Shown here one piece after another: positions 1 to 58,794 of a stretch of DNA of 58,794 nt (positions are counted from its first letter, which is position 1; each line of letters begins with the position of its first letter). The notes under the pieces were generated by a model. It had not been told where the DNA came from. It did no database searches and saw only the letters and a program-made list of their open reading frames with translations. Where the stretch lies: positions 1 to 58,794 of the forward strand of contig JAFXAC010000053.1 of assembly GCA_017522125.1 (NCBI GenBank), written 5' to 3'. Position numbers and translations under genes: made by a program. The DNA is from Clostridia bacterium. GTDB taxonomy: Bacteria; Bacillota; Clostridia; Oscillospirales; CAG-272.

Positions 1-108
1 ACGGTTGCGGCTAAATCCAAGCTCTCGGCACCTTATTACACCGCAGGCGACGTTCCCTTCTCCACCGTTACCGGAAAGGGTGCGCAGATAAAATTCACTA
101 TAAGCTAA
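1..108 (+). CDS. 3' end of an unidentified CDS entering from the left edge (...GAQIKFTIS*)
   Basis: Frame 1 is open from base 1 to TAA 106-108 and is followed at once by a hairpin terminator. Too short to name. Confidence 0.4.
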   Translation, partial: TVAAKSKLSAPYYTAGDVPFSTVTGKGAQIKFTIS

Positions 109-112
109 AAAA

Positions 113-138
113 ACAGGCATCAAAGATGCCTGTTTTTT
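113..138. terminator. Bidirectional intrinsic terminator between convergent genes
   Basis: CAGGCATC-aaa-GATGCCTG stem (114-132) with an A-run upstream and T6 downstream. Confidence 0.75.
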
Positions 139-733
139 AAATATACTTAACCATAAAATAGTGCTTGACGCCGTCGCGCTTTCTGTCGGAGGTGATGATA
201 TCTCTGCCGCCATAAATAGTTCTCGCTTTTTTGTTGATCGAAGAAACGTGCTGGCGCAGAACAGAGCTTTTCCTATGCGAGTCACCAACGCAAACTGACA
301 AAAGCTCATCCTGCTCCACAGCATTGGGGCTTTGCTTTACGAGATATGACAGTATAGCAAGCTCCGACGGGGTAAGCGCCAAGGGATATCCGAGATAATA
401 AACGCCGTCGACGGACGAAGAAAGGCACTCGCCGTAGGTGAATCGTCTAATATCTCCCTCGATATCACGCAAAAGCTCAACAAGCCTACCGTCATCGTAC
501 GCTTCAAAATCGTTTTGTGCATTTCCGATAAGGAAAACGGGGACACCTACACGCAAGCAAGCTGTAAGCCACGGCGGATAAGTGCCTGCAATAAGCGCGG
601 CAGTCGTATCCTTGCGCCTTGCCGCTTCAAGAAACTCCCCGCAAGGCGGAGCATCCACAGTAAAGCCGAGATCACGATAGAAGTTTTGCACCTCTACCCT
701 TTTTGCAACATCCTCGCAATAAAGCCTTATCAT
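137..733 (-). CDS. Atypical OmpR/PhoB-type winged-helix regulator with a degenerate receiver-like N-terminus
   Basis: C-terminal wHTH-like segment (LTPSELAILSYLV...LRQHVSSINKKAR). The N-terminal half lacks the acidic DD pair and the phospho-acceptor Asp by eye. ATGA start/stop overlap with the upstream gene. Confidence 0.6.
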   Translation of the reverse strand: MIRLYCEDVAKRVEVQNFYRDLGFTVDAPPCGEFLEAARRKDTTAALIAGTYPPWLTACLRVGVPVFLIGNAQNDFEAYDDGRLVELLRDIEGDIRRFTYGECLSSSVDGVYYLGYPLALTPSELAILSYLVKQSPNAVEQDELLSVCVGDSHRKSSVLRQHVSSINKKARTIYGGRDIITSDRKRDGVKHYFMVKYI

Positions 734-1497
734 TTCTTATCGCCCTCAAGCGAGGCGGGTGCGGCGCACTCCTTGACCTCCTCGCCATAGTCCAGCGATG
801 GTACTTCGGCTGACATAAAAGCGTTTTTCTTGCTACGCAAAATCGGCGTATAGTATTTACCGCTGACAACAACGTGGTCGATAAGGTTCAAGCCGAGAAC
901 CTCACAAAAATCAGCAAGCTGATGCGTCAGCGAAATATCGTCAGCCGACGGATAGCAGGTTCCGTTAGGATGATTGTGCGCAAGTATTATTGAGGACGCT
1001 GAGCGCTTGAGCGCTTTTTCTGCAAGGGTACGCATAGAAAGCCTTACGGTATTGACCGAGCCATCGCCAAGCTGAACGGTATCAATGAGCTTCATTTTAT
1101 TATCGAACAGCATAGCGTAAGCCTTTTCGACCGTTACGCCAACGTAAAAGTTTACAAGATACTGCCCTACCTTTTCTATTGTATCATATACAAACGGAAC
1201 TTCCGCTTTGTCAATAGAATACCGACGGATTACGTCGCGATAAAGGCAGAACATAAGCGCAGAATTGGGTCCCATTCCGTCAACCTCAAGAAGATCGTCA
1301 TAATCCGCCTCAAGTACACCTGCAAACGAGCCGAAGCGCTCAATAAGTCGGTGGGAAAGGTCGTTTACGTCCCTCTGAGGTATAGCGTAATAAAGCATAA
1401 GCTCGATGACCTCGTGCGGACTGAATGAATCAAGTCCGCCCGTGAGGTATCTATCCTTCATACGCTGACGGTGTCCCGAATGAACGCCGCCTGCCAT
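730..1497 (-). CDS. radC: RadC-like JAB/MPN domain protein
   Basis: N-terminal GHRQRMKDRYL plus HhH-like region. C-terminal JAMM motif ILAHNHPNG...PSADD. Confidence 0.85.
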   Translation of the reverse strand: MAGGVHSGHRQRMKDRYLTGGLDSFSPHEVIELMLYYAIPQRDVNDLSHRLIERFGSFAGVLEADYDDLLEVDGMGPNSALMFCLYRDVIRRYSIDKAEVPFVYDTIEKVGQYLVNFYVGVTVEKAYAMLFDNKMKLIDTVQLGDGSVNTVRLSMRTLAEKALKRSASSIILAHNHPNGTCYPSADDISLTHQLADFCEVLGLNLIDHVVVSGKYYTPILRSKKNAFMSAEVPSLDYGEEVKECAAPASLEGDKK

Positions 1498-2999
1498 CAG
1501 AGCTTAGCGTTTGCGGATTTTAGGATTACGTCGTGGTGTCCGCCCTCTACGATGCTCGTAGCAGATACCAACGTGATGCGCGCATTCTTCTGAAGATCGG
1601 GAATGTTGTTTACGCCGCAGTTGCACATGGTAGATTTTACCTTATAAAGGCTCTTGGCTACGTTATCGTGCAGAGAGCCCGCATATACTACGTAGGAGTC
1701 AACACCCTCTTCGAATCCAAGGCCCGAGCTTCCGCCAAGGTCGTATCTCTGCCAGTTACGGGCGCGGTTAGAGCCCTCACCCCAATACTCCTTAACGTAC
1801 TGACCGTTGACAAAGAGCTTGTTTGTGGGGCTTTCGTCGAATCTTGCAAAGTATCTGCCAAGCATAATGAAATCTGCGCCCATAGCGAGAGCGAGAGTCA
1901 TATGGTAATCGTGAACGATACCGCCGTCAGAGCAGATCGGGATATAAATGCCCGTTTCCTCAAAATACTCGTCGCGGGCAGCCGCAACCTCGATAAGAGC
2001 CGTCGCCTGTCCTCTGCCTATACCCTTTTGCTCACGGGTGATACAGATAGAGCCGCCGCCGATACCGACCTTGATAAAGTCAGCACCTGCCTCGGCAAGG
2101 AAACGGAAGCCCTCGCGGTCAACTACGTTTCCTGCGCCTACCTTGACGCTGTCGCCGTATTTCTCACGAATGAAATCAAGGGTGAACTTCTGCCAGCAGG
2201 TATAGCCCTCGGATGCGTCGATGCAAAGCACGTCAGCACCCGCTTCAACGAGTGCGGGAACTCTGGTTTCATAGTCACGGGTGTTGATACCTGCGCCTAC
2301 CATAAAACGCTTGTCCTTATCAAGCATTTCAAGGGGGTTGTCCTTATGCTCGGAGTAATCCTTGCGGAAAACGAGGTAAGCAAGGTGGTCGTTTGCGTCA
2401 ACGAGGGGAAGAACGTTGAGCTTGTTATCCCAAATTATATCGTTTGCTTCCTTAAGAGTGGTGGTAACGGGAGCCGTGACCATCTTCTCACGGGGAGTCA
2501 TAAATTCCTTTACCTTAAGGTCGGTGGACATACGGGAAACGCGGTAATCTCTACCCGTTACGATGCCAAGGAGCTTGCCCGTGCTTGTGCCGTCCTCGGT
2601 AATAGCAACGGTACTGTGGCCCTTTGTCTTAACAAGCGTAAGAACGTCGGCAAGGGTATGCTCGGGGGTGAGGTTGGAGTCGCTTACTACAAAGCCAGCC
2701 TTGTAGTTCTTTACTCTTGCGACCATAGCCGCCTCATCCTCAACGCTCTGTGAGCCGTAGATGAAGGACATACCGCCCTCGCGCGCGAGGGCAACTGCCA
2801 TTTTATCGTCGGAAACGGACTGCATTATAGCGGAAACAAGCGGAATACCGAGAGTAATGTCAGGCGTTTCGCCCTTGCGGAACTTTACAAGGGGAGTTTT
2901 AAGGCTGACGTTTGCGGGAATGCAGTCAGGGGACGTGTAGCCGGGAACGAGAAGATACTCGCTAAAGGTGTGCGAGGGTTCTTTATAAAAATAAGCCAT
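1497..2999 (-). CDS. IMP dehydrogenase/GMP reductase family protein with a CBS pair
   Basis: [21 protein letters not shown]-terminus and catalytic-loop-like [13 protein letters not shown]. Start moved to ATG 2999, preceded by AAAGGAAG. The longer ORF start at 3077 has no RBS. Confidence 0.8.
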
Positions 3000-3095
3000 T
3001 TTTGAAAAGCTTCCTTTCTGTTTAACGTTTTTTATCAAGGATTGCACAGCAGGGTGTCGCAATAAAAACTGCGACACCCTACCATATTACAAAGT

Positions 3096-3503
3096 TCAGA
3101 TGAATTTGTTGAGCGACTCGGGGAGCTTTTCAACAGGGAGAGATGCGGTAACGACAATGTTTATCTTGTGGCTATCGGAAAGCTCGTCAACGTCGTGCAT
3201 AAAGCGCTCGAAGGCGTCGAGGTCCTCATTGCAAATGCGAAGCGCAGAGTCAATGAAAACGTCGGAAACGTCATGATTGCTTGCGAGAATGCCCGAAATG
3301 AAGCCGTAAAGAGCGCGCGCGTCGAATACGAAGTACTCGTCAACGTTGATAAGTCTGCAACGGGACGTGATATCGTAGCGGAGCTTGATGCCCTTCTCTA
3401 CGCAAACAACACAGCCCTTGGATTCGGAAACGGCGTCGTTTACAAGGTTGATAAGAGTCTTGGTCTTTCCGGAGCCCTTAGCTCCAACGATGAGTTTAAT
3501 CAT
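3096..3503 (-). CDS. Small P-loop NTPase, function unknown
   Basis: Walker A GAKGSGKT at residues 7-14 and a hydrophobic strand plus D (VFIDS) as candidate Walker B. RBS AGGAGG upstream. Confidence 0.6.
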   Translation of the reverse strand: MIKLIVGAKGSGKTKTLINLVNDAVSESKGCVVCVEKGIKLRYDITSRCRLINVDEYFVFDARALYGFISGILASNHDVSDVFIDSALRICNEDLDAFERFMHDVDELSDSHKINIVVTASLPVEKLPESLNKFI

Positions 3504-3581
3504 TTTATACCTCCTGGTTTTAGGGGATTACAATATTATTATACAGTATTTATTTGATAAAATCAAGTGGTTTATTTGATT

Positions 3582-4916
3582 TTACAGTCTTGCGCGGAGC
3601 TGTTCGGTCATTTCCTCGTAGCCGGGCTTGCCGAGGAGAGCGAACATATTCTTCTTGTACGCCTCAACGCCGGGCTGGTCGAAGGGATTAACGCCGAGCA
3701 TATATCCCGAAACGCCGCAAGCAAGCTCGAAGAAGTAGATCATATAGCCAAGGGAGCGTGCGCTGCGGTCCTTAAGGCGAAGAACGATGTTGGGAACACC
3801 GCCGTCAACGTGTGCAAGGAGCGTGCCGTTCATTGCCATGCGGTTGACCTCGCTCATCTTCATATCAGCAAGGAAGTTAAGTCCGTCGATATTTGCGGGA
3901 TCGTAGGGTACTGCGGCGTTGCTGTCGGGAGTTTCAACGTCGAGAACGGTCTCGAACATTGTGCGCATACCCGACTGAACGTACTGTCCGAGGGAGTGCA
4001 GATCCGTGGAGAAGATAACGGATGAGGGATAGAGTCCCTTGCCGTCCTTGCCCTCACTCTCGCCGTAGAGCTGCTTCCACCACTCGCAGAACATCTGCTC
4101 ATAGGGCTCGTAGCCTACGAATATCTCAACTGCCTTACCCTTGCGGTAAAGGATATTACGGATAGCGGCATACTTGTATGCATCGTTCTTCATAACGTCG
4201 GGCTCGGAGAGTGCCTTGCGTGCGTCTGCCGCGCCACCCATAAGCTCGTCAAGCTCGATGCCTGCAACTGCGATGGGGAGAAGTCCAACTGCGGTAAGTA
4301 CAGAGAAGCGTCCGCCGACGTCGTCGGGAACTACGAAGGTCTCAAAGCCTGCCTCGTCAGCAAACTTCTTAAGCGTTCCGCGTGCCTTATCGGTGGTAAC
4401 GAAGATACGCTCGCGAGCGCCGTCAACACCGTATTTCTTTTCAAGCATAGCTCTGAAATAGCGGAATGCTACTGCGGGCTCGGTAGTCGTGCCCGACTTT
4501 GAGATAACGTTTATGCAAACGTCCCTGCCCTCGCAAAGAGCGAGTATCTCGTCAAGGTCGCCGCCGCTGATATTACAGCCCGAGAAATAAATATCGGGAG
4601 TGTCCTTTTTCATAAGATTGTAGCGAGGGGACTTGAGGAATTCAACTACCGCGCGAGCTCCGAGATAAGAGCCGCCGATACCGATAACGATGAAGAGGTC
4701 GCAAGAAGACTGGATCTTCTTTGCAGCCGCCTTGATGCGTGCATATTCTTCCTTATCATAATTTACGGGAAGATCCATCCAGCCGAGCATTTCGCTGCCT
4801 GCGCCCGTGCGGTTGCGGAGCGTTGCTACTGCGGCGTTAACGTCGGGAGTGATAGCCTTTATTTCGTCGTCGGAAACAAAGGATTTGATGAATTTGTCAG
4901 AAAGTTTGAGTGCCAT
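3582..4916 (-). CDS. pgi: Glucose-6-phosphate isomerase
   Basis: SIS-domain motifs ([21 protein letters not shown]) and length typical of Firmicutes Pgi. Start taken at MALKL (4916). An alternative ATG at 4928 lacks RBS spacing. Confidence 0.9.
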
Positions 4917-5011
4917 ATATTTTCCCATCCTTAAAGAAATATATTATTTTATCTATTTTACCACTTTTTTGCTTTAATTTCAACACATTTTTAAGAGAAA
5001 TATTCTTTTTT

Positions 5012-6169
5012 TCATAATTTTTTTGAGCAACCGAAGAATCCCGATAGCATTCTGAGAAAAAGCGAGACAAATGAGATGCGCTCTACGCTCTCCGTGGCGC
5101 TGATATCCACCCTCGCAAGCTCATTGCCGTCAAGTGTAAATACTACGTCGCCCACCTTGTCGCCGTGCTTTATCGGTGCGGGGACGCTTTCGGGAAGCTC
5201 GACGCGTACCTCGACCGCCTTATCCTTCCCCTTCGCAACGATGGTGGAAAAATCGCCGTGCGCCACAGCGCAAGCGTCCGACTCGCCGCCCGTGACCGTA
5301 AGCGGCGCAAGAGTTGCGCCGCGATATCTGTAAAGCGAGAAATTGGCAAAGCCCCAATCGAGCAGAGCCGCCGCCGCGGCGTTACGCGCATCGCGCGTGG
5401 GAGATGCCATAATTACGGCGATGAGATGCATTCCGTCGCGCTCGGCAGTCGCGCTGATGCAGAATTTCGCCTTTGCCGTAGAGCCCGTTTTAAGCCCCGT
5501 TGCGCCCGCGTAAAATCTGACAAGGCGATTGGTGTTGGAAAGTCCAAACGCGCCGTCACGCACGGTATCCATCCACGTGGAGCTGTATTTCAGTATTCTT
5601 TCGTGCTTTATCAGCTCGCGCGACATAATGGCGATATCCCGCGCCGACAAAACGTGGTTGCTTACAGTATCGTCAAGTCCGTTCGTGTTTTCAAAATGCG
5701 CCGACTTCATTCCAAGCTCGGCGGCGCGCTTGTTCATAAGCTCCACGAATGCGCCCTCACTTCCCGACACCGCCTCGGCAAGCACGACGGCGGCATCGTT
5801 GGCGGATGCGATAACGACGGATTTCAATAGGTCGTCGACGCTCATCCTCTCCCCTTCCTTGAGGAATATCTGCGAGCCGCCCATAGACGCGGCGTGCGCC
5901 GACGCGGTAAGCACCGTGTCGTATGTAAAAACGCCCCTCTCTATCGCTTCCATTACGAGAAGCAAGGTCATAACCTTTGTGACCGAGGCGGGCGGTAGCG
6001 CCTCGTCGGCGTTCTTTTCGTAAAGCACGCGCCCCGTTTCGGCTTCAACAAGTATCGCGCTGACGCAATCAAGCCCAAGGTCGGGATATTCGGCGGCTGA
6101 GCCCGTGGGAACGAGCGACCAAAAAACCATAATTCCGCAAAGTATAACGGATAAAAATCTTCTTTTCAT
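5012..6169 (-). CDS. dacB: D-alanyl-D-alanine carboxypeptidase (serine-type, PBP5 family)
   Basis: Signal peptide, SxxK (SVTKVM), SxN (SANDAA) and KTG (LKTGST) motifs. Start at MKRRFL, preceded by GAGGTG. Confidence 0.85.
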   Translation of the reverse strand: MKRRFLSVILCGIMVFWSLVPTGSAAEYPDLGLDCVSAILVEAETGRVLYEKNADEALPPASVTKVMTLLLVMEAIERGVFTYDTVLTASAHAASMGGSQIFLKEGERMSVDDLLKSVVIASANDAAVVLAEAVSGSEGAFVELMNKRAAELGMKSAHFENTNGLDDTVSNHVLSARDIAIMSRELIKHERILKYSSTWMDTVRDGAFGLSNTNRLVRFYAGATGLKTGSTAKAKFCISATAERDGMHLIAVIMASPTRDARNAAAAALLDWGFANFSLYRYRGATLAPLTVTGGESDACAVAHGDFSTIVAKGKDKAVEVRVELPESVPAPIKHGDKVGDVVFTLDGNELARVDISATESVERISFVSLFLRMLSGFFGCSKKL

Positions 6170-6177
6170 AAAAGCAT

Positions 6178-6203
6178 CACCTCGCATAATCTTATGCGAG
6201 GTG
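6178..6203 (-). promoter_or_regulatory. Perfect 12-bp hairpin whose 3' arm contains the dacB-like Shine-Dalgarno
   Basis: Minus strand reads CACCTCGCATAA-GA-TTATGCGAGGTG, then ATGCTTTT and ATG (6169). It lies 25 nt after the stop of the upstream membrane gene. Confidence 0.55.
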
Positions 6204-6227
6204 ATAGTAAAAATATGAAAATAAGCT

Positions 6228-6767
6228 TTATTCCTCTTCGATTTCCGTTGCTTCGCCCTTAATTACCTTGGGGGCGGGCTTTTTGCCGTCGGCAAGCGCA
6301 CCGATAAGAGCAAAGAAGCCGTCAATAACGAAGAACACGCCTGCTACGATGATCGCCCAATCGTACGCCTCGCCCTTGCTCTTGAGCAGGAACACTGCCG
6401 CAACGATACAAAGAATGGGAGCGATGAAGTTAAAGACCTTAGCTATCATCTTTTGCTCCTTGTTCTTGAAGAACGCCACGATCGCCTTGAAGATATCTAC
6501 GATGCCGTACAGCGCAAGAACTGCGCCTACGACGATAACGGCGATCTCAAGCAATACCCAGCCGACGACGAGAACGCCGACGCCGAGGATCGCCTTGATA
6601 ACGCCGGTAACGTAGTATTTGCGGACGATCTCAACGATACCGAGAACGAGAAGCACTACGCCGAGAATGGTAAGGCATACGCTGATAACGCCGCCCTTAA
6701 GAACGATGAAAAGAATGCCTATAACGAGCGACATAAGCGCGGAAAGAAGTTGTGAGGTGTTTTTCAT
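6228..6767 (-). CDS. Integral membrane protein (HdeD/DUF308-like repeated G/V/I-rich helices)
   Basis: Five to six hydrophobic helices and an acidic C-terminal tail. No catalytic motif seen. Confidence 0.55.
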   Translation of the reverse strand: MKNTSQLLSALMSLVIGILFIVLKGGVISVCLTILGVVLLVLGIVEIVRKYYVTGVIKAILGVGVLVVGWVLLEIAVIVVGAVLALYGIVDIFKAIVAFFKNKEQKMIAKVFNFIAPILCIVAAVFLLKSKGEAYDWAIIVAGVFFVIDGFFALIGALADGKKPAPKVIKGEATEIEEE

Positions 6768-6788
6768 AAATTTCTCCTTAAATATCCG

Positions 6789-7838
6789 TTATTTTACCGA
6801 AAAACGGTATTCCGTGCAGGTAACGAACTCCTCTCCCGCAGAAAGAGTGCAGTCAAGGAAGTTTTCGTGGTTTATTGCGTCGGGCATAGACTGAGTTTCA
6901 AGGCAGAACGCGTGGCGGCGCTGCTGAGGCTTTCCGCCGCGGAAGGGATACCTCTCGTCGCCGAGGAAGTTTCCGCTGTAGAACTGCACGCAGGGACGGT
7001 CGGTAAAGACCTTCATCACTATGCTTCCGTCGGGAGAAGTAACCGTGGCCCTCTCCTTTACGCCCTCTCCCCTGTCGGCAAATACGAGGCAATGGTCAAT
7101 GCCGCCGCCGATAACGATATCCTCGTTATCGTCCGCCTCAAGTCCCTCGGAAATAAGCTTTTCCTCGGTGAAATCAAAGGGAGTTCCCTTTACGGACTTT
7201 ATCTCGCCCGTGGGGATAAGGGTGTCGTCGGTGGGAAGGTATCTGTCGGCGTCGATAAGTATCTTATGAGAGCCGATATATCCCTCGCCCGCGAGGTTGA
7301 AGTACGCGTGGTTGGTAAGGTTGAGTATGGTCTTTTTGTCTGTGGTGGCGCGGTAAGCTATCTTAAAGCCGCCCTCTGCCGTCAGCGTGTAGGTGACGGA
7401 CATCGTGAGCGTGCCGGGGTAGCCCTCCTCACCGTCGGGAGAAACTGCGCTGAAGGTAACTGCATCGTCCGACACGGTAGCAGTCCAGAGCTTCTTATCA
7501 AAGCCGCGCTTGCCGCCGTGAAGGTGATTTACGCCGTTGTTTATATAAAGCGAGTAATCAACGCCGTCAAGGCTAAATTTGCCGCGGCAAATTCTGTTGC
7601 CTATTCTGCCTACCACCGCGCCAAGATAGCCCTCCGCCTCCTCGTAGGAGCGAAGCGCATCGTAGCCGCAAACGGTGTCGCGCCAGCCTGCGGGGGTGTT
7701 TACTCTCGCGCGGAGAATTGTAGCGCCGTATTCCATAACGGTAAGCTCGATGCTATCGTTTGCAAGGGTATACGCGTATACCTCCTTGCCGTAGTTGAAG
7801 TTATCGCTTACCGTGCCAAACAGCTTTTTCGTAATCAT
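6789..7838 (-). CDS. galM: Aldose 1-epimerase (galactose mutarotase)
   Basis: Mutarotase signatures (NHLHGG, LTNHAYFNL, ETQ..PDAINH), directly downstream of galE. Confidence 0.85.
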   Translation of the reverse strand: MITKKLFGTVSDNFNYGKEVYAYTLANDSIELTVMEYGATILRARVNTPAGWRDTVCGYDALRSYEEAEGYLGAVVGRIGNRICRGKFSLDGVDYSLYINNGVNHLHGGKRGFDKKLWTATVSDDAVTFSAVSPDGEEGYPGTLTMSVTYTLTAEGGFKIAYRATTDKKTILNLTNHAYFNLAGEGYIGSHKILIDADRYLPTDDTLIPTGEIKSVKGTPFDFTEEKLISEGLEADDNEDIVIGGGIDHCLVFADRGEGVKERATVTSPDGSIVMKVFTDRPCVQFYSGNFLGDERYPFRGGKPQQRRHAFCLETQSMPDAINHENFLDCTLSAGEEFVTCTEYRFSVK

Positions 7839-7839
7839 T

Positions 7840-8853
7840 TTACACCTCGTAGCCCTTGGGGTTCATGGTCTGCCAACGGTCTGCGTCGCGGCACATACGG
7901 ACGATATCGTACTCTGCACGCCAGCCGAGAAGCTCGTAAGCCTTCTTGGGATCGGCATAGCACTCGGGAATATCACCCGGACGGCGAGCAACGATGTTGT
8001 AGGGGACCTTTTTGCCCGTTGCTTCCTCAAACGCCTTTACGATATCGAGAACGGAGTAGCCCTTACCCGTACCGATGTTGAATCTGTCAACGCCATCGAC
8101 CTTCATAGCGCGGTCAAGTGCCTTGAGATGTGCGCGAGCAAGGTCTACTACGTGGATATAATCACGCACGCCCGTTCCGTCGGGGGTGGGATAATCGTTA
8201 CCGAAAACGCTGAGCGCCTTGAGCTTACCAACTGCGACCTGAGTTATGTAGGGGAGCAGGTTGTTGGGGATACCGCAGGGATCCTCACCGATAAGTCCCG
8301 ACTCATGTGCGCCGATGGGGTTGAAGTAACGGAGAATGGAAACGCTCTTAAGCTCCTTGGCGTTGATAAGGTCGGAGAGGATGCGCTCTATCATAAGCTT
8401 GGTCTCGCCGTAGGGGTTGGTGGTGCTGAGGGGGAAATCCTCGCGGATCGGAACGGACGCGGGGTTGCCGTAAACCGTTGCCGAGGACGAAAAAACGATA
8501 GTACCTACGCCGTGAGCCTTCATAGCGCGGCAAAGGTTGAAGGTAGCGTCAAGATTGTGGCTGTAGTAGCGCAGAGGCTGTGCAACGGACTCGCCTACTG
8601 CCTTAAGTCCCGCAAAGTGAATTACGGAGTCGATATCGTTCTCCGCAAACACCTTTTCGGTTGCGTCGTAGTCGAGAAGATCAACTGCGTAGCACTTGGG
8701 TGCTTTGCCCGTTATCTTTTCGATCCTCTTAAGGACCTCGGGCTTACTGTTGGAGAAGTTGTCGATAATTACGACCTCTCTGCCGTCGTTAAGAAGCTCT
8801 ACGACCGTATGGGAGCCGATAAATCCTGCTCCACCTGTAACAAGAATTGCCAT
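7840..8853 (-). CDS. galE: UDP-glucose 4-epimerase
   Basis: N-terminal Rossmann motif VTGGAGFIGSH, YGETK catalytic motif, 337 aa. Confidence 0.9.
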   Translation of the reverse strand: MAILVTGGAGFIGSHTVVELLNDGREVVIIDNFSNSKPEVLKRIEKITGKAPKCYAVDLLDYDATEKVFAENDIDSVIHFAGLKAVGESVAQPLRYYSHNLDATFNLCRAMKAHGVGTIVFSSSATVYGNPASVPIREDFPLSTTNPYGETKLMIERILSDLINAKELKSVSILRYFNPIGAHESGLIGEDPCGIPNNLLPYITQVAVGKLKALSVFGNDYPTPDGTGVRDYIHVVDLARAHLKALDRAMKVDGVDRFNIGTGKGYSVLDIVKAFEEATGKKVPYNIVARRPGDIPECYADPKKAYELLGWRAEYDIVRMCRDADRWQTMNPKGYEV

Positions 8854-8868
8854 TTTTATACCTCTTTA

Positions 8869-9954
8869 TTATAAATATTTTTTAACCGTAGCAAGCATTT
8901 GCGGCATCTTTTGCTCCATATCCAAAACCAGCTTGAACTGATTGCGTGCGCGATCAAGGTTCTGCGTGGGATAGTGGATGCGGAAATAGGTGTCGCCGTT
9001 TAGATAGTCGGTAAGGAAGCGGATGCCCGTTTCCAGCGTGATTATCATCGCTCCCATAGGAAGCGCAAGTATCTCCATATCGGTAAGCGAGCCGTCGAGC
9101 CCTCCGATAAAGCCTCGCGCGAAGGCGTTGAACATATCCTCGCGCATATAGACAAGGTCAAGGTCGGTTTCGTCCTCGGCGGCACTTGACGCGCCAAAGC
9201 GGATAGCGTCACCGAAATCGAAAAGCACAGAGCCGGGCATTACCGTATCAAGGTCGATAACGCAAACGGGCTTACCCGTTACCTTGTCAAGCAGGATATT
9301 GTTTAGCTTCGTATCGTTATGCGTAACGCGGCGCGGGATCACTCCCGCCTCCATTCTGTCCATGATGTACGAGCAGATAACACGATGCTCCTTAACGAAG
9401 GCTATCTCGTCGGGAACGGACTCTGCCCTGCCCGCCGCATTCGCGCAAAGCGCCTCCTCAAAGGCACGGTAGCGTGCGGGGGTGTTGTGAAAATCGGGGA
9501 TAGTTTCGACGAGCCTTGTTACGTCGTAGTCGGCAAGCTGCATCTGAAACTTACCAAACGCACGTCCAACGCTCTCAAAGACCTTCGGTGACTCGGCGGA
9601 TTGATATCCTACGACGTTTCTTACGTATTCGTAGGCACGCCAGCAACCGCCGTTTTCGTCGCGGTAGTATACGCTTCCGTCCTTGGTGGAAATGAAATGG
9701 AGCGTTCCGCGCTTTACGTCGCCGCCTGCGGCTTCTATCTTTTTACTGATATGCTCGGTAACTCCGATTATATTCTTCATAAGCCCGTCGGGGTCCTTGA
9801 ACACCGAAGTATTTATGCGCTGGAGAACGTAACGCTCGCCCTTTTCGCAATAAATAAAATATGTACCGTTTATATGCCCCTCGGAGCATTCTCGGTAAGA
9901 CGAGGGGGCGGAGCGCAGATCAAACTGCGCGGCGATATTAAGAACGTCCGTCAT
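8869..9954 (-). CDS. N-acetylhexosamine 1-kinase-like (APH-fold sugar anomeric kinase, NahK/LnpB-like)
   Basis: APH-fold catalytic loop VTHNDTKLNNILLD and IDLDT metal site. Start taken at MTDVLN (9954), an ATGA overlap with the upstream stop. The longer ORF to 10116 would overlap the upstream gene by 160 nt. Confidence 0.6.
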   Translation of the reverse strand: MTDVLNIAAQFDLRSAPSSYRECSEGHINGTYFIYCEKGERYVLQRINTSVFKDPDGLMKNIIGVTEHISKKIEAAGGDVKRGTLHFISTKDGSVYYRDENGGCWRAYEYVRNVVGYQSAESPKVFESVGRAFGKFQMQLADYDVTRLVETIPDFHNTPARYRAFEEALCANAAGRAESVPDEIAFVKEHRVICSYIMDRMEAGVIPRRVTHNDTKLNNILLDKVTGKPVCVIDLDTVMPGSVLFDFGDAIRFGASSAAEDETDLDLVYMREDMFNAFARGFIGGLDGSLTDMEILALPMGAMIITLETGIRFLTDYLNGDTYFRIHYPTQNLDRARNQFKLVLDMEQKMPQMLATVKKYL

Positions 9955-10868
9955 TTTCTCAAGCCACTCCAGAGGTCCTCGGCGTAAACGCCGCTTTTTA
10001 TAAGTGCTCTGATGCTTTCCTTGACGTATTCCTTGTCCGCGGCGTAGGTAACGCCGTACCACTTTGCCTTGGTGGGACAAGCCGTGACCGTGGCAAGAGA
10101 GGCGTCCTGCGCCCAAGTAACGGCAAGGGGCAAATAGAACTCGTCCTTTTCGGGATTCTTCATTTCAGAGAGGAATCGCTTAAAGCCGTCGGCAGCGACG
10201 GGGAAAAACGCGGGAGTGAAGCCGAAGAAATTCATGGAAGCGGCGGCGGCGCCCGAAAGGAAGGTCCAGCCACCGTCCTCCTCCTGATACTCGGCATCGT
10301 CACCGAGAGGTCTTATCTTCGTGCGCTCGGTGATGGATATAAGCTCGCCGTTTTCGCCAAGCTCGCAAATGCCGCGCGAAACCGTGCCGTTATCGGTAAG
10401 TGTGTTTGCAAGGCGATACGCCGCAAAGCAGATGGGCATGGGCATTGCCGCGCTGTCAGCCGCCTTCAGGCGCTGTGCCATTTCCTCAAACGCCTCGTAG
10501 CCGTAGAAATCGTCGGCGTTTATCGTTGCGAAGTTATCGTCAACAATGCCGCGCGTGGAAAGCAGGGCGTGGGCAGTTCCCCACGGCTTCTTTCTGTCCT
10601 CGGGAACGCTAAAGCCCTCGGGAAGATCGTTTATGTCCTGAAAAGCATATTCCACCTTGGCGTAAGGCTCGACGCGGCAGCCTACGCTCTCACGGAAAAG
10701 CTCAAGATTTTCTTTCTTTATAACGAAAACGATCCTATCAAAGCCTGCCCTGATAGCATCGTAGCAGGAGTAGTCGATAATAAATTCTCCGCTTGGGCCT
10801 ATGGGGTCGATCTGCTTCATTCCGCCGTAGCGCGAGCCCATACCTGCGGCAAGTATTACAAGTGTCAA
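9951..10868 (-). CDS. Sugar-1-phosphate nucleotidyltransferase
   Basis: N-terminal LAAGMGSRYGG.KQ signature of NTP-transferases. TTG start preceded by AAGGAGAA. Translationally coupled to the kinase. Confidence 0.7.
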   Translation of the reverse strand: MTLVILAAGMGSRYGGMKQIDPIGPSGEFIIDYSCYDAIRAGFDRIVFVIKKENLELFRESVGCRVEPYAKVEYAFQDINDLPEGFSVPEDRKKPWGTAHALLSTRGIVDDNFATINADDFYGYEAFEEMAQRLKAADSAAMPMPICFAAYRLANTLTDNGTVSRGICELGENGELISITERTKIRPLGDDAEYQEEDGGWTFLSGAAAASMNFFGFTPAFFPVAADGFKRFLSEMKNPEKDEFYLPLAVTWAQDASLATVTACPTKAKWYGVTYAADKEYVKESIRALIKSGVYAEDLWSGLRK

Positions 10869-11019
10869 GATGTTCTCCTTTCCCTTTCGGGGCGAGCCTG
10901 CGCCCCCTATATTCCCTTATATTATATTACATTTTTCGCAAAATGTACAGTAGATTTTTAATTTTTCTTCGGACTTTCTGTTTATTATTACAATTTTAGC
11001 AGAAAATAAAAGCAAGCTA

Positions 11020-11048
11020 TTGACAAAAAAGTAACAATGTGCTATAAT
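11020..11048 (+). promoter_or_regulatory. Consensus sigma-A promoter of the Crp/Fnr-ABC operon
   Basis: TTGACA (11020-11025), 17-nt spacer, TGcTATAAT (extended -10, TATAAT at 11043-11048). Confidence 0.75.
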
Positions 11049-11089
11049 CTCAATGAAAAGTGTATCATTTGGGACACGGAGGTGACTAT

Positions 11090-11773
11090 ATGCAGATCTC
11101 AGACTTCAATCAACTGCTTCTTTCCAATAATCTTTTCGCGGGGTGCGATGCCTCGCTTCTTGAGGAAGCTCCCTTTGACAGCAAAAATCTTTTACATCTA
11201 AAAGTGGGAGATGACCTGTTTTCCGCGCACGGCTCGGCTTGCATAGGCATTTTGCTTTCGGGCAGATGCGCTATATATTCGGCTGACCCGTCGAAAAAGG
11301 TGCTTATGCGCTTCGTATTTCCCGGCGAAGCGGTCGGCGTTGCTTCGCTTTTCTCAACTGCTCGCCCCACGACGCACATTACCGCCTGCAACGATAGCGG
11401 TGCGTACTTTCTGGTACTTAGCCGCGACGATATCGACTCGCTTTTCTCCACGCCGTTCGGGGATAAGATAAGAAATAATATTCTCTCCTTCCTCTCGAAC
11501 CGCGTATCCTTCCTCAACTCGCGCATAGCCTGCATTACGGGCGGAAGCGCGGAGAGAAAGCTGGCTATTTTCTTGAATTCCGCTATGGATGCCACGCTCT
11601 CGCTTGAGTTCGACATAGGTATGTCGATGAAATCTCTCGCAAATGCGCTGAACATAGGACGCGCCTCGCTCTATCGCGCATTCGACTCACTTGAAAAGGA
11701 AAAGGTGCTTATCCGTAACGGCACTTCGGTAACCGTTATCAACCGTGAACATCTTCTTAATATATTCAAATAA
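11090..11773 (+). CDS. Crp/Fnr family transcriptional regulator
   Basis: cNMP-binding-like beta-roll N-terminus and C-terminal HTH (SMKSLANALNIGRASLYRAFDSLEKEKVL). ATG 11090 preceded by GGAGGTG. Confidence 0.75.
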   Translation: MQISDFNQLLLSNNLFAGCDASLLEEAPFDSKNLLHLKVGDDLFSAHGSACIGILLSGRCAIYSADPSKKVLMRFVFPGEAVGVASLFSTARPTTHITACNDSGAYFLVLSRDDIDSLFSTPFGDKIRNNILSFLSNRVSFLNSRIACITGGSAERKLAIFLNSAMDATLSLEFDIGMSMKSLANALNIGRASLYRAFDSLEKEKVLIRNGTSVTVINREHLLNIFK

Positions 11774-11791
11774 TTGAAAGGACCAAGAAAA

Positions 11792-12787
11792 ATGAAAAAA
11801 CTCTTAGCTTTACTCCTCGTTATCGCTCTTGCGATACCCTTCGCCGCTTGCTCGACCGCCTCTGACGGCGACACCGCGACCACCACCGCCGCTCCCACGG
11901 TTGACGACACGACCATTCGCGTCGCCGTGCTTAACGGTACTACGGGCTTTGGTATTGCCCCCCTCGTTTCCGACCTTAAGAACAACAAGTGCGATTTCAA
12001 GGCAACGGTTGATTTTTACGCCGACGCTACGCTCGTTGCTCCCCTTCTCATAAACGGCTCGGTGGATATTGCCGCCGTTCCCACTAACCTTGCCGCGACC
12101 GTATACAACAAAACGCAGGGCAAGGTCGAGGTGCTTGCGGTAAATACCCTCGGCGTGCTTTATCTGCTTGAAAACGGTGAGAGCGTAAAGAGCCTTGCCG
12201 ACCTTGAGGGTAAGACCGTTTACGTTCCCGGTCAGGGTACTAACCCCGAATTCGTGCTTCGCGCACTTCTCAACTATGCGGGGCTTACCGACAAGGTAAC
12301 GATAGATTACACCTACCAGAGCCCCGACGAGCTTACCGCCGCAATGGCAACGGGCAAGGCTGCTATCGGACTTCTGCCCGAGCCCAAGGTAACTGCCGCA
12401 AAGCTCAAGAACGCCTCTCTGCGCGTTGCAGTTGATTTCAGCGCCGAGTGGAAGCGACTTACGGGAACTGAGCTTGTTCAGGGCTGTCTTGTAGCCCGCA
12501 AGGACTTCGTTGACGCACACGAGGCACTTGCAAGCAAGTTCCTCGCCGCTTACGAGGCATCCGTAAACACCGTTGTTACCGACGTTGACACCGCCGCAAA
12601 GCTCATCGTTGAGGCAGGTATCGCTCCGCAGGAGGCGCTCGTCAAGAACGCTCTGCCCCGCTGCAACATCACCTACCTTACGGGTGAGGAAATGAAGAGC
12701 GCGCTTAACGAATTCTGGAGCGCACTTTACGGAATAGTTCCCACCTCTATCGGCGGAAAACTCCCCGATAGCGGAATTTTCGGGTAA
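11792..12787 (+). CDS. ABC transporter substrate-binding lipoprotein (NMT1/THI5, NitT/TauT-like)
   Basis: Lipoprotein signal MKKLLALLLVIALAIPFAAC, a T/D-rich linker, then a periplasmic-binding fold. Start moved to ATG 11792. Confidence 0.7.
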   Translation: MKKLLALLLVIALAIPFAACSTASDGDTATTTAAPTVDDTTIRVAVLNGTTGFGIAPLVSDLKNNKCDFKATVDFYADATLVAPLLINGSVDIAAVPTNLAATVYNKTQGKVEVLAVNTLGVLYLLENGESVKSLADLEGKTVYVPGQGTNPEFVLRALLNYAGLTDKVTIDYTYQSPDELTAAMATGKAAIGLLPEPKVTAAKLKNASLRVAVDFSAEWKRLTGTELVQGCLVARKDFVDAHEALASKFLAAYEASVNTVVTDVDTAAKLIVEAGIAPQEALVKNALPRCNITYLTGEEMKSALNEFWSALYGIVPTSIGGKLPDSGIFG

Positions 12788-13549
12788 ATGAAAATCTTAA
12801 AAAAGAGCGCCCCCTTCTTGGGGGTTGCTCTGTTTTGGGTCTTGCTTTGGCAGCTTGCGGCGTGGAAAACGGGAACTGCACTCCTGCTCCCCTCTCCGCT
12901 TGAAACGCTCACGCGCCTTTGGGAGCTTGCGCACACGGCGGAGTTTTTTAAGATAACCGCCCTCTCGCTCCTTCGCGTTTTTGCGGGGGCGCTGTCCGCC
13001 ATTATCGCAGGCACGCTGCTTGCCGCGCTTTGCGCGAGATTTAAGGTGCTTGAGCGCTTGCTTGCACCCGTAATAACCGTAGTGAGAGCCACGCCCGTGG
13101 CATCGTTTATAATCCTTGCTATGCTTTGGATAGGGCGCGGCGTTCTGCCGTCGTTTATCTCCTTTTTGATGGTATTCCCCATCGTTTTCACAAACGTGCT
13201 TGAGGGTATCTCGCAAGTACCCAAAGACCTTCTCGAAATGGCGCGGCTCTTTCGCCTTTCGCCCATACTTAAGCTACGGCGCATATATCTGCCGTCGGTA
13301 GCACCGTATTTCACGTCGGCGGCAAGATCGTCACTCGGGCTATCGTGGAAGGCAGGCATATCCGCAGAGGTGCTTGCTTTTTCGCCCGATTCCATCGGAA
13401 AAATGATCTCGCAGTCAAAAAACCATCTTGAAACGGTAGATCTTTTTGCGTGGACGGCTGTGATAATAATACTCAGCGTGGGTATAGAATTTTTGTTCAG
13501 CCGCGGCATAGAGCGACTTGGCAGAAGGATAGGAGGTAAGTCAAAATGA
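12788..13549 (+). CDS. ABC transporter permease (NitT/TauT family)
   Basis: Six hydrophobic helices, EAA-like loop (EMARLFRLSPILKLRRIYLP), operon position. Confidence 0.75.
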   Translation: MKILKKSAPFLGVALFWVLLWQLAAWKTGTALLLPSPLETLTRLWELAHTAEFFKITALSLLRVFAGALSAIIAGTLLAALCARFKVLERLLAPVITVVRATPVASFIILAMLWIGRGVLPSFISFLMVFPIVFTNVLEGISQVPKDLLEMARLFRLSPILKLRRIYLPSVAPYFTSAARSSLGLSWKAGISAEVLAFSPDSIGKMISQSKNHLETVDLFAWTAVIIILSVGIEFLFSRGIERLGRRIGGKSK

Positions 13550-14151
13550 TAAAGATGACCTCACTTTGCCGTTCCTTTGACAAGGAGATAATAAAGGGGC
13601 TTGACGCAACTCTGCCAAGCTGTGGATTCGTATCCATCTGTGGTCCATCGGGATGCGGAAAAAGCACGCTTTTACGCATACTTGCGGGGCTTGACACCGA
13701 CTATAGCGGCTCTATTGAGCCGTCACCGCGCGAGATGAAGGTATCTATGGCTTTCCAAGAGCCGCGCTTGCTTCCGTGGCGCACGGCGGCGGAAAACGTA
13801 AACCTCGTTCTTGGCGATAAAAAGGAAACGCTCCAAAGCTCCGCCGAGCTTCTTCTTGAGCTTGGCTTTGAAAAAGGCGACCTTTCAAAGCTCCCCGACG
13901 AGCTTTCGGGCGGTATGAAGGCGCGTGTTTCCCTTGCGCGTGCGCTTGCAATAAGCGACGCTCAGCTTTATATTTTCGACGAGCCGTTTGCCTCGCTTGA
14001 CGCCGAGACGGCGCGTCTGTGCGCCCGCGTGATACGCGCGCGCACCGCGGGTGCGCTCTGCCTTGCCGTGATACACGACACGAAGCTTGCGCACGAAATA
14101 TCCGACGAGGTGCTTTACTGCAAGGGCTCGCCACTTACGGCGCTCGAATAA
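13546..14151 (+). CDS. ABC transporter ATP-binding protein
   Basis: Walker A GPSGCGKST, signature LSGGMKARV, Walker B LYIFDEP. Confidence 0.85.
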   Translation: MIKMTSLCRSFDKEIIKGLDATLPSCGFVSICGPSGCGKSTLLRILAGLDTDYSGSIEPSPREMKVSMAFQEPRLLPWRTAAENVNLVLGDKKETLQSSAELLLELGFEKGDLSKLPDELSGGMKARVSLARALAISDAQLYIFDEPFASLDAETARLCARVIRARTAGALCLAVIHDTKLAHEISDEVLYCKGSPLTALE

Positions 14152-14152
14152 T

Positions 14153-14181
14153 AAAAAGCGGCTGATTTCAGCCGCTTTTTA
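14153..14181. terminator. Bidirectional intrinsic terminator
   Basis: AGCGGCTGA/TCAGCCGCT palindrome (14157-14176) flanked by A5 and T5, between convergent genes. Confidence 0.8.
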
Positions 14182-15651
14182 TTATTTAAAATACTCGGAG
14201 AGCAAGTTTGCGAGTGCGTTTGCCTTGTCGAGCGTTACGAGCTGGTCTGCCCTGTCCATAAAGCTGACTACGCAGTATTTTTCGCTGTAGCGTCTTATTT
14301 CAAGCGTGGCGGTAGTCTTTTCGCCCGCGTTGAAGATGAAATCCGCCTTAAATATCAGGGCGTCGCCGAAGCTCGCATCTCCGTCGTACACCGAGGTATA
14401 TGACGTAGCGCTAAGCTCCTCCAGAGCCTCGCATATCCTTGCGTAGGCGTTATAATCAAGCTCCGCGCCCGATTTGTCCGTATACGTTATCTTACTGCCA
14501 TCGTGAGTCAGCGCAACGCTCAAGGTCTTGTCGCCCGCGCTGAAGGTGATACCGTCAACGCGATCGTAATCGGCGTAGAATATCTCGTCGGGGCGCAGCT
14601 TGCGCTCGATTCCCGAAAGCAAAAGCTCAAAATTATCGCTTGCTACGGTCGACAGATAGTATGTCAAAAGCGAGCCGTCGGGACGGACGTGGTAGTAGCC
14701 GTCGTCCGTGATAGCGCCGAGGTCAAGCGCCAAGGTCTTTATATCCGTGCCACTCTTGTAGCTTATCTCAAGCCTTCCCGCCTTGTCAAGCCCGTGCTCC
14801 GCATCCTTTGCGGTATCGCAGGCAAGGCAATCAAGGTAGCTCATCGTAGTAAGTGCCTCGGTGATAAGGGCGGCAACGTCCTCGTCTATCGCAAACTCCG
14901 CGCCGCCGTTTACCGAAAGATACCAAAGGTAATCGTCGGTATAATCCTTATCGTTGCCGTCGGGATAATAGGTGTAAACGAGCACGTTATCCCCCTGCGT
15001 CCACTTGAGCGAGGTAGCGTCGCCACTCTCAAGCTTTGGCATTTCATCATAAAGCACGAAGTCAAGCACGTTGCCCGTCAAAAGCGACGGGAGCGTTTCA
15101 TCGACCATATATACCTTCGTTTTATCCTGCGGATCAAGGAAATAGTACATATAGTTAAAGCTGTTTTCGTCGCCTATAAGAAACTCGCGCGCGCTGCCGT
15201 CTGTATAAGCAAGCGTCAGCGTGACGCGCGGCTCGTCAAAGCCGTAAGCGCCAAGGCTTGCCTCGTCGGTGACGGAGATAAGCTCCGTTGACTTAGCGGA
15301 GTTAAGGTCGTCGATTATCATATCCACCGCATCCTTATCAAGAGGTACGTCGGGATATTCCTCGGCGCGCCACTCCCCGCCGTTAAGGATCAGGGTGAGG
15401 GTGCGTTTTTTATATTCAGCCTCTTTGTCCTCGCCGTGCGTATGATCACCACTGTCGAGATACTTGACCGTCATCGTTATCCTCTCGACTCCGTCGGGAG
15501 ATACGTCGGCTACGGGGTAGCTTGGCGTGGTTTCCTGCGGCGTGGTGTCATCGCCCGCGTCCAACAGCGCACCCGTAACGAAATACGCTATCATCATAAG
15601 CGCGAGGATCGCTATCATTATTATAAGATTTCTGATTCTTTTATCCTTCAT
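14182..15651 (-). CDS. DUF4340-like membrane-anchored protein, last gene of the ABC-2/GldG-type cluster
   Basis: Single N-terminal TM helix and a large acidic extracytoplasmic domain. The gene order ATPase, ABC-2 permease, GldG-like, DUF4340 is a recurrent arrangement. Confidence 0.55.
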   Translation of the reverse strand: MKDKRIRNLIIMIAILALMMIAYFVTGALLDAGDDTTPQETTPSYPVADVSPDGVERITMTVKYLDSGDHTHGEDKEAEYKKRTLTLILNGGEWRAEEYPDVPLDKDAVDMIIDDLNSAKSTELISVTDEASLGAYGFDEPRVTLTLAYTDGSAREFLIGDENSFNYMYYFLDPQDKTKVYMVDETLPSLLTGNVLDFVLYDEMPKLESGDATSLKWTQGDNVLVYTYYPDGNDKDYTDDYLWYLSVNGGAEFAIDEDVAALITEALTTMSYLDCLACDTAKDAEHGLDKAGRLEISYKSGTDIKTLALDLGAITDDGYYHVRPDGSLLTYYLSTVASDNFELLLSGIERKLRPDEIFYADYDRVDGITFSAGDKTLSVALTHDGSKITYTDKSGAELDYNAYARICEALEELSATSYTSVYDGDASFGDALIFKADFIFNAGEKTTATLEIRRYSEKYCVVSFMDRADQLVTLDKANALANLLSEYFK

Positions 15652-15657
15652 CTCGGA

Positions 15658-17121
15658 TCATCTCTTTTTTCTCGTATAAATATATACGCCGCCAAGCACC
15701 AGCGTTGCGATGGGCAGTACAAGAATGAAAATATTGCCCCAAAGGTTAGCCTGAGCCTCCGTAACGGTAAGCACAGAGCCTTCAAGGGAAATATCGCTTA
15801 TTTCGGGAAGCGAGGAAGCAAAGCTACCGCACAGATAATTGGTCATAAACCAGAAGCAATAAAGATTGTTTCCGTTAGATGCGTTGATAAAGCTATCCGT
15901 TATCATATTTGCCGAGCCGCACCAGATGAGCTTTGCTATAGCACCGTCCGCAAGCTCCTTCTCCGCTGAAACGGCAAGGGCGTAGGACTGCGCCTCGGTC
16001 TTTTCGCTACCCGATTTGGTATATGCCTTATCCGAGGTAGAAAGCAGAGTCGTGTGGGTGACGCCCGTCCCCTCCGTCGTCAATATGGCGTGGCTTGAGG
16101 GGGTCATAAGCGTATATTCCGAAAGCTCCGCAACTGCGCTATGCTCGCTGTCAACGTCGGGAATTATATAGGTCGGCTGTTGATAATATTTATCGGGATC
16201 CCCCTCGTAAACGGTATCCGCGCCCGCGCTCATACCGAGCGCGGCGGTAAGGGCTGAAAAGTTCGCAAGCTTGTCAATTCCCACGCCGCTGAAGAGAAGG
16301 ATATTTCCGCCCTTGCCGAGATATGCAAGGAGCTTATCTCTTTCAGCCGAGGTAAGGTCTATGGTGGGCGCGTTTATTATGATAAGTGAGCAATCCTCGG
16401 GTACGGTGTCATTGTCAAGAGCGACGTTGAGCGTAGCGTACGCCATTCCATATGCATCGAAAAGCCCCGTGACGGTGGACGAAAGCGCACTCTCGCCGTG
16501 TCCGTCGAGAACGTATATAGACGGTACGCTTTCCGCGGTAACGTACTCGATAGCACCCGTTATACTGCTCTCACCCGCGAAGAACTCCTTAACGTCGGAA
16601 AGATATGCGGAATATCCCATATAGTAGTATGATTGCATCTGCTCGTAGGTCATGCGCCCAAGCAGACTGCTGTAGTAGTAGAACAAGTCGTCATAGCTTA
16701 CGAGCTTGCTTCTGCGCTCGCTCGTAACGACAACGCTGTGATTTACCGCGTCCTTGGCATTATGCTCGGCAAGGAAATCTGGCGATACGATGGGATCTAC
16801 CACCTTTACGGTGACGTTCGAGGACGCGCCCGCGTATCTGTCGATAAAGTTTCTTATCAACTCGTCCTCATTGCCGCCCTGACAAATGAAATTGAGCGTT
16901 ACCTGCTCGTCAAGCGTGCCGAGGTATTTTTCGGTGGTTTCCGAAAGAGTGTAGATGCCAACGCTCGTCGTGTCAAGCTTTTTGACGTCGTCGGGCAGAG
17001 CGTTTACGAGAAGATTTGCAAAAACTATCACTCCGAGGAGAATTGCGGTAATAGCTACGCTGTATACGCCGAGCTTGCCGCTTTTTGCACTTGCATTAAA
17101 TGAAAATTTCATCTTTAGCAC
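15658..17121 (-). CDS. GldG-like ABC-transport auxiliary protein
   Basis: N- and C-terminal TM anchors around a large external domain. Positioned after the ABC-2 permease. Confidence 0.6.
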   Translation of the reverse strand: MLKMKFSFNASAKSGKLGVYSVAITAILLGVIVFANLLVNALPDDVKKLDTTSVGIYTLSETTEKYLGTLDEQVTLNFICQGGNEDELIRNFIDRYAGASSNVTVKVVDPIVSPDFLAEHNAKDAVNHSVVVTSERRSKLVSYDDLFYYYSSLLGRMTYEQMQSYYYMGYSAYLSDVKEFFAGESSITGAIEYVTAESVPSIYVLDGHGESALSSTVTGLFDAYGMAYATLNVALDNDTVPEDCSLIIINAPTIDLTSAERDKLLAYLGKGGNILLFSGVGIDKLANFSALTAALGMSAGADTVYEGDPDKYYQQPTYIIPDVDSEHSAVAELSEYTLMTPSSHAILTTEGTGVTHTTLLSTSDKAYTKSGSEKTEAQSYALAVSAEKELADGAIAKLIWCGSANMITDSFINASNGNNLYCFWFMTNYLCGSFASSLPEISDISLEGSVLTVTEAQANLWGNIFILVLPIATLVLGGVYIYTRKKR

Positions 17122-17127
17122 CTCCCA

Positions 17128-17991
17128 TCAGCTCCAACGGCGCTTTTCCATAGCCTGCACCGTAAGGAAAACGAAGAAAACGGCAATAGATATAAAATAC
17201 ACTATGGCTGTAAGGTCGAATATGCCGTCCGCAAAGCTGTAAAAGCGGTCAAACACCGCAATGTATTCAACGAGCTTCGGGAAAAGTCCCTCAAAAAGCG
17301 TGGAGTTCACGAAATACGTGATCAATGTTGGCGCAGCGCAGATAACGAGCGTAACGCCGCAGATGATGAGGTTTTTGGTAAGCACGTACACTATCGCCGT
17401 AAGAGCCGCAATGAGCGCAAGGAAGCACAGAAGCGAGCCGAGCGCCGTTGCGGGCAAAAGCTCAACAAGGCTTGAAAGCAGATAGATGGCAAGAAGCACG
17501 GCTACGCCCAAAACGGCGGAGATGCTTTGGCTCTCGGTGAGCGAGGAGAGGAAAACGCAAATGGCAATAAGGGCGCTTCCCAAAAGGAAAAAGCCGAATA
17601 TTGCGGAATACGCGCCAAGCATATATACCTCGCCAAAGAGCGAAAGAACAAGCGGATAAAGGCAGAAAATGCCACAGCAAAGACCGTAAACGGCAACGGC
17701 GGCAAGGTACTTGCCCATAACTACGGAGCTTAGCTTCATCGGCAGGGCGTAAAGAAGCTGGTCGGTCCTTGAGCGACGCTCCTCCGCCAGCGTGCGCATT
17801 GTGAGTATCGGCACGACTATCATAAGCACGATGGTCATATTGGAGAGCACGTACTCAAACGAGGGCGAAAGCTGAAGCAGATTTATCGCCATCGTGTAAA
17901 TACCCGCGAAAACGAGCATTACTGCAAGAAAAACGTAGCCCGTCATGCTTATGAAATAGGACTTGAACTCTCTTTTGAATATCGCTATCAT
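17128..17991 (-). CDS. ABC-2 type transporter permease
   Basis: Six to seven hydrophobic helices. 4-nt overlap with the upstream ATPase gene. Confidence 0.75.
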   Translation of the reverse strand: MIAIFKREFKSYFISMTGYVFLAVMLVFAGIYTMAINLLQLSPSFEYVLSNMTIVLMIVVPILTMRTLAEERRSRTDQLLYALPMKLSSVVMGKYLAAVAVYGLCCGIFCLYPLVLSLFGEVYMLGAYSAIFGFFLLGSALIAICVFLSSLTESQSISAVLGVAVLLAIYLLSSLVELLPATALGSLLCFLALIAALTAIVYVLTKNLIICGVTLVICAAPTLITYFVNSTLFEGLFPKLVEYIAVFDRFYSFADGIFDLTAIVYFISIAVFFVFLTVQAMEKRRWS

Positions 17992-19031
17992 TCGTTCTCA
18001 TCCTCCTCTTCGTTTTTTGCCGAAAACAGCGGCGTATATCCACCGTCATCGCTCTTTGAGTCGATTTCGGGGCTTTCGTAATGCTTCCACTCCGCGTCAG
18101 CCTCCTCGACGTAATTGTCGTTAGTGAGCGAGAGGAATATGTTTTCAAGCGTTTTATCGTCGCGGTGAAGCTCGGTAAGCGCGATGCCCTCTTTGGAAAA
18201 TGCAAAAAAGATATCACTGCGCACCTTTTCGCTATCATCGACCGTAAGGGAAATAAGCGTAAAATCGCCATCCGCGCTATATTTGGCACTTGCCTTGGGG
18301 AAAAGGCGTGAAATAACGCCCTTCGCTCTTGCCTCGTCGCACTTGACCTTGATGCATATCGGCTCGTCGGCTGAATTTTCAAGCTCGGCAAGCGGCGCGT
18401 CGGCAACTATCTTGCCGTTTGAGATAATAAGGATATGGTCGCAGACCGCACTTATCTCGGCAAGTATGTGGCTGCTGATAATGACGGTTTTCGTCTTGCC
18501 GAGGTGTCTTATGAGATCTCTTATCTCAATTATCTGCTTGGGGTCAAGTCCTACCGTCGGCTCGTCAAGAATGATAGTATCGGGGTCGCCTATCATCGCC
18601 TGTGCTATGCCCACGCGCTGACGGTAGCCCTTAGAGAGGTTCTTTATCAGGCGGTTTCGCACACCCGCAAGCCCCGTGATAGTCATTACCTCTTTTATTT
18701 GTCTTATGCTCTTTTCAAAGGGTACGCGCTTGGCATTCGCCACGAAAACGAGATACTCGCTCGGCGTCATTTCCATATACAGCGGCGGCTGCTCGGGAAG
18801 ATATCCTATACGGCGCTTTGCCTCGACGGGCTCCTCGAAGATATCGTGCCCATCGACAAGCACCGTTCCCGACGTAGCGGCAAGGCAGCCCGTGATTATA
18901 TTCATCGTCGTGGATTTTCCCGCACCGTTAGGGCCGAGAAGTCCGTAAATTCCCTTATCTACCTTAAAGGAAATATCTCTTACGGCGGTATGACCACCGT
19001 ATTTTTTAGTAAGATTTTTGACCTCTATCAA
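17988..19031 (-). CDS. ABC transporter ATP-binding protein with an acidic C-terminal extension
   Basis: Walker A GPNGAGKST, signature LSKGYRQRV, Walker B IILDEPTVGLD. Confidence 0.85.
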   Translation of the reverse strand: MIEVKNLTKKYGGHTAVRDISFKVDKGIYGLLGPNGAGKSTTMNIITGCLAATSGTVLVDGHDIFEEPVEAKRRIGYLPEQPPLYMEMTPSEYLVFVANAKRVPFEKSIRQIKEVMTITGLAGVRNRLIKNLSKGYRQRVGIAQAMIGDPDTIILDEPTVGLDPKQIIEIRDLIRHLGKTKTVIISSHILAEISAVCDHILIISNGKIVADAPLAELENSADEPICIKVKCDEARAKGVISRLFPKASAKYSADGDFTLISLTVDDSEKVRSDIFFAFSKEGIALTELHRDDKTLENIFLSLTNDNYVEEADAEWKHYESPEIDSKSDDGGYTPLFSAKNEEEDENE

Positions 19032-19169
19032 AGCTACTCCTCCTTAAAAGATGAAGTTATATATTACAATAGCATTTTAGTGTGTTATTAATATGATATC
19101 TTTTTGAACATTTTTTAACTTTTGCAAAAAGAGGGCTGCAAATGCCAAAAACACTTGCAGCACCCTTGA

Positions 19170-20150
19170 TCAGTCTATATCCTCTACTACGGACAAGGGC
19201 GGCTCCTCAAGTGCATCGGGACGCTCGATAAATTTCTTATAGAGCTTAAACGCTGATGCGAAATAATGTCCGTCGCATATTCTTTCATCCGTTACTGCCT
19301 TGATGTCGATATAGCGGCATTTTTCAAGATTTCCCTTTCGGTCATATTCGTAGACCGATTTTTTTGTTCCGTACGATATAAATACGGGAAGATTTCCAAA
19401 ATCGTAGATGTGGTGATATATGGGGTTTATACCAAGCGAGCCCATACTCGTTATAACCATCGTACCGTGGAAGGGCGAGAGCTGAAGCAGGGATTTCGGC
19501 AACCAGCCCCAATAATCAAGCGCGTTCAAAAACTTGACCGTCCAGCGCAAAAGCACGCCCGGAATAAAGGCAAGGAGCTTTGCCAAGCGGTCAAATGCCG
19601 TAGGCTTATCGAGGGAATCAATCGCCGCCTTTACAGTGGTGTTGAATTTTTCATAAACGTCATCCACGGTATCTCCCGGTGCAAAATCGACCTTGATAAC
19701 GGTTTCGGGGGCGTTCAGCGAAAGCTCCTTTTTGACCGTCATTACTACGGAAATAGAGTTTCTTGCATATATCTTTTGTCCGCTTATAAAGCGATTTATA
19801 CCGGGGCGTTGAGATATCGTGCGCACGTATGCGGCAAGCATAACGTGCAAAAGACCGAACGAGGTCTTCCCCTCCCTTATCTTGCGGCGGCACATCTCAT
19901 CCGCATTACTTATTTCTATCCTGTCGTAAAAGGTATTCAAAGCGTCGGAGCGCCGCGCCATTATGTATGGCATAAGTCGGTGCATCGGCTCTATCGTGCG
20001 GAGCTTTCTGCCGTCCTTTCGATCACCAAGACGGCGTCTTCTCTTTCGGTAAGTGAGAGATGCGGGCGCGGTGGCAGATCCGTTGGCTTTTGCTGCCGTG
20101 TTATCGGTCATCGTTTTGGCACTTGACGTAACGTTTTTTTCGTTTGCCAT
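19170..20150 (-). CDS. Stand-alone 2-oxoacid dehydrogenase E2/CAT-like acyltransferase domain protein
   Basis: C-terminal motif VTDERICDGHYFASAF resembles the DHRxxDG / HHAVCDGFH active-site region. No lipoyl domain. Start taken at MANEK (20150). Confidence 0.55.
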   Translation of the reverse strand: MANEKNVTSSAKTMTDNTAAKANGSATAPASLTYRKRRRRLGDRKDGRKLRTIEPMHRLMPYIMARRSDALNTFYDRIEISNADEMCRRKIREGKTSFGLLHVMLAAYVRTISQRPGINRFISGQKIYARNSISVVMTVKKELSLNAPETVIKVDFAPGDTVDDVYEKFNTTVKAAIDSLDKPTAFDRLAKLLAFIPGVLLRWTVKFLNALDYWGWLPKSLLQLSPFHGTMVITSMGSLGINPIYHHIYDFGNLPVFISYGTKKSVYEYDRKGNLEKCRYIDIKAVTDERICDGHYFASAFKLYKKFIERPDALEEPPLSVVEDID

Positions 20151-20267
20151 TATGTTACCGCCTTTCTTGCTCATTTTAGCATAAGCAGAATAATTATACA
20201 CTATTTCTCGCAAAAAATCAAGAAAAATATACGCACATATGAAATTTTAAGAATTATCGGGCTTATA

Positions 20268-20297
20268 TTGACTTTTTGGGGGCGTTTATGATATAAT
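20268..20297 (+). promoter_or_regulatory. Sigma-A type promoter upstream of rnhA
   Basis: TTGACT (20268-20273), 18-nt spacer, TGaTATAAT (TATAAT at 20292-20297). Confidence 0.65.
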
Positions 20298-20321
20298 TTA
20301 ATTTAATAGGAGAACTAAAAA

Positions 20322-20759
20322 ATGGATAAGGTTTTTATTTATACGGACGGTGCCTGCCGCGGAAATCCCGGCCCCGGCGGATGGGGCGCAATACTCGTTT
20401 ACGGCGAGCATAAGCGCGAAATGTCGGGAGGCGAGGCTATGACCACTAACAACCGAATGGAGCTTATAGCCGCTATCGAGGCACTTGCCGCGCTTCGCAG
20501 ACCGTGCGAGGTAACGCTGACCACGGATTCAAAATATCTTTGCGACGGCATTTCAAAGGGCTGGGCAGCATCGTGGCGCGCCAAGGGGTGGAAAAAATCC
20601 GACGGCAAGCCCGCGCTTAACCCCGACCTTTGGGAGCGCCTTTTGTACCTCATAGACGTCCACAAGGTGGAGCTTGTATGGGTCAAGGGACACGCGGGAC
20701 ACGAATACAACGAGCGTTGCGACGCGCTTGCCACCGCATACGCCGACTCGCTTCGCTGA
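20322..20759 (+). CDS. rnhA: Ribonuclease HI
   Basis: [23 protein letters not shown] and [14 protein letters not shown] motifs, 145 aa. Confidence 0.9.
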
Positions 20760-20775
20760 CACGAAAGGACGCAAT

Positions 20776-21435
20776 ATGAAATCTCAAAAAATAATGCTTG
20801 CACTCATCGTGGCATGCCTTGTGCTTTTGCTTGCGGTGCTTGTTTACGGAGTCGTTGCCTTTGGCGGCTCTGATGGCACGAGCGCGGACGGCACGGCGGA
20901 AAGCACTCCCACGGTATCCACAGCGCCCGACACTACGCCGAGCGTGCCTGACGGTACTACCGCCCCCGATGACACCACTGCCGCGGACACTACCACTCCA
21001 CCCGAAACCACAATACCCGAGTCGAGTGCTCCCGAAACGAGCGCCCCCGCGGATTACCCGCCCGTTAGCGGCAGCTTCACCTCGGCACTTGAGGTAAAGC
21101 TTGGCGTGGACGTTGATTGGCAAACCCTATCGCGCACAGCCGACGAGGCGGAGATAGAGTTTACCATAGTTCTGAATTCTTATATGATAGGAATAGGAGC
21201 AAGAAGTAATAATTACCTTAAAATAGGTGAAGAAAGCTACCGCTTCTCTACCCCGAAAGTAAACATAACGGAGCTTGTCAAGTCGGAAACCGTGCTTGCG
21301 GTATTGACCGTCAAGGTGCCGCTTACAAACGGAGAAGGCACGTTTGACGCCTCCTGCTCGTGGAACTACAAGGGAACTTACAGCGGAGTAAAAATTGATA
21401 ACATAATCTCCGAGGGAGTCATTGAAATAAAATAA
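20776..21435 (+). CDS. Membrane-anchored protein with a T/P-rich linker, function unknown
   Basis: Start moved to ATG 20776 (AAAGGA RBS). One TM helix, a low-complexity TAPDTTP linker and a beta-rich C-terminal domain. Confidence 0.5.
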   Translation: MKSQKIMLALIVACLVLLLAVLVYGVVAFGGSDGTSADGTAESTPTVSTAPDTTPSVPDGTTAPDDTTAADTTTPPETTIPESSAPETSAPADYPPVSGSFTSALEVKLGVDVDWQTLSRTADEAEIEFTIVLNSYMIGIGARSNNYLKIGEESYRFSTPKVNITELVKSETVLAVLTVKVPLTNGEGTFDASCSWNYKGTYSGVKIDNIISEGVIEIK

Positions 21436-21459
21436 GAGGTTGCATTGCAACCTCTTATT
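21431..21459. terminator. Bidirectional hairpin terminator overlapping both stop codons
   Basis: Palindrome AAGAGGTTGCA-t-TGCAACCTCTT (21434-21456) flanked by A/T runs. Confidence 0.75.
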
Positions 21460-22630
21460 TTATTTTCACGAGCGAGCGCATTCCGTCCGCAAGCGCACTG
21501 ACGAGTGCGTCGATATCCTCCGCGGTGTTTTCGGGGCAAAGGCTGACTCGTATGGTGGAATCCGCCGCCTTATCGTCAAGCCCGAACGCGCGAAGTGCGG
21601 CGCTGAGCTTTTTATCGTGCGACGAGCAAGCAGAGCCGCTTGAAACGCAGATGCCGCGTGCGGACAAGAAGTTGAGCATAGTTTGGCTCTTTATATTGGG
21701 AACGGTTATGCTGATAATGTGGTCGACGTGCCTTTCGGGGACGTTCAGAACAACGTCAAGCTCCGACAGACGCTCGACGGCGTAGGAATACAGGCGGCGC
21801 AGCTTGTCCGCGTTGGGAACGAGCGCGAGCCTTCCCTCTGTTACCGCCTTGGCAAAGCCTGCGATACCGACGAGGTTTTCCGTGCCTGAGCGCAGGCCCT
21901 CCTCCTGTCCGCCGCCGTAGATAACGGGTGTGAGAGCGCGGCGCTTTATCGCCGTGGGAGAAATTATAAGCGCACCGACGCCCTTCGGGCCGTGTATCTT
22001 ATGCGCTGACACGCTTATCATATCTATTCCACACGATACTCTCGGCAGACCTTGGCGCAAAAAGCCCTGAACCGCGTCGCAATGTATCAGCGCGTCGGGG
22101 CAAACTGCTTTTATCGCTCGCGTCGCCGCGTCGATATCGTAAAGTGCGCCCGTTTCGTTATTCACAAGCATAAAGGACGCAAGAAAAACGCCCTTCATTG
22201 CCTCGTTGCGAAGCTGTACCATATCGAGCGCTCCACCGCGAGTCGAGATATACACAGCCTCAAAGCCCTCGCGTGTGAGTGCTTCAACAGCCCTTGCTAC
22301 GGACGGATGCTCCGAATCCGTAGTGAGAATACGCTTTGAGGAAAAATGCTTTTTCGCCCTTGCCGCGCCGAGTATAGCGAGGTTATTTGCCTCACTTCCC
22401 GATGCCGTAAACACCGCGCGCCAGCCCTCTGCCTGCCTTACGCCAACCGCCGCGTAGAGCTGCTCGCGTGCGGTATTCAGAAGTCTATGTGCCTCGTCAC
22501 CTGCCGTGTGCAAGGACGATGGATTGCCGTATATCTCCATTGCGGCGGTCATAGCTTCCTTGACGCCTGCGGAAAGTGCGGTGGTCGCGCTGTTGTCAAG
22601 ATAAATTCTGTCCTTTACTTCTATTGCCAT
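21455..22630 (-). CDS. Cysteine desulfurase (class V aminotransferase, NifS/IscS-like)
   Basis: PLP-lysine motif SAHKIHGPKGVG and active-site Cys loop SSGSACSS. Confidence 0.85.
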   Translation of the reverse strand: MAIEVKDRIYLDNSATTALSAGVKEAMTAAMEIYGNPSSLHTAGDEAHRLLNTAREQLYAAVGVRQAEGWRAVFTASGSEANNLAILGAARAKKHFSSKRILTTDSEHPSVARAVEALTREGFEAVYISTRGGALDMVQLRNEAMKGVFLASFMLVNNETGALYDIDAATRAIKAVCPDALIHCDAVQGFLRQGLPRVSCGIDMISVSAHKIHGPKGVGALIISPTAIKRRALTPVIYGGGQEEGLRSGTENLVGIAGFAKAVTEGRLALVPNADKLRRLYSYAVERLSELDVVLNVPERHVDHIISITVPNIKSQTMLNFLSARGICVSSGSACSSHDKKLSAALRAFGLDDKAADSTIRVSLCPENTAEDIDALVSALADGMRSLVKIK

Positions 22631-22632
22631 AA

Positions 22633-23154
22633 TTACTTAAAGGTAAAGTGAGAAAGGATAGTGTTTACGTCCTCAAGATGCGAGTCGAAAAGCTCGGCGG
22701 TAGATGTATAGGTGAAAACGTAGAAAATATCCTTATACGCGCTGACTATCTGACGGTATTTGTAAGCAACTCCGTTCACCGTAGCGGTATAGTCGAAGCT
22801 GAGCGCCGCCGCACCGCCGAGAGTTGACTCGGCAGGGGCAGATACTACCGCAAAATCATCAAGCAGCTTGCCGAGCGAGTCGGTGGTATAGGTAACGTAC
22901 TGCTCCACGCTGAGATAGCCCTCACCCGGGAGCGTGCAGGTAACGCTGACGTTTGAACGGTCAACACTTGCGGAATAATACGCCGACGCGATGCCCGACG
23001 AGGTATTTGCAGTCCACGCCTTCGGCACGAAGAGATAGAACGCCTCGTTTTCGGAAGCAGCATTTTGCATTCCCTCGGGAGCGCCCGCGTCGGAGCAACC
23101 TACAAGGGATACGAGCATAAGCGCGCACATAAGCGCAACGATAATTCTTTTCAT
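22633..23154 (-). CDS. Lipoprotein, function unknown
   Basis: Signal peptide plus lipobox LVGC. No catalytic motif. Confidence 0.55.
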   Translation of the reverse strand: MKRIIVALMCALMLVSLVGCSDAGAPEGMQNAASENEAFYLFVPKAWTANTSSGIASAYYSASVDRSNVSVTCTLPGEGYLSVEQYVTYTTDSLGKLLDDFAVVSAPAESTLGGAAALSFDYTATVNGVAYKYRQIVSAYKDIFYVFTYTSTAELFDSHLEDVNTILSHFTFK

Positions 23155-23165
23155 TTTTTAACCTC

Positions 23166-24407
23166 TCAGTTCATTTTGCTGACGTAATCGGCGGCGGTCA
23201 GTACGCCGTATTTTCCACTTTCATAGGTAAGTCCGCCCTGGAAAAAGACGGTATATGGCGGGCGTATAGGCCCGTCGGCGGAAAGCTCGACAGATGCGCC
23301 CTGAACGAACGCTCCCGCCGCCATAATGACCTCGTCTGAGTAGCCGGGCATTGCCCACGGCTGAGGCTCAACGTAAGCGTCGACGGGCGAGCCCGCCTGT
23401 ATTCCGCGGCAAAATGCGCAAAGCGTGTCCGCGCTGTGCGTGACCACAGTTTGAATTATATCGGCGCGGCTCTCGCTCCATTTCGGCTCTGCCAAAAAGC
23501 CCATTTTCTCAAAAACGTAAGCCGCAAGGTGTGCCGTTTTGAGCGCGGCGGCTGTGGTGTGCGGCGCGTAGAAAAGTCCGAGGAACATATTTCTGTTCTG
23601 TCCGAGAGTTGCGCCGACCTCGCCGCCCGTTCCGACGGTGGTAAGTCTGTAGGACGCAAGCGTTACCGCCCTCTCGCTTCCCGCAAGGTATCCGCCCGTA
23701 AGCGCCATTCCGCCGCCCGGGTTCTTGATAAGCGAGCCTACGAGCAAATCCGCCTTCGGCTCTGCGGTGCAGGTAAATTCGCCGTAGCAATTATCCACAA
23801 CGACGTAAACGTTATCGCGCACGGCGTGGACGGCGTTATATGTAGCCGTTATCTCCTCGGGAGTGAGGGTGCGGCGGTTTTGATAGCCCTTTGAGCGCTG
23901 TATAAATACCACGCGCACGCTCTCGTCCTCGCGGACTCTTTGACAGACGGCATCGTTGTCTATAGTACCGTCGCGCATCTCGATAGCATCGTATTTTACG
24001 CCGAAATCGGCAAGCGAGCCGTCGCCGTTAGCGCCGTCGATGCCGATAACGCCGTCAAGCGTATCGTAGGGCTTGCCCGTAACGGCAAGGAGCGTGTCAT
24101 TCGGGCGGAGCAGACCGAAAAGTGCCGTGGAGAGCGCGTGAGTTCCGTTGACGAAATTATGTCTGACGAGCGCCGCCTCCGTATCGAACACGCGAGCCCA
24201 AACGCGGTCAAGCACCTCTCTGCCCCTATCGTCGTAGCCGTAGCCCGTCGTTCCCGCAAAGCACGCGTCGCTCACGCGCTCCTCCTTGAACGCCTCCATT
24301 ACGCGGCAGGTGTTTTCATACGCCATCCTGTCGATGGCGGCAAAATTTTGTGCAAGCGCCGCCTCTGCCTCAGCGGCAAGCATCATTACATTTTCGGAAA
24401 AAGGCAT
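23166..24407 (-). CDS. Methionine gamma-lyase family PLP protein (YnbB/aluminium-resistance-like)
   Basis: N-terminal region with TTGYGYDDRGRE and an overall layout typical of this family. Confidence 0.65.
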   Translation of the reverse strand: MPFSENVMMLAAEAEAALAQNFAAIDRMAYENTCRVMEAFKEERVSDACFAGTTGYGYDDRGREVLDRVWARVFDTEAALVRHNFVNGTHALSTALFGLLRPNDTLLAVTGKPYDTLDGVIGIDGANGDGSLADFGVKYDAIEMRDGTIDNDAVCQRVREDESVRVVFIQRSKGYQNRRTLTPEEITATYNAVHAVRDNVYVVVDNCYGEFTCTAEPKADLLVGSLIKNPGGGMALTGGYLAGSERAVTLASYRLTTVGTGGEVGATLGQNRNMFLGLFYAPHTTAAALKTAHLAAYVFEKMGFLAEPKWSESRADIIQTVVTHSADTLCAFCRGIQAGSPVDAYVEPQPWAMPGYSDEVIMAAGAFVQGASVELSADGPIRPPYTVFFQGGLTYESGKYGVLTAADYVSKMN

Positions 24408-25153
24408 TTCGTAACTTCCTTAAAGAATTTTTCTATATACGCGTCATCTCCATCTGTGGAAATGAAGCTGACGCGTCCCTCGCCGCCGTCCGCAAGAAGC
24501 CCTGCGGCGTCAAGGCGGCGTTTTGTTTGCGCCGCAGTTCCGACGGCGCCGTCGAAGATCTCGACGGCACGCCCGACGGCGGCAAGTATCTCGTTTTTAA
24601 CGAACGGGTAATGTGTACAGCCGAGAACAATACCGTCAACGTACCCGAGGCTCGCAAAAAGCTCGGACAAATAATCGCGCACGTCCTCGCCGCGCTCTAT
24701 CATGCCCGCAAGGCGCGGGCACGGCACGGGGATAAGCTCACACGCACCCGAATTTGCCCTGATAAGCTCTGAAAAGCGTGCGGATTCCACCGTGCGCGGC
24801 GTTGCAAGGACTGCAACTCTGCGACAAGCAGAGTGCGCCGCGGGCTTTACCGCAGGCTCGATGCCGACTATCGGAATGGTAGCGTATGTGCGGCGCAGGC
24901 TGTCCGCCGCCGCCGCGGTCGCGGTGTTGCAGGCTATGACAAGGCACTTTGCGCCAAGGTCTACAAGCCGTTTTGCATTCTCCTCGGAAAGCCGTAGCAC
25001 CTCGTCGGTGGTGCGGCTTCCGTACGGCGCGTTTTTTCTGTCGCCGAGGTAGATATAATTCTCATTCGGCATCTGCCTTACAAGCTCGGCAAGCACGGAA
25101 AGCCCGCCCACGCCCGAATCGAACACCCCGATGGGTGAGGCGTTTTTTATCAT
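24386..25153 (-). CDS. murI: Glutamate racemase
   Basis: IGVFDSGVGGLSV, IACNTA and LGCTHYP motifs. Start at MIKNASP (ATGA overlap with the upstream stop). Confidence 0.9.
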   Translation of the reverse strand: MIKNASPIGVFDSGVGGLSVLAELVRQMPNENYIYLGDRKNAPYGSRTTDEVLRLSEENAKRLVDLGAKCLVIACNTATAAAADSLRRTYATIPIVGIEPAVKPAAHSACRRVAVLATPRTVESARFSELIRANSGACELIPVPCPRLAGMIERGEDVRDYLSELFASLGYVDGIVLGCTHYPFVKNEILAAVGRAVEIFDGAVGTAAQTKRRLDAAGLLADGGEGRVSFISTDGDDAYIEKFFKEVTKCLFPKM

Positions 25154-26139
25154 TTGAATGCCTCGGCGTAGGCTACGGCAAGCTCGACGCACGCCTTAAC
25201 GTCCCTCATATCGACCGTTTCCACAGCGGAGTGGATATACCTTGTCGGTATTGACAGCGCGCCTGCGGCGCAGCCCGCACCCGCAAGCTGCAAGGACGAG
25301 GTGTCCGTGCCGCCGTAGGTCAATATCTCGCTTTGGTGATTTATTTTCTTGTCCCTTGCAAGCGCGTGAAGCTCGCTCACAAGGTCATCGTCGCAGATAA
25401 CGGACATGTCCTTTACCTTTATCGCAACGCCGCCGCCAAGCTTTACAGCCATTGGCTTTGCGCCCGGGGTGTCGCCCGTTCCCGTAACGTCAAACGCTAT
25501 AGCAACGTCGGGAGCTATGGCAAACGCGGCGGGCTTTGCTCCGCGGCATCCTACCTCCTCCTGAACGGAGAAAACGAAATAAATATCACTCTCGTTATTC
25601 TTGATACGCTTTGCGACCTCGACCATAATAGCACAGCCGAGTCTGTCGTCAAGCGGTCTGCCGCTTATGCGATTGGCGGAGAGCTTCGTCGTGTGGTGGA
25701 CGAGCGAAAAGCAATCTCCCACGCTGACGCGACGTGCCGCCTCGCCGTGCGTGGACGCGCCGATATCAACGTAAAAGCGGTCGGCGGTGAGTGCATCCGC
25801 CTTCGTTCCGCTGTCGGGAACGAGGACTCCGCGCGTGCCGTTTTCAAAAACGACCTCGCTGTAAGCCGCGGCAACGAAATTTATACCGCCGATGGGAGCA
25901 AGGCGGAGCATACCGTTTTCCTCGATATAGGTAACGATAAAGCCTATCTCGTCGCTGTGTGCGCAGAAAAGGAGCTTTTTTGCGCCGCTTCCTCGTTTGA
26001 CGGCTATAAGATTTCCGAGCGTGTCGGTATAGCATTCGTCAACGAAGGGCGCTATCTCGTTTTTTATAAGCGCGCTGACCTTTTTTTCTCTGCCCGAAAC
26101 ACCCGAGCAGCAAACTATATTTTTAATAAGGCTATACAT
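25150..26139 (-). CDS. M42 family metallopeptidase (paralog 3 of 3)
   Basis: HSDEIGF, DDRLGC and QEEVG motifs. Confidence 0.8.
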   Translation of the reverse strand: MYSLIKNIVCCSGVSGREKKVSALIKNEIAPFVDECYTDTLGNLIAVKRGSGAKKLLFCAHSDEIGFIVTYIEENGMLRLAPIGGINFVAAAYSEVVFENGTRGVLVPDSGTKADALTADRFYVDIGASTHGEAARRVSVGDCFSLVHHTTKLSANRISGRPLDDRLGCAIMVEVAKRIKNNESDIYFVFSVQEEVGCRGAKPAAFAIAPDVAIAFDVTGTGDTPGAKPMAVKLGGGVAIKVKDMSVICDDDLVSELHALARDKKINHQSEILTYGGTDTSSLQLAGAGCAAGALSIPTRYIHSAVETVDMRDVKACVELAVAYAEAFK

Positions 26140-26153
26140 TTTTTCCTCCGGAT

Positions 26154-27224
26154 TCAAAAGCCGTATTCGCAAAGGAATGCGTATATCAGCTCTTTTATGG
26201 CTTCGTAATCTTCAACCGACGCTACGCAGGATGCGGAGTGCAGATACCTCGTCGCGGCGGACACCGCGACGGTGCGAACGCCCGCGCCCGATTTGTGGAT
26301 GTGCGCGGCATCGTTGCCGCCTGAAACGTACTTTTTGACCTGCGCCGCGATTCCTCGGCGCTTTGCTATGTCAAGCATTCCGTCGACAAGCTCGCGGTCG
26401 TATATGGTCGAACGGTCAACGAGGGATATAACGCCACCGCCGCCGACCTTGGCAACGCGGGAGTTGGGCTTCACGTCGGGCAGGTCCGCTATCGCCGTGG
26501 ATTCAAGCACGACGGCGTAGTCGGGGCGCACTCTCTGTGCCGCGACCTGCGCACCCGAGCGTCCTATCTCCTCGCGCACGGTAAAGGCGCAAACGAGGTT
26601 AAATGGGAGCTTTCTGCCCTCGTCCTTCAGCCTGCGCAAAAGCTCGATCATAACGGCACAGCCAAGTCTGTCGTCTATTGCCTTGCCCTTTATAAAGCCC
26701 TCGTTCTCGCCAAAGCGCACGAAATCCGAGTCAAACACGCCGTAGTCACCAAGCGCGAGATATTTTTCAGCATCGGCGCGAGAGGTCGCGCCGATATCGA
26801 TATACATATCGTTTATTTTTGTCGCCTTTTTGCGCTCCTCGGCGCTTTGGTGGTGTATCGCCTTCGACGCTATAACGCCGCCGACGTCGCCGTTCTCACC
26901 GCGGAATATCACGCGTCTGCCGCAAAGCACGCGCGGATCGATGCCGCCGACGGCGGCAAATCGGATATAACCCGACTCCTCGATATATTTTACCATAAAG
27001 CCGACCTCGTCGGTGTGCGCGGAAAGCATTACCGTGGGGAGTCCCTCGCCCTCGCCGTCCACGCGTGCGTAGAGGTTTCCTACCTTGTCGCGCGTGAGCG
27101 TTGCCACGCCCGAAAGCTGGCGCACTATCTCGTCAGCGACCGCTTCCTCACAGCCCGACGGACCGAATTCAAGGCAGAGCTTCTCCAAAAGCTCGATGCC
27201 GCAAAGGAATTTATTTTCAGTCAT
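26154..27224 (-). CDS. M42 family metallopeptidase (paralog 2 of 3)
   Basis: HTDEVGF, IDDRLGC and REEIG motifs. Confidence 0.8.
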   Translation of the reverse strand: MTENKFLCGIELLEKLCLEFGPSGCEEAVADEIVRQLSGVATLTRDKVGNLYARVDGEGEGLPTVMLSAHTDEVGFMVKYIEESGYIRFAAVGGIDPRVLCGRRVIFRGENGDVGGVIASKAIHHQSAEERKKATKINDMYIDIGATSRADAEKYLALGDYGVFDSDFVRFGENEGFIKGKAIDDRLGCAVMIELLRRLKDEGRKLPFNLVCAFTVREEIGRSGAQVAAQRVRPDYAVVLESTAIADLPDVKPNSRVAKVGGGGVISLVDRSTIYDRELVDGMLDIAKRRGIAAQVKKYVSGGNDAAHIHKSGAGVRTVAVSAATRYLHSASCVASVEDYEAIKELIYAFLCEYGF

Positions 27225-28293
27225 TTTCGCTCATCTCCTTTACCGCTTTTTCAACCTCGGGCGAGGTTATGAAAAGCTTAACGAGCTTGCAAAGCGCCTC
27301 GGCATCGTCAAGGGAGATGACCTCGGCGCAGGTGTGCATGCTCTTAAGAGGCAGACCTACGTCGACCGTGGGAATACCGCGTCCGACAAGACCTATGACG
27401 TTGGTGTTAGTTCCCGTCCCCGACGGCGCGACCGTGCGCTGTGTGGGAACGCCGTTTTCCTTGGCGGCACTCTCCATGATGCGCGTAAGGCGTTTATCCG
27501 TAAGCGGAGAAAACGCTATCGACACACCGCCGCCGACCTTTACAGTTTCGCTGTCCTTGGTGTCGGGCGTTCTGCCGAGGTCAACGTCGGCAACGAGCGC
27601 GCAATCGGGCTCGGTGGCAAAAGCACCCGTAGCCGCGCCACTCATATAGCTGCCAGACTCCTCAAAGTTTGAAAATTGCAGATACACGTCGCCCCACAGC
27701 TCGTCCGCGGACGTTTTGGCGATCGCAAGAGCCGCGATAGCTCCGCAAGCTTTATCATCAAAGCCCTTGCCCGCGATAAAGCCGTTTTTAAGCTCGGAAT
27801 ATTTTGGCATGAAGCCCACGGGAGCTCCGATGCTGACGTGCTTTTGAAGCTCCTCCTTGGAGTAGCCCGTGTCGATGAGAAGCTCGTCAATGGGAACGAG
27901 CTTGTCAGCGTCCCCCGCACGCTGAAGGTGGGGCGGCGTTGAGCCGACGACACCGTATATCTTCGTTTTATCGCGGCAGTATACTACCACCTCGCTTGCC
28001 TGAAGTATCCTCGTATCAAGTCCGCCGACGTTGGTAACGGTAAGAAAGCCGCCGTCCTTTATCCCCGTGACTATCATTCCTATCTCGTCAAAATGAGTGT
28101 CGATGAGTATTTTTTTGGCGTTTTCCTTGCCGCAACGGCGGACGAAGGTATAGTTTTTCAGCGGAGATACAAGAACCTCGTCAAAATATCCGCCGATAAG
28201 CTCCCGAAGCTCCGCCTCGCTGTAGGTCGTGTGTCCCGACACGGACATAAGCCCCGCAAGCGAGAATATCATATCCTTAAGCTCGTTTTTCAT
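27217..28293 (-). CDS. M42 family metallopeptidase (paralog 1 of 3, most divergent)
   Basis: HFDEIGM, FDDKACG and FEESG motifs. Confidence 0.75.
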   Translation of the reverse strand: MKNELKDMIFSLAGLMSVSGHTTYSEAELRELIGGYFDEVLVSPLKNYTFVRRCGKENAKKILIDTHFDEIGMIVTGIKDGGFLTVTNVGGLDTRILQASEVVVYCRDKTKIYGVVGSTPPHLQRAGDADKLVPIDELLIDTGYSKEELQKHVSIGAPVGFMPKYSELKNGFIAGKGFDDKACGAIAALAIAKTSADELWGDVYLQFSNFEESGSYMSGAATGAFATEPDCALVADVDLGRTPDTKDSETVKVGGGVSIAFSPLTDKRLTRIMESAAKENGVPTQRTVAPSGTGTNTNVIGLVGRGIPTVDVGLPLKSMHTCAEVISLDDAEALCKLVKLFITSPEVEKAVKEMSEND

Positions 28294-29747
28294 TTCTTCT
28301 CCTGAAATTCAAGAACTGTTTTTTTGAAATAATTTCCGCGCTCCTCGAAATTTGAAAAGCGGTCAAAGCTCGTGCAGGCGGGGGAAAGCACCACCGCGCT
28401 TCCCTTTTTTGCTACGTCGCGAGCCGCGCTGACAGCCGCCGCAAAATCGTCCTCAAATATTACGCGGAGCGCGTCCTTCACGCCCGTTTCCGCGCGGCGG
28501 TGCGCTATTGCCTCGGCTATTTGCGGTGCCGCCTCGCCCGTAAGCACGACTGCGCTTGCGCGGGCAATCAGAGCGTCCGCAAGCGGCTCGAACGGAACGT
28601 GCTTATCCTTGCCGCCGCAAATGACTACGGGGCGGCAATCGAAGGTAGAGAGCGCCGCCACGCTACGCGAGGGGCTTGAGTCAATGGAGCTGTTGTAGTA
28701 CTTTACGCCGTCAAGCTCCCTGACAAACTCAAGTCTGTGCGCTACGCCCGAAAACTCGCGCGCTACCTCGCGTATGACCTCGATGGGAACGTAGCCCCAA
28801 GTGAGTGCCGCGGCGGTCATATAATTTTCTACATTGTGTATTCCCGGTATTTTGATCTCCGATGCGCGAAGGATCAAAATTTCACTCTCGCCGTCGGAAT
28901 ATATCACGTCGTCGCCACGCAAAAAGATGGCGGCACTGTTCGCTCTGCCATTCGTAAGCTCGGCAAATTCCGCGCCCGCCTCGGTGCAATGCGCCGAGAA
29001 AAATATAATTCTGCCCGAAAAACGCTCGGCGGCGGCGCGGGAAAGCTCATTTTTGCCGTTCAGCACCAAAAGCTCGGTGTTATCGCCGAAAACGTTGTAT
29101 TTCGCAAGAGTGTACTCCTGCATATCCGTGTGCCAATTAAGGTGGTTCGGCGTGATATTCGTTATCGCCGCACGCAGTGCGCTTGAGCGCATAGTCTGAA
29201 GCTGAAAGCTTGAAAGCTCAAGCACGGCGGCATCCTCACACGTCATTTCGGGCGCAAGCGACAAAAGCGGAGTGCCGATATTTCCGCCGACGTACGCACG
29301 TTTTACACTCGGTGCGTGCGACATAAAAAGATGTGTAAGAGTTGTCGTAGTGGTCTTGCCGTCGCTACCCGTTATAGCAAATATCTTTGCCTTGGTCGAT
29401 GCGCAAAACCACTCCATTTCGGAGCTGAGAAGCGCACCACGGCGCACCGCCTCGCAAAGCTCGCCCGCGTCGGGACGAATGCCCGGGGAGCGAAAAATGA
29501 CCGTATCGCTCATATCCTCGGTCAAAAAATCCACCGTAGGGTCTGCGCCGCATACGAAATTGACTCCCTTTTTTATAATAGAGGTCGCATCGTCGCCAAG
29601 CTCCGAGAGCTTTTTAGCGTCGCGCACGCTAAGGCGCGCGCCCATTCCCGTCAGCATGCGTGCGAGGGGGCGATTTGACACGCCAAAGCCAAGAACTATG
29701 GCTCTGCCGCGTTCAATGCATTCTTCTATCCTTTTGGTGTCTTTCAT
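28290..29747 (-). CDS. murD: UDP-N-acetylmuramoylalanine--D-glutamate ligase
   Basis: Mur ligase P-loop ITGSDGKTTTT, central and C-terminal Mur ligase layout, 485 aa. Confidence 0.85.
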   Translation of the reverse strand: MKDTKRIEECIERGRAIVLGFGVSNRPLARMLTGMGARLSVRDAKKLSELGDDATSIIKKGVNFVCGADPTVDFLTEDMSDTVIFRSPGIRPDAGELCEAVRRGALLSSEMEWFCASTKAKIFAITGSDGKTTTTTLTHLFMSHAPSVKRAYVGGNIGTPLLSLAPEMTCEDAAVLELSSFQLQTMRSSALRAAITNITPNHLNWHTDMQEYTLAKYNVFGDNTELLVLNGKNELSRAAAERFSGRIIFFSAHCTEAGAEFAELTNGRANSAAIFLRGDDVIYSDGESEILILRASEIKIPGIHNVENYMTAAALTWGYVPIEVIREVAREFSGVAHRLEFVRELDGVKYYNSSIDSSPSRSVAALSTFDCRPVVICGGKDKHVPFEPLADALIARASAVVLTGEAAPQIAEAIAHRRAETGVKDALRVIFEDDFAAAVSAARDVAKKGSAVVLSPACTSFDRFSNFEERGNYFKKTVLEFQEKK

Positions 29748-29874
29748 AAGAACGCTCCTTAAAGCAATAATGTATCACTATATTATATATTATATTTTAT
29801 CTTAACGCAATAGTTTTACAAAAAAATCGCCCCAAAAACGTCATACAGCGCGATATTTTCCGAAATTTGGAGTA

Positions 29875-29903
29875 TTCACAGCGCGGCATTTTCATGATAT
29901 AAT
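29875..29903 (+). promoter_or_regulatory. Sigma-A type promoter for the SH3b/C39-like hydrolase gene (about 125-nt leader)
   Basis: TTCACA (29875-29880), 17-nt spacer, TGaTATAAT (TATAAT at 29898-29903). Confidence 0.6.
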
Positions 29904-30030
29904 ATACATGCATATATGCGAAAGGAGTGTGAGAACAAAGCAAAAATCCCCAAAATAACCCCGAAGGCGCGGCTTTTTGCATAACCCTTGATTTTTGCCC
30001 GCCTTCAAAGTGACAAGAAAGGATGTTGCA

Positions 30031-30990
30031 ATGAAAAAATTAATTGGTTTTATTTTATCGGCTATAATGCTTACGTCAATTTTTATCCCTGCGGCAAGTG
30101 CCGCAAGCGCGACCTCGCGCGTTGGCAGAGTATCTACGTCAAGCGGCGGACTGAACGTAAGGAGCGCAAGCTCCACGGGCGCGTCCATCCTCGCCTCTCT
30201 GCCTAAGGGAAGCTATCTTACGCTTATGTGGAAAAGCGGCTCTTGGTGGTACGTTGAATACGCAGACGGCAAATACGGCTACTGCTACGGCGACTACATA
30301 AGTCCTGTGACGAGCGTACCGAAGGAGGTTTCGCTATCGTGGGGCGTGCTTAACGTGCGAAGCGGCGCGGGAACTTCCTACGCTCGCATAGACCAGCTCC
30401 AAAACGGCGACGTGGTGCTTCAGCTATCCACGGCAAACGGCTGGAGCAGGATAGTCTACGACGGCACAAAAACGGGATACGTAAGCTCACAATATCTAAA
30501 ACCTGCGCAAAGCTATCCCGCAACTTCGCTGTCCGTTCCCAGCTATAAGCAGAACGACAAGCGTTGGGCAAACCTAAAGCTTGGAAGCTCGGGAAAGACT
30601 ATGGCGAAAATTGGCTGTGCTACTACGGGCCTTGCAATGATGGAGTCATACCGCACGGGTACTACGGTAACCCCTGCGACAATGGCGAAGCGCTTGAAAT
30701 ATACGTCGACGGGAAGCCTATATTGGCCCGAAAACTACGTTGCGGTAACGAGCAAAACGGATTACTTAAAAAAGATATACGACCTTTTACGCTCGGGCAA
30801 GCCCGTTCTTATCGGAGCAAAGACCGCATCGGGCTCACAGCACTGGGTGGTAGTTGACGGCTACAAGGGCGGCTCTACCCTTTCGCCATCGGGCTTTACC
30901 GTAAACGATCCCGCAAGCACGTCGCGCTCAACGCTTCAGGATCTGTTTGACACGCATCCGTACTTTTACAAATATTTCTATTACAAATGA
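30031..30990 (+). CDS. Secreted protein with two SH3b domains and a C39-like cysteine peptidase domain (probable cell-wall hydrolase)
   Basis: Signal peptide MKKLIGFILSAIMLTSIFIPAASA. Two SH3b repeats (LNVRS.AS/GAGTS...). C-terminal KQND.RW...GCATTG...HWVVV (Cys/His). Confidence 0.7.
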   Translation: MKKLIGFILSAIMLTSIFIPAASAASATSRVGRVSTSSGGLNVRSASSTGASILASLPKGSYLTLMWKSGSWWYVEYADGKYGYCYGDYISPVTSVPKEVSLSWGVLNVRSGAGTSYARIDQLQNGDVVLQLSTANGWSRIVYDGTKTGYVSSQYLKPAQSYPATSLSVPSYKQNDKRWANLKLGSSGKTMAKIGCATTGLAMMESYRTGTTVTPATMAKRLKYTSTGSLYWPENYVAVTSKTDYLKKIYDLLRSGKPVLIGAKTASGSQHWVVVDGYKGGSTLSPSGFTVNDPASTSRSTLQDLFDTHPYFYKYFYYK

Positions 30991-30991
30991 G

Positions 30992-31022
30992 GAATAGGCA
31001 GTTGCAAAGCAACTGCCTATTC
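30992..31022. terminator. Bidirectional hairpin between convergent genes
   Basis: GAATAGGCAGTTGC-aaa-GCAACTGCCTATTC 14-bp stem. Confidence 0.75.
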
Positions 31023-31823
31023 TTCGTATTCCTTGATACCTGCCATTTTGGATATCTCGCGGAAGCCGCCCACCTCGGCACGCTGTATCGCGCCGTATAT
31101 GCGATAGCGAAGTCCGCGGTTTTCGCGCTCAAGCCGCGCGAGCAGCTGCTTCATCTCCTGCCTTTCGGTGTTTCCGTCGGCGGGACAGGTGGACGTTACC
31201 ACGGGGAGCTCCGCCTTACCCGCAAAATAGCGTATATCCTTTTCGGGCATATAGATGAGAGGTCTTATGACCGTAACACCTACGCGCGAAAGGTACGTCA
31301 CGGGCTGAAAAACGCCTATCCTTCCCTCAAAAAAGAGATTTAGCATAAACGTTTCAACAACGTCGTCAAAATGGTGTCCGAGGGCTACCTTGTTGCACCC
31401 AAGCTCGGCGGCGGCGGAATTAAGCGCACCGCGGCGCATCTTGGCACACAGCGAGCAAGGATTTGACTCCTTGCGGATATCGAATATGACCTTTGATATC
31501 TCGGTCTTTATTATCTTATGCTCAACGCCAAGCTCGCGGCAATACTCGGTAACGGACGAAAAATCCATTCCCTCAAGTCCCATATCAATGCTTACGGCGA
31601 TAAGGGAAAAGCGCTTCGGATAAAAGCGGCGAAGCCCCGCCATAGCCGCAAGGAGCGCGAGCGAGTCCTTGCCGCCCGAAACACCGACGGCTATTCTGTC
31701 GCCGTCCTCTATCATACCGTAATCATCTACCGCGCGGCGCGCAAAGCTAAGCAGGCGCTTGGTGTCAGCACCCCTTTTCTTTTTCGGCTCGCTCGCCGTA
31801 GTTTCAAGCTCTTTTTCACTCAT
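31017..31823 (-). CDS. ttcA: TtcA-like PP-loop ATPase (tRNA 2-thiocytidine type)
   Basis: PP-loop VSGGKDS and CSLCAKMRRG plus CP..G Cys motifs. Start taken at MSEKEL (31823). Confidence 0.75.
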   Translation of the reverse strand: MSEKELETTASEPKKKRGADTKRLLSFARRAVDDYGMIEDGDRIAVGVSGGKDSLALLAAMAGLRRFYPKRFSLIAVSIDMGLEGMDFSSVTEYCRELGVEHKIIKTEISKVIFDIRKESNPCSLCAKMRRGALNSAAAELGCNKVALGHHFDDVVETFMLNLFFEGRIGVFQPVTYLSRVGVTVIRPLIYMPEKDIRYFAGKAELPVVTSTCPADGNTERQEMKQLLARLERENRGLRYRIYGAIQRAEVGGFREISKMAGIKEYEE

Positions 31824-32496
31824 TGAAAAGAAAATCCTCCAGCATCTCCGTGCTATCAAAGCACGTTTTGCAATTTTTACGCATAAAGCAACGAATTTTT
31901 TCGCTCGGCTGTCCCCACAGCGCACCGACGAAGGCCACCCCTGCCGCGCGAGCCATATCGTAGCCCGGGCGAAGGTCGTCCACCATCAGCATTTGTGAGG
32001 GTGAAAAGCCAAACGTTTCCACAATATCCTCAATAGGTCTTACGGACGGCTTGCGCCATTCTTTGCCCATATCCCAGCTGTATATCTTGTCGGGGAGCGT
32101 GCCGAAATTCTCCTTCCAATCCCTTACGATAAAGCGCTCGTGAGAGTGGGAAACGACGCAAACTATGCCGCCTGCCGCGCGCTGACGCTCGATTATACGG
32201 CGTATTCCGTCAAACGCATCGGGTACGGTCGAGTCGGCAAAGCGTTGCCATACGGCAAGCTCGTGCGCCATTTCGGCATCACTAAATCCGAGTATCTCTC
32301 GGCAATATGGCTCAAAGCCCGGCTCGAAGCAATAATCGACGAACTCCGTGTAGCTCGGCTTATGCTCAGGACGCAGCGTTGAGAGTATCTCAAGCCACGA
32401 GGGGTAATTTACCGCGGGAGTGGACGCGACGGTGGTATCGTCGTGGTCGAGTATCAAAACGGGAAATTTTGTAGTAAATGACATTATTTTATCCAT
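31816..32496 (-). CDS. HAD superfamily hydrolase
   Basis: Motif I LDHDDTTV and C-terminal VDDL...A motif. Confidence 0.7.
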   Translation of the reverse strand: MDKIMSFTTKFPVLILDHDDTTVASTPAVNYPSWLEILSTLRPEHKPSYTEFVDYCFEPGFEPYCREILGFSDAEMAHELAVWQRFADSTVPDAFDGIRRIIERQRAAGGIVCVVSHSHERFIVRDWKENFGTLPDKIYSWDMGKEWRKPSVRPIEDIVETFGFSPSQMLMVDDLRPGYDMARAAGVAFVGALWGQPSEKIRCFMRKNCKTCFDSTEMLEDFLFNE

Positions 32497-33251
32497 TCCT
32501 TGGGGAAAGCGCAGGTGTTTTGAATTTTTTCAAACGCAGCGGTGCGCACGCGCGTGGTGTTGCGCGGCTCGTCAAGATAAAGCACTATCGGCGGCGTAAC
32601 GTCAAGGCGAGGGGAGGCACCGAGCTTGCCCTCGACTATAACGGCAGACGGGCGTGATACGGTGTCGGGATATATCTCCGTCATACGCTTCGGCTCTATT
32701 TTGACACGGCGCATAGCCTCAAAAAGCTCGGGCAAGCGCTCCGTCCTGAAAACGCAGTAAAAGCATCCGCCGTGCTTCAGAAGCTTTGCGGCGGCGGCGC
32801 AAAAATCGGCTATTCCGCCGTGATTTTCGTGCCTTGCGTCCTGCGCGGCGTCGTCGACCTTCGCCTGTCCCGGGTGCGCAATATACGGAGGATTGGCAAA
32901 GACCGCGTCAAACCTTCCGCCAAGCTGTGTTTCGTGGACCTCTCTTATATCGGCGGTTACGATGCTAACGCTGTCGGCAAGTGAATTAAGCTCGACGTTG
33001 CGCTCGGCGAGAGCCGCCATATCCTCTCTTATTTCAAGGGCTACGACCTCTTTCGCTTTGCCGTAAGCGGCGGCAAGCAGAGATACTATACCCGTGCCGC
33101 ATCCAAGCTCGCAGGCACGGCGCACGGGGCGCACAGACGCGGCAAGCAGATATGCATCCGTTCCCCACGCAAGACCGTGCCCCGCGTATATGAGCCTTAG
33201 CTTATCCCCTACCTCGGAGATGCTTTCACCCTTTGCAAGTTCAATATCCAT
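32484..33251 (-). CDS. SAM-dependent N6-adenine methyltransferase, tRNA1(Val) m6A37 (TrmN6/YfiC)-like
   Basis: SAM motif ELGCGTG and catalytic FANPPY. Start taken at MDIELAK, preceded by GAGAGGAA. Confidence 0.7.
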   Translation of the reverse strand: MDIELAKGESISEVGDKLRLIYAGHGLAWGTDAYLLAASVRPVRRACELGCGTGIVSLLAAAYGKAKEVVALEIREDMAALAERNVELNSLADSVSIVTADIREVHETQLGGRFDAVFANPPYIAHPGQAKVDDAAQDARHENHGGIADFCAAAAKLLKHGGCFYCVFRTERLPELFEAMRRVKIEPKRMTEIYPDTVSRPSAVIVEGKLGASPRLDVTPPIVLYLDEPRNTTRVRTAAFEKIQNTCAFPKEWIK

Positions 33252-33323
33252 AAAAGTTCCTCTCAATTTATGAAGAACGGAGCCGTCCTTATAGGGCGGC
33301 TCCGTTTTCGGCAAAATATGTAA

Positions 33324-33494
33324 TTATTCAGCCTTGGGTGCTCCTACGGGGCAAACGGACTCGCAAGAACCGCAGTCGATGCAGGTGTCAGCGTCGATAA
33401 CGTACTTGCCGTCAGCTTCCTTGATGGCGCCTACGGGGCACTCATCAGCACATGCACCGCATGCGATGCAATCGTCGGAAATCTTGTATGCCAT
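33324..33494 (-). CDS. fdx: 2x[4Fe-4S] ferredoxin, 56 aa (absent from the supplied ORF track)
   Basis: Hand translation gives MAYKISDDCIACGACADECPVGAIKEADGKYVIDADTCIDCGSCESVCPVGAPKAE*. Two CxxCxxCxxxCP motifs. GGAGG lies 8 nt upstream of the ATG. Confidence 0.9.
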   Translation of the reverse strand: MAYKISDDCIACGACADECPVGAIKEADGKYVIDADTCIDCGSCESVCPVGAPKAE

Positions 33495-33610
33495 AATAAT
33501 AACCTCCGTGTTTTATATGGTTTAATATATTGTATCACAAAAAATTTCTTTTGCAAATACCTTTTTGAAAAAAAGTTGTTTTTTTACGAAAAAAACATTT
33601 ACCAAGCGAT

Positions 33611-34843
33611 TTATTCGCCGTCGGACTTGTCGGCGGGCGGCGTTCTGCGCGCTTCCTTGATAATTTTTATATCCGCAAGCTTATAGGACTTCGGCGCTTG
33701 GTCGGGCTTTTCATCAAGCTTTACCCGAACTGCCGAGGATATGGGCATAATATCGGTGACTACGCCCTTGCCGTCAACGGTATCAACGATGGAGCCCTGC
33801 GGCGGCATAAGCGCGATCTCGCGCTCGTAGGTGTCCTGCTCGAAGCGCAGACAGCACATAAGTCTGCCACAGTTGCCCGATATCTTGGCGGAATTGAGGG
33901 ACAGTCCCTGCTCCTTTGCCATCTTTATGGACACCTGCGCGAAATTCGGCAAAAATCCCGAACAGCAGAGCTTTCTGCCGCATACTCCAAGACCTCCGAG
34001 CATTTTTGCCTCGTCCCTGATGCCTATCTGACGAAGCTCTATCCTTGTGCGGAACACAGATGCGAGGTCCTTAACGAGGTTTCTGAAATCCACTCTGTCA
34101 GCAGAAGTGAAGTAGAAAATGAGCTTTGCGTTATCGAAGGTATACTGTGCGCCGACAAGCTTCATATCGAGCTTATGCGCGTCGACCTTTTGCATACATA
34201 TTTTAAGAGATTCCTCTTCTTTTCTGTGGTTATCGGCGTTGTGGGCAATATCCTCCGCTGTAGCGGCGCGAAGCACCGTGCGAAGCGGCTGAACTATCTT
34301 CGTTTCCTCCACCTTGCGATTTGCGATTGCTATGTCACCGAACTCCATACCGCGCGAGGTCTCCACGATGACGTGGTCGCCAACCTTGAATTTGATGTCC
34401 CCGGGTGCAAAATAGTACACCTTGCCGCCGCCCGCAAAGCGCACGCCGACTATCTCAACGCCGTTTTCTATCTCCTCCTCGACCGCATCAGGCTCGTCGG
34501 AAAAGAGCGCGTCAAGCGTGGGGTCGGGGGGCAGGGGCTCATAATCCTCGTTCTTCTTCGCCTCGGCAAAATCGTCAAAACGGCTAAAGCCAAAGCCGCC
34601 CGTGCTTTTGCCGCCTATCTCGGGCGCGTCAAACGCCGCGATAGCCTCGATAGCCTCCGAGGTAGGTACGCTTTCGTTATGCTTATTTCTTCCGCCCGAG
34701 CGTCCCTTGCCCGAGCGTCTTCTGTCGCCGTTTCTGTGGCGGCGGCTTCTGTTGCCGTCGTGCCTTGCACCCGAGCTATTGCCGCCCGATGCGCCGTCGG
34801 CTTCTTCCGTTTTTATAATTTCCTCAATCATTTCAATCTCCAT
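33611..34843 (-). CDS. ricT: PSP1 domain protein (RicT/YaaT-like) with a roughly 130-aa R/G-rich N-terminal extension
   Basis: PSP1 core (ICMQKV..., CGRKLCCSGFL, GNCGRLMCCLRFE) directly downstream of holB, as in other Firmicutes. Confidence 0.8.
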   Translation of the reverse strand: MEIEMIEEIIKTEEADGASGGNSSGARHDGNRSRRHRNGDRRRSGKGRSGGRNKHNESVPTSEAIEAIAAFDAPEIGGKSTGGFGFSRFDDFAEAKKNEDYEPLPPDPTLDALFSDEPDAVEEEIENGVEIVGVRFAGGGKVYYFAPGDIKFKVGDHVIVETSRGMEFGDIAIANRKVEETKIVQPLRTVLRAATAEDIAHNADNHRKEEESLKICMQKVDAHKLDMKLVGAQYTFDNAKLIFYFTSADRVDFRNLVKDLASVFRTRIELRQIGIRDEAKMLGGLGVCGRKLCCSGFLPNFAQVSIKMAKEQGLSLNSAKISGNCGRLMCCLRFEQDTYEREIALMPPQGSIVDTVDGKGVVTDIMPISSAVRVKLDEKPDQAPKSYKLADIKIIKEARRTPPADKSDGE

Positions 34844-34851
34844 ATATAGCG

Positions 34852-35886
34852 TTAATTCATCATTCCCGTGCGCGAAAGCAGGGATATGAGTGTAAGACGC
34901 ACGTTCATATTTTTTTCAAGCGACTCTATCGCCGACGCGACCTCCTCGGAAAACGTAAGAAGGCGGCGTAGCGGATAGCTGTCGGAAAGCTCCGTTGCCG
35001 CCGCCCTGTCGGTATAAAAGCGCAAGGGCGCGTCGGAGCTTTTTTTAAGCAGGCACAGGTCGCGAAAAGCCGTTGATATATCCGTAAGCACCTTTATCGC
35101 CTCGTCGCGCGAGTTTGTGCAAGCGGCGCACAGATGCGCGAGCGCCTCGGCGCTCTTTTTCTTGTCCGCACAGATACGGCAGAATTTCGCCGCCGCCTGT
35201 CGCCTTGCCGCCACCTCGGCTGAGGCGTCGCCCGACAACAGCTCAATAGCGCGTCCGAGCGAGCCGCCCGCAGACATTACCGCCGCGTCAAAAATATCCT
35301 TGTCGCGGCTTGCCGTGGGGAGCGAGGCGCGAAGAGCCGCCGAAAGCTCGTCGGGGCTTAGCGGCTGCATACGAATGACGGGTGCGCGGCTTCGCACGGT
35401 CTCAAGCATTGATGCCGCGCTTTCGCAAAGGAGCAAAAACACCACGTACGCGGGCGGCTCCTCAAGCGTGAGCAAAAACGCGTTTTGTGCCTGCACCGTC
35501 ATAGTATCGGCATCGTTTATTATATAAAATTTCAAATCAAGGTCGTTTGGATAGATACAAACGTCGCCCTTCAAGGCGCGGATGGCGTCAACTCCAAGCG
35601 AAGCCTTGTCGCCGTCCCTGCCTATCTCGATGACGTCGGGGCAAATATGGGCAAATATCTTTCGGCAGCTCTCGCACTCTCCGCACGGAAGCGGCTTTGT
35701 GCCGTCACCTCGCGCCTCGCAGACGAGGGACGCCGCAAGCGTAAGAGCTAAGGTGTGCTTTCCTATTCCCTTCGCACCCTCGATGATGTAGGCGTGGGCG
35801 GTGTCGGGAGTGGGCGCAAGCAGGCTTTTTCCAAGTCTTGCCTTGAGCGCACCGTTGCCGTATAGCTTCGGGAATATCTCCTTCAT
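34852..35886 (-). CDS. holB: DNA polymerase III subunit delta'
   Basis: AAA+ P-loop-like GAKGIGKHTLA and Zn module CGECESC. Start taken at MKEIFP. Confidence 0.8.
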   Translation of the reverse strand: MKEIFPKLYGNGALKARLGKSLLAPTPDTAHAYIIEGAKGIGKHTLALTLAASLVCEARGDGTKPLPCGECESCRKIFAHICPDVIEIGRDGDKASLGVDAIRALKGDVCIYPNDLDLKFYIINDADTMTVQAQNAFLLTLEEPPAYVVFLLLCESAASMLETVRSRAPVIRMQPLSPDELSAALRASLPTASRDKDIFDAAVMSAGGSLGRAIELLSGDASAEVAARRQAAAKFCRICADKKKSAEALAHLCAACTNSRDEAIKVLTDISTAFRDLCLLKKSSDAPLRFYTDRAAATELSDSYPLRRLLTFSEEVASAIESLEKNMNVRLTLISLLSRTGMMN

Positions 35887-35960
35887 CGCCGTTTGTCCTT
35901 TCATACGTTATCATCTATTTATTATATCATTTTATATTTTTATTGTCAATCCTTTTTGCG

Positions 35961-36008
35961 TAAAGAAAACGGCTGTACGTCAAGTCGCAAGACTTGGCAA
36001 ACAGCCGT
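35961..36008 (-). terminator. Intrinsic terminator after asnA
   Basis: Minus strand reads AACGGCTGT..CAAGTC-ttgc-GACTTG..ACAGCCGTT followed by TTTTCTTT. Confidence 0.65.
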
Positions 36009-36018
36009 TTTTATCAAA

Positions 36019-37023
36019 TTAAAGAAGCGGTATTCCGTTTTCAGCGCAGATGCGATATGTTTCGCGCGGCCAAGAGGAGCATTGCACCTCTCCTATATGC
36101 GCCTTGCGCAAGAAAAACATACACATTCTCGACTGACCTATGCCGCCGCCCACGGAATAGGGCAGCTCGCCTCTGAGAAGGGACGCGTGGAACGGAAGCG
36201 CCGCCCTCTCGGTGCAGCCAGCCGCCTCAAGCTGACGGAGCATAGTTTCCTCGTCGACGCGGATACCCATACTCGAAAGCTCAAGCGCCATATCGAGAAC
36301 GGGATAGTAAACTATAATATCGCCGTTGAGCGACCAATCGTCGTAGTCGGGCGCTCTGCTATCGTGCCTTTTGCCCGAAGCAAGCGTACCGCCAATGCCC
36401 TGAAGGAACACGGCTCCGTACTCCTTTACGGCGCGAAGCTCTCTTTCCTTGGGGGTAAGGGTGGGGTATCTGTTTTCAAGCTCCTGCGCGGTGATAAAGG
36501 TTATATCCTCGGGAAGAAGCTTGTCAATGAAATTATAGTCGTCGGCTATATAGTTCTCAGTCTGGCGGAGTGCATCGTATATGTAACGCACGGTCTTGTG
36601 CAGGTACGCCTCGGTCCTTTCCTCGTGGCGCATGACCTTTTCCCAATCCCATTGGTCGACGAAAACCGAGTGGATATTATCGGTAATTTCGTCGCGGCGA
36701 ATTGCGTTCATATCGGTATAAAGTCCCTCGCCAACGGCAAAGCCGTAGCGGCGAAGCGCCATTCTCTTCCACTTTGCGAGAGAATGAACGACGGCATAGC
36801 AACCGCCCGTTTCTCCAAGGTCAAAGGAAACGGGACGCTCGACACCGCTGAGATCGTCGTTAAGTCCGCTTTCCGAATCAACGAACAGCGGCGCGCTGAC
36901 GCGGCGCAGATTGAGCTGATTTGCCAGATCGTTCTGGAAAAAATCTTTTACCTTTTTTATAGCTATCTGTGTTTGTCTTACCGTCAAATGCGGCTTGTAG
37001 CCTTGCGGCAGGATAACGGGCAT
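36019..37023 (-). CDS. asnA: Aspartate--ammonia ligase
   Basis: AsnA-type N-terminus (PQGYKPHLTVRQTQIAIKKVKDFF) and class II aaRS-like core, about 335 aa. Confidence 0.85.
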   Translation of the reverse strand: MPVILPQGYKPHLTVRQTQIAIKKVKDFFQNDLANQLNLRRVSAPLFVDSESGLNDDLSGVERPVSFDLGETGGCYAVVHSLAKWKRMALRRYGFAVGEGLYTDMNAIRRDEITDNIHSVFVDQWDWEKVMRHEERTEAYLHKTVRYIYDALRQTENYIADDYNFIDKLLPEDITFITAQELENRYPTLTPKERELRAVKEYGAVFLQGIGGTLASGKRHDSRAPDYDDWSLNGDIIVYYPVLDMALELSSMGIRVDEETMLRQLEAAGCTERAALPFHASLLRGELPYSVGGGIGQSRMCMFFLRKAHIGEVQCSSWPRETYRICAENGIPLL

Positions 37024-37085
37024 CGTGCGCACCTCTTTTCAACAAATATAAATTATTATATCACTTATTTAGCCGTGTGTCAATA

Positions 37086-37724
37086 TCAAAATCCCAGACT
37101 CTCGCCTACTATTATGACCTTTATGCGCCACGGTATGCTTGAACGGCGGGTGTAGACGAACTGACTGCACATACACTCGCCCGCGGTGAAGCACTCTCCG
37201 CATTTACCAAGCGTGCCGCAGGGCGTTTTCTTGCCAAGCCTTACGGCGTTTGGCGGCGCGGCGCACAGACGGGCGCGGTCAAAGCCGCCCTCGGCATCGG
37301 TGACGAGCTTGTTCATTCCAACGACGACGAGGACGTTTTGCGGACCGTAGCAAAGCGCGGCTACGCGGTTGGCGTTTCCGTCGATGTTTATAAGCTCACC
37401 CTCGGAGGTAAAGGCGTTGGCGCTCATAAGGAACCACTCCGCGCCGAACATCTCGAGATATTTTTGTCTTATCTCGTCGGGGCTTTTAGCGTCGGCGCGG
37501 TCGATAGCGGTATAATTTCCGCCCTTGATAGCGTCGATAAGACCTATCTCCGACATAGTAACGGAGCCGCCCCAGCCTACGCTTGCGCCCTCGGGGATAA
37601 GCTCAAGCGCCTTTTTAAGCGCCGCCTCTTTGTCGGGGCAATAGTAGCCTTCTATCTGACGAACCGCCATCTTTTTTATTACTGTAGCGGCTATATTTTC
37701 ATAATTTTTCTGTACGGGTGTCAT
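37086..37724 (-). CDS. LUD (lactate utilization, DUF162) domain protein
   Basis: Family-typical layout with GWGGSVT and a C-terminal Cys-rich tail (CGTLGKCGEC). Confidence 0.55.
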   Translation of the reverse strand: MTPVQKNYENIAATVIKKMAVRQIEGYYCPDKEAALKKALELIPEGASVGWGGSVTMSEIGLIDAIKGGNYTAIDRADAKSPDEIRQKYLEMFGAEWFLMSANAFTSEGELINIDGNANRVAALCYGPQNVLVVVGMNKLVTDAEGGFDRARLCAAPPNAVRLGKKTPCGTLGKCGECFTAGECMCSQFVYTRRSSIPWRIKVIIVGESLGF

Positions 37725-38511
37725 TTTTATTCTCCTTTTTACTAAACAAGCGCTCTGCCTCGTCCACGCCTACGCCGTGGAGCGTATAGAGCATAAACAC
37801 AAGCACGGATACGCCAAGCACGGCGGTTATAGCGACCGTTGCGGCATCCCATATTTTGCCGCCGCCGAGAGTGGGAACAAGGTAGCCGCAAAAATCGTAA
37901 ACGGCGTGAATGGCGATACAAAGCCATATCGAGCCCGTCTTTAGAAGCACGATTGAGAGCATTCCGCCGATGAGAGTGGAATACCCCGCTTGAAGCAGAG
38001 TTGCGCCAAGACCCGCGCCGAAAAAGAGGTTGAGCAGATGAATTCCGCCAAACACGAGCGAGGTAACGAGAGTCGCAAGGAATATCTCGCGCGTGCTGCC
38101 TCGGTGAGATTCGAGAATTGAGGTATAAAGCACGCCCCTGAACGTGAACTCCTCAAAAAATCCTATCATAAGCGATTCAAGGGCGAGGAGCGCAATATGC
38201 GACGCGGGGCTGTCGACCGTGGCGTTTCCGCTGATAAGTCCTATAATGGGCAGATTATTCACCGCCACCGCGAGCGCCGCCAGCGCGGCGAGGAGCGAGG
38301 CGCGGCTTTTGTTAAGTCCGAAAACGCGATATCCCAAAAGCAGGGTAAGCAGCATAAACGCAGTTCCGCCAAGGGCGCGCGTGATGCTTACTGATATCAG
38401 GGTGCTCAGCGTTTCATCAGCCGAATACGTGGGCGGAAAAAGCTCAAGAGCTGCCATAGCCGCAACGAAAACGGCAATAAAAGCGCCGAAAGCCGTGCGT
38501 TTAGTCCTCAT
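37699..38511 (-). CDS. CPBP family intramembrane glutamic endopeptidase
   Basis: EEFTFRG motif, FGGIH and HAVYD histidines, polytopic. Confidence 0.8.
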   Translation of the reverse strand: MRTKRTAFGAFIAVFVAAMAALELFPPTYSADETLSTLISVSITRALGGTAFMLLTLLLGYRVFGLNKSRASLLAALAALAVAVNNLPIIGLISGNATVDSPASHIALLALESLMIGFFEEFTFRGVLYTSILESHRGSTREIFLATLVTSLVFGGIHLLNLFFGAGLGATLLQAGYSTLIGGMLSIVLLKTGSIWLCIAIHAVYDFCGYLVPTLGGGKIWDAATVAITAVLGVSVLVFMLYTLHGVGVDEAERLFSKKENKNDTRTEKL

Positions 38512-39283
38512 AATAGCTTACGCCTTTCTTTTTATAGTAGAGATAAACGCTGACGCCGAGTGCCGCGCCACCCACGATGAGAAGCACGGAAACGAGCTGT
38601 GAGGGTGACCAGAAGCTAACGACGGTGCTTCCCCTGTCGTCCGCCCTGAAATACTCGGCAAAATAACGCCAGATGCCATAGCAGACCATATACGCGGCAA
38701 GCCCGTTGATGCGTTTTTTAGAGGTGCGGTAAAACATAAGTGCCGCCAGCGCAAACAAAAACATCGCCTCAAAAAGCTGAACGGGAACGTATTTTACACC
38801 CGCGCTGACGTGGTAAATTCCGTACCACGCGTCAGTTTCAGCGCCGTGACAGCACCCCGCCATAAGACAACCAAGCCTGCCAAGACCGTGCGCTACGGGA
38901 ATGGCGACCGAGGCTATATCCGCGATAACGAGGAATTTTCTGACGTGGCTCTTGTCGGGGAAAACGAACGCGCCGCCTATAAAATACACGGCGATAAACG
39001 AGAGCGCACCGCCGACGAGTCCGCCGAGGAAGGTCGCACCCGTGGACGCGTTGAGCGCAAAGCCGTCGCCGTCAAGCGCGTTATAAAGCGCTTGTGTGAG
39101 CACGGCGCTTGCGTAGCCCGCAACGACGGCAAAAATGCCGTCGAAAAGGACGAAATTGTGAAATTTCGCGGAAAACGCCAGCTTTTTTGAAAAATGCGCA
39201 AAGCAAAGCATTGCGGCAATTATGCCCGCGCCAAGAAAAATATCGTAAAGTCCAAGTCCGAATATTATTTCGTATGGATACAT
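38501..39283 (-). CDS. lgt: Prolipoprotein diacylglyceryl transferase
   Basis: GRLGCLMAGCCHG signature, polytopic, 260 aa. Confidence 0.85.
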   Translation of the reverse strand: MYPYEIIFGLGLYDIFLGAGIIAAMLCFAHFSKKLAFSAKFHNFVLFDGIFAVVAGYASAVLTQALYNALDGDGFALNASTGATFLGGLVGGALSFIAVYFIGGAFVFPDKSHVRKFLVIADIASVAIPVAHGLGRLGCLMAGCCHGAETDAWYGIYHVSAGVKYVPVQLFEAMFLFALAALMFYRTSKKRINGLAAYMVCYGIWRYFAEYFRADDRGSTVVSFWSPSQLVSVLLIVGGAALGVSVYLYYKKKGVSYYED

Positions 39284-39295
39284 TTTTTCTCCTTT

Positions 39296-40432
39296 TTAAA
39301 CTATCATCATAATAGCCGTAAGCACGGCGAGAAAGCCGAAATTAAACAGCGAAAATACGCCTATATAGTACAGCGCCTTGCCAGGGTTATGCTTGACGTA
39401 TTCTCTGAACGTGATAAGGCTCGCAAGCGAGGATATCAGCGTTCCGACACCACCTATGTTGACACCGACGAGCAGGTCTGCGTAATTCTCCGTAAACTGT
39501 GACAAAAGTATCGCCGTTGGGACGTTACTGATAAACTGACAGGAAATAACGCTGAAAAGCAAAGTGCTTTTTTCAAGAAGCATTGAAAAAAGCTCTCTGA
39601 TAACGCCTATCCTTGCCATATCCCCCGCAAAAATGAAGAAGAAAACGAAAGTTAAAAGCAGGGGGTAATCGACCTTGGCAAGCGCGTCGCGGTCGGCAAA
39701 TATCAGCACCGCGGGTATGACGATAAGCCCTATCCAATATGGTATCACGCGGAAAACTATAACTATCGAAAGCGCAAAAAGCACGAGATAGAGCGTGGTT
39801 CTCGGCACGCTGAGGTGTATTTTCTCATCCGAGACCGAAAGCGGCTCGGGCTTTACGAAAATAAAGCAGCACAGAGTAATAAGCGCGATGGAAACGGCGA
39901 AGGGCAAAAGCATTATCGACATAAATTCACCCGTGGGGATGTTGAATTTAGTGTAAAGATAAAGATTTTGCGGGTTTCCGAACGGCGTGAGCATTCCCCC
40001 GAGATTCGCCGCGATATTCTGCATAATGAAGGTGAACGCCATATATTTCTGCTTTCCCGTCTCGGAAAGAACGATATATCCGAGCGGCAAAAAGGTAAGC
40101 AGAGCCATATCGTTTGCGATGAGCATCGAGCCGATAAAGGTTATATACACGAGCGCAAGAACGCTCATACGCGCATTTTTGAAAAGCTCGACCACCTTAT
40201 GCGCGAGAACGTAAAAGAACCTGATGTTTTTCAGGGCGCATACCACGGCAAGCACGCAAAAAAGGCAGGTGAGCGTTTTAAGGTCGAAATAATCCAAATA
40301 TTGCGCGTCGGGCGGCACGATAAAGGACGTTACTATCGCGGCAAGGAGTGCTATGCACATCACCGCATTCTTCTTTACGAAGGCTGCCGCGGCGGTGACG
40401 TGCCTATGCTGTGATTCTATTGATGACGTCAT
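39296..40432 (-). CDS. ArsB/NhaD-superfamily (citrate-transporter-like) anion permease
   Basis: About 10-11 hydrophobic helices with an internal repeat layout. No finer assignment is possible by eye. Confidence 0.5.
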   Translation of the reverse strand: MTSSIESQHRHVTAAAAFVKKNAVMCIALLAAIVTSFIVPPDAQYLDYFDLKTLTCLFCVLAVVCALKNIRFFYVLAHKVVELFKNARMSVLALVYITFIGSMLIANDMALLTFLPLGYIVLSETGKQKYMAFTFIMQNIAANLGGMLTPFGNPQNLYLYTKFNIPTGEFMSIMLLPFAVSIALITLCCFIFVKPEPLSVSDEKIHLSVPRTTLYLVLFALSIVIVFRVIPYWIGLIVIPAVLIFADRDALAKVDYPLLLTFVFFFIFAGDMARIGVIRELFSMLLEKSTLLFSVISCQFISNVPTAILLSQFTENYADLLVGVNIGGVGTLISSLASLITFREYVKHNPGKALYYIGVFSLFNFGFLAVLTAIMMIV

Positions 40433-40459
40433 TTTATTCCTCGGTCAAGATTTATTGCT

Positions 40460-41533
40460 TTAGTCAGCGTCGGCAAGGGCGTTGAATTTTTTGATAAGCG
40501 CTATCTCGCGCGGATCGTACGGGCGCAGGTTCGGTCGGAAAAGATCGTGCTGCCACTTGGTAAAGTCATACCTCTCGGTGCCGCTTCGGTCATACTCGTC
40601 CCACAGCGAGGGCCACGGCTCGTGCGTCTGCGTTTTGCCCACGACGAAGCCCCAGCAATAGTTTGCCACGTTAGTTATGTAAAGAAGCGGATAGACCTCG
40701 GCTATATTGTTGTGGTTGATGCGGTGGAGCCACTCGGTGAGAAGCAGAGGTCTGCCGTAGCGCTCAAGGTACTTTATCGTTACGACGAGCTTTTCGTAGG
40801 ATTGATAGCTATGGAAGCTGATAACGTCGGAAAGCTCGATAGCAAGCTTTTCCTCCGCGCTTGCAATACCGTGCTTCACGCCGCGCCACATATCGGCGCA
40901 AAGCGGCTGAATGGGGTCCTCGGCGCGAACGAGCGCAAAAAGCTCGCGCAGGATATCGCAGGAGCGCGCGCCGATGGTGATGCCCGGCTCGTTGTAGATA
41001 TTCCAACAAATTATGCGCTCGTCTTGCGCGTAGCGGCGCACGGTCTCGCTTATCATAGTGAAGAATTTTTCGCGCAGTTCGGGATATTCAAGGTAGTGGC
41101 GGGGCGCTTTTGCCTTTTCCTCCTCGGACAGCGGGATCCTGCCCTGATGCTCGCCGAGGGCGTACGCCTGCTCGCCCATTTTCTTGGGAACGAAAACGTC
41201 GCCGCGCGGCAAGTCCTCCTCGTGCGTAAGCACTACCATTACCTTTTGTCCGTGCTTTGCACAAAGCTCTATGTATTTTTCAAATATCTCAAAATACGAG
41301 TCGGGCTCGGCGTAGTAAACGTCGAAATTAGCCCATATACGCACGGTATTGAAGCCTATCTCGCGGCAGAGCGCAAGCTCGCGGTCTGCGGTGGCGAGCT
41401 TTGCCTCGGCGCCGTAGCGCTGAAACATATCAAGGCGGTTTACGCAGTCGCTTCCGATGAAGTTACAGCCGCGAAGCCAGCCCTGCGCCGCATACCATTC
41501 ATTCGCCCTCTCGCGTGTCCATTGTTCTTTCAT
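40460..41533 (-). CDS. Clan GH-A (GH5-like) glycoside hydrolase, cytoplasmic
   Basis: NIYNEPG acid/base motif and LTEW candidate nucleophile. No signal peptide. Confidence 0.55.
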   Translation of the reverse strand: MKEQWTRERANEWYAAQGWLRGCNFIGSDCVNRLDMFQRYGAEAKLATADRELALCREIGFNTVRIWANFDVYYAEPDSYFEIFEKYIELCAKHGQKVMVVLTHEEDLPRGDVFVPKKMGEQAYALGEHQGRIPLSEEEKAKAPRHYLEYPELREKFFTMISETVRRYAQDERIICWNIYNEPGITIGARSCDILRELFALVRAEDPIQPLCADMWRGVKHGIASAEEKLAIELSDVISFHSYQSYEKLVVTIKYLERYGRPLLLTEWLHRINHNNIAEVYPLLYITNVANYCWGFVVGKTQTHEPWPSLWDEYDRSGTERYDFTKWQHDLFRPNLRPYDPREIALIKKFNALADAD

Positions 41534-41551
41534 ATTTTTCCCTTTCAAGCC

Positions 41552-42337
41552 TTAACCGAACACCTCGGCGGCGGCAACGGTTTTTAATATATCAAGGTCT
41601 ATCTTATCCCGACCGTATGCATCAAAAAATCTGTCGCGGTATTTATCGGTCTTTAAATTGAACTCAAGCGTCCACGCGCCCCAGAAAAGATCAACGTGTC
41701 TGTCTCCAATGCCGCCGTTACCAACGTCGATAAAGCCCGCAAGCCGCCAATTATCAAGCATTATGTTCGGCAGGCAATAATCGCCGTGAAGGAGAGTGTC
41801 GCACCCAAGCGCCCCCTTTCCCGCTTGCAAAGCGGCATACGCCTCATCTGCCGAGCGGTAACCAAAGCTGTCGGGAAAATGCGAGGAATCATAATTTCCG
41901 CTGCGGTAATTATCCTCGGCGAGAGCTATGTACTCGGCTGTTCTGTTGCGCACAGGGCAATCGGAAGCATCGATCGAATGCAAAAGGCGCAAAGCCTCGG
42001 CCATCGTATCGCAAAGGCGCAAAGGCTCGGCAAGGTATGCTCCATACGTGCAGTCTTCGCCCGCGACGCGCTCGGTGAGCAGCCAATCCGCCGCTTCCGT
42101 CGCATAATAAAGCACGCGCGCGCCAAGCCCCTTTGATTCGAAATACTCGCTCATTTGCGCCTCGCGCGCAAGAGAGGCGGCGCGGCTCGTTTTAAGATAA
42201 TAGCCGCCGTCTTTATCGATAAAGTACACGCGCGCCTCGGGCGAGCAGGAGCTGTCGTAGACCGCGCCGCCCTCTATTATTTTGCGTATCGCGGCGGGAA
42301 CACCGTGCGGTACGCCGTTCAAAAGCACTCTTTTCAT
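41552..42337 (-). CDS. Aminoglycoside 3'-phosphotransferase (APH(3')) family kinase
   Basis: Catalytic loop LLHGDYCLPNIML and FIDVGNGGIGDRHVDL. Confidence 0.75.
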   Translation of the reverse strand: MKRVLLNGVPHGVPAAIRKIIEGGAVYDSSCSPEARVYFIDKDGGYYLKTSRAASLAREAQMSEYFESKGLGARVLYYATEAADWLLTERVAGEDCTYGAYLAEPLRLCDTMAEALRLLHSIDASDCPVRNRTAEYIALAEDNYRSGNYDSSHFPDSFGYRSADEAYAALQAGKGALGCDTLLHGDYCLPNIMLDNWRLAGFIDVGNGGIGDRHVDLFWGAWTLEFNLKTDKYRDRFFDAYGRDKIDLDILKTVAAAEVFG

Positions 42338-42348
42338 AAATTCACCGT

Positions 42349-43014
42349 TTACCAAATGAATGGCAGTAGTCTGTATTTTACCTTTTTCGTGTATTCCGCA
42401 TAGCCCTCAAGTCCTTCCGAAAGCACCTTTTCCTCGTTAAGTATGCGAATAACGGTTGCGGGAACGTAAAGCGAAAACGGGATAAGTCCCCAAAGCGAGC
42501 CGAGTATCAGAGGAAGCGGCAAAAACATAAAAAGCGTTGCAAGATACATCGGGTGGCGCACAATGCCGTAAAGTCCCGTGCTTACGACCTTTTGTCCCTC
42601 TTGCACCTCGACGGTGCGCGAGAGGTAGGCGTTTTCGCGCATTACCTCGGCATACGCCGCGTATCCGATCAGAAACAGCACGGACGCGGTAACGGTAAGC
42701 CACACGGGCACGCGCGACCACGAAAAGCGAAAATCAAGCGCGGAAAGGATAAAGCCCACGGGGAATATCAAGCCCGACAGCGCGATAACGCCGCGCTGTG
42801 CCTTTTCTTTTTCCTTGTTGTTAAGTCTTTTTTTCAAAAGCTCGGGCGCTTTGATGAAAAGCACTATCCCCATAACGCACATCGGGATAAACAAAAGCGC
42901 AAGAAAGAGCCACGCGCCGCCGTAAAGGAGCGTTCCCGCGGGCAAGAACAAAAGCACGCCCACAAGGATGAGACCGAGAATAAATTTCACAAGTGCGTCA
43001 AATAACAGCTTCAT
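42349..43014 (-). CDS. ICMT/phospholipid methyltransferase family membrane protein
   Basis: GLYGIVRHPMYL motif and a polytopic N-terminus. Confidence 0.65.
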   Translation of the reverse strand: MKLLFDALVKFILGLILVGVLLFLPAGTLLYGGAWLFLALLFIPMCVMGIVLFIKAPELLKKRLNNKEKEKAQRGVIALSGLIFPVGFILSALDFRFSWSRVPVWLTVTASVLFLIGYAAYAEVMRENAYLSRTVEVQEGQKVVSTGLYGIVRHPMYLATLFMFLPLPLILGSLWGLIPFSLYVPATVIRILNEEKVLSEGLEGYAEYTKKVKYRLLPFIW

Positions 43015-43102
43015 CGAGCGCTCCTTTCGAGTTTTATATACATATTATAATAGTTGCGTGCGGTTTTTTCAATAGGCTACGGCGAAATGTTGTCAAAAAA
43101 TT

Positions 43103-43129
43103 AAAAAGCAGGGGTTTCCCTGCTTTTTA
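43103..43129. terminator. Bidirectional terminator at the left border of the AT-rich island
   Basis: AGCAGGG-gttt-CCCTGCT (43107-43124) flanked by A5 and T5. Confidence 0.7.
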
Positions 43130-43160
43130 TATAGCGTAACAAATCGAAAAATCGAACTAT

Positions 43161-44486
43161 TCAATTCCCATTTGCTTCCCACAAGTTTTTCTGCACCCAG
43201 CAGACGTTGCATTTATTTCGCGGGCAGGTACAGCACTGCCATATCTCCGATTTGCCGCCAAGCGTGGCAAGCGGAGTTTTTATGATCGGCGCAAGTATGC
43301 CGAGGGCGGCTTCGTCCAATAAAGCATTCAACTCGCCCTCTGTCATCAGCTGCCAATCGTAAACGTCCTTTTGGTTGGTATTAAGGCGTGTGTAGTAGCA
43401 GCAAGGAAATTGACCGTCCTTGTGATAGACGCGAACGTTAAAATAATATTCGTCCGAGTACTGAGATTTTTGCGCCTCGAACTCCAAGCAAAAATCCCCC
43501 TCCAGACCCATCGTCCATTTAGCTCCCTTTTTCTTAAATCCAAGCTGCTTTAGCCTTTCGGCGATCTTTTGCAAAAACTGCTTTTGCCTCTCTTTTTTTA
43601 AAGCCAAGATATCGTCCCTTGATTTATATAAATACGTATCATACACGTTTTTTATTTGATCGGCAACGGCGTTTTTGTCCGATTCATTTTTTATAACGGA
43701 GTAAAACCGCAATTTTATATTGAAATCGTCCTCGCCGTAGAGTCTAAAATGCTCTCCTTCCGCGACAGTTGTAAAGCCATACGTTACGCCAATATGCTCA
43801 CCGTAGTCCTTCAAATTCACCGCAAAGGCAACCTTGTCAAGCGTAAAGCGGTAAAAGCTGAACTGCCTAAAGCTCCACTCGGCTTCTTTGAAATTTGATT
43901 TAAGGAGCTCCTCTCTCAAAGAAAGCATCGTATCCGTATAACGCAAAAATTCTGCTTCTTTGTCGGTGAAGTCCTTGAAAAATTGCTCGATTCTTAAAAG
44001 CTCCCCTTCTTCAAGAAGCTGATAGGTCATAAGGTCTGTCAGCTCGATAGCAAAGCCGTCGACTTTTTCGGACTCTCTCGCAAAAGCGAGCTTATTATCA
44101 AAGGCTCTTTTGATAACGGCACACTCGGGAGTCCGATCGATTACTTTATAGTATCCACTGCCACTACGCTTTACCCAATCGCCAGCCTTTACCGTTGCCA
44201 TTTCCTTTTCATTCCGACACAGTGCCATCAGCCTGTCAAAAACTCGTCTGTCGGCATCCGTCAAGCAAGCGGGCTCAAGATGGAGCATTGCGTGATAGGC
44301 ATCGTGCAATCTATCGTTAAATAAATATTCAAGCCCCTCGGATAAGCGGAGCTTTTTATCGTAATCATTGCCGAAAATCGTGTCTATATCTTCGCCAAAA
44401 GCATTTTTATAATTCTTCCACCTTGCCTGAAATTCGTCGCTAAAGAACCATCTCTCTTTTTGTGAGCTTGTCTGTGTCTTATCCAT
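43161..44486 (-). CDS. Hypothetical 441-aa protein (C-terminal part DUF4304-like)
   Basis: Long clean ORF in AT-rich DNA. C-terminal KKKGAKW...F.LEF...Q pattern and a terminal Cys cluster. The family call is tentative. Confidence 0.4.
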   Translation of the reverse strand: MDKTQTSSQKERWFFSDEFQARWKNYKNAFGEDIDTIFGNDYDKKLRLSEGLEYLFNDRLHDAYHAMLHLEPACLTDADRRVFDRLMALCRNEKEMATVKAGDWVKRSGSGYYKVIDRTPECAVIKRAFDNKLAFARESEKVDGFAIELTDLMTYQLLEEGELLRIEQFFKDFTDKEAEFLRYTDTMLSLREELLKSNFKEAEWSFRQFSFYRFTLDKVAFAVNLKDYGEHIGVTYGFTTVAEGEHFRLYGEDDFNIKLRFYSVIKNESDKNAVADQIKNVYDTYLYKSRDDILALKKERQKQFLQKIAERLKQLGFKKKGAKWTMGLEGDFCLEFEAQKSQYSDEYYFNVRVYHKDGQFPCCYYTRLNTNQKDVYDWQLMTEGELNALLDEAALGILAPIIKTPLATLGGKSEIWQCCTCPRNKCNVCWVQKNLWEANGN

Positions 44487-44540
44487 AAATCATGTGCCTT
44501 TCTTCTGTTGCAAAGCAAGCGTTTGTGTTGAAAGTGCTGC

Positions 44541-45221
44541 TCAAACGTAAATGATGACTTTATTTGTTTTTTTCTTGTGCAGATACAATTTTAGCGGCAA
44601 GCCCGATCTTGCGCTTAATGCCTTTTTCGGACACGCTTCAACGCACCTAAGACACCTTATGCACCTGCCGTTTGTTTTACCCGATTTTATCGCCCCCAAG
44701 GGACAGATCTCCGAGCAAAGCCCACAGGCGATGCATTTTTCGCTTTTCCGTATTTTAAGCCCCAGCCGCCCTCTCAGCCTCGGAAGGATATCAGCCAAGG
44801 GATTTTTATATAGCTTGGGAAGGCTTACGGGAGAAGGGCTTTGTATCTTCTCAACGAGGGGCTTCAATTTATCGAAATCGCAAAAAGCCCCGTCGTTATC
44901 TATATAGGCGTGCTTCGTGGGGATATACGCGCCCGCAACAACGTTTTTTTGATAGCCTTTTTGTATCTCATACAGCACGTTCCCACAGCACATTTTTCCG
45001 TAGGTGGCAACGACCGTCAGATTGTCAACGGATACGCTCTTCAAAAAATCCTTTACGGCATCGGGAATATTTTGGCAGTGGACGGGAAACACGAGAACGA
45101 GATTTTGATAATCCGTATGTGCCGCCTCAATGCTTAAAAGAGGATAGTCCAAGCACTCGGCAAGGTACGCCGCGACCGCCCTGCTCTGCCCCGTATTTGA
45201 ATAAAAAACGGTTGCGTTCAT
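44541..45221 (-). CDS. EFR1-type flavodoxin-like plus 2x[4Fe-4S] ferredoxin
   Basis: N-terminal flavodoxin-like FYSNTGQSR. C-terminal CIACGLCSEICP and CIRCLRCVEACP. ATGA overlap with the upstream PP-loop gene. Confidence 0.65.
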   Translation of the reverse strand: MNATVFYSNTGQSRAVAAYLAECLDYPLLSIEAAHTDYQNLVLVFPVHCQNIPDAVKDFLKSVSVDNLTVVATYGKMCCGNVLYEIQKGYQKNVVAGAYIPTKHAYIDNDGAFCDFDKLKPLVEKIQSPSPVSLPKLYKNPLADILPRLRGRLGLKIRKSEKCIACGLCSEICPLGAIKSGKTNGRCIRCLRCVEACPKKALSARSGLPLKLYLHKKKTNKVIIYV

Positions 45222-46606
45222 TGTTCCAAGTACTCCCGCATTATCGCGCATTCGGGTATTTCCTCAAGCGAAAAGCCGAGCGAGCTCTTAAGCTCCGATA
45301 GCGCTTCCTCGCGGGAGAGATTGTTACTTCGCCCCGCTATCGCGATCTCAAGTGCGCTGAACGGTATCATCGTGCTTTTCATCTCGTAAAATCTTACGAA
45401 TTGCGAATGCTCCTTGCATTTTTCGATTTTACAGCTCGTATGTAATCCCTTATCGGCTTCCTCGGGGGCAACCCAGCCGCATTCACGAATGATGATATCC
45501 TTTATCTTTCTCCACTCGTAAGCACCGCCGCTTATTTCATCAAAATCGACCTGTACGAACGCGGGAATATTGCCCGTGCGCGAGGACGCGCGTATCGCTC
45601 TTTTTAACGGAGTCAGAATATTGGGGGCTTCTCTTATGGCTTCACAGACGTTTTGCACGAGGGGATTTCTGTATCCCGCTAAATTTTTCAATCTGCTGTC
45701 GCCGTATGCAAGCTGCTTCATCGTGGCGAGGGTGTGGAATTGACCCTTTTTCAGCGGTGGGCGAAGCGTTAGCACCCTGCCGACGTTCAAAAGGAAATTA
45801 AGCACCTTGTTTTGCGCAAACGTATAAGCAAATTTGGGCGCCATGTGATTGAAATACAAGCCGAGCATCTGTGCGGGCTCATTTCCCGCAACGAAATACG
45901 GGACCTTGTTTGCAACAAGCTCCGAGTAAAACAAAACGTACGCGAGGGAAGGACAGGCGCAGGTGTTTCCGTTTAAGGAATAGAGCTTTTTATATATCCT
46001 TTTCAGATCGTCGCTTGAAACTCTGCGGCTGATAAACTCCACCGAATCAAGCGTCGCCTTGGCGTTTTCCACGCTCCTTCTCGCGCAGTCGGACATATAG
46101 GGGATCTCCCAAGTGAGCGCCAGAACGCGGAGCTTTAATTTTTTTGAGAGATAGTACAGTAAATACGTGGAATCCTTGCCGCCCGTGTAAAACACGGCAA
46201 CGTCAAAGCGCGATCTTTTTGACCTTGGGAATGTATTTACTATCGGAACGATGCTTTTCAGCTCTTTCGTCTTGTCCGCGGATTGGCAAATGGGGCATTT
46301 CCCCTCTGCGTCGAACTCTATACCCGGGATCATAAAATCGTTTGCAACGCAGGTCTTGCAAAATCTTGCCTCGTCAAAGCCCTTGGGAATCGCTATTTTA
46401 TCCTCACTTTTAACGATCTGCACGCCTATGAGATTTTTTAGTGCATAGGCTTCCTTCGGCGTCAGCTCGCACGGCAGCCTTTCGACGATCGCTCTTTGCT
46501 TTTTGGTAAGCCGAACGGTATTTTTAAACGTGTCGGGCTGATTTCGCAAGCCGTAATATCTCAAAATACTGCCTTCAAGCCTCCATCTGCTTTGGATATC
46601 GTACAT
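45218..46606 (-). CDS. PP-loop ATP pyrophosphatase, N-acetyl-sugar amidotransferase (WbuX)-like
   Basis: Zn-ribbon CKTC...FDAEGKCPIC followed by PP-loop FYTGGKDST. Confidence 0.55.
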   Translation of the reverse strand: MYDIQSRWRLEGSILRYYGLRNQPDTFKNTVRLTKKQRAIVERLPCELTPKEAYALKNLIGVQIVKSEDKIAIPKGFDEARFCKTCVANDFMIPGIEFDAEGKCPICQSADKTKELKSIVPIVNTFPRSKRSRFDVAVFYTGGKDSTYLLYYLSKKLKLRVLALTWEIPYMSDCARRSVENAKATLDSVEFISRRVSSDDLKRIYKKLYSLNGNTCACPSLAYVLFYSELVANKVPYFVAGNEPAQMLGLYFNHMAPKFAYTFAQNKVLNFLLNVGRVLTLRPPLKKGQFHTLATMKQLAYGDSRLKNLAGYRNPLVQNVCEAIREAPNILTPLKRAIRASSRTGNIPAFVQVDFDEISGGAYEWRKIKDIIIRECGWVAPEEADKGLHTSCKIEKCKEHSQFVRFYEMKSTMIPFSALEIAIAGRSNNLSREEALSELKSSLGFSLEEIPECAIMREYLEQ

Positions 46607-46672
46607 AGCAGTTCCTTTCTTCGACAGTTATACTAAACTGCGTAAAATGGGGTTTCGATTAGTCGAAGGGAT

Positions 46673-46951
46673 CTATTTCCCATTTTTAAAGTATCCTTTA
46701 CCCCCAAACGTATCGTACCACAAGGTGAATATCGCGCCGCAGCTTTTGCATTTGATCCTATACCATAGTCCATCCTGCGGCCACTGCTTTACGGTTTTTT
46801 CGGGAACGTTCCCGCCGACGTATTCATAATTTCCATCGGATAATAAGCGCTTGAGCTTTTGTAAAATATCAAAAAATTCGTCGGTGCTTTTGATATGCCT
46901 TACAGCTTCAAGCTTTTGGCATTCATTGCACAGCCTTTTGAAAAAAATCAC
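46673..46951 (-). CDS. 92-aa hypothetical protein with a CxxC...CxxC zinc-ribbon pattern
   Basis: GTG start preceded by GGAGAA. CNEC and CKSC pairs. Confidence 0.5.
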   Translation of the reverse strand: MIFFKRLCNECQKLEAVRHIKSTDEFFDILQKLKRLLSDGNYEYVGGNVPEKTVKQWPQDGLWYRIKCKSCGAIFTLWYDTFGGKGYFKNGK

Positions 46952-47050
46952 AAGTTTTCTCCTTCAGATATAAATGACGCTCTCCTCTCGGCGCAAGAGC
47001 GTAAAAGGTTTAAAAATCGGTTAAAAACGGGTTGGGAAAGCCAAAAGTCA

Positions 47051-47416
47051 TCAAATACCCAAGAAAAAGAAACCATTATATTCGCGTATTGCTTTTTCGA
47101 GCCACTCAGCAAAAACTTCAAATCCTTTGGGTCTGTCATTAACAATTTGTTCCCTAATTGCTAACGTCTGCTCTTTTGTGTAGTAATTGACGCCGTAAGG
47201 GTCAAGCTCTTGCGTTTCCTTGGAAAGAATCGGATTTCGTAAATAATCGCCGTAATTTTCAAAGAAAGCCTTGCCGTTATCAACGCGAACAAGCAAAGAA
47301 TCCTTTTCCTTGAACGAGTATCCCTTTTTTAATATCTTTTTTATATCCCACTCTTTTTTGCAATACTGAAATTCAAAATATGCACTTCCTTGCTTTTCGG
47401 AACACGGTATAAACAT
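47051..47416 (-). CDS. 121-aa hypothetical protein
   Basis: ATG preceded by AGGAGG. No recognisable motif. Confidence 0.5.
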   Translation of the reverse strand: MFIPCSEKQGSAYFEFQYCKKEWDIKKILKKGYSFKEKDSLLVRVDNGKAFFENYGDYLRNPILSKETQELDPYGVNYYTKEQTLAIREQIVNDRPKGFEVFAEWLEKAIREYNGFFFLGI

Positions 47417-47512
47417 AATTACCTCCTACTGATATAAAAGACGCTCCCCTCTCGGCGCAAGTGCGTAAACGGTGTTTCTTGCACCAAAATAAGCGGCGAA
47501 GTACCAAAGCCC

Positions 47513-48274
47513 TCAATGTGCATCATAAGAGAGATTGCACTCCTTGCAAACATCTCGTTCGTGATCCTCGGAAAAGCTTACTCGCTCCATTATCCTTCCG
47601 CATTTAGGGCAGATATGTATCTGCTGATCGCCCACGTTCTCCGCTTTTATGCTTTTTCCGTAATCACATTCCAAATGGTAGTACACAGGATAGCCAAGCT
47701 TTTTGCTCATATATTCCGCAATTTCGATTTCCTGCTTGTTTAATGCAGAATCAAGCTTTACACGCTGATTTCCCGTATAGCGATCGCAAAGGCAGTTCAT
47801 CCAAAGCATATCCATTGATGAGTAATTCTCTTGCCAATTTTGAACCAAGCAATAATCCTCTTGGCTCTCTGCGGGAAAAGGAAGCTCGTAATACGCAATG
47901 GGCTTTCCGCAATCACAGCAAGTAAATACGCTATCTTGGTCGCGGGAATACGTTTGCATTTCAACTGCGCTTCTCTTTTTGCAACCACAATACTGCCCGC
48001 TTTCAACGTTTTCACCCATGGGGGTAAGGATGCAGTCGTATATTTCCTTAATTCTTTTTCGATCCCGTTTTACGTATACCCCATCATATTTTTCATCAAA
48101 GGAATCGGATTTTGGCAACGTTACGTACATTGCGTAATTCTCGTTTTTCGTTAGCGTATAGCTCTTCAAGATCTGCCCGTTTCGCTCAAGCGAGCAGAGA
48201 AAAGACCAGATCAGGTCTTCTGCGTCCTCTTGTGCTATGCTTTGCTTGGCAAACAACTCTATTTTACAAAACAT
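47513..48274 (-). CDS. 253-aa multi-zinc-ribbon protein (DUF2310-like)
   Basis: CCDCG, CPKCG and CKEC ribbons plus an N-terminal NGQIL segment. The family call is tentative. Confidence 0.45.
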   Translation of the reverse strand: MFCKIELFAKQSIAQEDAEDLIWSFLCSLERNGQILKSYTLTKNENYAMYVTLPKSDSFDEKYDGVYVKRDRKRIKEIYDCILTPMGENVESGQYCGCKKRSAVEMQTYSRDQDSVFTCCDCGKPIAYYELPFPAESQEDYCLVQNWQENYSSMDMLWMNCLCDRYTGNQRVKLDSALNKQEIEIAEYMSKKLGYPVYYHLECDYGKSIKAENVGDQQIHICPKCGRIMERVSFSEDHERDVCKECNLSYDAH

Positions 48275-48329
48275 ACTTCCTTCTCCTTTCGGGGCGTTAT
48301 ACTAAACTGATGTAAAATAAACTTTTTAC

Positions 48330-48680
48330 TTATGCGTTTTCCTTCGCGGTGGTGATGGAGGAGATGAGTCTGCGCCTGATCGAACCGCATTTGTTTTTTA
48401 AATCTTTATAGTTCGATTCGGTTATTTTCCCTTTTCTGAAAATCAGTTCAAGCCAATATTCAGTTTCCGAGCACTCCTTTAAAGAGATTTCAAGCTTATT
48501 TATAAAATCTGCCTTACTCTGTGCATATTTTGCTTCGTGAATATTAGCACCTATAGAGGATGAAGAACGGACAATTTGATTGGCGTAAATGGAGCAACCT
48601 TTGATTTCGTCGCATAGGTCTGATATTTGGATAGCAAATTCTATAGCGTCCTCTCGTAGTTGGTTCTTATTGTCTATCAT
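48330..48680 (-). CDS. Four-helix-bundle protein (23S rRNA intervening-sequence protein/Avd family), copy 1
   Basis: 116 aa with family-typical QIVRSSSSIGANI.EA and E..YWLEL motifs. Confidence 0.85.
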   Translation of the reverse strand: MIDNKNQLREDAIEFAIQISDLCDEIKGCSIYANQIVRSSSSIGANIHEAKYAQSKADFINKLEISLKECSETEYWLELIFRKGKITESNYKDLKNKCGSIRRRLISSITTAKENA

Positions 48681-48702
48681 TTTTTACTAATCCTTTATTC
48701 TG

Positions 48703-49015
48703 TCGATATGTTGCTTCGCAACTCGATATCAATACCTTCGGTATGTCGATATGTTGCTTCGCAACTCGATATGTTTTCGCTACGCTCAAACTCGATATAT
48801 GCTCACTTTGTTCGCATTCGATATGTTGCGCTTTGCGCAACGAGAGGCGCTTTGCGCCTTGGCGCTTTTCCCCAATCTCGTTTTGCCGCAAGGCAAAACA
48901 TATCGAGTCCCCGCAGGGGATATATCGAGCCGCCGCAGGCGGCATATCGACCGACGCGTCAGCGGCGCATATCGACATCGAGTCGTCGTGTCAGCGACAC
49001 GACAGACTCGACGTG
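48703..49015. repeat. Heptamer/hairpin array, copy 1 (6x TCGATAT, centre, 4x ATATCGA)
   Basis: TCGATAT at 48703, 48723, 48746, 48766, 48792 and 48818. ATATCGA at 48900, 48922, 48944 and 48969. Intervening palindromes include GTTGC-ttc-GCAAC and GTTTTGCC-gcaa-GGCAAAAC. Confidence 0.9.
48959..49015 (-). pseudogene. Orphan duplicate of the last 18 codons plus stop of rlmD (HVESVVSLTRRLDVDMRR*)
   Basis: 57/57 nt identical to 50335-50391. No upstream coding continuation: homology stops at 49015/49016. Confidence 0.85.
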
Positions 49016-49080
49016 GGGCAAGAGTACAAAAGGTATATTTTCATGCCAAAAACGGGGGTTGTAAAGCCAAAAGGTATATT

Positions 49081-49746
49081 TTAATTGTACTCTTCTACAT
49101 CACCAAGTAATTTAATAATTCCATTGTCCACAAGTATAGCACCTTTCATAATAGCAGTTGCATATACCGTTTTCTTGCGTTCTTCAAGAACCTTTTGAAT
49201 TGCTGCCTTTTGAGCGTCTTTCCCCTCATAATGCACTTCCAAATAAAAGTCATTCAAATACGGTAATCCCTCATAATATTTGAACTCTGGATAATCATCG
49301 TCGGGGGAAAGATGATATTCAGCAAGTTGAATAACGGCTCCCGCACTATAGCCCATAACAATCCCCTTATGCTTCATCAAAACATCTTTTAGATCAAATT
49401 CCTTGATGCGATCCATCATCCTATCTGGCAAGCCGCCGAGAAAATAGAGGATATCCGCATTTTCAATCTTTTCCTTTGCAGATTCCTTTGTATCCGTAAA
49501 ATAGTTGATAAACGAAACATTCTCCTCGGAGATTCCGTATGCAGTAAACCCACTAACAATACCTTCGTAAAACCTACCATTGCTTTTGCTATATAAGCAA
49601 TTCCAATCCGCAAGAGATTTAGCTTTACTGTCACGAAAAGAGAACGCAATTACCACTACTCTGTGAGTAGGTTGCATATATTTTTTTAATTCATCATAGA
49701 GCCATGGAGCATCTATATCGTAACCCTCAAGTAAAATATTAATCAT
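49081..49746 (-). CDS. Peptidase S51 (dipeptidase E-like, class I glutamine amidotransferase-like) protein
   Basis: ILYFLGG, GYSAGA nucleophile-elbow-like motif and a downstream His. ATGA overlap with four-helix-bundle copy 2. Confidence 0.6.
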   Translation of the reverse strand: MINILLEGYDIDAPWLYDELKKYMQPTHRVVVIAFSFRDSKAKSLADWNCLYSKSNGRFYEGIVSGFTAYGISEENVSFINYFTDTKESAKEKIENADILYFLGGLPDRMMDRIKEFDLKDVLMKHKGIVMGYSAGAVIQLAEYHLSPDDDYPEFKYYEGLPYLNDFYLEVHYEGKDAQKAAIQKVLEERKKTVYATAIMKGAILVDNGIIKLLGDVEEYN

Positions 49747-50099
49747 TGATTTTGATTCTCCTTTGCGGTGGTGATGGAAGCGATAAGTCTGCGCCTAATT
49801 GAGCCGCATTTGTTTCTTAGCTCTTTGTACGTGACCTTGCTCATTTTTCCTTTTCTGAAAATCAATTCAAGCCAATATTCAGTTTCCGAGCACTCCTTTA
49901 AAGAGATTTCAAGCTTATTTATAAAATCTGCCTTGCTCTGTGCATATTTTGCTTCGTGAATGTTTGCTCCGATAGATGATGAAGAACGGACAATTTGATT
50001 GTCGTAAACGGAGCAACCTTTGATTTCGTCACATAGGTCTGATATTTGAATTGCAAATTCAATCGCGTCCTCTCGGAGTTGGTTCTTATTGTCTATCAT
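49743..50099 (-). CDS. Four-helix-bundle protein (23S rRNA IVS protein/Avd family), copy 2
   Basis: 118 aa, about 90% identical to copy 1 with many synonymous differences. Confidence 0.85.
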   Translation of the reverse strand: MIDNKNQLREDAIEFAIQISDLCDEIKGCSVYDNQIVRSSSSIGANIHEAKYAQSKADFINKLEISLKECSETEYWLELIFRKGKMSKVTYKELRNKCGSIRRRLIASITTAKENQNQ

Positions 50100-50121
50100 T
50101 TTCTACTAATCCTTTATTTTG

Positions 50122-50391
50122 TCGATATGTTGCTTCGCAACTCGATATGTTTTCGCTGCGCTCAAACTCGATATATGCTCACTTTGTTCGCATTCGATAT
50201 GTTGCGCTTTGCGCAACGAGAGGCGCTTTGCGCCTTGGCGCTTTTCCCAAATCTCGTTTTGCCGCAAGGCAAAACATATCGAGTCCCCGCAGGGGATATA
50301 TCGAGCCGCCGCAGGCGGCATATCGAGCGACGCGTCAGCGGCGCATATCGACATCGAGTCGTCGTGTCAGCGACACGACAGACTCGACGTG
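50122..50391. repeat. Heptamer/hairpin array, copy 2 (4x TCGATAT, centre, 4x ATATCGA), overlapping the rlmD 3' end
   Basis: TCGATAT at 50122, 50142, 50168 and 50194. ATATCGA at 50276, 50298, 50320 and 50345. The rlmD stop TGA (50335-50337) lies in a hairpin loop. Confidence 0.9.
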
Positions 50392-51726
50392 TCCCGTTCT
50401 CGGAAACAGATCAACGGGAAGGACGGTGCCGATGCTCCAGCCGAGTTGGTAAAGGTGAGCAAGATCGCGTGCGAGCGTTGCGGGGTTGCAGGAGATATAC
50501 ACTATCTTCTTTACGCCTGCCCTATCGAGCGTATCAAGCAGCTCGGCGGCACAGCCCTTGCGCGGCGGGTCAAGCACGACCACGTCGGGAAGCTCACCCG
50601 CAACGCCGAGAAGCTCGGACGCGCCAAGCGCCGAGTCGGCGCACAAAAAGCGCGCGTTCTCAATGCCCGCGCGTGCGGCGTTAGCCACGGCGCACTCAAC
50701 CGCCTCGGGCACTATCTCAACGCCCGTAAGCCGTCCTACGCGCCCCGCCATAGAAAGTCCTACGCTTCCGATGCCGCAATAAAGGTCAAGAAGATGCTCG
50801 TCGCCGCGAAGTCCCGCCATATCAGCGGCGGTGCGGCAAAGAAGCTCGGCGGCATCGTGATTTACCTGATAAAACGCCGCGGGCGCGACGTCAAGCTCAA
50901 CGCCGCAAAAAACGTCCCTTATCGACGCCTTACCCGCCACGGTGATATATTCATTGCCAAGTATTACGTTGGAGTTTTTCGTATTTACGTTAAGTACCAC
51001 GCCCACGATGCGCGAAAACGTGCGCATCAGCGCCTCGGCAAGCTCGTCGGCGTGCGGCAAGCTCCTGCCCGCTATGACGATGCAAACGAGTATCTCGCCG
51101 TCCTCGCCCGCGCCCGTGCGCAGATAGAGGTGGCGCAAAAGTCCCTTGCCGCTTTCCTCGTCGTATACGGAAATCCCCTTTTTATATGCGAAATCGCAAA
51201 CGAATTTCGCTATCTTGCCGAATATCTCGGGCTGTAAGGGGCAGGATTCGTCGCCCGTAACGCGATGTGTTCCCGAGGCGTAAAAGCCCGCGCGAATGCC
51301 GCCCTCGTATGCCGCAAAGCGATATTGCGCCTTATTGCGATAGCCCCAGACCTCACCCGTGTGCGCGGTTTCGAGCACCTCAACGTGCGAAAGCCCCGCC
51401 TTATCAAGTTCGGAGCGCACGTTCTGCCGTTTCAGCTCAAGCTCGTGAGAGTATTTTATAAATCTGTACGCACAGCCGCCACAGCTTGCGGGGGCGGTGC
51501 ATCTGTCACTGCTCTCGCGCAACGGCGAGGGGGTGACGACCTTCATAAGCCTTCCGACGAGATAACCCTTGGTTATCTTTATTATCTTCACCTCTGCCCT
51601 CTCGCCGCTGACTGCGCCGTGGGTGAACACGACCTTGCCGTCCTCCGTCCTGCCTACTCCGTAGCCAAGATTGCTGACGGCGGTAACGTCGATTGTAACG
51701 ACGTCGTTTTTCTTTATATCAGACAT
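50335..51726 (-). CDS. rlmD: 23S rRNA (uracil-C5)-methyltransferase, RlmD/RumA family
   Basis: TRAM domain, Fe-S Cys cluster (CTAPASCGGC), SAM fold (DLYCGIG), nucleophile region YISCNP and terminal FPRTGHVE motif. Start taken at MSDIKK (51726). Confidence 0.85.
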   Translation of the reverse strand: MSDIKKNDVVTIDVTAVSNLGYGVGRTEDGKVVFTHGAVSGERAEVKIIKITKGYLVGRLMKVVTPSPLRESSDRCTAPASCGGCAYRFIKYSHELELKRQNVRSELDKAGLSHVEVLETAHTGEVWGYRNKAQYRFAAYEGGIRAGFYASGTHRVTGDESCPLQPEIFGKIAKFVCDFAYKKGISVYDEESGKGLLRHLYLRTGAGEDGEILVCIVIAGRSLPHADELAEALMRTFSRIVGVVLNVNTKNSNVILGNEYITVAGKASIRDVFCGVELDVAPAAFYQVNHDAAELLCRTAADMAGLRGDEHLLDLYCGIGSVGLSMAGRVGRLTGVEIVPEAVECAVANAARAGIENARFLCADSALGASELLGVAGELPDVVVLDPPRKGCAAELLDTLDRAGVKKIVYISCNPATLARDLAHLYQLGWSIGTVLPVDLFPRTGHVESVVSLTRRLDVDMRR

Positions 51727-52399
51727 AGTATTCCTCGCCGTTGTCAAGGCACAGGCAGGCAAGTCTGCCGCCGCGTGCCGCACCGCAGTCAATGGCTATA
51801 AAGCCCTCGCCGCGATATATATCGCCGTTGCACGAAAAATTCTCGGTGGTGGGCGCGTGTCCGACTATCATAGTAGCCTCGCCTACTGCGCACACGTCGG
51901 CACCGTCGGCAGAGAAATCTGCCCAATCGTAATCCTCAAGGTCCTTGTCAGCCTCATAGCCCTTTATTCCCGAATGAACGAGAACGTAGTCCCTGCCGCC
52001 GACGTGCAGAGTTTCGTAGGGTGCCATATCCGCAAGGTAGTCGATAACGCCCTCGCGCATATCCGCGTCAAGCTCGCGGAAGCCGTCAAGCGTGCGCTGT
52101 CCGCCCATTGCTATCCATTTTTGCATTTTTGCGATGAAGTCCGCGTCGGGTGCTTTTCCGTCCTTGAGCATTTCCGAAAAGCCCTCAAGCATCTCGGCGG
52201 CAAGCCTATCGTGCTCGCCCGCGACGGGCCAGACGTTTTCGCGCATACTGAGGTCGCACACAAGCTCAATAGGCTCGTCCCCTATATCAACGATATCGCC
52301 AAGCACGAACATAACGTCGTTCTTGGAAAAATTTATCTGCTCAAGCAGTGCGGTAAAATCGGCGTAGCAGCCGTGAATATTTGATACAACGTAGGTCAT
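51719..52399 (-). CDS. Metallophosphoesterase (PPP-family Ser/Thr phosphatase/ApaH-like)
   Basis: SNIHG, GDIVDIG and VHSG motifs. ATG 52399 preceded by GGAGGAG. Confidence 0.75.
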   Translation of the reverse strand: MTYVVSNIHGCYADFTALLEQINFSKNDVMFVLGDIVDIGDEPIELVCDLSMRENVWPVAGEHDRLAAEMLEGFSEMLKDGKAPDADFIAKMQKWIAMGGQRTLDGFRELDADMREGVIDYLADMAPYETLHVGGRDYVLVHSGIKGYEADKDLEDYDWADFSADGADVCAVGEATMIVGHAPTTENFSCNGDIYRGEGFIAIDCGAARGGRLACLCLDNGEEYYV

Positions 52400-52415
52400 T
52401 TTATCTCCTCCAAAA

Positions 52416-53180
52416 TCATATAGCGGTAAATGGTGAATAATCAAGTATTTCTACCGTAACGCCCGCATCGGCGGAGCGTACGATATCGGCAAGCCTTTGA
52501 CAAACGGGGTTTTCGGTATGATAATGCCCCGCCTCGATAAGCGCGATCCCCTGCCCCTCGGCGTAGCCCCAAGCGTGATGCTTGAACTCGCCGCCTATCA
52601 AAACGTCCGCACCGAGCGCGGCGGCGGGAGCGATAAAATCCGTGGTTGCGCCGCCCGCAACCGCAACGCGGCGAACCTTTTTGTCGGGGCAATTTGAATA
52701 TTTTACGCTCCGCGTTTTAAGCGTGCGCGAGGTGCGCTCGGCAAGCTCAAAAAGGCTTACCTCCTCGTCGAGCGTGCCTATCCTGCCGAGGTCGGGCACC
52801 TCCTCGTCACCAAATGGGACGGCATTGCAAATGCCCAAAAGACGGCAGAGGATATCGTTCACTCCGTCCTTTGCGGCATCAAGGCGCATATGAAACGAAA
52901 ACGCGGCAACCCCCGCGCCGTTAAGCTCGTCAAGCCATTTTGCGGGCGGCGTTCCCTCAATCGCCTCTCCGTATATAAGGGGATGATGGGTAAGAAGCAC
53001 GTCAAAGCCGCCGCTTATCGCCCTTTCCACAGCGGCGCGGTACGGGTCAAGCGCGACAAGTACGCGCCCCACCTCTCGGTCGGGGTGCGGCATAGCCTGC
53101 GCCCCGTCGGTGTCTATCTCCTCGGAGTAGCGGGGCGGAAGTATTTTTTCTATATATTCGTAAAGCTGTTTAACAGTCAT
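52416..53180 (-). CDS. Nif3-like dinuclear metal centre protein
   Basis: THHP and GHY.TE motifs. Classic trmK-nif3 gene pair. Confidence 0.8.
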   Translation of the reverse strand: MTVKQLYEYIEKILPPRYSEEIDTDGAQAMPHPDREVGRVLVALDPYRAAVERAISGGFDVLLTHHPLIYGEAIEGTPPAKWLDELNGAGVAAFSFHMRLDAAKDGVNDILCRLLGICNAVPFGDEEVPDLGRIGTLDEEVSLFELAERTSRTLKTRSVKYSNCPDKKVRRVAVAGGATTDFIAPAAALGADVLIGGEFKHHAWGYAEGQGIALIEAGHYHTENPVCQRLADIVRSADAGVTVEILDYSPFTAI

Positions 53181-53881
53181 TTTTTCTCCTTTACGGCGGC
53201 AAGGATATCAGCCGCCAGCTTTCTTTCGGGCGTTGCGTCGCGTGATGCGCTTTCAAGCCCGCGCGCACGGGTAAGAAGCACCTCCGCGGCAAAATCGGCA
53301 AGCTTTTTAAGCTTCTCTCCGCCGCGTGCGATATTGTGTCTGCCGAGTATCAGCTCGACCTCGCCGTATTCCTCACGCACTCCCGTATATTCGGCGGCGA
53401 TTATCTGGTATATCCTGCCGTCGCCAAGCCTTTCGTCCTCGGCAAGAGATTCGTCTATTATTGAAAATCCGCCCTCGGTAAGACCGCGGCGAAGCTCGGC
53501 GGCGCGCGTCATCGGCTGCATTATAAGCCGCACGCCCTCGCGCTTAGCAAGCTCTGATGCGCTGACTATGCGCCATATCAGCTCGCCGCCCATTCCGAGA
53601 ACGTACACGTCCTCGGGTGCGTATTCCTCAAGCCCCGAAAGTCCGTCTGTGCGCACGGCGGCAATTTTTTCGCCAAGCCCCGCGCCCGATATGTTTATCC
53701 TCGCGCGAGTTATCGGTCCTTCGTTTATATCCGAGGCAACGCCGCGCGGCGCAATTCCCTCTCCCACAAGGTATATGGGAAGGCTTGCGTGGTCCGTTCC
53801 GACGTCGGCAAAGGCTTTGCCACGGCGCGCAAACGACGCGGCGGCGGCAAGGCGCGAGTCAAGCTGTATTTTTTTCATCAT
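53177..53881 (-). CDS. trmK: tRNA (adenine22-N1)-methyltransferase
   Basis: SRL..AA.F.....ADVGTDHA.LPIYL N-terminus. Start ambiguous between 53881 and 53878. Confidence 0.75.
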   Translation of the reverse strand: MMKKIQLDSRLAAAASFARRGKAFADVGTDHASLPIYLVGEGIAPRGVASDINEGPITRARINISGAGLGEKIAAVRTDGLSGLEEYAPEDVYVLGMGGELIWRIVSASELAKREGVRLIMQPMTRAAELRRGLTEGGFSIIDESLAEDERLGDGRIYQIIAAEYTGVREEYGEVELILGRHNIARGGEKLKKLADFAAEVLLTRARGLESASRDATPERKLAADILAAVKEKK

Positions 53882-53934
53882 TTTTCCCGTAATTTGTTTT
53901 TTGGGGTGCTGCAAGCAGCACCCCATGATATCAA

Positions 53935-54138
53935 TTATGCTTTTGCGGCAAAGTAATCGTTGATAGCCTTTACAAGCTCATCAGCGTTGGTGCCGTGAAC
54001 GGCGCAAGCCTGCTCGATGGTCTCACCGCGTGCGGCGGGGCATCCGAGGCAATGCATTCCGATAGCAAAAAAGAACTGCGCGGTATCAACGTCAAAATCA
54101 AGAACGTCACCGATAATGCTTTCCTTAGTAACTTTCAT
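53935..54138 (-). CDS. DUF1858 / hybrid-cluster-associated redox disulfide domain protein (67 aa)
   Basis: MHCLGCP motif. ATG 54138 preceded by AAGGAGG. The longer ORF to 54258 has no RBS and an implausible N-terminus. Confidence 0.7.
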   Translation of the reverse strand: MKVTKESIIGDVLDFDVDTAQFFFAIGMHCLGCPAARGETIEQACAVHGTNADELVKAINDYFAAKA

Positions 54139-54326
54139 AATTACATCCTCCTTAAGTATAAAGCGTATATAATAATTATACCCATATCCCTCGCATTTGT
54201 CAAGGAAAAGAGTAAAGTTAAGATTTATTTTATAAAATTTGTATTTTCCTCTTGCCAAAGCGTTGAATAATATGTTATACTATAATGTAAAATAATTTCG
54301 TATGCCCATTGTGGCGGGAGGTTCTT

Positions 54327-55436
54327 TTGATAGTTGCACTTGAAGAAGCAAAATATAAATTAACGAATATGCGCCCCGTGCTGAAGGAGCTTGGCGACGC
54401 ACTGCGCGTAAGCGAGCTTTCTGCGACCGCCGAGGAGCTTGAAAAGCAGACGCTTGAGCCTGATTTCTGGTCCGATCAGGAAAATTCCACGAAGGTGCTT
54501 CAGACCATAAAGCAAGCCAAGGACACCGTAGCGGACTACAACGCGCTCGTTGAGCGTCTTGAGGACGCTATCGCGCTTGCCGAGCTTGCCATCGAGGAAA
54601 ACGACGAAAGCTGTGTTCCCGAGGTCGAGGCAGAGCTTGAGGAAATAATAGCCGCCGAGGAGAAAAAGAGGATCTCCATTCTCCTGTCGGGCGAGTACGA
54701 CCGCAACAACGCGATCATCTCCTTCCACCCGGGTGCGGGCGGCACGGAGGCACAGGACTGGGCGCTTATGCTCTACCGTATGATCACCCGTTGGGCGGAA
54801 AAGAACGGCTTCAAGGTAAAGCTGACCGATTGGCTTGACGGCGAGGAAGCGGGCATCAAGAGCGCGACCATTATGGTCGAGGGCACGAACGCATACGGTT
54901 ACCTCAAGAGCGAGAACGGCGTTCACCGCCTTGTCCGCGTTTCCCCCTACGATTCCGCAGGACGCCGCCATACGTCCTTTGCCTCTATCGAGGTAATGCC
55001 CGAGTTTGACAAGCTTGACGAGATAGTTATCCGCGACGAGGATTACGATTTTATCGCATTCCACTCCAGCGGCGCGGGCGGTCAGAACGTTAACAAGGTA
55101 TCCTCAGCCGTTCGCCTTATCCACAAGGCAACGGGAATAGTAGTAACCTGCCAGACCGAGCGCTCACAGCTCCAAAACAAGGAAACCGCGATGAAGATGC
55201 TCAAATCCAAGCTCATGGAGATAAAGATACGCGAGCGTCTTGACACTATCGAGGAAATTCAGGGTAACAAAACTAATATCGAGTGGGGCTCGCAGATACG
55301 CTCGTACGTATTTATGCCCTACACTCTCGTAAAGGACAACAGAACGTCCTTTGAAACAGGTAATATAGCGGCTGTTATGAACGGCGAGATCGACGGCTTT
55401 ATCAACGCGTATCTGAAGCATATTTCAAAGCAGTAA
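54327..55436 (+). CDS. prfB: Peptide chain release factor 2, encoded without the programmed +1 frameshift
   Basis: GGQ motif (SGAGGQNVNKV) and RF2-type loop RVSPYDSAGRRHTSF. Continuous ORF. TTG 54327 lies 5 nt after GGGAGG. Confidence 0.85.
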   Translation: MIVALEEAKYKLTNMRPVLKELGDALRVSELSATAEELEKQTLEPDFWSDQENSTKVLQTIKQAKDTVADYNALVERLEDAIALAELAIEENDESCVPEVEAELEEIIAAEEKKRISILLSGEYDRNNAIISFHPGAGGTEAQDWALMLYRMITRWAEKNGFKVKLTDWLDGEEAGIKSATIMVEGTNAYGYLKSENGVHRLVRVSPYDSAGRRHTSFASIEVMPEFDKLDEIVIRDEDYDFIAFHSSGAGGQNVNKVSSAVRLIHKATGIVVTCQTERSQLQNKETAMKMLKSKLMEIKIRERLDTIEEIQGNKTNIEWGSQIRSYVFMPYTLVKDNRTSFETGNIAAVMNGEIDGFINAYLKHISKQ

Positions 55437-55459
55437 GCTACACGGTGAAAGGAAAAAAT

Positions 55460-55885
55460 ATGGAAAACAAGAAAGAAAGCTTTAACAAAATATTTCTTGC
55501 AGTAACCGCTTGCACGGCGTTTATAGGCGCTATAGTTGCCGCAGGCAAGGTTATTTTCGGAAAAGAATCTCACACTGATGACAAGAAAGGCGAGGACAGC
55601 ACGAGCCTTTTGGTAGCCATCTGCGTTCTGCTTGTCGGTGTCGGCACGCTTGTCGGCGGAGTGCTTTTTGCCCTTCGCTCCATTCGCAAGGTCAGGGGAG
55701 GATACATTATCGACCTCTTTGACCGTGATGAGTACGACGTTATCTCTCCCGAGGAGGAGGACAACTTCGAGGTGCTTATCCGCGGCGAGCTTCGCCCGAG
55801 TGGCGACGATGATTGCGCGGCTCCGAAGCTTAGCGACGATATCGTTCCCGTTGACGAGGACACGAACGAGGACAACTACAACTAA
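55460..55885 (+). CDS. Small membrane protein with an acidic C-terminal tail
   Basis: Two hydrophobic helices, then a D/E-rich tail. ATG 55460 preceded by GAAAGGAAAAA. Confidence 0.5.
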   Translation: MENKKESFNKIFLAVTACTAFIGAIVAAGKVIFGKESHTDDKKGEDSTSLLVAICVLLVGVGTLVGGVLFALRSIRKVRGGYIIDLFDRDEYDVISPEEEDNFEVLIRGELRPSGDDDCAAPKLSDDIVPVDEDTNEDNYN

Positions 55886-55896
55886 TATCAAGCATC

Positions 55897-55924
55897 AAAA
55901 GCGGCGGAAATTCCGCCGCTTTTG
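55897..55924 (+). terminator. Intrinsic terminator after 55460..55885
   Basis: AGCGGCGGA-aat-TCCGCCGCT followed by TTT. Confidence 0.75.
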
Positions 55925-55938
55925 CTTAACCTTGTACT

Positions 55939-55965
55939 AAAAAAGCCCGCCCCAAAGGGGCGGGC
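55939..55965 (-). terminator. Intrinsic terminator after the SipW-signal protein gene
   Basis: Minus strand GCCCGCCCC-ttt-GGGGCGGGC followed by T6. Confidence 0.75.
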
Positions 55966-56003
55966 AAGCTTTGTTCGGGTTTAACCGAACTTTGCGCGGC
56001 TAA

Positions 56004-57446
56004 TTATCTGCCGTCAAAATCCTTGAAGGAGTTGGGATTACCGTTGATCTGCCAATCTACGTTGGTCTCGTTGATGGTGTAAGAGTCGTTCTTGTATATC
56101 AAGTGGAACTCTCTTGCAGTAACACCATTAGTATATACAGCATTAACTACGGTATCCTCGAGGTTGATAACAACGTTCTCGGCGGGAGTCTCAACTACGA
56201 TTACAGCAAAGCGGTTTGCATCAACAGGAGCAGACTTATTAATACCGGTGAGGGTACTGTTCTTAACGTTTACAACGGTGCCTTCAGACCAGATATTGAG
56301 TGCGGCATAGCCGGTGATCTCACTATCCTCGATATTGATAACAACTTCCTTGTTATCGCTTGCAACGTTGATTGCATAGTAAGAATTGTTAACGATGGTG
56401 GAGTTCTTGATGGTTACGTCAAGACCGTCGTTACCGAAGAAGGAAATACCTCTGGTATACGTAAGGTTGTTATCAACAACAAGATTGATGTTGTCGATTA
56501 CGAGAAGGGCATCAGTCTGATCCGCAACATTAACTACGCGAGTACCGTTAGCACCGCTGTAGATGGTGGATTCGCCGTCACCGATGATGGTGAGGGTACC
56601 GTTAACCTCGAGCTGCTCGGGAAGCTCGATGTCGTTGTTGATAAGAACGGTGGTAGCGCCGCCCTTAACAGCCTCAACGATCTCTGCGGTATTGGATACT
56701 ACAGGGAACTCTGCGTCTGCATCATACTGATCGTCGAAGTCGTCTTCCTCATAAGTCCACTGAGTAGCTACGAGAGTAAGACCGAACTCGATCTCGGGCT
56801 GATTTGCAAAGGTATCATCCTCGTTAGTGAGGAAGTTTGCGGTGTTGTCTACCCAAGTAGGCATGTGAACAACGATCTCGAAGATCTCCTCATCTTCGCC
56901 TGCATCAGCTCCGTCATTGGGAACGAGAGTATTGATGCCGAAGTTGGGGTTATCAACGGTCATGTCGTTGGTAGCCTCGTTGAGCTTGGTGGTTGCGAAG
57001 GGGATGTACTCGTCACGAGTGGTAGCAGCTCCCTCGGAAACAAGACCGGTGAAAAGGTAGTCGGAGAGCATGAACTCAGATCCGAAAACGTTAATGCCAG
57101 CCTTCTCGGAAAGGATGTTGATACCAAGCTTATACTTGAGTGCGAGAGTTCCTACGTTACGTACGCGGAAAGCTACAACCTCAGTATAGCCGGGCTCGTA
57201 GAGGGCGTCTTCGTTGAAGAGGTTGGTGTCTTCATTAACGGGAATCCACTCTCCAAGCTCGCCGTTTTCGTCGTATACGGCGTAATCGAGTTCAATATCG
57301 AGGTTGCCGGAAACTATTCTGTTCTTGCTGGCAACAACGGTATCGGTGAACCACGCGTAAGTGGTTCCAAGGAGCATCGAGAAGCAGATAATGATTGCCA
57401 TTACGCTTGCAAGAAGAGCTCTCTTAGTGGTCTTGCGATTCGTCAT
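56004..57446 (-). CDS. Secreted protein with a SipW-cognate (TasA/camelysin-type) signal peptide and a beta-helix-like repeat body
   Basis: KRALLASVMAIIICFSMLLGTTYAWFTD N-terminus. Repetitive N/V/T-rich C-terminal half (NNL..., VVN...). ATG 57446 preceded by AAGGAGG. Confidence 0.7.
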   Translation of the reverse strand: MTNRKTTKRALLASVMAIIICFSMLLGTTYAWFTDTVVASKNRIVSGNLDIELDYAVYDENGELGEWIPVNEDTNLFNEDALYEPGYTEVVAFRVRNVGTLALKYKLGINILSEKAGINVFGSEFMLSDYLFTGLVSEGAATTRDEYIPFATTKLNEATNDMTVDNPNFGINTLVPNDGADAGEDEEIFEIVVHMPTWVDNTANFLTNEDDTFANQPEIEFGLTLVATQWTYEEDDFDDQYDADAEFPVVSNTAEIVEAVKGGATTVLINNDIELPEQLEVNGTLTIIGDGESTIYSGANGTRVVNVADQTDALLVIDNINLVVDNNLTYTRGISFFGNDGLDVTIKNSTIVNNSYYAINVASDNKEVVINIEDSEITGYAALNIWSEGTVVNVKNSTLTGINKSAPVDANRFAVIVVETPAENVVINLEDTVVNAVYTNGVTAREFHLIYKNDSYTINETNVDWQINGNPNSFKDFDGR

Positions 57447-57646
57447 TGTTTTTTCCTCCTTAAATTTGTATTTGAGTAAAGACGAATATCTTAGCGCCAT
57501 AGGCGTTGAGATCGTTACTACGGGCGGCGCGCGGAATTTCCCAAGAATACTTTTTAATTCGTCCACTTAAATCATATAAAAAGGAAATGATGAATCGCTC
57601 CGTTGCCGCCCGCCCCTTCACTCGGGCGCCCCCGAACGAAGAAGCA

Positions 57647-57675
57647 AATACAACATAATTAGAGTTATGTTGTAA
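57647..57675. repeat. Left inverted repeat / recombinase core site (10-6-10)
   Basis: TACAACATAA-TTAGAG-TTATGTTGTA at 57649-57674. 28/29 identical to the reverse complement of 57909-57937. Confidence 0.85.
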
Positions 57676-57836
57676 AAAACATTTTAAAAAAACAAAAGAA
57701 CAGACAAAAAATAAAAACCGCATAACGAAAAAACCTTTTCGGAAATACTTTTTTAAAAAAGTTGTCTGAAAAGGTCTTTTGATATGCTTAAATGAAAAAA
57801 TGTAAAAACTTTTTGCTAATTCCTTTAAAAAAAGGG

Positions 57837-57865
57837 TTGACTTTTTATTGTTTGTATGTTATCAT
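57837..57865 (+). promoter_or_regulatory. Near-consensus promoter inside the invertible segment, currently pointing away from 56004..57446
   Basis: TTGACT (57837-57842), 17-nt spacer, TATCAT (57860-57865). Confidence 0.7.
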
Positions 57866-57908
57866 ATGAATGCGTACTGTAGGATTTTATCATCTGGCAG
57901 AGACGCAG

Positions 57909-57937
57909 TTACAACATAACTCTAATTACGTTGTATT
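57909..57937. repeat. Right inverted repeat / recombinase core site (10-6-10, spacer inverted)
   Basis: TACAACATAA-CTCTAA-TTACGTTGTA at 57910-57935. The spacer is the reverse complement of the left-site spacer. Confidence 0.85.
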
Positions 57938-57961
57938 CCCGACGCGGTCGGGCTTTTTTTA
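57938..57961 (+). terminator. Plus-strand-only intrinsic terminator immediately outside the right repeat
   Basis: CCCGAC-gcg-GTCGGG, then C and T7. On the minus strand the hairpin is followed by AATAC, so it is not a terminator for the recombinase gene. Confidence 0.8.
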
Positions 57962-57968
57962 TTGCTTT

Positions 57969-58793
57969 TTATATCAGCAAACGCATATTTTCCATCTTTT
58001 TCCTATGCTCTGCTCCGCTTTCGATTATATAGATACGCGTTGTATCTATGCTGCTGTGGCCGAGAATATCAGACAGCCTTGATATATCCTTATCAATGGA
58101 ATAGAACATTTTTGCAAAAAGGTGGCGAAGGTTGTGGGGGAACACCTTTTCAGCACTCACACGTGCCGCCGCGCAAAGAGAGCGCATCTCGCGCCAAATA
58201 TTGCTCCTGTCGAGTGGCTTGCCGCCGCGGGTAATAAATATAGCCCCTGTTGCGATCCCTCTTTTTTTAGCGTAAGCCGCAAGCCTTTTGCGCAGCTCCT
58301 TGACGATCAGCACCCTTCGCAGCTTTCCCTTGCAATTCACGATCGCCTCACCGCGCGCGAGAGATTCGACCGTGATAAACTCAAGCTCGCTGACTCGTAT
58401 ACCCGTAGCGCAAACGGTTTGAAGCAGGAGCGCCAAGCGTTCGTTTTTCCTTCGCTCCGCCTCTCGCACGAGTCGTAAATATTCCTCGCGGCAAAGCTCC
58501 CTTTCCTCTGAGCAATACACCATTCTTTGCACTCTCAACCGCTTTTGGCAAAGCTCTTCCCTGCCGCAAAATTTAAAAAACGAGTTTAGTGACGCTATTG
58601 TGCAGTTTACGCTTTGCGGCGAATATTTTTTTGTCAGCTCGTCCTTGTAGGCTCTGGCTCGCTCTGCGCTTGCCTCACCGTCCCCGATGAAATCAAGAAA
58701 ACGCCCCACGTCGCTCAGATATTTTCTTACGGTTGCCGCGCTTTTTTCAGTTCTGAATAAATAATCTTTGTATTCTTTTATATTTTTCAGCAT
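57969..58793 (-). CDS. Tyrosine site-specific recombinase (XerC/D-like phage-integrase family)
   Basis: N-terminal SAM-like core-binding domain. Catalytic residues in ATGIRVSEL (Arg), HNLRH, LGHSSIDTTRIY (His..Tyr). The ATG lies 1 nt from the window edge, so the RBS cannot be seen. Confidence 0.8.
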   Translation of the reverse strand: MLKNIKEYKDYLFRTEKSAATVRKYLSDVGRFLDFIGDGEASAERARAYKDELTKKYSPQSVNCTIASLNSFFKFCGREELCQKRLRVQRMVYCSEERELCREEYLRLVREAERRKNERLALLLQTVCATGIRVSELEFITVESLARGEAIVNCKGKLRRVLIVKELRKRLAAYAKKRGIATGAIFITRGGKPLDRSNIWREMRSLCAAARVSAEKVFPHNLRHLFAKMFYSIDKDISRLSDILGHSSIDTTRIYIIESGAEHRKKMENMRLLI

Positions 58794-58794
58794 A

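Follow-up and report, generated by a model that had tools for sequence, protein, structure and literature searches.

An AT-rich island behind rlmD in a Clostridia genome as the probable distal part of a small-cassette array

A low-GC tract of co-oriented genes behind rlmD

Downstream of rlmD in a Clostridia genome, six genes lie in AT-rich DNA and their intergenic joints seem to reuse short sequences, which raises the question of how these genes came together. We analysed this locus in a window of 58,794 nt (the whole stretch of DNA studied) from a 1.8-Mb MAG in 99 contigs. The island (43161-48329) has a GC content of 44.8% by composition count, compared to 51.3% for the genome and 51-63% for its flanks, and 500-nt windows within it range from 38.8 to 49.4%. 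Compared to the distribution of 5-kb genome windows (mean 0.516, sd 0.031), the island is therefore among the lowest ~4%. The GC profile thus distinguishes the island from its flanks, as the initial annotation, made from the sequence, had proposed. However, the contrast quoted there (35-45% versus 55-65%) was too large, and the true low-GC tract is wider, running from 42750 to 50250, so that the neighbouring four-helix-bundle modules belong to it. As annotated, none of the six CDSs has a housekeeping identity, and all of them lie on the minus strand (ORFs and Pfam).

The array is anchored at rlmD (TRAM + U5 methyltransferase; 50335-51792 by ORF call, minus strand like all features below). The rlmD 3′ core, from the HVE codons to the stop (50363-50391; positions 86-114 of the junction profile), is the putative attachment point, and its sequence class is identical to that of the relic found after every cassette. 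Cassette 1 starts with a TCGATAT heptamer/mini-hairpin array and the four-helix-bundle gene IVP2 (PF05635; 49743-50334; repeats and Pfam), followed by its cargo, a Peptidase_S51-like protein of 221 aa (49081-49746; Pfam). Next comes an intact right end (RE) of ~75 nt (49016-49089), after which an orphan rlmD 3′ end runs from 49015 downward (together 48987-49089). Cassette 2 starts with a further heptamer array, which shares 98% identity with the first, and with IVP1 (48330-48986; repeats D1/D2 and Pfam). The internal duplication has a sharp boundary at the rlmD 3′ core/HVE codons.

The genes of the island follow as cargo: a DUF2310 multi-zinc-ribbon protein (47513-48274; Pfam), a 121-aa orphan (47051-47416), a 92-aa CxxC...CxxC orphan (46673-46951), a two-gene cargo of a WbuX-like PP-loop enzyme and an EFR1 flavodoxin/ferredoxin (44541-46606), and a 441-aa DUF4304 protein with both ends decayed (43161-44486; Pfam). 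The ferredoxin was assigned by NF038196 (84 bits; cut-off 75), and the PP-loop protein resembles WbuX with a score below the cut-off. An intrinsic terminator with a 12-bp stem and a T-run (43129-43102) closes the array and is the sole strong minus-strand terminator between rlmD and the gene encoding an ICMT/PEMT-family membrane methyltransferase. The latter lies at 42349-43072 together with a promoter-like site (43072-43044, 11/12 matches), and no enrichment of such sites was found inside the array.

Repeated joints reread as cassette ends

Three independent junction families, A, B and C, had been proposed. Family A is a 51-nt pair that is 88% identical (46959-47009 and 47423-47473), with no other copy in the whole genome (blastn-short E 4e-9), which bears out its recurrence. 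Taken as pairs, the other two are weaker: the Family B copies have only a 14-nt exact core in common (E 0.13 genome-wide), and the Family C copies resemble each other no more than expected by chance (an exact match of 11 nt; 80% over 25 nt). However, RE and leader (LE) profiles built exclusively from other genomes match these very motifs, and nowhere else in this genome.

The RE profile, whose last 25 nt are ≥90% invariant, recognises the intact right end with its orphan rlmD end at 48987-49089 (nhmmer E 2.9e-26) and a full-length but degenerate one at 47053-46969 (E 6.5e-9; alignment score 73 versus 16.6 ± 3.1 for shuffles). The latter consists of Family C plus Family A copy 1. Both Family C copies occupy identical profile positions, in 49089-48987 (E 3e-26) and 47053-46969, which secures both sites despite their poor pairwise match. 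Family A copy 2 (47423-47473) can be assigned by its identity to copy 1 as a truncated, decayed RE-proximal arm with an rlmD-tail relic; alone it gave no significant match to the RE consensus. For the ~85-nt LE, which ends in an RBS and has a small hairpin showing some compensatory changes, the only matches in the genome are Family B copy 2 (48331-48279, E 1.9e-6) and, as a partial leader, Family B copy 1 (46658-46611, E 1.7e-4), so that the outside-genome profile confirms both Family B sites.

The three families thus reduce to two parts of one cassette design: Families C and A are a single degenerate right end followed by the orphan last codons of rlmD (HVE...stop), and Family B represents the conserved leader of a cassette. 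Initially read as an imperfect palindrome placed ahead of an RBS, Family A is no functional palindrome but a decayed former rlmD end, in which ...ATCTGA represents the earlier stop codon. Dyad symmetry is also missing from the RE (10/18 matches, equalled or exceeded by 424/500 shuffles); together with the lack of a PF00589 gene in the island, this agrees with the earlier statement that neither an integrase nor an attC-type site is present there.

The same ends with other cargo in gut Clostridia

Searching for these ends elsewhere, we found them behind rlmD with diverse cargo at 119 or more genome loci and at 41 metagenome loci; the cassette family thus spans at least 160 loci of gut Clostridia. 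At 67 of the 119 genome loci listed, an rlmD homologue (tblastn) lies directly upstream of the junction, which is found 0.35-3.5 kb downstream of it in the same orientation. All of the 151 right ends listed are followed by the rlmD-tail core. Complete cassettes number at least 87 and measure 315-3496 nt. Among the loci listed, 156 cassette ORFs are on the rlmD strand and 22 on the opposite one, and 138 cassette proteins fall into 80 clusters. The commonest cassette gene is IVP (34/119 loci listed), and an RBS often stands right after the core. At 53 of 54 loci the cassettes have a lower GC content than rlmD (0.387 versus 0.521, Wilcoxon p 2e-10). The ends are common to hosts whose rlmD is only 29-57% identical, and 35 of 36 comparisons place the cassette homologue nearer to the protein of this genome than the rlmD of the same locus is. 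We found no published description of this cassette family in the literature.

Within the genus the locus lacks synteny, as fits an accessory region. G023 has almost no array, and G014 has only the distal PP-loop/ferredoxin pair in common, its proximal cassettes being different. In G019, G020 and G011 the same ends enclose other cargo, restriction-modification systems among it, in the order core-LE-cargo-RE. The ICMT/PEMT flank is kept within the genus; in L042 and L105 a junction immediately precedes the ICMT gene. That modular genes with shared boundaries continue the rlmD-associated modules, as had been suggested, is therefore upheld by the same ends enclosing different cargo behind rlmD.

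Every gene of the island has a homologue in cassette position elsewhere, and for the distal genes without recognisable ends the assignment to cassettes rests on these homologues. The IVP and S51 unit of cassette 1 recurs in L113, whose rlmD is only 48% identical. A DUF2310 homologue (68% identical) stands directly before the RE in L076. Homologues of the 121-aa orphan, 71-73% identical compared to 30-54% for rlmD, form a complete cassette in L143 and follow the core in L123, and one also lies within the rlmD-downstream array of L219. The 92-aa orphan has lost its own right end, and the leader that follows is fused to its last codons; its homologues lie between core and RE in L026, L036 and L121. 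The PP-loop gene is preceded by a full IVP-LE unit in L048, in L051 a junction stands on either side of the PP-loop/ferredoxin pair, and the RE follows the ferredoxin gene in L044, L064, L065, L088 and L092. The DUF4304 homologue of L095 (67% identical) has an LE upstream and an RE downstream.

The proposed label of an immunity- or defence-type array did not hold. PADLOC gave two weak, partial matches and nothing credible among the nine proteins of the window. Among 76 cargo clusters, defence scores came mainly from one restriction-modification pair and one PDC-S57 candidate; the other clusters are peptidases, oxidoreductases, methyltransferases and many proteins of no assigned function.

Origin of the array and comparison with known systems

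We consider it probable that the island is the older, rlmD-distal part of a small-cassette array that accreted serially at the 3′ end of rlmD (rumA), and the best reading of how this happened is site-specific accretion by a candidate recombinase acting in trans. A full cassette begins with its own last ~10-19 rlmD codons, optionally followed by the heptamer/hairpin array with the PF05635 gene and by the ~85-nt leader with its RBS, then 1-3 cargo genes on the rlmD strand and the ~75-nt right end, which abuts the older, displaced tail of rlmD (Families C and A). Promoters and recombinase genes are absent from the cassettes. As each cassette brings its own copy of the rlmD codons, rlmD would be intact after insertion. 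If a cassette recombines at the HVE codons, new cassettes would enter beside rlmD and older ones would be pushed outward, probably decaying with distance from the rlmD side. In this array the junction at 49016-49089 is intact, those at 47053-46969 and 47473-47423 are degenerate, and those after the 92-aa gene, the ferredoxin gene and the DUF4304 gene have been lost. Transcription may read through from rlmD to the single terminator at 43129-43102.

A rumA-specific large serine integrase, of the kind carried by ICEs, IMEs or prophages that are known to use this part of rumA, is the leading candidate in trans. No recombinase gene was found inside the island, and the single PF00589 gene of the window (57969-58793) lies 6 kb upstream of rlmD. 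Neither the window nor the MAG encodes a rumA-type serine integrase, and the array is therefore probably frozen at present; the two serine recombinases of the MAG are 23-27% identical and without a rumA-like tail. No intI tyrosine integrase was found at the array in the 119 genome loci listed or the 41 metagenome loci, and no recombinase adjoins the junction across the ~160 loci listed, except in L094, where a rumA-type large serine recombinase is encoded directly upstream of a core-cargo-RE unit. No RE or LE was found near other members of this integrase family, and no autonomous element with RE and LE is among the matches listed in genome, metagenome, viral, plasmid and phage collections. 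The junction gave no blastn match in the phage and plasmid collections. Two pattern matches in viral contigs, both inside phage structural genes, were rejected as chance.

Three other explanations have to be weighed. Under the first, larger ICEs, IMEs or prophages with serine integrases would have inserted one after another in rumA and later lost their backbones; the units would be what deletion left behind, CIME-like and at no time mobile as small cassettes, and RE and LE would simply mark both ends of a single, very widespread parent. Published work documents rumA as a hotspot, along with accretion and the formation of CIMEs (PMC4701971, PMC5704250), integrase element and cassette stand in tandem in L094, and the distal junctions here are decayed. 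We nevertheless regard this as unlikely, since random deletion would not repeatedly leave at least 87 cassettes of 0.3-3.5 kb, with 80 cargo clusters, abutting the same ends. Moreover, no parent with RE, LE and integrase was found among the ~160 loci listed, plasmids or phages, and the RE is not recognisable as a stub of an integrase gene, showing at the protein level no similarity to the integrase C-terminus beyond that of shuffles. Alternatively, core, LE and RE may be conserved expression or regulatory sequences (UTR, processing, termination) that double as anchors for homologous recombination, with cargo swapped by transformation or conjugation and RecA and no dedicated recombinase. The lack of a nearby recombinase is in line with this, as are the RBS and partly compensated hairpin of the LE, arrays downstream of rlmD without RE or LE (L219), and the PP-loop/ferredoxin pair, which is 98.4% identical to that of another species (G014) with flanks at 94-95%. 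However, the fresh rlmD-tail copy after every right end listed indicates insertion into the gene end and not allelic replacement, hosts with rlmD at 29-57% identity are too divergent for flank homology, and the HVE codons mark a sharp limit of the duplication; we think this reading rather improbable. That the repeats are chance or assembly artefacts, and the island ordinary strain-specific DNA, is hardly credible. It could draw on the 99-contig MAG and on the lack of significance of Family C and of Family A copy 2 when each is taken by itself, but it is refuted by independent outside-genome profiles that match at the predicted places only (E 3e-26 to 2e-4) and by recurrence of the same architecture in more than 100 independent assemblies.

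The proposed accretion by a recombinase in trans has relatives among known elements. Single serine integrases are documented to target rumA, their attR lying within the integrase gene (PMC4701971), and tandem accretion and CIMEs are documented in streptococcal ICEs and IMEs (PMC5704250). Elements in rumA/rlmD include the streptococcal IME_SpnAP200_rumA and ICE_Spy2096_rumA, C. difficile CTn5 and the Erysipelothrix prophage phiEr670 (PMC4701971, PMC5704250, PMC12785378). They resemble the array in the target gene and the part of it that is used, in the supply of a replacement methyltransferase C-terminus, and in tandem accretion at the site; in the array the boundary lies at the HVE codons, and each unit brings its own rlmD tail, with the displaced tail behind it. 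In contrast, they measure 5-60 kb and carry an integrase containing attR and direct repeats of 2-21 bp, whereas the units here are 0.3-3.5 kb in co-oriented promoterless rows, with a 75-nt non-coding right end, an 85-nt leader and no integrase.

Integrons and CALINs (IntI, attI, attC) are similar in their rows of short, promoterless, co-oriented and diverse cassettes that are AT-richer than the host, with entry apparently proximal to the anchor, older cassettes distal and cassettes common to distant hosts. Here, however, neither IntI nor any nearby tyrosine recombinase is present, the junctions are kept in sequence and not as a folded imperfect palindrome, without dyad symmetry, each cassette restores the 3′ end of the housekeeping gene that serves as anchor, and the hosts are Clostridia.

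In staphylococci, SCC and pseudo-SCC elements insert serially at the 3′ end of rlmH (orfX) as units bounded by gene-end repeats, some of which lack a recombinase and rely on serine recombinases (Ccr) in trans. Like the array, they enter serially at the end of a gene for an rRNA methyltransferase; the differences are rlmD instead of rlmH, other taxa, far smaller units with much more uniform orientation and ends, and no ccr-type genes seen here. Finally, the array units are tandem, flanked by target-gene-end repeats and free of integration and transfer genes, and in this they resemble CIMEs and other accretion arrays, att-flanked units at the 3′ end of a gene that are presumably mobilisable by helpers. 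CIMEs, however, are described as sporadic decay products, whereas the family found here is large, with ends of a standard form and cargo of single genes.

The rlmD-associated island and its cassette ends

The contig under study is a complete contig of a 1.82-Mb, 99-contig MAG with 51.3% GC. Along its GC profile, values remain below 50% from ~42750 to 50250, and the stretch at 43161-48329 has 44.8% GC, which is 2.2 sd under the average 5-kb window and places it among the lowest ~4% of the genome. The composition drop reported in the initial annotation is therefore real, but its size had been overstated. The low-GC tract extends through both four-helix-bundle modules as far as rlmD (50335-51792), the rRNA methyltransferase gene also known as rumA, and every gene from rlmD down to 42349 is encoded on the minus strand. 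Pfam and NCBIfam confirmed the proposed gene names, i.e. a 441-aa DUF4304 protein, an EFR1 ferredoxin, a WbuX-like PP-loop protein (below cut-off) and a DUF2310 zinc-ribbon protein, which are accompanied by two orphans of 92 and 121 aa. The suggested defence or immunity function was unsupported, as PADLOC returned no credible match for the proteins of the window. Rfam and tRNA scans of the window gave no matches. Just outside the array, a genus-conserved gene at 41552-42355 encodes a 267-aa APH(3')-like phosphotransferase (NF033068, 147 bits, below the 205-bit cut-off), a match that does not demonstrate resistance.

Three families of repeated junction sequences (A, B and C) had been described between the island genes. 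The motifs exist, but they are not three separate families: C and A together form a cassette right end (RE) with an rlmD tail, and B belongs to a cassette leader (LE). Compared as pairs, Family A is a genuine 51-nt repeat (88% identical) found genome-wide only at its two island sites, while Family B, with an exact core of 14 nt, is marginal and Family C, with one of 11 nt, is no better than chance. Other species of the genus have a conserved junction that recurs behind rlmD and starts directly after a stop codon. It consists of the RE (~75 nt, AATATACCTTTTGGCTTTACAACCCCCGTTTTT...AAATATACCTTTTG.A.TCTTGACC) and a core, CACGTCGAGAGTGTCGTTTGTCTGA, which repeats the final rlmD codons (H-V-E-...-stop). 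A profile HMM built solely from foreign junctions, with none from this genome, matched the minus strand at 49089-48987 (E 3e-26) and 47053-46969 (E 6.5e-9) as well as the rlmD end itself, and gave no further match anywhere in the genome. The match at 47053-46969 (alignment score 73 versus 16.6 +/- 3.1 for shuffles) covers Family C and the first copy of Family A jointly, and these are therefore the distal and proximal parts of one degenerate RE followed by a decayed rlmD tail, the former stop codon of which is the TGA right before the next RBS. Judging from its sequence, the second copy of Family A is a truncated paralogue of this decayed junction. Tested as independent REs, this copy and the sequences downstream of the 92-aa, ferredoxin, DUF4304 and ICMT genes all fell short of significance.

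The LE is a conserved leader of ~85 nt, the 3′ end of which is the RBS of the cargo gene (GGGACAAATGTGAGTTTTGAGCAAAACTCGAAACTTCAATTTACAGCAGTTTAGTATAACATATCGAAAGGAG). Among the matches listed, 42 copies were found in the 119 loci, often directly after a PF05635 gene; in this genome the LE profile matched only both Family B sites (E 2e-6 and 2e-4). In relatives, the order core, LE, cargo, RE is repeated from unit to unit. An interpretation of the motifs as sigma-70 promoters was not supported, since they are wrongly spaced for this and the array shows no enrichment of promoter-like sites. A promoter-like sequence (TCGACA-16-TAAAAT, 10/12) on the plus strand at 46621-46648 runs antisense across the first copy of Family B; it is probably fortuitous, the other copy having no equivalent.

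Read in the direction of rlmD, the array starts with rlmD and its core. The first cassette comprises a heptamer array, the four-helix-bundle gene IVP2, an S51 peptidase gene and an intact RE (49089-49016). The second contains an orphan rlmD tail, a heptamer array, IVP1, an LE, the DUF2310 gene and a truncated RE relic (Family A copy 2), and the third the 121-aa gene and the degenerate full RE with its tail. The 92-aa gene, which has lost its own RE and is fused at its 3′ end to a partial LE, is followed by the PP-loop and ferredoxin genes and by the DUF4304 gene, all without RE. A terminator at 43129-43102 closes the array, and a strong promoter-like site at 43072-43044 has the ICMT gene downstream; all these elements lie on the minus strand. 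Junctions are more decayed the greater their distance from rlmD. The ICMT/PEMT-like membrane methyltransferase gene itself (42349-43014) is part of the genus-conserved flank. Its homologues in two loci from other families (L042 and L105) directly follow a cassette junction and are 73-76% identical, with rlmD at ~52%; by this comparison the gene may be an old, fixed cassette.

Variation among relatives and spread of the cassettes

Within the genus, the junction was present in just 5-6 species among 38 genomes and always adjoined rlmD. In genome G023, rlmD is followed by one heptamer array, one IVP gene, a terminator, a convergent hydrolase gene and ICMT, and the entire island is absent. Genome G014 shares the flanks (94-95% identity) and the distal PP-loop/ferredoxin pair, but has different cassettes at the proximal positions (158 aa; IVP plus 351 aa) and a lipoprotein gene in place of DUF4304. 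Yet other cargo was found in G019, G020 and G011. The view of the island as an accessory locus was thus borne out. If cassettes enter at the rlmD end, genomes are expected to share distal units and to differ in proximal ones, as is the case here. The pair itself (44538-46742 in the window, 5705-7910 in locus L011) is 98.4% identical to that of G014, in contrast to the 94-95% of the flanking core genes, which suggests recent exchange or strong constraint.

In species-representative genomes, the junction pattern was found in at least 119 stretches, and all genome matches listed came from MAGs of gut or rumen Clostridia labelled Oscillospiraceae, Christensenellaceae, Lachnospiraceae, Acutalibacteraceae or 'Eubacteriales'. 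In metagenomes, 41 out of 46 matches were true junction copies. Among the matches listed, 67 of the 119 loci had rlmD in the same orientation as the first junction and 0.35-3.5 kb upstream of it; the rlmD proteins of these loci share just 29-57% identity with that of the window. With a profile of the RE only we found 151 right ends among the matches listed, and the rlmD-tail core came next in every one of them (151/151). The 87 cassettes with both boundaries within a locus, again among the matches listed, measured 315-3496 nt with a median near 1 kb and carried 156 ORFs on the rlmD strand versus 22, mostly tiny, on the opposite strand.

The cassette proteins of at least 80 aa (138 in 80 clusters) include HpaII-type and Bpu10I-type restriction enzymes with C5 methylases, NERD, T5orf172, HNH and GIY-YIG proteins, a ResIII/DEAD helicase, VanY, S15 and S51 peptidases, an FAD oxidoreductase and SF0329; many have no family match at all. 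By far the commonest cassette gene among the matches listed was the PF05635 four-helix-bundle gene (34 loci). Every island gene has a homologue in cassette position elsewhere: the 92-aa protein in L026, L036 and L121, the 121-aa protein in L143 and L123, DUF2310 in L076, and DUF4304 in L095, where it lies between an upstream LE and a downstream RE. The PP-loop and ferredoxin pair has junctions on both sides in L051 and is preceded by an IVP gene and LE in L048. Cassettes were AT-richer than their own rlmD in 53 of 54 loci (GC 0.387 versus 0.521), and in 35 of 36 cases the cassette homologue was closer to the protein of this genome than the rlmD of the same locus, for example IVP proteins 87-91% identical where rlmD was only 36-48%. 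Taken together, these sequence comparisons provide strong evidence that the cassettes have been exchanged horizontally between families.

Several loci showed further features. Stretches of 60-100 nt with phased A-tracts (GAAAATGAGCCAAAATCGGCTTAAAATGGGCAAAAT...), spaced ~10 nt apart, follow the core in many cassettes (e.g. L015 9640-9720, L109 from 4800) and suggest intrinsically bent DNA between core and leader. Some genomes have an additional, divergent rlmD-like methyltransferase gene within the cassette array or behind it (L112 4664-5800, L082 5216-6337). In L016 (G020, 4901-5254), the displaced rlmD tail behind a restriction-modification cassette codes for a C-terminal extension of ~117 aa (HVETVVLLSNGEV...). 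The same extension is found on the intact rlmD of L163, and the insertion therefore swapped a long native C-terminus for a short one. In L219 (1850-10366), rlmD and a heptamer array (4 x GCGATAT, then 4 x ATATCGC) are followed by a tightly packed same-strand row of genes, including homologues of the 121-aa and DUF4304 proteins, without RE or LE between them; therefore, not every rlmD array uses these ends.

Search for the recombinase

The layout is of the insertion type, as every unit restores the rlmD tail and displaces the older one. Such units probably arose by site-specific recombination at the HVE codons, catalysed by a trans-acting enzyme. We searched for a recombinase in cis using tblastn, phmmer and an HMM from the 10 tyrosine and 2 serine recombinases of the MAG itself. 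Among all ORFs of the 119 genome loci listed and the 41 metagenome loci, only locus L094 scored: no tyrosine recombinase and a single serine recombinase were found in cis in these ~160 loci. This agrees with the initial annotation, which had noted no integrase, and no cis recombinase was found at the island; a tyrosine recombinase gene (57969-58793) is located 6 kb upstream of rlmD.

The gene rumA is a specific target of the single large serine integrases of ICEs and IMEs, where attR lies inside the integrase gene and the two genes swap their 3′ ends reciprocally (PMC4701971). Also documented are tandem accretion involving CIMEs that lack a recombinase (PMC5704250) and rlmD-flanked prophages (PMC12785378). 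The L094 enzyme (also L162, G054:C17; oriented positions 2861-4851) is a large serine recombinase of 574 aa. Its 3′ end (...DWDNETTVESVICLERICK) continues directly into a core, an 88-aa membrane-protein cargo gene, a standard RE and a further core, so the few nucleotides that such integrases use are also those used by the cassettes. The family is very large in the gut, with thousands of relatives of at least 78% identity in gut metagenomes, and its C-termini (...DWDNE(S/T)TVETV(C/V)LLSK) resemble the rumA tail. However, it is not a constant companion of the cassettes, since other members have no RE or LE nearby. By eye the RE resembled a pseudogenised integrase C-terminus, an origin that was rejected because hmmsearch scores were no higher than those of shuffles. 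The RE also lacks the dyad symmetry that a crossover site would be expected to show, and this MAG (92% complete) encodes no rumA-type integrase. For these reasons, the link to rumA-type serine integrases is circumstantial. MAGs under-represent mobile elements, so the missing helper integrase is weak evidence. A phage origin was rejected, as both matches in viral contigs fall within structural genes and are due to chance, and no match was found in the collections of phages and plasmids.

Implications and comparison with known systems

If the cassettes are mobile, they would constitute a widespread and so far undescribed route for single genes between families of gut and rumen Clostridia, in which integrons are, to our knowledge, essentially unknown. 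The cargo moved would include restriction-modification systems, peptidases, redox enzymes and many proteins of unknown function. Since one pattern of ~25 nt retrieves the arrays, this gene pool can be mined from metagenomes, and the recombinase can be searched for experimentally. For annotation, a cassette array explains AT-rich, orphan-rich stretches behind rlmD, and caution is advised with short 'palindromes' and 'promoter-like' repeats there, which are relics of element ends. In the boldest reading, which we regard as tentative and on balance unlikely, these bacteria possess a second, independently evolved integron-type platform for gene capture. The rlmD end would serve as a reserved insertion site where a dedicated recombinase in trans inserts and removes standardised cassettes (rlmD tail, leader, cargo and 75-nt RE) and passes them between families, with the IVP protein and the heptamer array as accessory parts. 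Under such a platform, the recombinase may be something other than a known rumA serine integrase.

Neither the cassettes nor their ends were found described in full-text literature searches. In its way of working the array resembles an integron or CALIN, but it has neither IntI nor attC-type sites and is therefore not a member of that class. It also works like the stacking of SCC and pseudo-SCC elements at rlmH. The ICEs and IMEs at rumA are defined by their integrase, which is not present here. The definition of a CIME or accretion array does fit, but here the units have standard ends and single-gene cargo, at a scale that is undescribed for CIMEs.

Follow-up and report, generated by a model that had tools for sequence, protein, structure and literature searches.

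A tandem repeat behind rlmD in an uncultured Clostridia bacterium probably reflects two successive insertions at a site-specific hot spot

In staphylococci, SCCmec and pseudo-SCC islands accrete serially at the 3' end of rlmH (orfX) by means of serine recombinases; between successive units lie direct copies of the gene end, and some of the units carry no recombinase of their own. Integron arrays, and likewise CALINs (i.e. clusters of attC sites that lack an integrase), consist of promoterless, co-oriented and mostly single-gene cassettes with a diverse cargo. Integration of large conjugative elements into rumA/rlmD is already known as well: the serine integrases of streptococcal ICEs and IMEs, and that of CTn5 in C. 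difficile, target rumA by a reciprocal exchange between the 3' parts of rumA and of the integrase gene, and tandem accretion occurs at such sites (PMC4701971, PMC5357655). The His-Val-Glu (HVE) codons are the site that these large serine recombinases use (PMC4701971). Finally, CIMEs and other ICE- or IME-derived islands that lie in tandem at the 3' ends of conserved genes (Pavlovic 2004 and Bellanger 2011, cited in PMC5357655) are bounded by att sites and lack integration genes, and their mobilisation is presumed to rest, in cis or in trans, on the recombinase of a related element.

The locus analysed here lies in a window of 58,794 nt, that is the whole stretch of DNA under study, and the unit next to rlmD shares with the rumA/rlmD elements the target gene and region, the replacement of the RlmD C-terminal end with the old 3' part left at the other end, and a direct repeat of the target sequence at both ends. 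It differs from them in that it spans only 1.4 kb and has no recombinase, conjugation or mobilisation genes, in that its distal end is a non-coding junction (J) rather than the 3' end of an integrase gene, and in that such units are stacked as many cassettes of sub-kb to 1.5 kb size. The likeness to SCCmec is that units, recombinase-less ones among them, accrete one after another on the 3' end of a gene for a 23S rRNA methyltransferase, whereas the target (rlmD, not rlmH), the recombinase family and the host group differ, the units measure 0.3-1.5 kb instead of 3-60 kb, and no ccr-like gene was found nearby. As in a CIME, we find att-type repeats, no recombination genes and a tandem arrangement with another element; CIMEs, however, are decayed ICEs of several kb, whereas the units here, present in many species and ending in a conserved junction of their own, give the impression of a dedicated cassette system. 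The resemblance to integrons extends to a cassette end with a conserved recombination-site-like sequence and to entry at the promoter-proximal position, but there is no IntI beside the rlmD array, J is made up of a conserved spacer and a pair of 14-nt direct repeats, with no sign of an inverted-repeat layout, instead of an attC hairpin with R''/L''/L'/R' boxes, and the attachment site lies inside a housekeeping gene that is restored by each cassette. The comparison supports classing the locus with the serine-recombinase hot spots, at which units accrete here in an integron-like or SCC-like manner. We think it probable that the last codons of rlmD are a hot spot of site-specific insertion which, in the window, has been occupied twice in succession, most recently by a 1376-bp cassette (Table 1).

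Table 1. Features of the rlmD locus, in window coordinates
Feature	Position	Strand	Evidence or remark
Host part of rlmD (23S rRNA U1939 methyltransferase), to the Gly codon before His-Val-Glu	50392..51726	-	NCBIfam TIGR00479 RlmD, 3e-106; syntenic, 90% nt identity with sister species L023
Element-supplied rlmD tail 2 (HVESVVSLTRRLDVDMRR, then stop), attL-type junction	50335..50391	-	identical to 48959-49015
Crossover at or beside CAC/GTC in tail 2	50389-50391 / 50386-50388		breakpoint clustering
Predicted hairpin P0 in tail 2	50353-50388	-	compensatory changes, 38 distinct sequences
Ladder leader 2: 4 x (TCGATAT + hairpin), centre, 4 x (hairpin + ATATCGA); then RBS and ATG of 4HB-2	50122..50351	-	
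Four-helix-bundle (4HB) gene 2, 118 aa, PF05635/TIGR02436, mosaic	49743..50099	-	Pfam and NCBIfam family; PDB 2RLD, 6.5e-24
Cargo gene, S51 peptidase-like, 221 aa, ATGA overlap with 4HB-2	49081..49746	-	Pfam PF03575 Peptidase_S51, 5.7e-11
Junction site J, 66 nt, distal end of inserted cassette	49016..49081	-	precedes orphan rlmD tails elsewhere
Direct repeats in J, 14 nt each, AAATATACCTTTTG; then TACTCTTGCCC	49027-49040, 49068-49081		
Orphan rlmD tail 1, apparently the displaced former rlmD 3' end	48959..49015	-	J + tail 1 = attR/attP-like junction
Predicted hairpin P0' in orphan tail 1	48977-49012	-	
Ladder leader 1: 4 TCGATAT + 6 ATATCGA units	48703..48975	-	six-unit form as in sister species L023
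4HB gene 1, 116 aa, resident copy	48330..48680	-	orthologue of the single copy of L023
Rest of low-GC variable island behind rlmD: DUF2310, two small ORFs with duplicated 51-nt leader, WbuX-like, EFR1 ferredoxin, DUF4304	43075..48329	-	Pfam/NCBIfam

The two repeat units were aligned with MAFFT. As the first-pass annotation had claimed, the unit at 49743-50391 recurs at 48330-49015, with its genes on the minus strand, and the homology ends sharply at both sides: at the rlmD side it breaks off at 49015/49016 against 50391/50392, i.e. at the CAC of the CAC-GTC-GAG (His-Val-Glu) codons within the rlmD frame, and at the opposite side it coincides with the stop codons of the two 4HB genes (48330 and 49743). 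Also borne out were the orphan rlmD 3' end, whose 57 nt are 100% identical to the end of rlmD itself (the direct repeat totals about 290 nt once this tail is extended), the coupling of the S51 peptidase-like coding sequence to 4HB-2 by ATGA, and the derivation of the last RlmD residues (LDVDMRR) from array sequence, namely from the 3' arm of the first hairpin and the first TCGATAT unit. In the array that follows the tail the copies differ by 3 mismatches and one 43-nt indel, copy 1 having two hairpin + ATATCGA units more than copy 2, and the 4HB genes are 87% identical at the DNA level and 91% at the protein level, with the differences mostly within the last ~100 nt. The window contains 39 copies of TCGATAT, where 9 would be expected, and 18 of the 39 lie inside the two arrays. 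What the first-pass annotation had missed is the real distal end of the unit: this is the conserved 66-nt J, which overlaps the S51 stop codon by one base.

A sister species (L023), with an RlmD that is 96% identical and with ~90% nucleotide synteny on both flanks, provides the reference for the history of the locus. Its flanks map to window positions 54056-49756 and 43074-39966 and thereby delimit a variable island bounded by 50391 and about 43075, which has a GC content of 0.38-0.49, lower than that of the flank at 40-43 kb (about 0.53-0.54) and that of the side towards rlmD at 50-54 kb (0.55-0.57). At its far end (about 43075) the island was checked for another J or a third tail, and neither is present there. 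L023 holds a single module with a six-unit leader and a 4HB protein of the 4HB-1 type (90.6% DNA identity to 4HB-1, same C-terminus ...ISSITTAKENA), so that the module count in relatives, a check proposed earlier, yields one module that is orthologous to the distal copy. Because the sister species has the distal copy alone, the proximal 1376 bp represent a later insertion.

The proximal unit is of foreign origin. In contig L003 a stretch of 1034 nt (4HB-2, S51 and the first J repeat) is 100% identical to the window; this identity stops inside J, and beyond it lie a NERD gene and an rlmD-like tail and leader that differ from those of the window, with no other match to the window. The S51 protein is 97-100% identical in L003, L019, L017, L044 and L144, which represent other species or contexts, and the 4HB + S51 pair also occurs in L017, L019 and L044, species in which RlmD is only 37-52% identical. 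An empty site, a circular form or a one-copy variant within the same species was not found, and an exact look-up of the RlmD and 4HB-2 proteins yielded solely the two-copy arrangement or truncated contigs. One contig that was considered as a variant with a lipase replacing 4HB (L099) breaks inside the 4HB repeat and was taken as an assembly chimera.

The same arrangement recurs widely in a comparison set of about 140 related loci. The best 80 4HB loci belong to different GTDB species, and in about 55 of them an rlmD-family gene lies 200-300 nt ahead of the module; in these rlmD-linked loci the 4HB proteins are 80-96% identical, whereas RlmD is 29-53% identical (the sister species excepted), and the cross-species DNA homology runs from the HVE codons through the 4HB stop. 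The end ...LDVDMRR is not the native RlmD end but travels with the module, in line with the earlier claim that the element supplies the C-terminus; the native tail, as it should occur in cassette-free relatives, is expected to read HVE(S/T)VV(C/L)L(T/S)RK..., and the NCBIfam RlmD model stops at residue 448 of 463. Orphan tails (HVE[ST]VVCLTR...) are present downstream of rlmD in at least 20 species, with up to four per locus (L075) and each with a J-family sequence in front, and more than 60 of them were counted in genomes and metagenomes together, most with J in front. At least 20 loci in genomes have a J-family sequence directly before an orphan rlmD tail. Of 44 metagenome contigs with the J pattern, 41 continue in frame into an RlmD-like tail, and one metagenome contig has at least five J-tail sites behind rlmD, some of them 256-1065 nt apart. 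Across these loci integration has thus been repeated, as was surmised before from the window alone. In locus pairs that share J but differ downstream, the breakpoints fall at -4 to +5 from the CAY codon, which places the crossover at CAY/GT. The cargo is very diverse: 291 downstream ORFs form 231 clusters, and a Pfam scan of 150 downstream ORFs yielded 137 families, of which the 25 commonest show diverse cargo, in a scan by which a rare recombinase could be missed. The exact two-repeat pattern of J was not found in viral contigs, the 161-nt stretch of J, orphan tail and first array unit had no match in phage genomes, and a search of the whole two-module region against plasmids gave remote 4HB-gene matches only.

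On comparison of these sequences, the core of the first-pass interpretation (integration at HVE, a replacement C-terminus and displacement of the old tail) is supported and may be put as follows. A resident module of tail 1, leader 1 and 4HB-1 would have been present behind rlmD before the split from the sister species. Later, a 1376-bp recombinase-less cassette (49016-50391) would have recombined at CAY/GT of the His-Val-Glu codons, bringing in, in this order, a replacement rlmD tail, a leader, 4HB-2, the S51 peptidase gene and J. The incoming form may have been a circle in which J (...ACCTTTTGTACTCTTGCCC) was joined to CACGTCGAG of tail 2, i.e. 49016 to 50391. With its 5' end the cassette would complete rlmD and with its 3' end, J, it would abut the displaced old tail, which implies that each new unit enters beside rlmD and shifts the older ones further from it. 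In L037 and L044 the proximal position is indeed taken by a cassette without a 4HB gene and the tail, leader and 4HB gene are displaced, an order of entry as in integrons. Each incoming unit would restore an rlmD-like tail and thereby recreate a usable target, which would explain the serial accretion. Since the units lack promoters and share the orientation of rlmD, their expression probably comes from read-through of that gene. After the insertion, gene conversion would have homogenised the two tails and leaders.

This last step bears on an alternative that the first-pass annotation had itself offered, namely that a circle of ~1.4 kb, or a donor fragment, with homology in the leader and 4HB gene recombined into the resident copy. 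Copy 2 is indeed a mosaic, of which the tail, the leader (96-100%) and the first ~270 nt of the coding sequence resemble copy 1, while the last ~100 nt of the 4HB-2 coding sequence, S51 and J resemble the cassettes of L017 and L019; moreover, the two leaders of the window are 99% identical and share h5/h6 hairpins that are unlike those of the orthologous leader in L023. The mosaic and the homogenised arrays imply that homologous recombination contributed at the locus, and judging from this pattern it could even have served as the insertion route. As such it seems unlikely to us, since it leaves unexplained why the repeat ends exactly at CAC-GTC-GAG, why dozens of species have J-tail junctions flanked on both sides by unrelated cassettes and why the breakpoints concentrate at CAY/GT; later gene conversion accounts for the mosaic just as well.

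A second alternative, i.e. duplication of tail, leader and 4HB gene in place by unequal crossing-over or replication slippage, with a separate acquisition of S51, would account for the direct tandem orientation, the 57 identical bases and the near-identity of the leaders, but we consider it very unlikely: the genes have diverged by 13% but the non-coding leader by 1%, the sister species has a single copy, to which 4HB-1 is orthologous, and cassettes of other species match S51, J and the 3' end of 4HB-2, with most of the proximal cassette 100% identical in L003. Of the tandem duplication described in the first-pass annotation the repeat therefore stands, but not a simple duplication in place, as the sister species has the distal copy alone. 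It is hardly credible, furthermore, that the repeat is a collapsed or chimeric product of metagenome assembly. 4HB modules are multi-copy in these communities and many contigs break inside them (e.g. L099 and L100, at window position 49960), but the independent assemblies of two further samples (L001, L002) show the identical two-copy layout, and the copies, which differ by 13% in the gene, have distinct sequences as well as distinct flanks. The notion of a diversity-generating retroelement (DGR) or a 23S rRNA intervening-sequence (IVS) element, with an Avd-like 4HB protein and the tails as template and variable repeats, draws on the membership of the 4HB proteins in PF05635, the family that includes the Avd proteins of DGRs and the rRNA IVS proteins, and is negligible, the DGR being effectively refuted by the absence of a reverse transcriptase among the ten ORFs scanned (42349-50099) and of adenine-specific differences between the two tails, which are 100% identical, and the IVS element being contradicted by the absence of rRNA from the window.

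Under the preferred reading of site-specific insertion an enzyme has to be assigned. ORF scans agreed with the earlier statement that no recombinase is encoded inside the unit, and none was found in the island or the 58-kb window either, except for one tyrosine recombinase gene (57969-58793), generic and Xer-like, which lies 6 kb upstream of rlmD and stays below all NCBIfam cut-offs; the enzyme that acts on J must therefore be inferred. With the Xer-like protein as phmmer query, no related tyrosine recombinase was found within 4 kb of the 4HB gene in 80 related loci, and among all ORFs of the first 96 loci only the gene of the window itself was recovered. Related loci do encode serine recombinases fused to the tail. 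In L030, a large serine recombinase of 597 aa (Resolvase + Recombinase + Zn_ribbon_recom) ends in ...SLDNDTQ followed in frame by VESVVCLTRRLDVDMRR and the stop codon, after which the leader and 4HB gene follow; L014 and L016 show the same arrangement, with the 4HB protein that follows rlmD in L007. These recombinases, of the type known from rumA/rlmD elements, are in L030 and L014 fused to the very tail that is duplicated in the window, and they have the att site in the 3' end of their own gene, a configuration that is absent from the window unit. Most of the 120 closest relatives of the L030 recombinase also end in RlmD-like tails, including the long native RlmD extension of Firmicutes, and a phmmer search with it against the ORFs of the first 96 loci and the window found L030, L014 and L016 only. 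The most likely candidate, judged by these fusions, is a large serine recombinase of the rumA/rlmD-targeting family acting in trans. J itself, with its 66 nt and two direct repeats, looks more like the arm sites of tyrosine recombinases. It was also compared by eye, as a possible recombinase-side half-site, with the junctions of L030 and L014; this was rejected, as only TTTGRA, ~13 nt from the crossover, is shared.

Both 4HB genes are clear members of PF05635/TIGR02436, with Pfam 23S_rRNA_IVP E-values of 3e-22 and 4e-23 (79-82 bits, cut-off 33.8), and with 92 bits for 4HB-1 in the NCBIfam scan of that copy (TIGR02436, cut-off 24); together with the PDB match of 4HB-2 these hits establish the fold. 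As with the IVS proteins of rRNA intervening sequences, the gene adjoins a heavily structured RNA. In contrast to the IVS and Avd proteins, the 4HB genes of the window lie outside rRNA genes and without an adjacent reverse transcriptase, and they are preceded by a specific ladder-like leader, for which we found no description in Rfam or in a literature search on the protein family. The idea that the array is integration debris was rejected, since by its predicted fold and its occurrence it is a conserved structured 5' leader RNA that is also present away from rlmD. RNAalifold on 60 arrays predicted nested 7-bp helices and covarying hairpins, the MFE z-score of the leader is -7.6, and hairpin P0 is maintained by compensatory changes among 38 distinct sequences. 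For the strand of the leader, the pair counts of 25 for G.T against 20 for A.C make little difference; its tandem G.A pairs are strand-specific. Rfam searches gave no rRNA or other match in the whole window at the gathering threshold and no meaningful family in 48200-50500 at an E-value threshold, and tRNA or tmRNA genes are absent from the window. In viral contigs, the pattern of three TCGATAT motifs retrieved 119 stretches, of which only three are true ladders. As a candidate for a new family of structured RNAs the leader is well supported in its own right, and it is linked to 4HB proteins of the 23S-rRNA-IVS/Avd type, which are poorly understood.

The most far-reaching interpretation, which we put forward tentatively and with some doubt, takes the rlmD 3' end as an integron-like capture platform without an integron integrase and the ladder leader as a new RNA class. 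The His-Val-Glu site of rlmD would then play the role of attI and the J-tail junction that of attC, and cassettes of 0.3-1.5 kb would be excised and re-inserted in trans, possibly by a serine recombinase; as every cassette restores the target, the reaction could be repeated without a directionality factor. The leader would be a stack of four-way junctions in four motif variants, which might couple the expression of the cassettes to read-through from rlmD.

We know of no earlier description of an array in which every cassette is tiny, carries a single gene but no recombinase, and restores the end of a housekeeping gene. With the J-tail junction as a simple signature, sequence data can be mined for such arrays and their very diverse cargo; J-tail and rlmD also form a defined pair of sites on which serine recombinases, enzymes of direct interest for genome engineering, can be tried. 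If true, the accretion of cassettes behind rlmD would constitute a second, independent route to integron-like gene-capture arrays, in the abundant uncultured Clostridia of the ruminant gut.

The repeat behind rlmD that the first-pass annotation had described, with a sharp edge at the His-Val-Glu (HVE) codons, is real, since the alignment of the two units and the assemblies of two further samples, which carry the identical two-copy arrangement, agree on it; an assembly artefact is thereby excluded. All genes of the region lie on the minus strand (see table), and each of the two four-helix-bundle genes (4HB-1, distal to rlmD, and 4HB-2, proximal) is preceded by an array of hairpins and short motifs. 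Both copies carry exactly the same 57-nt rlmD tail (HVESVVSLTRRLDVDMRR*); 3 substitutions and one 43-nt indel separate the two arrays, and the 4HB genes share 87% identity in DNA and 91% in protein. Similarity is lost abruptly at 49015/49016 and 50391/50392, i.e. at the CAC of HVE. The RlmD profile match (3e-106) stops 15 residues short of the stop codon, and the cargo gene matches Peptidase_S51 (5.7e-11).

Features of the duplicated region and related elements (window coordinates unless a comparison contig is named)
Feature	Position	Strand	Remarks
Xer-like tyrosine recombinase, 274 aa	57969-58793	-	only recombinase in the window
rlmD	50335-51726	-	
Leader 2, including P0	50122-50388	-	conserved, ladder-like
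Array 2	about 50100-50334	-	
4HB-2	49743-50099	-	PF05635/TIGR02436
S51 peptidase gene	49081-49746	-	ATGA overlap with 4HB-2
Junction site J	49016-49081	-	two direct repeats and spacer
Non-coding stretch	49016-49080	-	between S51 gene and rlmD tail copy
57-nt copy of the rlmD 3' end	48959-49015	-	
Leader 1, including P0	48703-49012	-	conserved, ladder-like
Array 1		-	3' of the 57-nt tail copy
4HB-1	48330-48680	-	PF05635/TIGR02436
Other ladder leader	L041 2981-3240		
Other ladder leader	L052 3330-3600		
Other ladder leader	L066 7850-7990		
Other ladder leader	L003 1085-1190		

Comparison with other genomes argues that the proximal unit is an insertion and not a local duplication. The locus of the sister species (L023), with an RlmD that is 96% identical and flanks of about 90% DNA identity to window positions 54056-49756 and 43074-39966, holds a single module, whose 4HB has a C-terminus of the 4HB-1 type (90.6% identity to 4HB-1 versus 87.4% to 4HB-2) and whose leader has the six-unit right half of leader 1. 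Because this single module is 4HB-1-like, copy 1 is the inherited resident and the 1376 bp at 49016-50391 are the addition. Contig L003 matches window positions 50100-49067 (4HB-2, S51 and the first of the repeats in the non-coding stretch) over 1034 nt at 100% identity, and the remainder of its 10 kb has no other match to the window; the identity stops within the non-coding stretch, past which follow a different rlmD-like tail (NVESVVCLKRQIQQ*, with Asn for His), an array that differs as well, and a NERD gene. The 4HB-S51 pair also occurs in L017, L019 and L044, whose RlmD proteins are 37-52% identical to that of the window.

Copy 2 has a mosaic make-up, with a tail, leader and first ~270 nt of coding sequence like those of copy 1 (the leaders are 99% identical) and with the last ~100 nt of coding sequence, S51 and J like those of L017 and L019. 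The h5/h6 hairpins are shared by both window leaders and unlike their counterparts in L023 and L017, so the copies have probably undergone gene conversion; homologous recombination has thus acted on the locus too. In L144, S51 is 99% identical and 4HB just 67%, so the S51-J part travels with a different 4HB gene as well. A variant in L099 (9628-10689) joins the first 140 nt of 4HB-2 to an unrelated, GC-rich gene for a GDSL lipase, the joint falling exactly at the end of contig L100 (window 49960). It was rejected as in all likelihood a chimeric assembly at the conserved IGANIHEAKY region, and it cautions against trusting contigs that break inside 4HB modules.

The rlmD 3' end is occupied in a similar manner across species. 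Scanning one genome per species yielded 454 relatives of the 4HB protein, and in about 55 of the best 80, which were inspected, an rlmD-family gene lies 200-300 nt ahead; in these roughly 55 loci 4HB is 80-96% identical to the query and RlmD, L023 excepted, just 29-53%. Similarity to the window module at the DNA level extends across species from the HVE codons to the 4HB stop codon, the hallmark of a module that is transferred horizontally and always inserts at one point. Extra orphan rlmD tails (HVE[ST]VVCLTR...) are found beyond the first module in at least 20 loci (L075 alone has four such tails), every one preceded by a sequence of the J family, i.e. two ~14-nt direct repeats (AAATATACCTTTTG or GAGACYTTTTGG) ~41 nt apart, then ~8 nt, (A/C)CC and CAYGTNGAR. 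When metagenomes were scanned with the proximal part of J, an RlmD-like tail was encoded after J in 41 of 44 contigs, one of which has at least five J-tail junctions behind rlmD, at spacings down to 256-1065 nt. In L037 and L044 a non-4HB cassette adjoins rlmD and the tail, array and 4HB are pushed behind a J; new units therefore come in next to rlmD. Cargo diversity is extreme (231 clusters among 291 non-nested downstream ORFs). Among the cassettes of L028 (645-3234), upstream of a displaced tail, leader and 4HB, are genes for an HNH protein, a C5 cytosine methyltransferase and a restriction endonuclease of the MvaI/BcnI type, so that such arrays can carry defence genes.

Seven junction pairs with the same J and different downstream sequence begin to diverge at -4 to +5 from the C of CAY, and among pairs with the same downstream module and different upstream sequence, the match begins at -4 to +2 in the three whose modules still agree at the junction itself. 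Because both sets break close to CAY, the exchange takes place at or next to CAY/GT, at the very codons to which the boundary had initially been assigned. We propose that a small circle carrying a J-tail junction would recombine with the end of rlmD, whereby its tail would complete rlmD and its J would end up against the old tail. The rlmD junction would stay target-like because the incoming tail again encodes ...VESVVCL..., internal J-tail junctions would stay donor-like, and repeated insertion and excision would be possible.

With respect to the enzyme, no serine recombinase is encoded in the unit, in the 7.3-kb low-GC island behind rlmD or in the window. The sole tyrosine recombinase, encoded 6 kb upstream of rlmD, is a generic Xer-like protein that falls short of the cut-offs for XerC, XerD, XerA and the integron integrase; the position of its gene is conserved in the same-species contigs L097, L099 and L100. 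L030 encodes a 597-aa large serine recombinase with Resolvase, Recombinase and Zn_ribbon_recom domains, whose C-terminus reads ...SLDNDTQ followed by VESVVCLTRRLDVDMRR* and whose gene precedes an array and a 4HB gene; relatives in L014 and L016 end in ...NKPSS followed by VETIVCLRKQ*, and the 4HB protein behind them is the one found behind rlmD in L007. The family is very abundant, and most of the 120 closest relatives of the L030 protein have RlmD-like tails after a conserved ...KFKLPIIEEDMxxSLDNDxQ/H, the tails including a long C-terminal extension that we take to be typical of Firmicute RlmD; a minority run on into other genes. In about 25 of the 120 (proteins P0132-P0160) unrelated domains (including GNAT, NUDIX, sigma-70, AraC, FtsX and TrkH) replace the RlmD tail after ...LDxDxQ/H-VE, which suggests frequent secondary insertion sites that share only a VE-type core. 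The recombinase-tail fusions resemble the published rumA-targeting serine integrases of streptococcal ICEs/IMEs and C. difficile CTn5, for which the att site lies within the integrase gene and integration exchanges the 3' part of that gene with the one of rumA (PMC4701971); tandem accretion at such sites is already known (PMC5357655). Owing to this match, the HVE site is a known recombinase target. The recombinase-gene side of the junction did not resemble J convincingly, and the pair of direct repeats in J would be compatible with tyrosine-recombinase arm sites as well. Serine recombinases are candidates for the enzyme acting on J.

The array follows a plan conserved in 70 distinct arrays: a hairpin P0, four times TCGATAT plus hairpin, a centre, and four times hairpin plus ATATCGA, with the RBS and ATG most often within 15-25 nt. 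Hairpin sequences vary while pairing is kept (for h6-h8, at least 4 terminal base pairs in 98-100% of 31-51 distinct sequences versus 22-35% of chimeric controls). RNAalifold on 60 arrays predicts nested helices T1-A4, T2-A3, T3-A2 and T4-A1 with compensatory changes at 16 pairs, a predicted stack of four four-way junctions; the window leader has a fold z-score of -7.6, and tandem G.A pairs in h6 and h7 arise on the mRNA-sense strand only. The centre complements the 5' arm of h1, the first ladder hairpin, in 31 of 57 arrays (0.4% of controls). Three other motif pairs, GTGAAGTT/AACTTCAC, GTGATAT/ATATCAC and ATGAATTG/CAATTCAT, follow the same plan, the right motif being the reverse complement of the left, so that the leader exists in at least four versions, each with its own 7-8-nt motif. 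Rfam holds no family that matches it. TCGATAT/ATATCGA ladders also occur in three IMG/VR contigs classed as viral (L159 5140-5290, L171 3640-3930, L258 6490-6780), one of them with a 160-nt insertion in the centre; tblastn with the window 4HB, rlmD, S51 and Xer-like proteins and the L030 recombinase gave no match in these contigs.

More distant 4HB genes (72-78% identical) carry this leader too, there following a TATAAT-type promoter instead of rlmD, and the leader therefore belongs to the gene module and is not an integration scar. The view of the first-pass annotation that the element encodes the C-terminal codons of rlmD holds. In modules behind rlmD, P0 pairs the VESVVCL coding sequence, as its 5' arm, with the complement of that sequence, as its 3' arm, so the last codons (TRRLDVDMRR*) are dictated by the leader; the 38 distinct versions of P0 average -21 kcal/mol (-11 for chimeras) and include Ser TCC-to-AGT switches for which the other arm compensates. 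As guesses, the leader might couple cassette-gene translation to, or insulate it from, rlmD read-through, or bind the 4HB protein.

Other repeats accompany the cassettes. Two small minus-strand ORFs of the island (46673-46951 and 47051-47416) follow 51-nt segments (46959-47009 and 47423-47473; 88% identical) that consist of a hairpin ACGCTCT...AGAGCGT and an RBS and look like another repeated cassette leader. The motif TTTTACAGCAGTTTAGTATAAC closely precedes the RBS of several cassette ORFs, both in the window (46627-46640, 48296-48309) and in another species (L075 355-380, 1525-1550, 3005-3030), and may be a shared promoter or leader element. In a low-GC species a different junction, a terminator hairpin AATCCAGCGTT...AACGCTGGATT plus a TATAAT promoter, is repeated between cassettes behind rlmD-4HB (L007 7130-7280 and 7785-7900; L011 3745-3890 and 4410-4540), and a 167-aa cassette present in L007 is absent from L008.

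Among known systems, the closest are ICEs and IMEs whose serine recombinase targets rumA, CIME-type accretion, SCC/pseudo-SCC accretion at rlmH and, in organisation, integron cassette arrays. The window unit lacks the defining features of integrons (no intI, no attC) and differs from an autonomous serine-recombinase element in being without a recombinase. The sister species, the orphan tails and L003 support the original reading of repeated, recombinase-less integration at the 3' end of rlmD, and the window unit fits a recombinase-less cassette that is mobilised in trans and resides in an accretion.

Follow-up and report, generated by a model that had tools for sequence, protein, structure and literature searches.

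Two structured non-coding arrays stacked behind the rRNA methyltransferase gene rlmD of a Clostridia bacterium are about 99% identical, whereas the four-helix-bundle (4HB) genes that they precede are 89% identical. We attribute this contrast—with a probability of roughly 70%—to the joint action of purifying selection on the arrays, short-patch recombination between them, and a mosaic composition of the genes. The locus lies in a stretch of 58,794 nt (GCA_017522125.1 JAFXAC010000053.1:1-58794), hereafter the window, whose genome (G000) is 92% complete. The original prediction, made from the bare sequence, had noticed the contrast and read it as nucleotide-level selection or ongoing gene conversion on the array; its observation is confirmed here, and its interpretation is partly supported.

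All features of the locus are encoded on the minus strand (Table 1). Two cassettes are stacked head-to-tail behind rlmD, each consisting of a tail hairpin, an array, a leader, a 4HB gene and cargo. Array copy 2 overlaps the end of rlmD by 18 codons (HVESVVSLTRRLDVDMRR, followed by the stop) and is the short form with four left and four right units (4+4), while array copy 1 is the long form (4+6). Both 4HB genes belong to PF05635 with Pfam scores of 82.1 and 79.3 bits against a gathering score of 33.8, and 4HB1 is the ortholog of the single copy in the sister species G023, as judged by its position and its 3′ end. A DUF2310 gene comes after 4HB1 on the same strand. The G+C content is 38–49% in a block of about 43000–50100, against 55–57% in rlmD and the genes beyond the block. 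Pfam reveals no recombinase or transposase among all island genes and their flanks. As a separate observation, an open reading frame of 121 aa at 47051–47416 (no Pfam match; region of about 47010–47418) is missing from the conspecific contig L061; the two BLAST pieces around it share about 55 nt, so that this indel may be bordered by imperfect direct repeats.

Table 1 Features of the two stacked cassettes, listed from rlmD onward in window coordinates
Feature	Position	Strand	Basis or remark
rlmD (23S rRNA uracil-5 methyltransferase)	50335–51792	-	Pfam TRAM + tRNA_U5-meth_tr
Array copy 2	50122–50391	-	terminal hairpin in rlmD tail, 4 x TCGATAT + hairpin, centre, 4 x ATATCGA + hairpin
4HB2 leader, 22 nt	50100–50121	-	RBS AAAGGA; too short for a promoter
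4HB2, PF05635 four-helix-bundle gene	49743–50099	-	Pfam E = 3e-22
Peptidase_S51-like cargo gene (S51)	49081–49746	-	Pfam; start overlaps 4HB2 stop (ATGA)
Cassette junction, 65 nt	49016–49080	-	motif AAAATATACCTTTTG x2: 49027–49041 and 49068–49082
Array copy 1	48703–49015	-	orphan rlmD-tail hairpin 48976–49015, 4 x TCGATAT units, centre, 6 x ATATCGA units
Minimal recombination (gene-conversion) tract	48784–48861	-	copy 1 = copy 2 (50160–50237)
Two-unit indel, 43 nt	48723–48765 or any equivalent register	-	flanked by perfect 29-nt direct repeats
4HB1 leader, 22 nt	48681–48702	-	alignment of the two copies
4HB1, PF05635 four-helix-bundle gene	48330–48680	-	Pfam E = 4e-23

Aligned with MAFFT and by exact offsets, the rlmD tail and the array of the two copies differ by 3 substitutions in 292 aligned nucleotides (48782/50158, 48873/50249 and 48951/50327), to which the leader adds 2 (48684/50103 and 48700/50119). 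The 4HB genes, on the contrary, differ at 36 of 339 nt. Six of these differences—every one synonymous—fall within the first 83 nt, and Nei-Gojobori counting yields a pS of 0.347 (24.3/70.2), a dS of 0.47 and a dN of 0.045. Setting array plus leader (5/314) against synonymous sites (24/70) gives a Fisher P of 2.6e-15. The proteins are about 90–91% identical, with changes clustering at residues 86–95 and the C-terminus. Hence, near-identical arrays, far more diverged genes and clustered amino-acid changes are found as they had been described by hand alignment. The label "rlmD tail" given to the first part of the repeat holds for a 57-nt tail of that gene, and has to be widened, as this stretch is also the terminal hairpin carried by every cassette of this kind. 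In a 26-kb contig from another sample (L168), which keeps both cassettes in the same order and is 99.95% identical over 5979 nt (3 mismatches), the two arrays differ from each other by 1 substitution only; two of the three array-copy differences are private to the present assembly.

Comparison across species demonstrates purifying selection on the array. For calibration, array p-distances were set against the pS and dS of the adjacent gene in a 12-genome panel with 55 genome pairs. In 55/55 pairs the array is the slower partner (p-distance 0.05–0.20 against a gene pS of 0.35–0.87), and the ratio of array divergence to gene dS is about 0.13–0.2 (0.13–0.18 in the less saturated pairs). Between G000 and the sister species G023 the array distance is 0.063 (6.3%), at a core-gene pS of 0.21–0.28. 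The array diverges at only this fraction of the synonymous rate because its heptamers are essentially invariant and its stems compensated. In 34 arrays from different species, 277 heptamer slots are exact and 4 degenerate, and hairpin slots R1–R3 hold 11–18 distinct sequences each, whose outer four pairs use 3–4 pair types and are 100% Watson-Crick or G-U. Of 116 distinct spacers, 65% are closed by a stem of 4 bp or more that directly adjoins the heptamers, against 2% of shuffles. Even the tail hairpin is compensated between G000 and G023 (GAGTC/GACTC vs GAATC/GATTC), although an amino acid of the RlmD tail changes with it. The proposed nucleotide-level selection is thus borne out: a 300-nt non-coding element evolves 5–8 times slower than the silent sites of its neighbouring gene, across at least 27 genera. 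The frozen 7-nt words and compensated stems are strong evidence that such orphan "Gut-1-like" arrays are functional. Part of the slow divergence could stem from frequent horizontal exchange of arrays instead of selection, as exemplified by 109 nt that are 99% identical to G007, a genome whose rlmD DNA is only 85% identical.

Might selection alone have kept copies as old as the genes 99% alike, without any exchange? The 5–8-fold reduction recurs in every genome pair and has a visible cause in the invariant heptamers and compensated stems. However, at a dS of 0.47 this degree of constraint predicts 18–24 differences between the copies, while 3 are seen (Poisson P = 7e-8 to 2e-5) and 1 in L168. 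Also, a conspecific array 1 with identical flanks has 19 clustered differences, so the tract in question tolerates such change. We therefore regard constraint as the sole cause as very unlikely.

The conspecific array just mentioned is that of metagenome contig L061, whose 4HB1 gene, leader and long-form array end are identical to copy 1. Its 16 substitutions and 3 indels relative to copy 1 all fall in 48782–48861, with zero differences in the 764 nt to the right and the 89 nt to the left of the tract. Throughout 48784–48861, copy 1 equals copy 2; position 48782 is left out of the minimal tract because copy 1 differs from copy 2 there too. The tract sequence of array 2 is the same in G000 and five conspecific contigs (L058, L060, L168, L169 and L170), and array copy 2 as a whole differs by 0 or 1 base in L058, L060, L168 and L170. 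The copies within G000 are hence more alike than copy 1 and its conspecific allele, and this likeness is confined to a discrete tract between identical flanks, as gene conversion leaves it. Had the patch not occurred, about 19 sites would separate the arrays, in line with the constraint prediction. Thus, the suggested conversion is seen as a replaced patch of 78 nt and acts jointly with selection. That the high identity stops at the start codon is not supported; the patch that can be demonstrated ends within the array.

We consider short-patch recombination in the array pair to be demonstrated as an event, whereas its direction is one that we infer. The replacement affected one lineage and spanned at least 78 nt and at most about 230 nt. 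Array 1 was most likely converted by array 2, across the separating 1.4 kb, in the lineage of G000, L168 and L110 (78–90 nt), which would have erased about 16 substitutions and 3 indels from array 1. With distances to the sister species of 9/269 for the L061 array and 15/268 for copy 1, the outgroup G023 favours L061 as ancestral. G007, on the other side, belongs to the same genus and has a remnant array of the G000 type beside a 4HB1-like remnant, so that the change may instead have occurred in the L061 lineage. As all types agree over the left 150 nt of the array, the tract has no defined border on that side, and the event could also have been a crossover linked to cassette insertion instead of a classical conversion. 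A second case is found in genome L071, where two stacked arrays share private compensated variants (atAcgaac...gtgagTat) while the genes downstream are unrelated—one array precedes a 4HB gene, the other an unrelated gene. Stacked array copies thus exchange short patches.

A different history would combine young arrays with old genes. Tail and array would have been duplicated very recently, e.g., when cassette 2 was inserted through a crossover inside the array, the gene bodies would come from different cassette lineages, and L061 would represent another insertion or a later import; a conversion event of its own would then be superfluous. Several observations fit such a history: the 3′ part of 4HB2 is imported together with S51 (98% identical to G277), strains differ in stack composition (in L059, S51 is followed by a different cassette), the identical tract lacks a defined left border, and the G007 remnant links G000-type units to a 4HB1-like gene. 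Nevertheless, it needs two independent insertions or an extra import among strains that are otherwise 99–99.9% identical. L061 moreover equals copy 1 on both sides of the tract (long-form end, leader and whole gene), which marks the footprint of a patch and not a different insertion, and the tract of L061 is the one nearer to the sister species. We hold this history to be improbable.

Repeats of this kind are also prone to assembly errors, and a MAG assembler might have collapsed or cross-threaded two diverged repeats. Arrays do break many contigs, in G000 as well as among metagenome contigs, and contig L110 (1465 nt) is a circular-looking chimera of both genes. Yet the independent L168 assembly recovers the two cassettes in the same order and with their arrays, at 3 mismatches in 5979 nt, four more contigs confirm the order of rlmD, short array and 4HB2, and the tract lies 19–96 nt from the unique 43-nt boundary, within k-mer reach. 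An artefact is therefore hardly credible.

Two contigs of one metagenome assembly deserve a description of their own. L110 (ena:ERZ28653803 scaffold_211760) runs from the junction through tail′, array 1, a chimeric 4HB gene and S51 to the junction again. Its 4HB gene follows copy 1 in the 5′ part and copy 2 in the 3′ part, with the switch inside a 69-nt stretch common to both genes; the contig ends overlap by 46 nt, and the resulting period of 1419 nt equals the repeat spacing. Three origins come into question for L110: excision as a circle, a third tandem unit, or a loop made in assembly. L169 (ena:ERZ28653803 scaffold_11309) agrees with the window from rlmD across array 2 to ~140 nt into 4HB2, where it switches to a GDSL-lipase frame called as one gene of 353 aa; the contig is either a real recombinant or a chimera.

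The third component of the contrast resides in the genes. The reading that synonymous sites have had time to diverge presupposes clock-like divergence since one duplication, and this premise does not stand: the differences between 4HB1 and 4HB2 amount to 8 in nt 1–100, 6 in nt 101–170, 1 in nt 171–250 and 21 in nt 251–339, that is, 21 of 36 fall into an 89-nt 3′ segment. The nearest relatives of 4HB2 change along with these segments—G023 for nt 1–100 (3 differences), 4HB1 for nt 171–250 (1 difference), and G277, a member of another genus, for the last 89 nt (3 differences). The identity to G277 runs on into S51, with 3 of 151 nt different over the 3′ end of 4HB2 and the start of S51 (98%), and the 3′ end of 4HB2 was imported along with S51. 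4HB1, in turn, has states common to G412 in its 5′ part. Judged by these segment-wise relationships, the 4HB genes are demonstrably patchworks of alleles that circulate among cassettes of many genera. As mosaics, they do not date a duplication, and their higher divergence is largely imported, not accumulated.

The clustered amino-acid changes coincide with a hypervariable patch at residues 86–90 (48411–48425 in 4HB1 and 49830–49844 in 4HB2, minus strand), where the entropy reaches up to 3.2 bits (at residue 89) among 29 proteins of many genera that are otherwise about 95% conserved. This patch may be a specificity determinant. The S51 protein is 100% identical on 16 contigs from many samples (the window gene and loci including L106–L115). 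The 4HB alleles in front of it number at least four and the array words three (TCGATAT, ATGAATTG and GTGAAGT); in one case it directly follows an array, without a 4HB gene in between. Its common upstream border lies in the last ~45 nt of the 4HB gene (ending in ASITTAKENQNQ and the stop), and this conserved stretch seems to serve as a recombination joint. Genes behind arrays are shuffled between genera, and sequence divergence is therefore unusable for dating cassettes.

Besides substitutions, the arrays differ in unit number. The 43-nt indel adds to copy 1 one CATACCGAAGGTATTG unit and a second GTTGCGAAGCAAC unit. Perfect 29-nt direct repeats (TGTCGATATGTTGCTTCGCAACTCGATAT) at 48701–48729 and 48744–48772 bound this step, so that slippage or unequal exchange between them would gain or lose exactly two units. 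Such a process between identical blocks of heptamer, unit and heptamer is suggested by the anatomy of the array, and accords with the length change in whole-unit steps that had been postulated. A survey of 45 arrays sharing the first unit—the first-unit pattern search yielded 38 genome loci and 6 metagenome loci—substantiates that unit number varies: 22 arrays are 4+4, 5 are 4+6, 2 are 4+5, and 7 show left words only, some of which end at contig ends. A search of JGI metagenome contigs with the leader pattern gave zero matches. The indel is as clean as described, comprising two units with the hairpin ATACC-ttc-GGTAT; the long form itself is not new to copy 1, as it had been thought to be, since the form with the CATACCGAAGGTATTG unit also occurs in the sister species G023, in G412, L061 and L168, and compensated long-form variants (cacacc...ggtgtt) occur in G269 and L077. 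The 43-nt step is hence an old polymorphism. As a further observation on array ends, G014 (L149) bears a hybrid array after rlmD with four GCGATAT, four ATATCGC and two ATATCAC units, the last of which are identical to the end of the GTGATAT-type array of G007. Such a hybrid hints at recombination between arrays with different words, and at the possibility that surplus units on the right remain from an older array.

For a wider survey, an array was defined by a 6–7-nt word present three times or more, with a short hairpin behind every copy, and a subsequent series of three or more reverse-complement words with hairpins. G000 contains 29 arrays of this design, and three shuffled genomes contain none. 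The words TCGATAT/ATATCGA are used by 14 of them; the others use GTGAAAT, AATGATG, (A/G)TGATAT or ATGAATTG. All six PF05635 genes of G000 have an upstream array, three of them directly after a tRNA gene, and a crude detector finds an array upstream of about 12 of 29 PF05635 genes. The 4HB clade co-varies with the heptamer word in a manner not separable from simple linkage. The module of tail, array and 4HB gene is present in 37 of 401 genomes sampled from the family, and in 27 of 97 genera. In array-less congeners rlmD ends with HVESVVCLTR(K) and the stop, which indicates that the terminal hairpin has a left arm of native coding sequence and a right arm contributed by the insert. Internal cassettes carry their own copy of the tail hairpin (array copy 1, L041, L043, L059 and L071), and cassette borders coincide with the foot of this hairpin. 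The content of the stack is variable: the sister species G023 has a single cassette, and the conspecific L059 has a different cassette behind an identical 4HB2-S51 pair. In G007 (L027 1–2300), rlmD is followed by a GTGATAT/ATATCAC array, a different 4HB gene, a small membrane-protein-like gene and a TCGATAT array, the last of which is truncated in its centre beside a ~100-nt 4HB1-like remnant.

The closest catalogued relative of the arrays is the Gut-1 RNA motif (Rfam RF01706), a probable stand-alone ncRNA from human gut metagenomes with no function given (Weinberg et al. 2010, PMC2864571). A search of window positions 47000–52000 against Rfam returned nothing at E <= 1, and the window arrays stay below the Gut-1 gathering threshold of 50 bits; the Gut-1 model does match other G000 arrays with the GTGAAAT word, at 70.5, 54.2 and 52.2 bits. 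Both consist of short hairpins that vary in sequence and keep their pairing between invariant heptamers, and both occur in uncultured gut bacteria. The Gut-1 model, however, spans 77 nt with three hairpins and GUGAAAU linkers, whereas the window array uses TCGATAT, is convergent—four words, a centre and 4–6 reverse-complement words—bears a terminal hairpin, and sits between the stop codon of a host gene and a cassette gene. The window array is thus a word-variant and fuller form of the catalogued Gut-1 design. Our literature search found no paper that links PF05635 genes to such arrays.

The stack as a whole resembles an integron. Promoter-less cassettes of one orientation stand behind a fixed chromosomal point, the content of the stack varies among strains, and each cassette is bounded by a folded element, an imperfect palindrome with 7-nt core words. 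On the contrary, Pfam finds no IntI-type recombinase in or beside the stack (island genes and flanks), the words differ from the attC core GTTRRRY, each boundary element has 8–10 words and not 4, and the host here is a Clostridia bacterium. The homologue of rlmD, rumA, is known to be targeted by integrative and conjugative elements (ICEs), whose serine integrases insert them into its 3′ part (PMC4701971). These elements share with the present cassettes the target gene end and the replacement of C-terminal codons of the methyltransferase, and differ from them in being large and conjugative, with their own integrase and direct repeats of 2–21 bp, compared with cassettes of 1–2 kb without a recombinase gene.

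Concerted evolution, as it is described for rRNA operons and for BOX, REP and BIME mosaics, likewise makes copies within a genome closer than conspecific alleles and leaves discrete tracts, and in BOX/REP/BIME-type repeats the module number also varies through repeats within the element. Here, conversion affects a structured non-coding element that leads mobile cassettes, and BOX, REP and BIME bear no sequence relation to the window array. A REP/REPIN-RAYT system was considered and rejected, as no Y1 (IS200/IS605-like) transposase is found, PF01797 being without a match in the 92%-complete G000. The intervening sequences of 23S rRNA in Leptospira and Coxiella encode an S23p/PF05635 protein. 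Like the window element, they combine a PF05635 gene and an extended stem in or next to a conserved transcribed RNA-related gene; unlike them, the window element has a multi-hairpin heptamer architecture, and its host gene is rlmD, with no rRNA match in the region that would place it in helix 25 or 45.

What the array might do can be approached from its expression and fold. A consensus scan for a promoter or terminator of the array gave nothing above shuffles. Together with the distance of only 22 nt to the start codon, this makes it probable that the cassette genes are read through from rlmD and that the array is transcribed with rlmD, inside the read-through transcript. In the tail hairpin, G-U pairs favour the sense strand (13 vs 1, P = 0.0008), and in the units they do not do so clearly (P = 0.08). 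In the minimum-free-energy fold of the 4+4 array, L1 pairs with R4, L2 with R3, L3 with R2 and L4 with R1. As a single strand, the array would probably form a rod, held together by pairing of left with right heptamers and bearing the hairpins as side branches. Wherever the left word differs between arrays, the right word differs with it (TCGATAT/ATATCGA, GTGATAT/ATATCAC, AATGATG/CATCATT, GTGAAAT/ATTTCAC, ATGAATTG/CAATTCAT and GTGAAGT/ACTTCAC), as would be expected either from pairing of the words or from a protein that recognises the word in both directions. The modelled rod could mark the boundary of a cassette for processing and/or recombination; since cassette borders lie at the foot of the tail hairpin, a role of the array as a recombination site would be equally open. 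A coding reading of the array was discarded, as plus- and minus-strand open reading frames shift with the 43-nt indel and the variable unit lengths, and the public collection holds no such gene call.

A more far-reaching scheme, which we regard as possible if doubtful, would give gut Clostridia an unrecognised, integron-like system of cassette capture, with the arrays as its recombination sites. Cassettes would enter at the hairpin on the last rlmD codons or just after tRNA genes, the arrays would fold single-stranded with left words pairing right words, the PF05635 protein would be an array-binding accessory factor, the exchange between arrays would be a by-product, and the catalytic enzyme would be encoded elsewhere. 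A strain-variable cassette stack at the rlmD 3′ end with no recognisable recombinase provides a system in which to seek a new mechanism of cassette capture or RNA processing. It may also prove useful for the long-unknown role of PF05635 proteins outside diversity-generating retroelements.

Three minor observations concern the surroundings of arrays. At the tRNA-linked PF05635 loci of G000 (C96:6845–6991, C49:12417–12586 and C31:802–970), a terminator-like conserved hairpin with the loop TTGTCTACCGACAA precedes an array with its own word, AATGATG or GTGAAAT, behind which the gene stands; two of these loci, C96 and C49, have a near-consensus promoter (TTGACA-17-TATAAT) between the array and the PF05635 gene. 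A motif of the form AAAATATACCTTTTGG...CCCCCGTTTTTGGCAYRAAAATATACCTTTTG precedes the tail hairpin of internal cassettes in the window, L059, L071 and L106–L115, and the junction motif may be a 3′ boundary signal of cassettes. A second cassette leader without an array (...TTTTGAGCAAAACTCGAAAGTTCATTTTACAGCAGTTTAGTATAAC-ATATCGA-AAGGAG) is found after rlmD or 4HB genes in G011/L154, G019/L157, G020/L158, L071 and L108, and a degenerate form of it stands before DUF2310 at 48275–48329 of the window.

Follow-up and report, generated by a model that had tools for sequence, protein, structure and literature searches.

The four-helix-bundle (4HB) proteins of PF05635 (S23p, "four helix bundle protein") form a very large family for which we know of no function outside the DGR protein Avd and, to our knowledge, their recurrent siting in structured insertions has been without explanation since 1993. 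In the 23S rRNA intervening sequences (IVSs) of Leptospira and Coxiella, a PF05635 gene lies within a sporadic, horizontally acquired, highly structured insertion, and the Coxiella IVS carries three to four heptamer repeats directly upstream of its S23p ORF (PMC4990558). The S23p/Avd-type fold, Avd being the DGR homologue, forms homopentamers (PMC4990558, PMC10053308), and a motif GxxRxxxSxxxNxxE has been described for S23p-type 4HB proteins (PMC3936711). Also comparable are elements that accrete at gene ends; in streptococci, rumA is a documented hot spot for such integration (PMC7168690). Units of the ICE, IME and CIME type (rumA, rplL, fda) and of the SCC type (rlmH/orfX) stack behind an rRNA methyltransferase gene, each incoming unit regenerating the gene end while the displaced ends remain as direct repeats, and many such units lack a recombinase. 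SCC elements, for instance, integrate at rlmH.

Here we describe an array of alternating heptamers and hairpins between rlmD and a 4HB gene of a Clostridia bacterium; the window analysed is the whole of contig JAFXAC010000053.1, 58,794 nucleotides in length. As in the IVSs, a PF05635 gene accompanies a structured element, but the element lies outside any rRNA gene, at the 3' end of a protein gene or, elsewhere, of a tRNA gene, and its heptamers alternate with hairpins in two opposed arms. Membership of the 23S rRNA IVSs (helix 25 or 45) was considered and rejected, the window containing no rRNA and the flanks being rlmD and cargo. The features of the island are as follows.

48330-48680, minus strand: second 4HB gene, 116 aa, its DNA 89-90% identical to that of the first
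48703-48879, minus strand: L arm and centre of the second array, with six heptamers (48703-48824)
48880-48975, plus strand: R arm of the second array, with heptamers at 48900, 48922, 48944 and 48969
48976-49015, minus strand: orphan rlmD 3' end (TH_A), 40/40 identical to 50352-50391, with no rlmD ahead of it
49081-49746, minus strand: cargo gene of the peptidase S51 family, 221 aa, its start overlapping the 4HB stop
49743-50099, minus strand: 4HB gene, 118 aa, PF05635 / S23p / Avd-like (E 3e-22)
50122-50200, minus strand: L arm of the first array, four heptamers reading ATATCGA on the minus strand
50201-50255, no strand assigned: centre, consisting of the hairpin at 50201-50217 and a 38-nt GC-rich stretch
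50256-50351, plus strand: R arm of the first array, four ATATCGA (50276, 50298, 50320, 50345) with flush hairpins between them
50352-50391, minus strand: terminal hairpin TH_B, whose 14-bp stem is the last rlmD codons (HVESVVSLTRRLD...)
50335-51726, minus strand: rlmD, 23S rRNA uracil-5-methyltransferase, 463 aa from the ATG at 51726, the target gene

The array was noticed in a sequence-only reading, which described four TCGATAT heptamers (plus strand, 50122, 50142, 50168 and 50194) converging on four ATATCGA heptamers within 50122-50351, and these positions proved exact. All of the hairpins that it named were located, including GTTGC-ttc-GCAAC at 50129-50141, GTTGCGC-ttt-GCGCAAC at 50201-50217, those at 50256-50275, 50283-50297 and 50305-50319, and the outer hairpin GTCGTGTC-agc-GACACGAC inside 50352-50391. 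A second copy lies at 48703-49015, with 6+4 heptamers (48703-48975), the L arm having six because a 43-nt insertion added two heptamer and hairpin modules. The reading was also right that all plus frames, three in number, and a single minus frame stay open across the array. The window contains 39 heptamers against 9.05 +/- 3.1 expected (maximum of 17 in 100 shuffles). The fold of 50100-50400 has an energy of -130.6 kcal/mol on the minus strand and -130.5 kcal/mol on the plus strand, far more stable than controls (z = -7.3 and -7.4, respectively). The plus-strand loops of the R arm are GCAA, GCA, GCA and GTCA; the L arm presents GAA, GCA and AAA loops together with tandem G.A mismatches on the minus strand, and its 3' end, ATATCGA-CAAAA, lies 22 nt ahead of the 4HB ATG (50099). 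The claim that the element resembles no named RNA agrees with a search of the whole window against Rfam, which gave no match at the gathering threshold; a permissive search of 48600-50450 (E<=10) gave snoRNA and CRISPR-DR matches at chance level and nothing else.

The same architecture recurs in no fewer than 55 further genomes (MAGs of Clostridia), as well as in a few phage contigs; a genome scan (at least 120 loci), a viral scan and the window together yielded at least 85 recognised arms in at least 61 loci, some genomes carrying paralogous arrays (L117, L099, L104). Literature searches for heptamer or hairpin/heptamer arrays found nothing relevant, and the arrays apparently constitute a widespread, undescribed family in gut Clostridia. 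Across these many homologues the heptamers are kept and the hairpin sequences are not, as the sequence-only reading had proposed. Specifically, among the matches listed, 211 of 230 spacers are flush hairpins (shuffle mean 10.6, maximum 19), and these 230 spacers comprise 190 distinct sequences. RNAalifold identified 20 pairs with compensatory changes, all of them in local hairpins. On homologues, fold energy and conservation pattern, each a point on which that reading could have failed, the results therefore stand with it. Sister arrays of the same plan use other heptamers, namely ATATCAC, ATATCGC, AATTCAT, ATTTCAT, ACATCAT, ACTTCAC and ATTTAGC.

The hairpins are also strand-specific. Among the matches listed there are 101 loops of the GNA (56) and GNNA (45) classes against a single loop of the complementary classes, and stem mismatches are predominantly G.A/A.G (45) and G.T (14) as opposed to A.C (5). 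Loops and mismatches of this kind distinguish one strand from the other and thus indicate that the working form of the array is single-stranded, on the strand that reads hairpin-ATATCGA-hairpin. C-G-closed GNA triloops, like GNYA loops and tandem G.A mismatches, are a usual mark of stable mini-hairpins made of DNA. Because no promoter-like site is predicted in the centre of either array copy of the window, an RNA role for both arms is hard to explain; the centre of L059 contains TTGCCT-17-TATCAT, and the same -35/-10 pair recurs, by eye, in several other elements.

The arms are independent modules. Solo arms occur at seven loci (L007, L025, L037, L052, L055, L082, L092) and divergent pairs at four (L034, L064, L115, L152), while two loci combine non-complementary heptamers (ATTTCAT with ATATCGA in L025, ATATCGA with AATTCAT in L055). 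The centre is where R and L arms reassort among related loci; L085 and L336, for example, have a common L arm, but their R arms and centres are unrelated. The orientation of arms relative to neighbouring genes follows no consistent rule (same/opposite 24, opposite/opposite 21, same/same 19, opposite/same 7).

The first array covers the final 19 rlmD codons, the stop being at 50335-50337, and supplies the C-terminal tail of RlmD; the second half of TH_B is the reverse complement of the half that codes for HVESVV, and the same arrangement exists in four other rlmD lineages (L075, L085, L099, L336). As expected of elements accreted at a 3' end, a displaced end is found, the 40 nt at 50352-50391 and 48976-49015 being identical. 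The sequence-only reading had overlooked that the right end of the array is rlmD C-terminal coding sequence, that the second copy holds an orphan duplicate of that end, and that each array heads a mobile cassette. Elsewhere, host-specific orphan ends follow near-identical cargo (L334, L339, L335/L245, L085), and 16 contigs encode an identical S51 protein, set behind other arrays and no fewer than three distinct rlmD genes and three 4HB alleles. The same rlmD cassettes are accordingly present in different hosts, with presence/absence polymorphism, and the L245 strain departs from the window 14 nt past the S51 stop. The window and L085 share 83% DNA identity over array and 4HB gene (92% for the 4HB protein), and both RlmD tails read RRLDVDMRR, though the RlmD proteins are just 47% identical. 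Because the outer hairpin encodes the RlmD C-terminus, orphan ends lie downstream and identical cargo follows different rlmD genes, we read each array as the head of a cassette that moves horizontally and has inserted where rlmD ends.

Insertions of an array alone, with flanking target duplications, are seen at a phage gene end (L152, 17 bp) and at tRNA-Lys (L059); over 36 convergent arrays, target-site duplications are mostly at chance level, the exceptions being L152 (17 bp), L087 and L059 (12 bp). The 1465-nt contig L337 bears an exact terminal repeat of 46 nt, which would fit a circular or tandem cassette of 1419 nt. No third orphan rlmD end was found in the window's island at up to 12 mismatches. 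Gene tables and profile annotation revealed no recombinase or integrase within the cassettes, the sole tyrosine recombinase seen (274 aa) lying about 7 kb off, just outside the window, among phage genes; clustering of the flanking ORFs of 23 arrays, with transposases and integrases in view, returned only 4HB and rlmD as recurrent families. A fusion of a 4HB start to a GDSL lipase in L242 was set aside as a likely assembly junction, since its break corresponds to 49960, exactly where L243 ends.

The genes adjacent to the arrays belong to PF05635. The window's two 4HB proteins score 79.3 and 82.1 bits (cut-off 33.8), a relative of solved structure is PDB 2RLD (E 6.5e-24; 5 chains), and the motif RxxxSxxxNxxE is present as R38, S42, N46 and E49. 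There is no obvious match between a pentamer and four sites. A HEPN assignment of PF05635 found no support in the literature searched, PADLOC defence models gave no meaningful match to the island proteins, and in BLAST searches against annotated phages and plasmids the 4HB gene body alone was matched, never the array. The link between array and 4HB gene, proposed from the window alone, is repeated across loci: about 20-30 nt separate the end of the L arm from the 4HB ATG in the window and in L075, L085, L093, L099, L065, L336 and many metagenome loci, and one arm by itself stands upstream of a 4HB gene in L253, L256, L262 and L266. In 24 of 28 cases the nearest 4HB relative shares the heptamer class, identity being 77% within a class as opposed to 51-56% between classes; the window and L340 have the S51 cargo in common, yet differ in both 4HB protein and heptamer. 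This association could be mere co-inheritance of adjacent DNA. More distant 4HB genes carry, in place of such arms, convergent sets of four to six tandem heptamers, and contiguous tandem heptamers also flank arrays in Christensenella. In this tandem lineage the heptamers are separated from the 4HB ATG by a TATAAT box, read by eye in the L320 sequence, so that the heptamers need not be part of the 4HB mRNA. Many arrays have no 4HB gene inside the 8 kb retrieved (e.g., L117, L059, L067), and for these a trans-acting supply must be assumed.

Set against the described systems, the array shares several traits and departs from each, in keeping with the earlier opinion that it does not follow REP/BIME, CRISPR or attC logic. 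Like attC sites, it conserves structure above sequence, uses 7-nt words, folds in a strand-specific, single-stranded manner and delimits promoterless cassettes; in place of one long imperfect hairpin, however, it has many small ones, and it occupies the leading rather than the trailing edge of the cassette. An attC assignment was rejected, since RYYYAAC/GTTRRRY core sites are absent, there are seven to nine separate perfect mini-hairpins, and the gene tables around rlmD contain no intI and no integrase within the cassettes. REP/BIME (REPIN) elements with their RAYT transposases similarly combine a short word with a hairpin, occur as solo or inverted units and follow an intergenic single-strand logic (PMC6006769). 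Their hairpins are conserved, whereas here only the word (ATATCGA or a variant) is kept, in four units per arm and with no RAYT gene among the recurring flank ORFs of 23 arrays, and the diversity of spacers described above speaks against membership. CRISPR arrays have repeats of 23-50 nt, unique non-palindromic spacers and cas genes; the repeats here are 7 nt and the spacers palindromic. The repeat RNAs of the TRAP/GAG, ToxI/ToxN and CsrB/CsrA systems wrap or titrate oligomeric proteins and resemble the array in presenting a fixed number of identical single-stranded words near the gene of a small oligomeric protein. In the array, by contrast, each spacer is a hairpin in its own right, the two arms occupy opposite strands and protein binding is only predicted. 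DGRs likewise rely on a GC hairpin, strand-specific and sited at a target gene's 3' end. Their Avd protein has the same fold as the 4HB protein (PMC10053308), but no reverse-transcriptase family is found among the called genes of 40335-58794 and the window has no TR/VR-like repeat, its direct repeats of at least 40 nt being the array/4HB duplication and one 51-nt pair, with no others. Finally, relative to ICE, IME, CIME and SCC elements, the units here are tiny (0.3-1.5 kb), no integrase is seen, and the heptamer-hairpin array heading each unit has no counterpart.

How the array works has been considered in several ways. It is conceivable, though on the doubtful side, that the arms are folded-ssDNA recombination sites, akin to attC or arm-type sites, for a recombinase or transposase acting in trans, which the heptamers would bind, with the 4HB gene merely a frequent cargo. 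Such sites would account for the stacked cassettes with their orphan target ends and target duplications, for the constant adjacency of the R arm to a target gene 3' end, for the reassortment of arms at the centre, for loops and mismatches that suit stable DNA mini-hairpins, for an orientation independent of transcription and for the terminal repeat of L337; yet no recombinase gene recurs near arrays (the only one being some 7 kb away), most arrays have no detectable flanking duplications, and the linkage of L arm to 4HB gene, with its matching switch of heptamer, would be left unexplained. The sequence-only reading had envisaged pairing of left with right heptamers to give a ladder of four 7-bp helices separated by junctions; within a single transcript, an rlmD 3' UTR or a 4HB 5' UTR, such a rod with four-way junctions would serve as an RNA processing or regulatory structure. 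Folding by minimum free energy gives this rod for the window copy whichever strand is taken (z about -7.3), and RNAalifold returns it as the consensus of 14 homotypic elements. Arrays linked to a 4HB gene mostly converge and repeat one heptamer in their two arms, no terminator separates rlmD from the 4HB gene, and the Coxiella S23p ORF occupies the loop of an IVS structure excised by RNase III (PMC4990558). It is nevertheless not the conserved fold of the family: solo, divergent and heterotypic arms exist, the window's own second copy has 6+4 heptamers, and the loop features place the arms on opposite strands rather than in one transcript. Since the heptamer pairs never vary, covariation lends them no support. 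The ladder is for these reasons improbable as a general mechanism, and what endures of that interpretation is a real, structured and conserved element linked to 4HB genes.

About equally improbable is a selfish REP- or MITE-like repeat, mobilised by an HUH (Y1) or other transposase that would recognise the heptamer and the foot of the hairpin. The arrays are dispersed, intergenic and low in copy, with paralogous copies in one genome and occurrences in phage contigs, and a single-strand-specific hairpin beside a short word recalls REP with its GTAG (PMC6006769); against this, REP hairpins are conserved within a family and here all differ, the GT[AG]G word is absent, no tnpA-like gene is among the recurring flank genes, unit number is fixed at four and the arm types are distinct. 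Still less probable is a cassette-borne cluster of hairpins that insulates, terminates or stabilises RNA, the heptamers being RNase sites or incidental, despite nine stable hairpins in a row, arrays that immediately follow gene 3' ends, and an outer hairpin that is often a genuine terminator (L059, L067, L043). No terminator is predicted between rlmD and the 4HB gene or in and around the window's arrays, terminators downstream of arms show no decisive directional bias (of 78, 21 read with the functional direction and 15 against it), and the 8-10 exact heptamers with their concerted switches demand a sequence-specific partner. The least probable explanation makes the array a double-stranded operator or a set of iterons, with a duplex-binding protein on the heptads. 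Heptads of 7 bp are what the omega repressor recognises, and both the direct and inverted sets of a 7-bp repeat and the contiguous tandem heptamers of the distant 4HB lineage and of Christensenella would suit such binding; the heptamers of accepted arms, however, are spaced 14-46 bp apart (20-26 bp in the window), neither contiguous nor in any constant period or helical phase, and arbitrary palindromic spacers with strand-specific loops and mismatches have no role in a duplex. The duplex iterons of the sequence-only reading, and an omega-type heptad operator with them, were consequently given up.

The reading that we tentatively place first, while granting that it may well be wrong, joins single-stranded display arms, a mobile-cassette edge and a putative docking platform for the 4HB protein. 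Each arm would be a strand-specific, single-stranded display of four identical 5'-ATATCGA-3' heptamers clamped by unrelated, very stable mini-hairpins, which may differ so that each folds locally, leaving every 7-nt word unpaired and the words at even intervals. With the outer hairpin, the arms, which sit on opposite strands and run outward from a short centre, would make up the attachment-proximal border of a small horizontally mobile gene cassette; such cassettes would integrate at the rlmD 3' end and elsewhere at tRNA or other gene ends, each newcomer rebuilding the gene end and pushing the older one downstream. The heptamers are predicted docking sites for the oligomeric S23p/Avd-type 4HB protein, which is encoded right behind the L arm and changes along with the heptamer. 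The protein-array complex may act on a single strand, either the rlmD-to-cassette transcript or an ssDNA intermediate, with cassette control or mobilisation as the putative outcome. The architecture, the covarying hairpins, their strand specificity, the independence of the arms, the 4HB linkage and the stacked cassettes with orphan rlmD ends are shown; we infer the 4HB protein as binder, the choice between RNA and ssDNA as substrate, and a role in mobility or regulation. Possible, but rather unlikely, is the further-reaching idea of integron-like building of gene arrays, in which small promoter-poor cassettes would be caught through a folded single-stranded site of two opposed arms, at the hairpin-forming rlmD 3' end or at tRNA genes, with a ring-forming 4HB protein as the heptamer-specific docking factor.

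The integron-like reading, if true, would provide the first function for PF05635 outside DGRs, and would suggest why PF05635 genes sit in structured insertions such as the rRNA intervening sequences. In either case PF05635 is now tied to a defined and easily recognised cis element, and as the words of that element switch with the 4HB protein, a direct binding test is possible. The design may also be of interest for nucleic-acid engineering, identical words being insulated by non-identical hairpins with extra-stable GNA/GNRA loops. Within the organisms themselves, the arrays appear to mark very small mobile cassettes, a class not recognised before, that stack at rlmD and at tRNA genes, and because their carriers are abundant uncultured gut and rumen Clostridia and the phages of these, they may open a new way to follow gene flow through these communities.

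Inspection of the sequence confirmed the convergent array of four plus four heptamers that the sequence-only reading had claimed at 50100-50391, including its heptamer positions, centre and hairpins. This array (array B, 50122-50391), beside rlmD, is composed of the following parts, given in forward-strand coordinates.

50122, 50142, 50168 and 50194: TCGATAT heptamers, the left (L) arm
50201-50217: hairpin next to the L arm, followed by a 38-nt GC-rich centre
50256-50275: second hairpin, between the centre and the ATATCGA set
50276, 50298, 50320 and 50345: ATATCGA heptamers, the right (R) arm
50352-50391: outer terminal hairpin (TH) of 40 nt

A second array (array A, 48703-49015) carries 6+4 heptamers, and both arrays are parts of a duplicated unit of ~700 bp consisting of an array and a gene for a four-helix-bundle protein (4HB), the copies being 98% identical in the array part and 89% in the 4HB gene part. 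Read along the minus strand, rlmD is followed by array B, 4HB (118 aa), a peptidase S51 cargo gene (S51), array A, 4HB (116 aa), DUF2310 and others. The window holds 39 heptamers versus 9.05 ± 3.1 expected; 21 further TCGATAT/ATATCGA copies lie outside both arrays, against ~9 expected for the whole window, a mild genome-wide excess. GC content is ~40% across ~42.8-50.2 kb versus 56-60% in rlmD and beyond. The genes of this low-GC island downstream of rlmD (42800-50200; about 38-48%) are small, unrelated and uniformly on the minus strand (DUF4304, a 4Fe-4S protein, a 462-aa protein, 92-aa and 121-aa ORFs, DUF2310, two 4HB genes and S51). Two of its intergenic gaps contain a 51-nt direct repeat (46959-47009 and 47423-47473; 88% identical), which reads on the minus strand as a hairpin, TTTATATC and a ribosome-binding site, and lies just upstream of the 92-aa (46673-46951) and 121-aa (47051-47416) ORFs; it may be a shared expression module or the remnant of an array end.

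When one genome of each species was scanned for the pattern, at least 120 loci were listed, approximately half of them true arrays. Among the matches listed, hosts are gut and rumen Clostridia MAGs (Oscillospiraceae, Acutalibacteraceae, Christensenellaceae, Ruminococcaceae and unclassified Clostridia), and the ++++---- plan is typical; arrays also occur in three IMG/VR phage contigs. Of the 230 inter-heptamer spacers (190 distinct sequences) in 85 arms from 61 loci, which include viral loci and the window, 211 form hairpins flush with the heptamers, while shuffled spacers yielded 10.6 on average and 19 at most. When 14 elements were aligned on their heptamers and analysed with RNAalifold, compensatory double changes were found at 20 base pairs, all within local hairpins. 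The earlier proposal of a conserved heptamer among variable hairpins thus withstood scrutiny, since a family of homologous arrays exists elsewhere, its hairpins exceed shuffled controls and covary, and only the heptamer is constant. In one phage contig (L152; L-numbers denote other loci or contigs compared with the window), two intergenic gaps 3 kb apart each contain an array (1428-1600 and 4352-4500): one is a divergent ATATCGA pair, the other a convergent ATATCGC array on whose flanks 17 bp from the end of the upstream gene are duplicated. In Christensenella/Christensenellaceae (L027, L068, L104, L035, L037), contiguous 7-mer runs without hairpins (ATTCCGC/ATTCCAA, GGAATTC, CAACTTT) directly flank the heptamer-hairpin arrays.

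The hairpins distinguish the two strands. On the strand reading hairpin-ATATCGA-hairpin, loops are GAA, GCA, GTA, GCAA, GTAA, GTCA, GTTA and similar, such that distinct hairpins on this favoured strand include 56 GNA and 45 GNNA loops, with the complementary TNC/TNNC occurring once. Stem mismatches comprise 45 tandem G.A/A.G and 14 G.T, versus 5 A.C and 2 pyrimidine-pyrimidine. Because loops and mismatches are both strand-asymmetric, a duplex protein site is ruled out as their source, and a duplex operator is accordingly a most improbable explanation of the arrays; their working form is, firmly, a strand-specific, single-stranded structure. The favoured strand may be RNA or ssDNA: its GNA triloops with C-G closure and its GNYA loops are closer to those of stable DNA mini-hairpins, and its GNRA loops, G.U pairs and tandem G.A pairs are classical in RNA as well. 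In convergent arrays, the right arm's favoured strand is the top one and the left arm's the bottom one, so that each arm points away from the centre in the 5' to 3' direction. The window's favoured strands also fold slightly better (-70.7 vs -67.9 kcal/mol for the R arm, -29.0 vs -25.4 for the L arm). Among the loci listed, arm orientation bears no fixed relation to neighbouring genes or to downstream terminators. No promoter-like site was found in the centre of the window's array; some relatives have such sites (TTGCCT-17-TATCAT in L059). Solo R-type arms in two different MAGs lie downstream of a common hairpin motif, gagacaaggggacggttctRttgtctt (L007 ~3150-3200; L055 ~1690-1730), preceded in L007 by a good TTGCAA-17-TATAAT promoter.

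The heptamer itself exists in several specificities, a point that the following arrays establish firmly.

Alternative heptamers in arrays of the same architecture
ATATCAC: L047, L327
ATATCGC: L152
AATTCAT: L055, L245, L335, L340
ATTTCAT: L025
ACATCAT: L104, L278, L281
ACTTCAC: L085 (second array), L334
ATTTAGC: L087
ATATCAT: L273, L274, L277
ATTTCGN: L279

Most conform to A-N-W-T-C-R-N on the favoured strand, and every copy within one array changes together; such concerted switching calls for a sequence-specific trans factor with several specificities.

R and L arms are clearly independent, distinct types. The R arm consists of a first hairpin (often GTTGCC...GGCAAC), three heptamer-plus-hairpin units, a heptamer and the long TH, while the L arm has four heptamers with three hairpins between, one usually a tandem-G.A motif (GTTTGAGC-nnn-GCGAAAAC), and ends in ATATCGA-CAAAA. 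Within one subfamily, the innermost left-arm heptamer is followed by 12 nt (GAKAT plus 7 nt) that are perfectly complementary to a stretch made up of the final R-arm hairpin's 3' half and ATATC (12/12 in 10 elements with four different 7-mers, 10/12 in a fifth variant, L018), and this persistence across different 7-mers indicates alternative pairing or duplication; the window's subfamily lacks it.

The array-associated 4HB protein belongs to PF05635: its nearest solved structure is 2RLD (five chains; E 6.5e-24), and it bears RxxxSxxxNxxE, the motif of that family (PMC3936711). Across 80 metagenome loci, nearly all relatives of at least ~50% identity have an array directly upstream, the L arm ending about 20-30 nt before the ATG, and heptamer class tracks 4HB clade (nearest neighbour of the same class in 24 of 28). 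The window and L340 have the downstream S51 in common and differ together in 4HB allele and heptamer, and L085 and L336 match in L arm and 4HB, their R arm, centre and TH being unrelated; it follows that L arm and 4HB move as one block, and the linkage of the L arm to PF05635 genes is secure. For many arrays, the 8 kb retrieved contains no 4HB gene. More distant relatives (47-54% identity, human gut) have no hairpins and instead carry 4-6 contiguous heptamers (TCTTCAC / GTGAAGA) immediately behind a tRNA gene terminator, arranged as two convergent sets; in the Coxiella 23S intervening sequence, the S23p ORF is closely preceded by three or four heptamer repeats (PMC4990558), and heptamer sets are thus a general companion of the 4HB family. 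At the tandem-heptamer loci upstream of 4HB (L296, L319, L320, L321, L284, L303) the 3' half of the tRNA terminator is repeated after the first heptamer block, and L303 and L298 hold two such modules in tandem. In the window the 4HB stop overlaps the S51 start (ATGA, 49743-49746), so that the two are translationally coupled. An ORF joining the first ~47 codons of 4HB to a GDSL lipase (L242, 10662-11723) is probably an assembly junction at repeated 4HB sequence, since the break corresponds to window 49960, also the end of contig L243.

Arrays sit, on firm grounds, at the attachment end of stacked mobile cassettes. The outer hairpin at 50352-50391 encodes RlmD HVESVVSLTRRLD, with the rlmD stop codon placed within the first R-arm hairpin. 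In five rlmD lineages (36-48% protein identity, three loci measured) the codons of the conserved HVE.VV motif recur in reverse complement as the tail behind it, and the palindrome therefore dictates the tail; RRLDVDMRR-stop is common to the window and L085, yet their RlmD proteins are only 47% identical, while array plus 4HB share 83% DNA identity and the 4HB proteins 92%. An exact 40-nt orphan copy of the rlmD end, with no rlmD in front, occurs at 48976-49015. L334 reads different rlmD, TH, ACTTCAC array, the same S51 gene, orphan end (HVESVVCLTRRYDK-stop), host gene, with 68% nucleotide identity at the rlmD 3' end and 97% in S51. Different orphan ends follow S51 in L339 (HVESVACLARKTS-stop), L335 (HVEFVVCLKRQIQQ-stop) and L245 (NVESVVCLKRQIQQ-stop), the last two continuing into an AATTCAT array and other genes, and the second array of L085 opens with an orphan end bearing an in-frame stop. 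A strain with identical rlmD and 4HB-S51 ceases to match the window 14 nt beyond the S51 stop, and an identical S51 protein is recorded in 16 contigs in several different contexts. Array-only units occur at the phage gene end in L152, with its flanking duplication, and at the 3' end of tRNA-Lys in L059, where an orphan acceptor end and the old terminator follow. Suggestive only is L337 (sample ERZ28653803), a 1465-nt contig with identical 46-nt direct repeats at its two ends, which implies that the unit TH-array(6+4)-4HB-S51 is circular or tandem and 1419 nt long. As judged from these sequences, the cassettes follow the pattern of site-specific accretion at the end of a conserved gene.

Further features of the island were observed. 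Its content varies among strains with identical rlmD (L245/L333 carry NERD, a 550-aa protein and others instead), and the two copies of the window's duplicated 4HB-gene segment are spaced 1419 nt apart, exactly as long as the L337 unit. The stretch separating the S51 stop from the orphan rlmD end contains two direct copies of a 15-nt motif, caaaaggtatatttt (aaaatataccttttg when read on the minus strand; 49027-49041 and 49068-49082). This motif precedes the orphan end also in L334, L335 and L339 and, as a single copy, in L245, and possibly marks the S51 cassette's trailing edge. The sole recombinase seen near the locus is a 274-aa tyrosine recombinase (Phage_int_SAM_1 + Phage_integrase) ~7 kb from rlmD, just past the window's right end (L240 1970-2794 / L243 1-3758), adjoining P22-type portal and capsid genes.

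Our tentative reading, put forward as a real possibility, is that the heptamers would dock an oligomeric 4HB protein, the hairpins acting as mutually orthogonal clamps that keep the heptamer words single-stranded, and that the complex would control or mobilise the cassette. The 4HB protein is proposed as reader because of its linkage, the class matching, the companion heptamers and the homopentameric ring formed by S23p (PMC4990558), of which Avd is the homologue in diversity-generating retroelements (DGRs) (PMC10053308). The main rival, which we consider unlikely, holds that a candidate recombinase reads the arrays as folded ssDNA and that 4HB is merely frequent cargo; however, a search of the cassettes found none that encodes a recombinase.

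The ladder of left heptamers paired to right ones, as first proposed for single-stranded RNA or DNA, is indeed the minimum free energy fold of the window copy, but it fails as a general conserved structure: arms occur solo (L007, L025, L037, L052, L055, L082, L092), in divergent pairs 5-15 nt apart (L034, L064, L115, L152) or beside arms with non-complementary heptamers (ATTTCAT beside ATATCGA in L025, ATATCGA beside AATTCAT in L055), and the unequal 6+4 heptamers of array A also count against it. Heptamer-to-heptamer pairs give no covariation signal because they never vary. We accord a ladder RNA very little probability, and regard a REP-like element and an insulator as similarly remote prospects. 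Tested against REP/BIME, attC, CRISPR, iterons and DGRs, the array fails defining tests of each.

No match to the array architecture was found in Rfam or in annotated phage and plasmid collections, nor any description of it in the searchable literature. The behaviour of the island resembles known accretion at rumA or rlmH, rumA being a known hot spot for site-specific accretion in streptococci (PMC7168690). Unlike that behaviour, the cis element itself has no described counterpart, and these arrays constitute, firmly, a new and widespread element of invariant heptamers and covarying hairpins.
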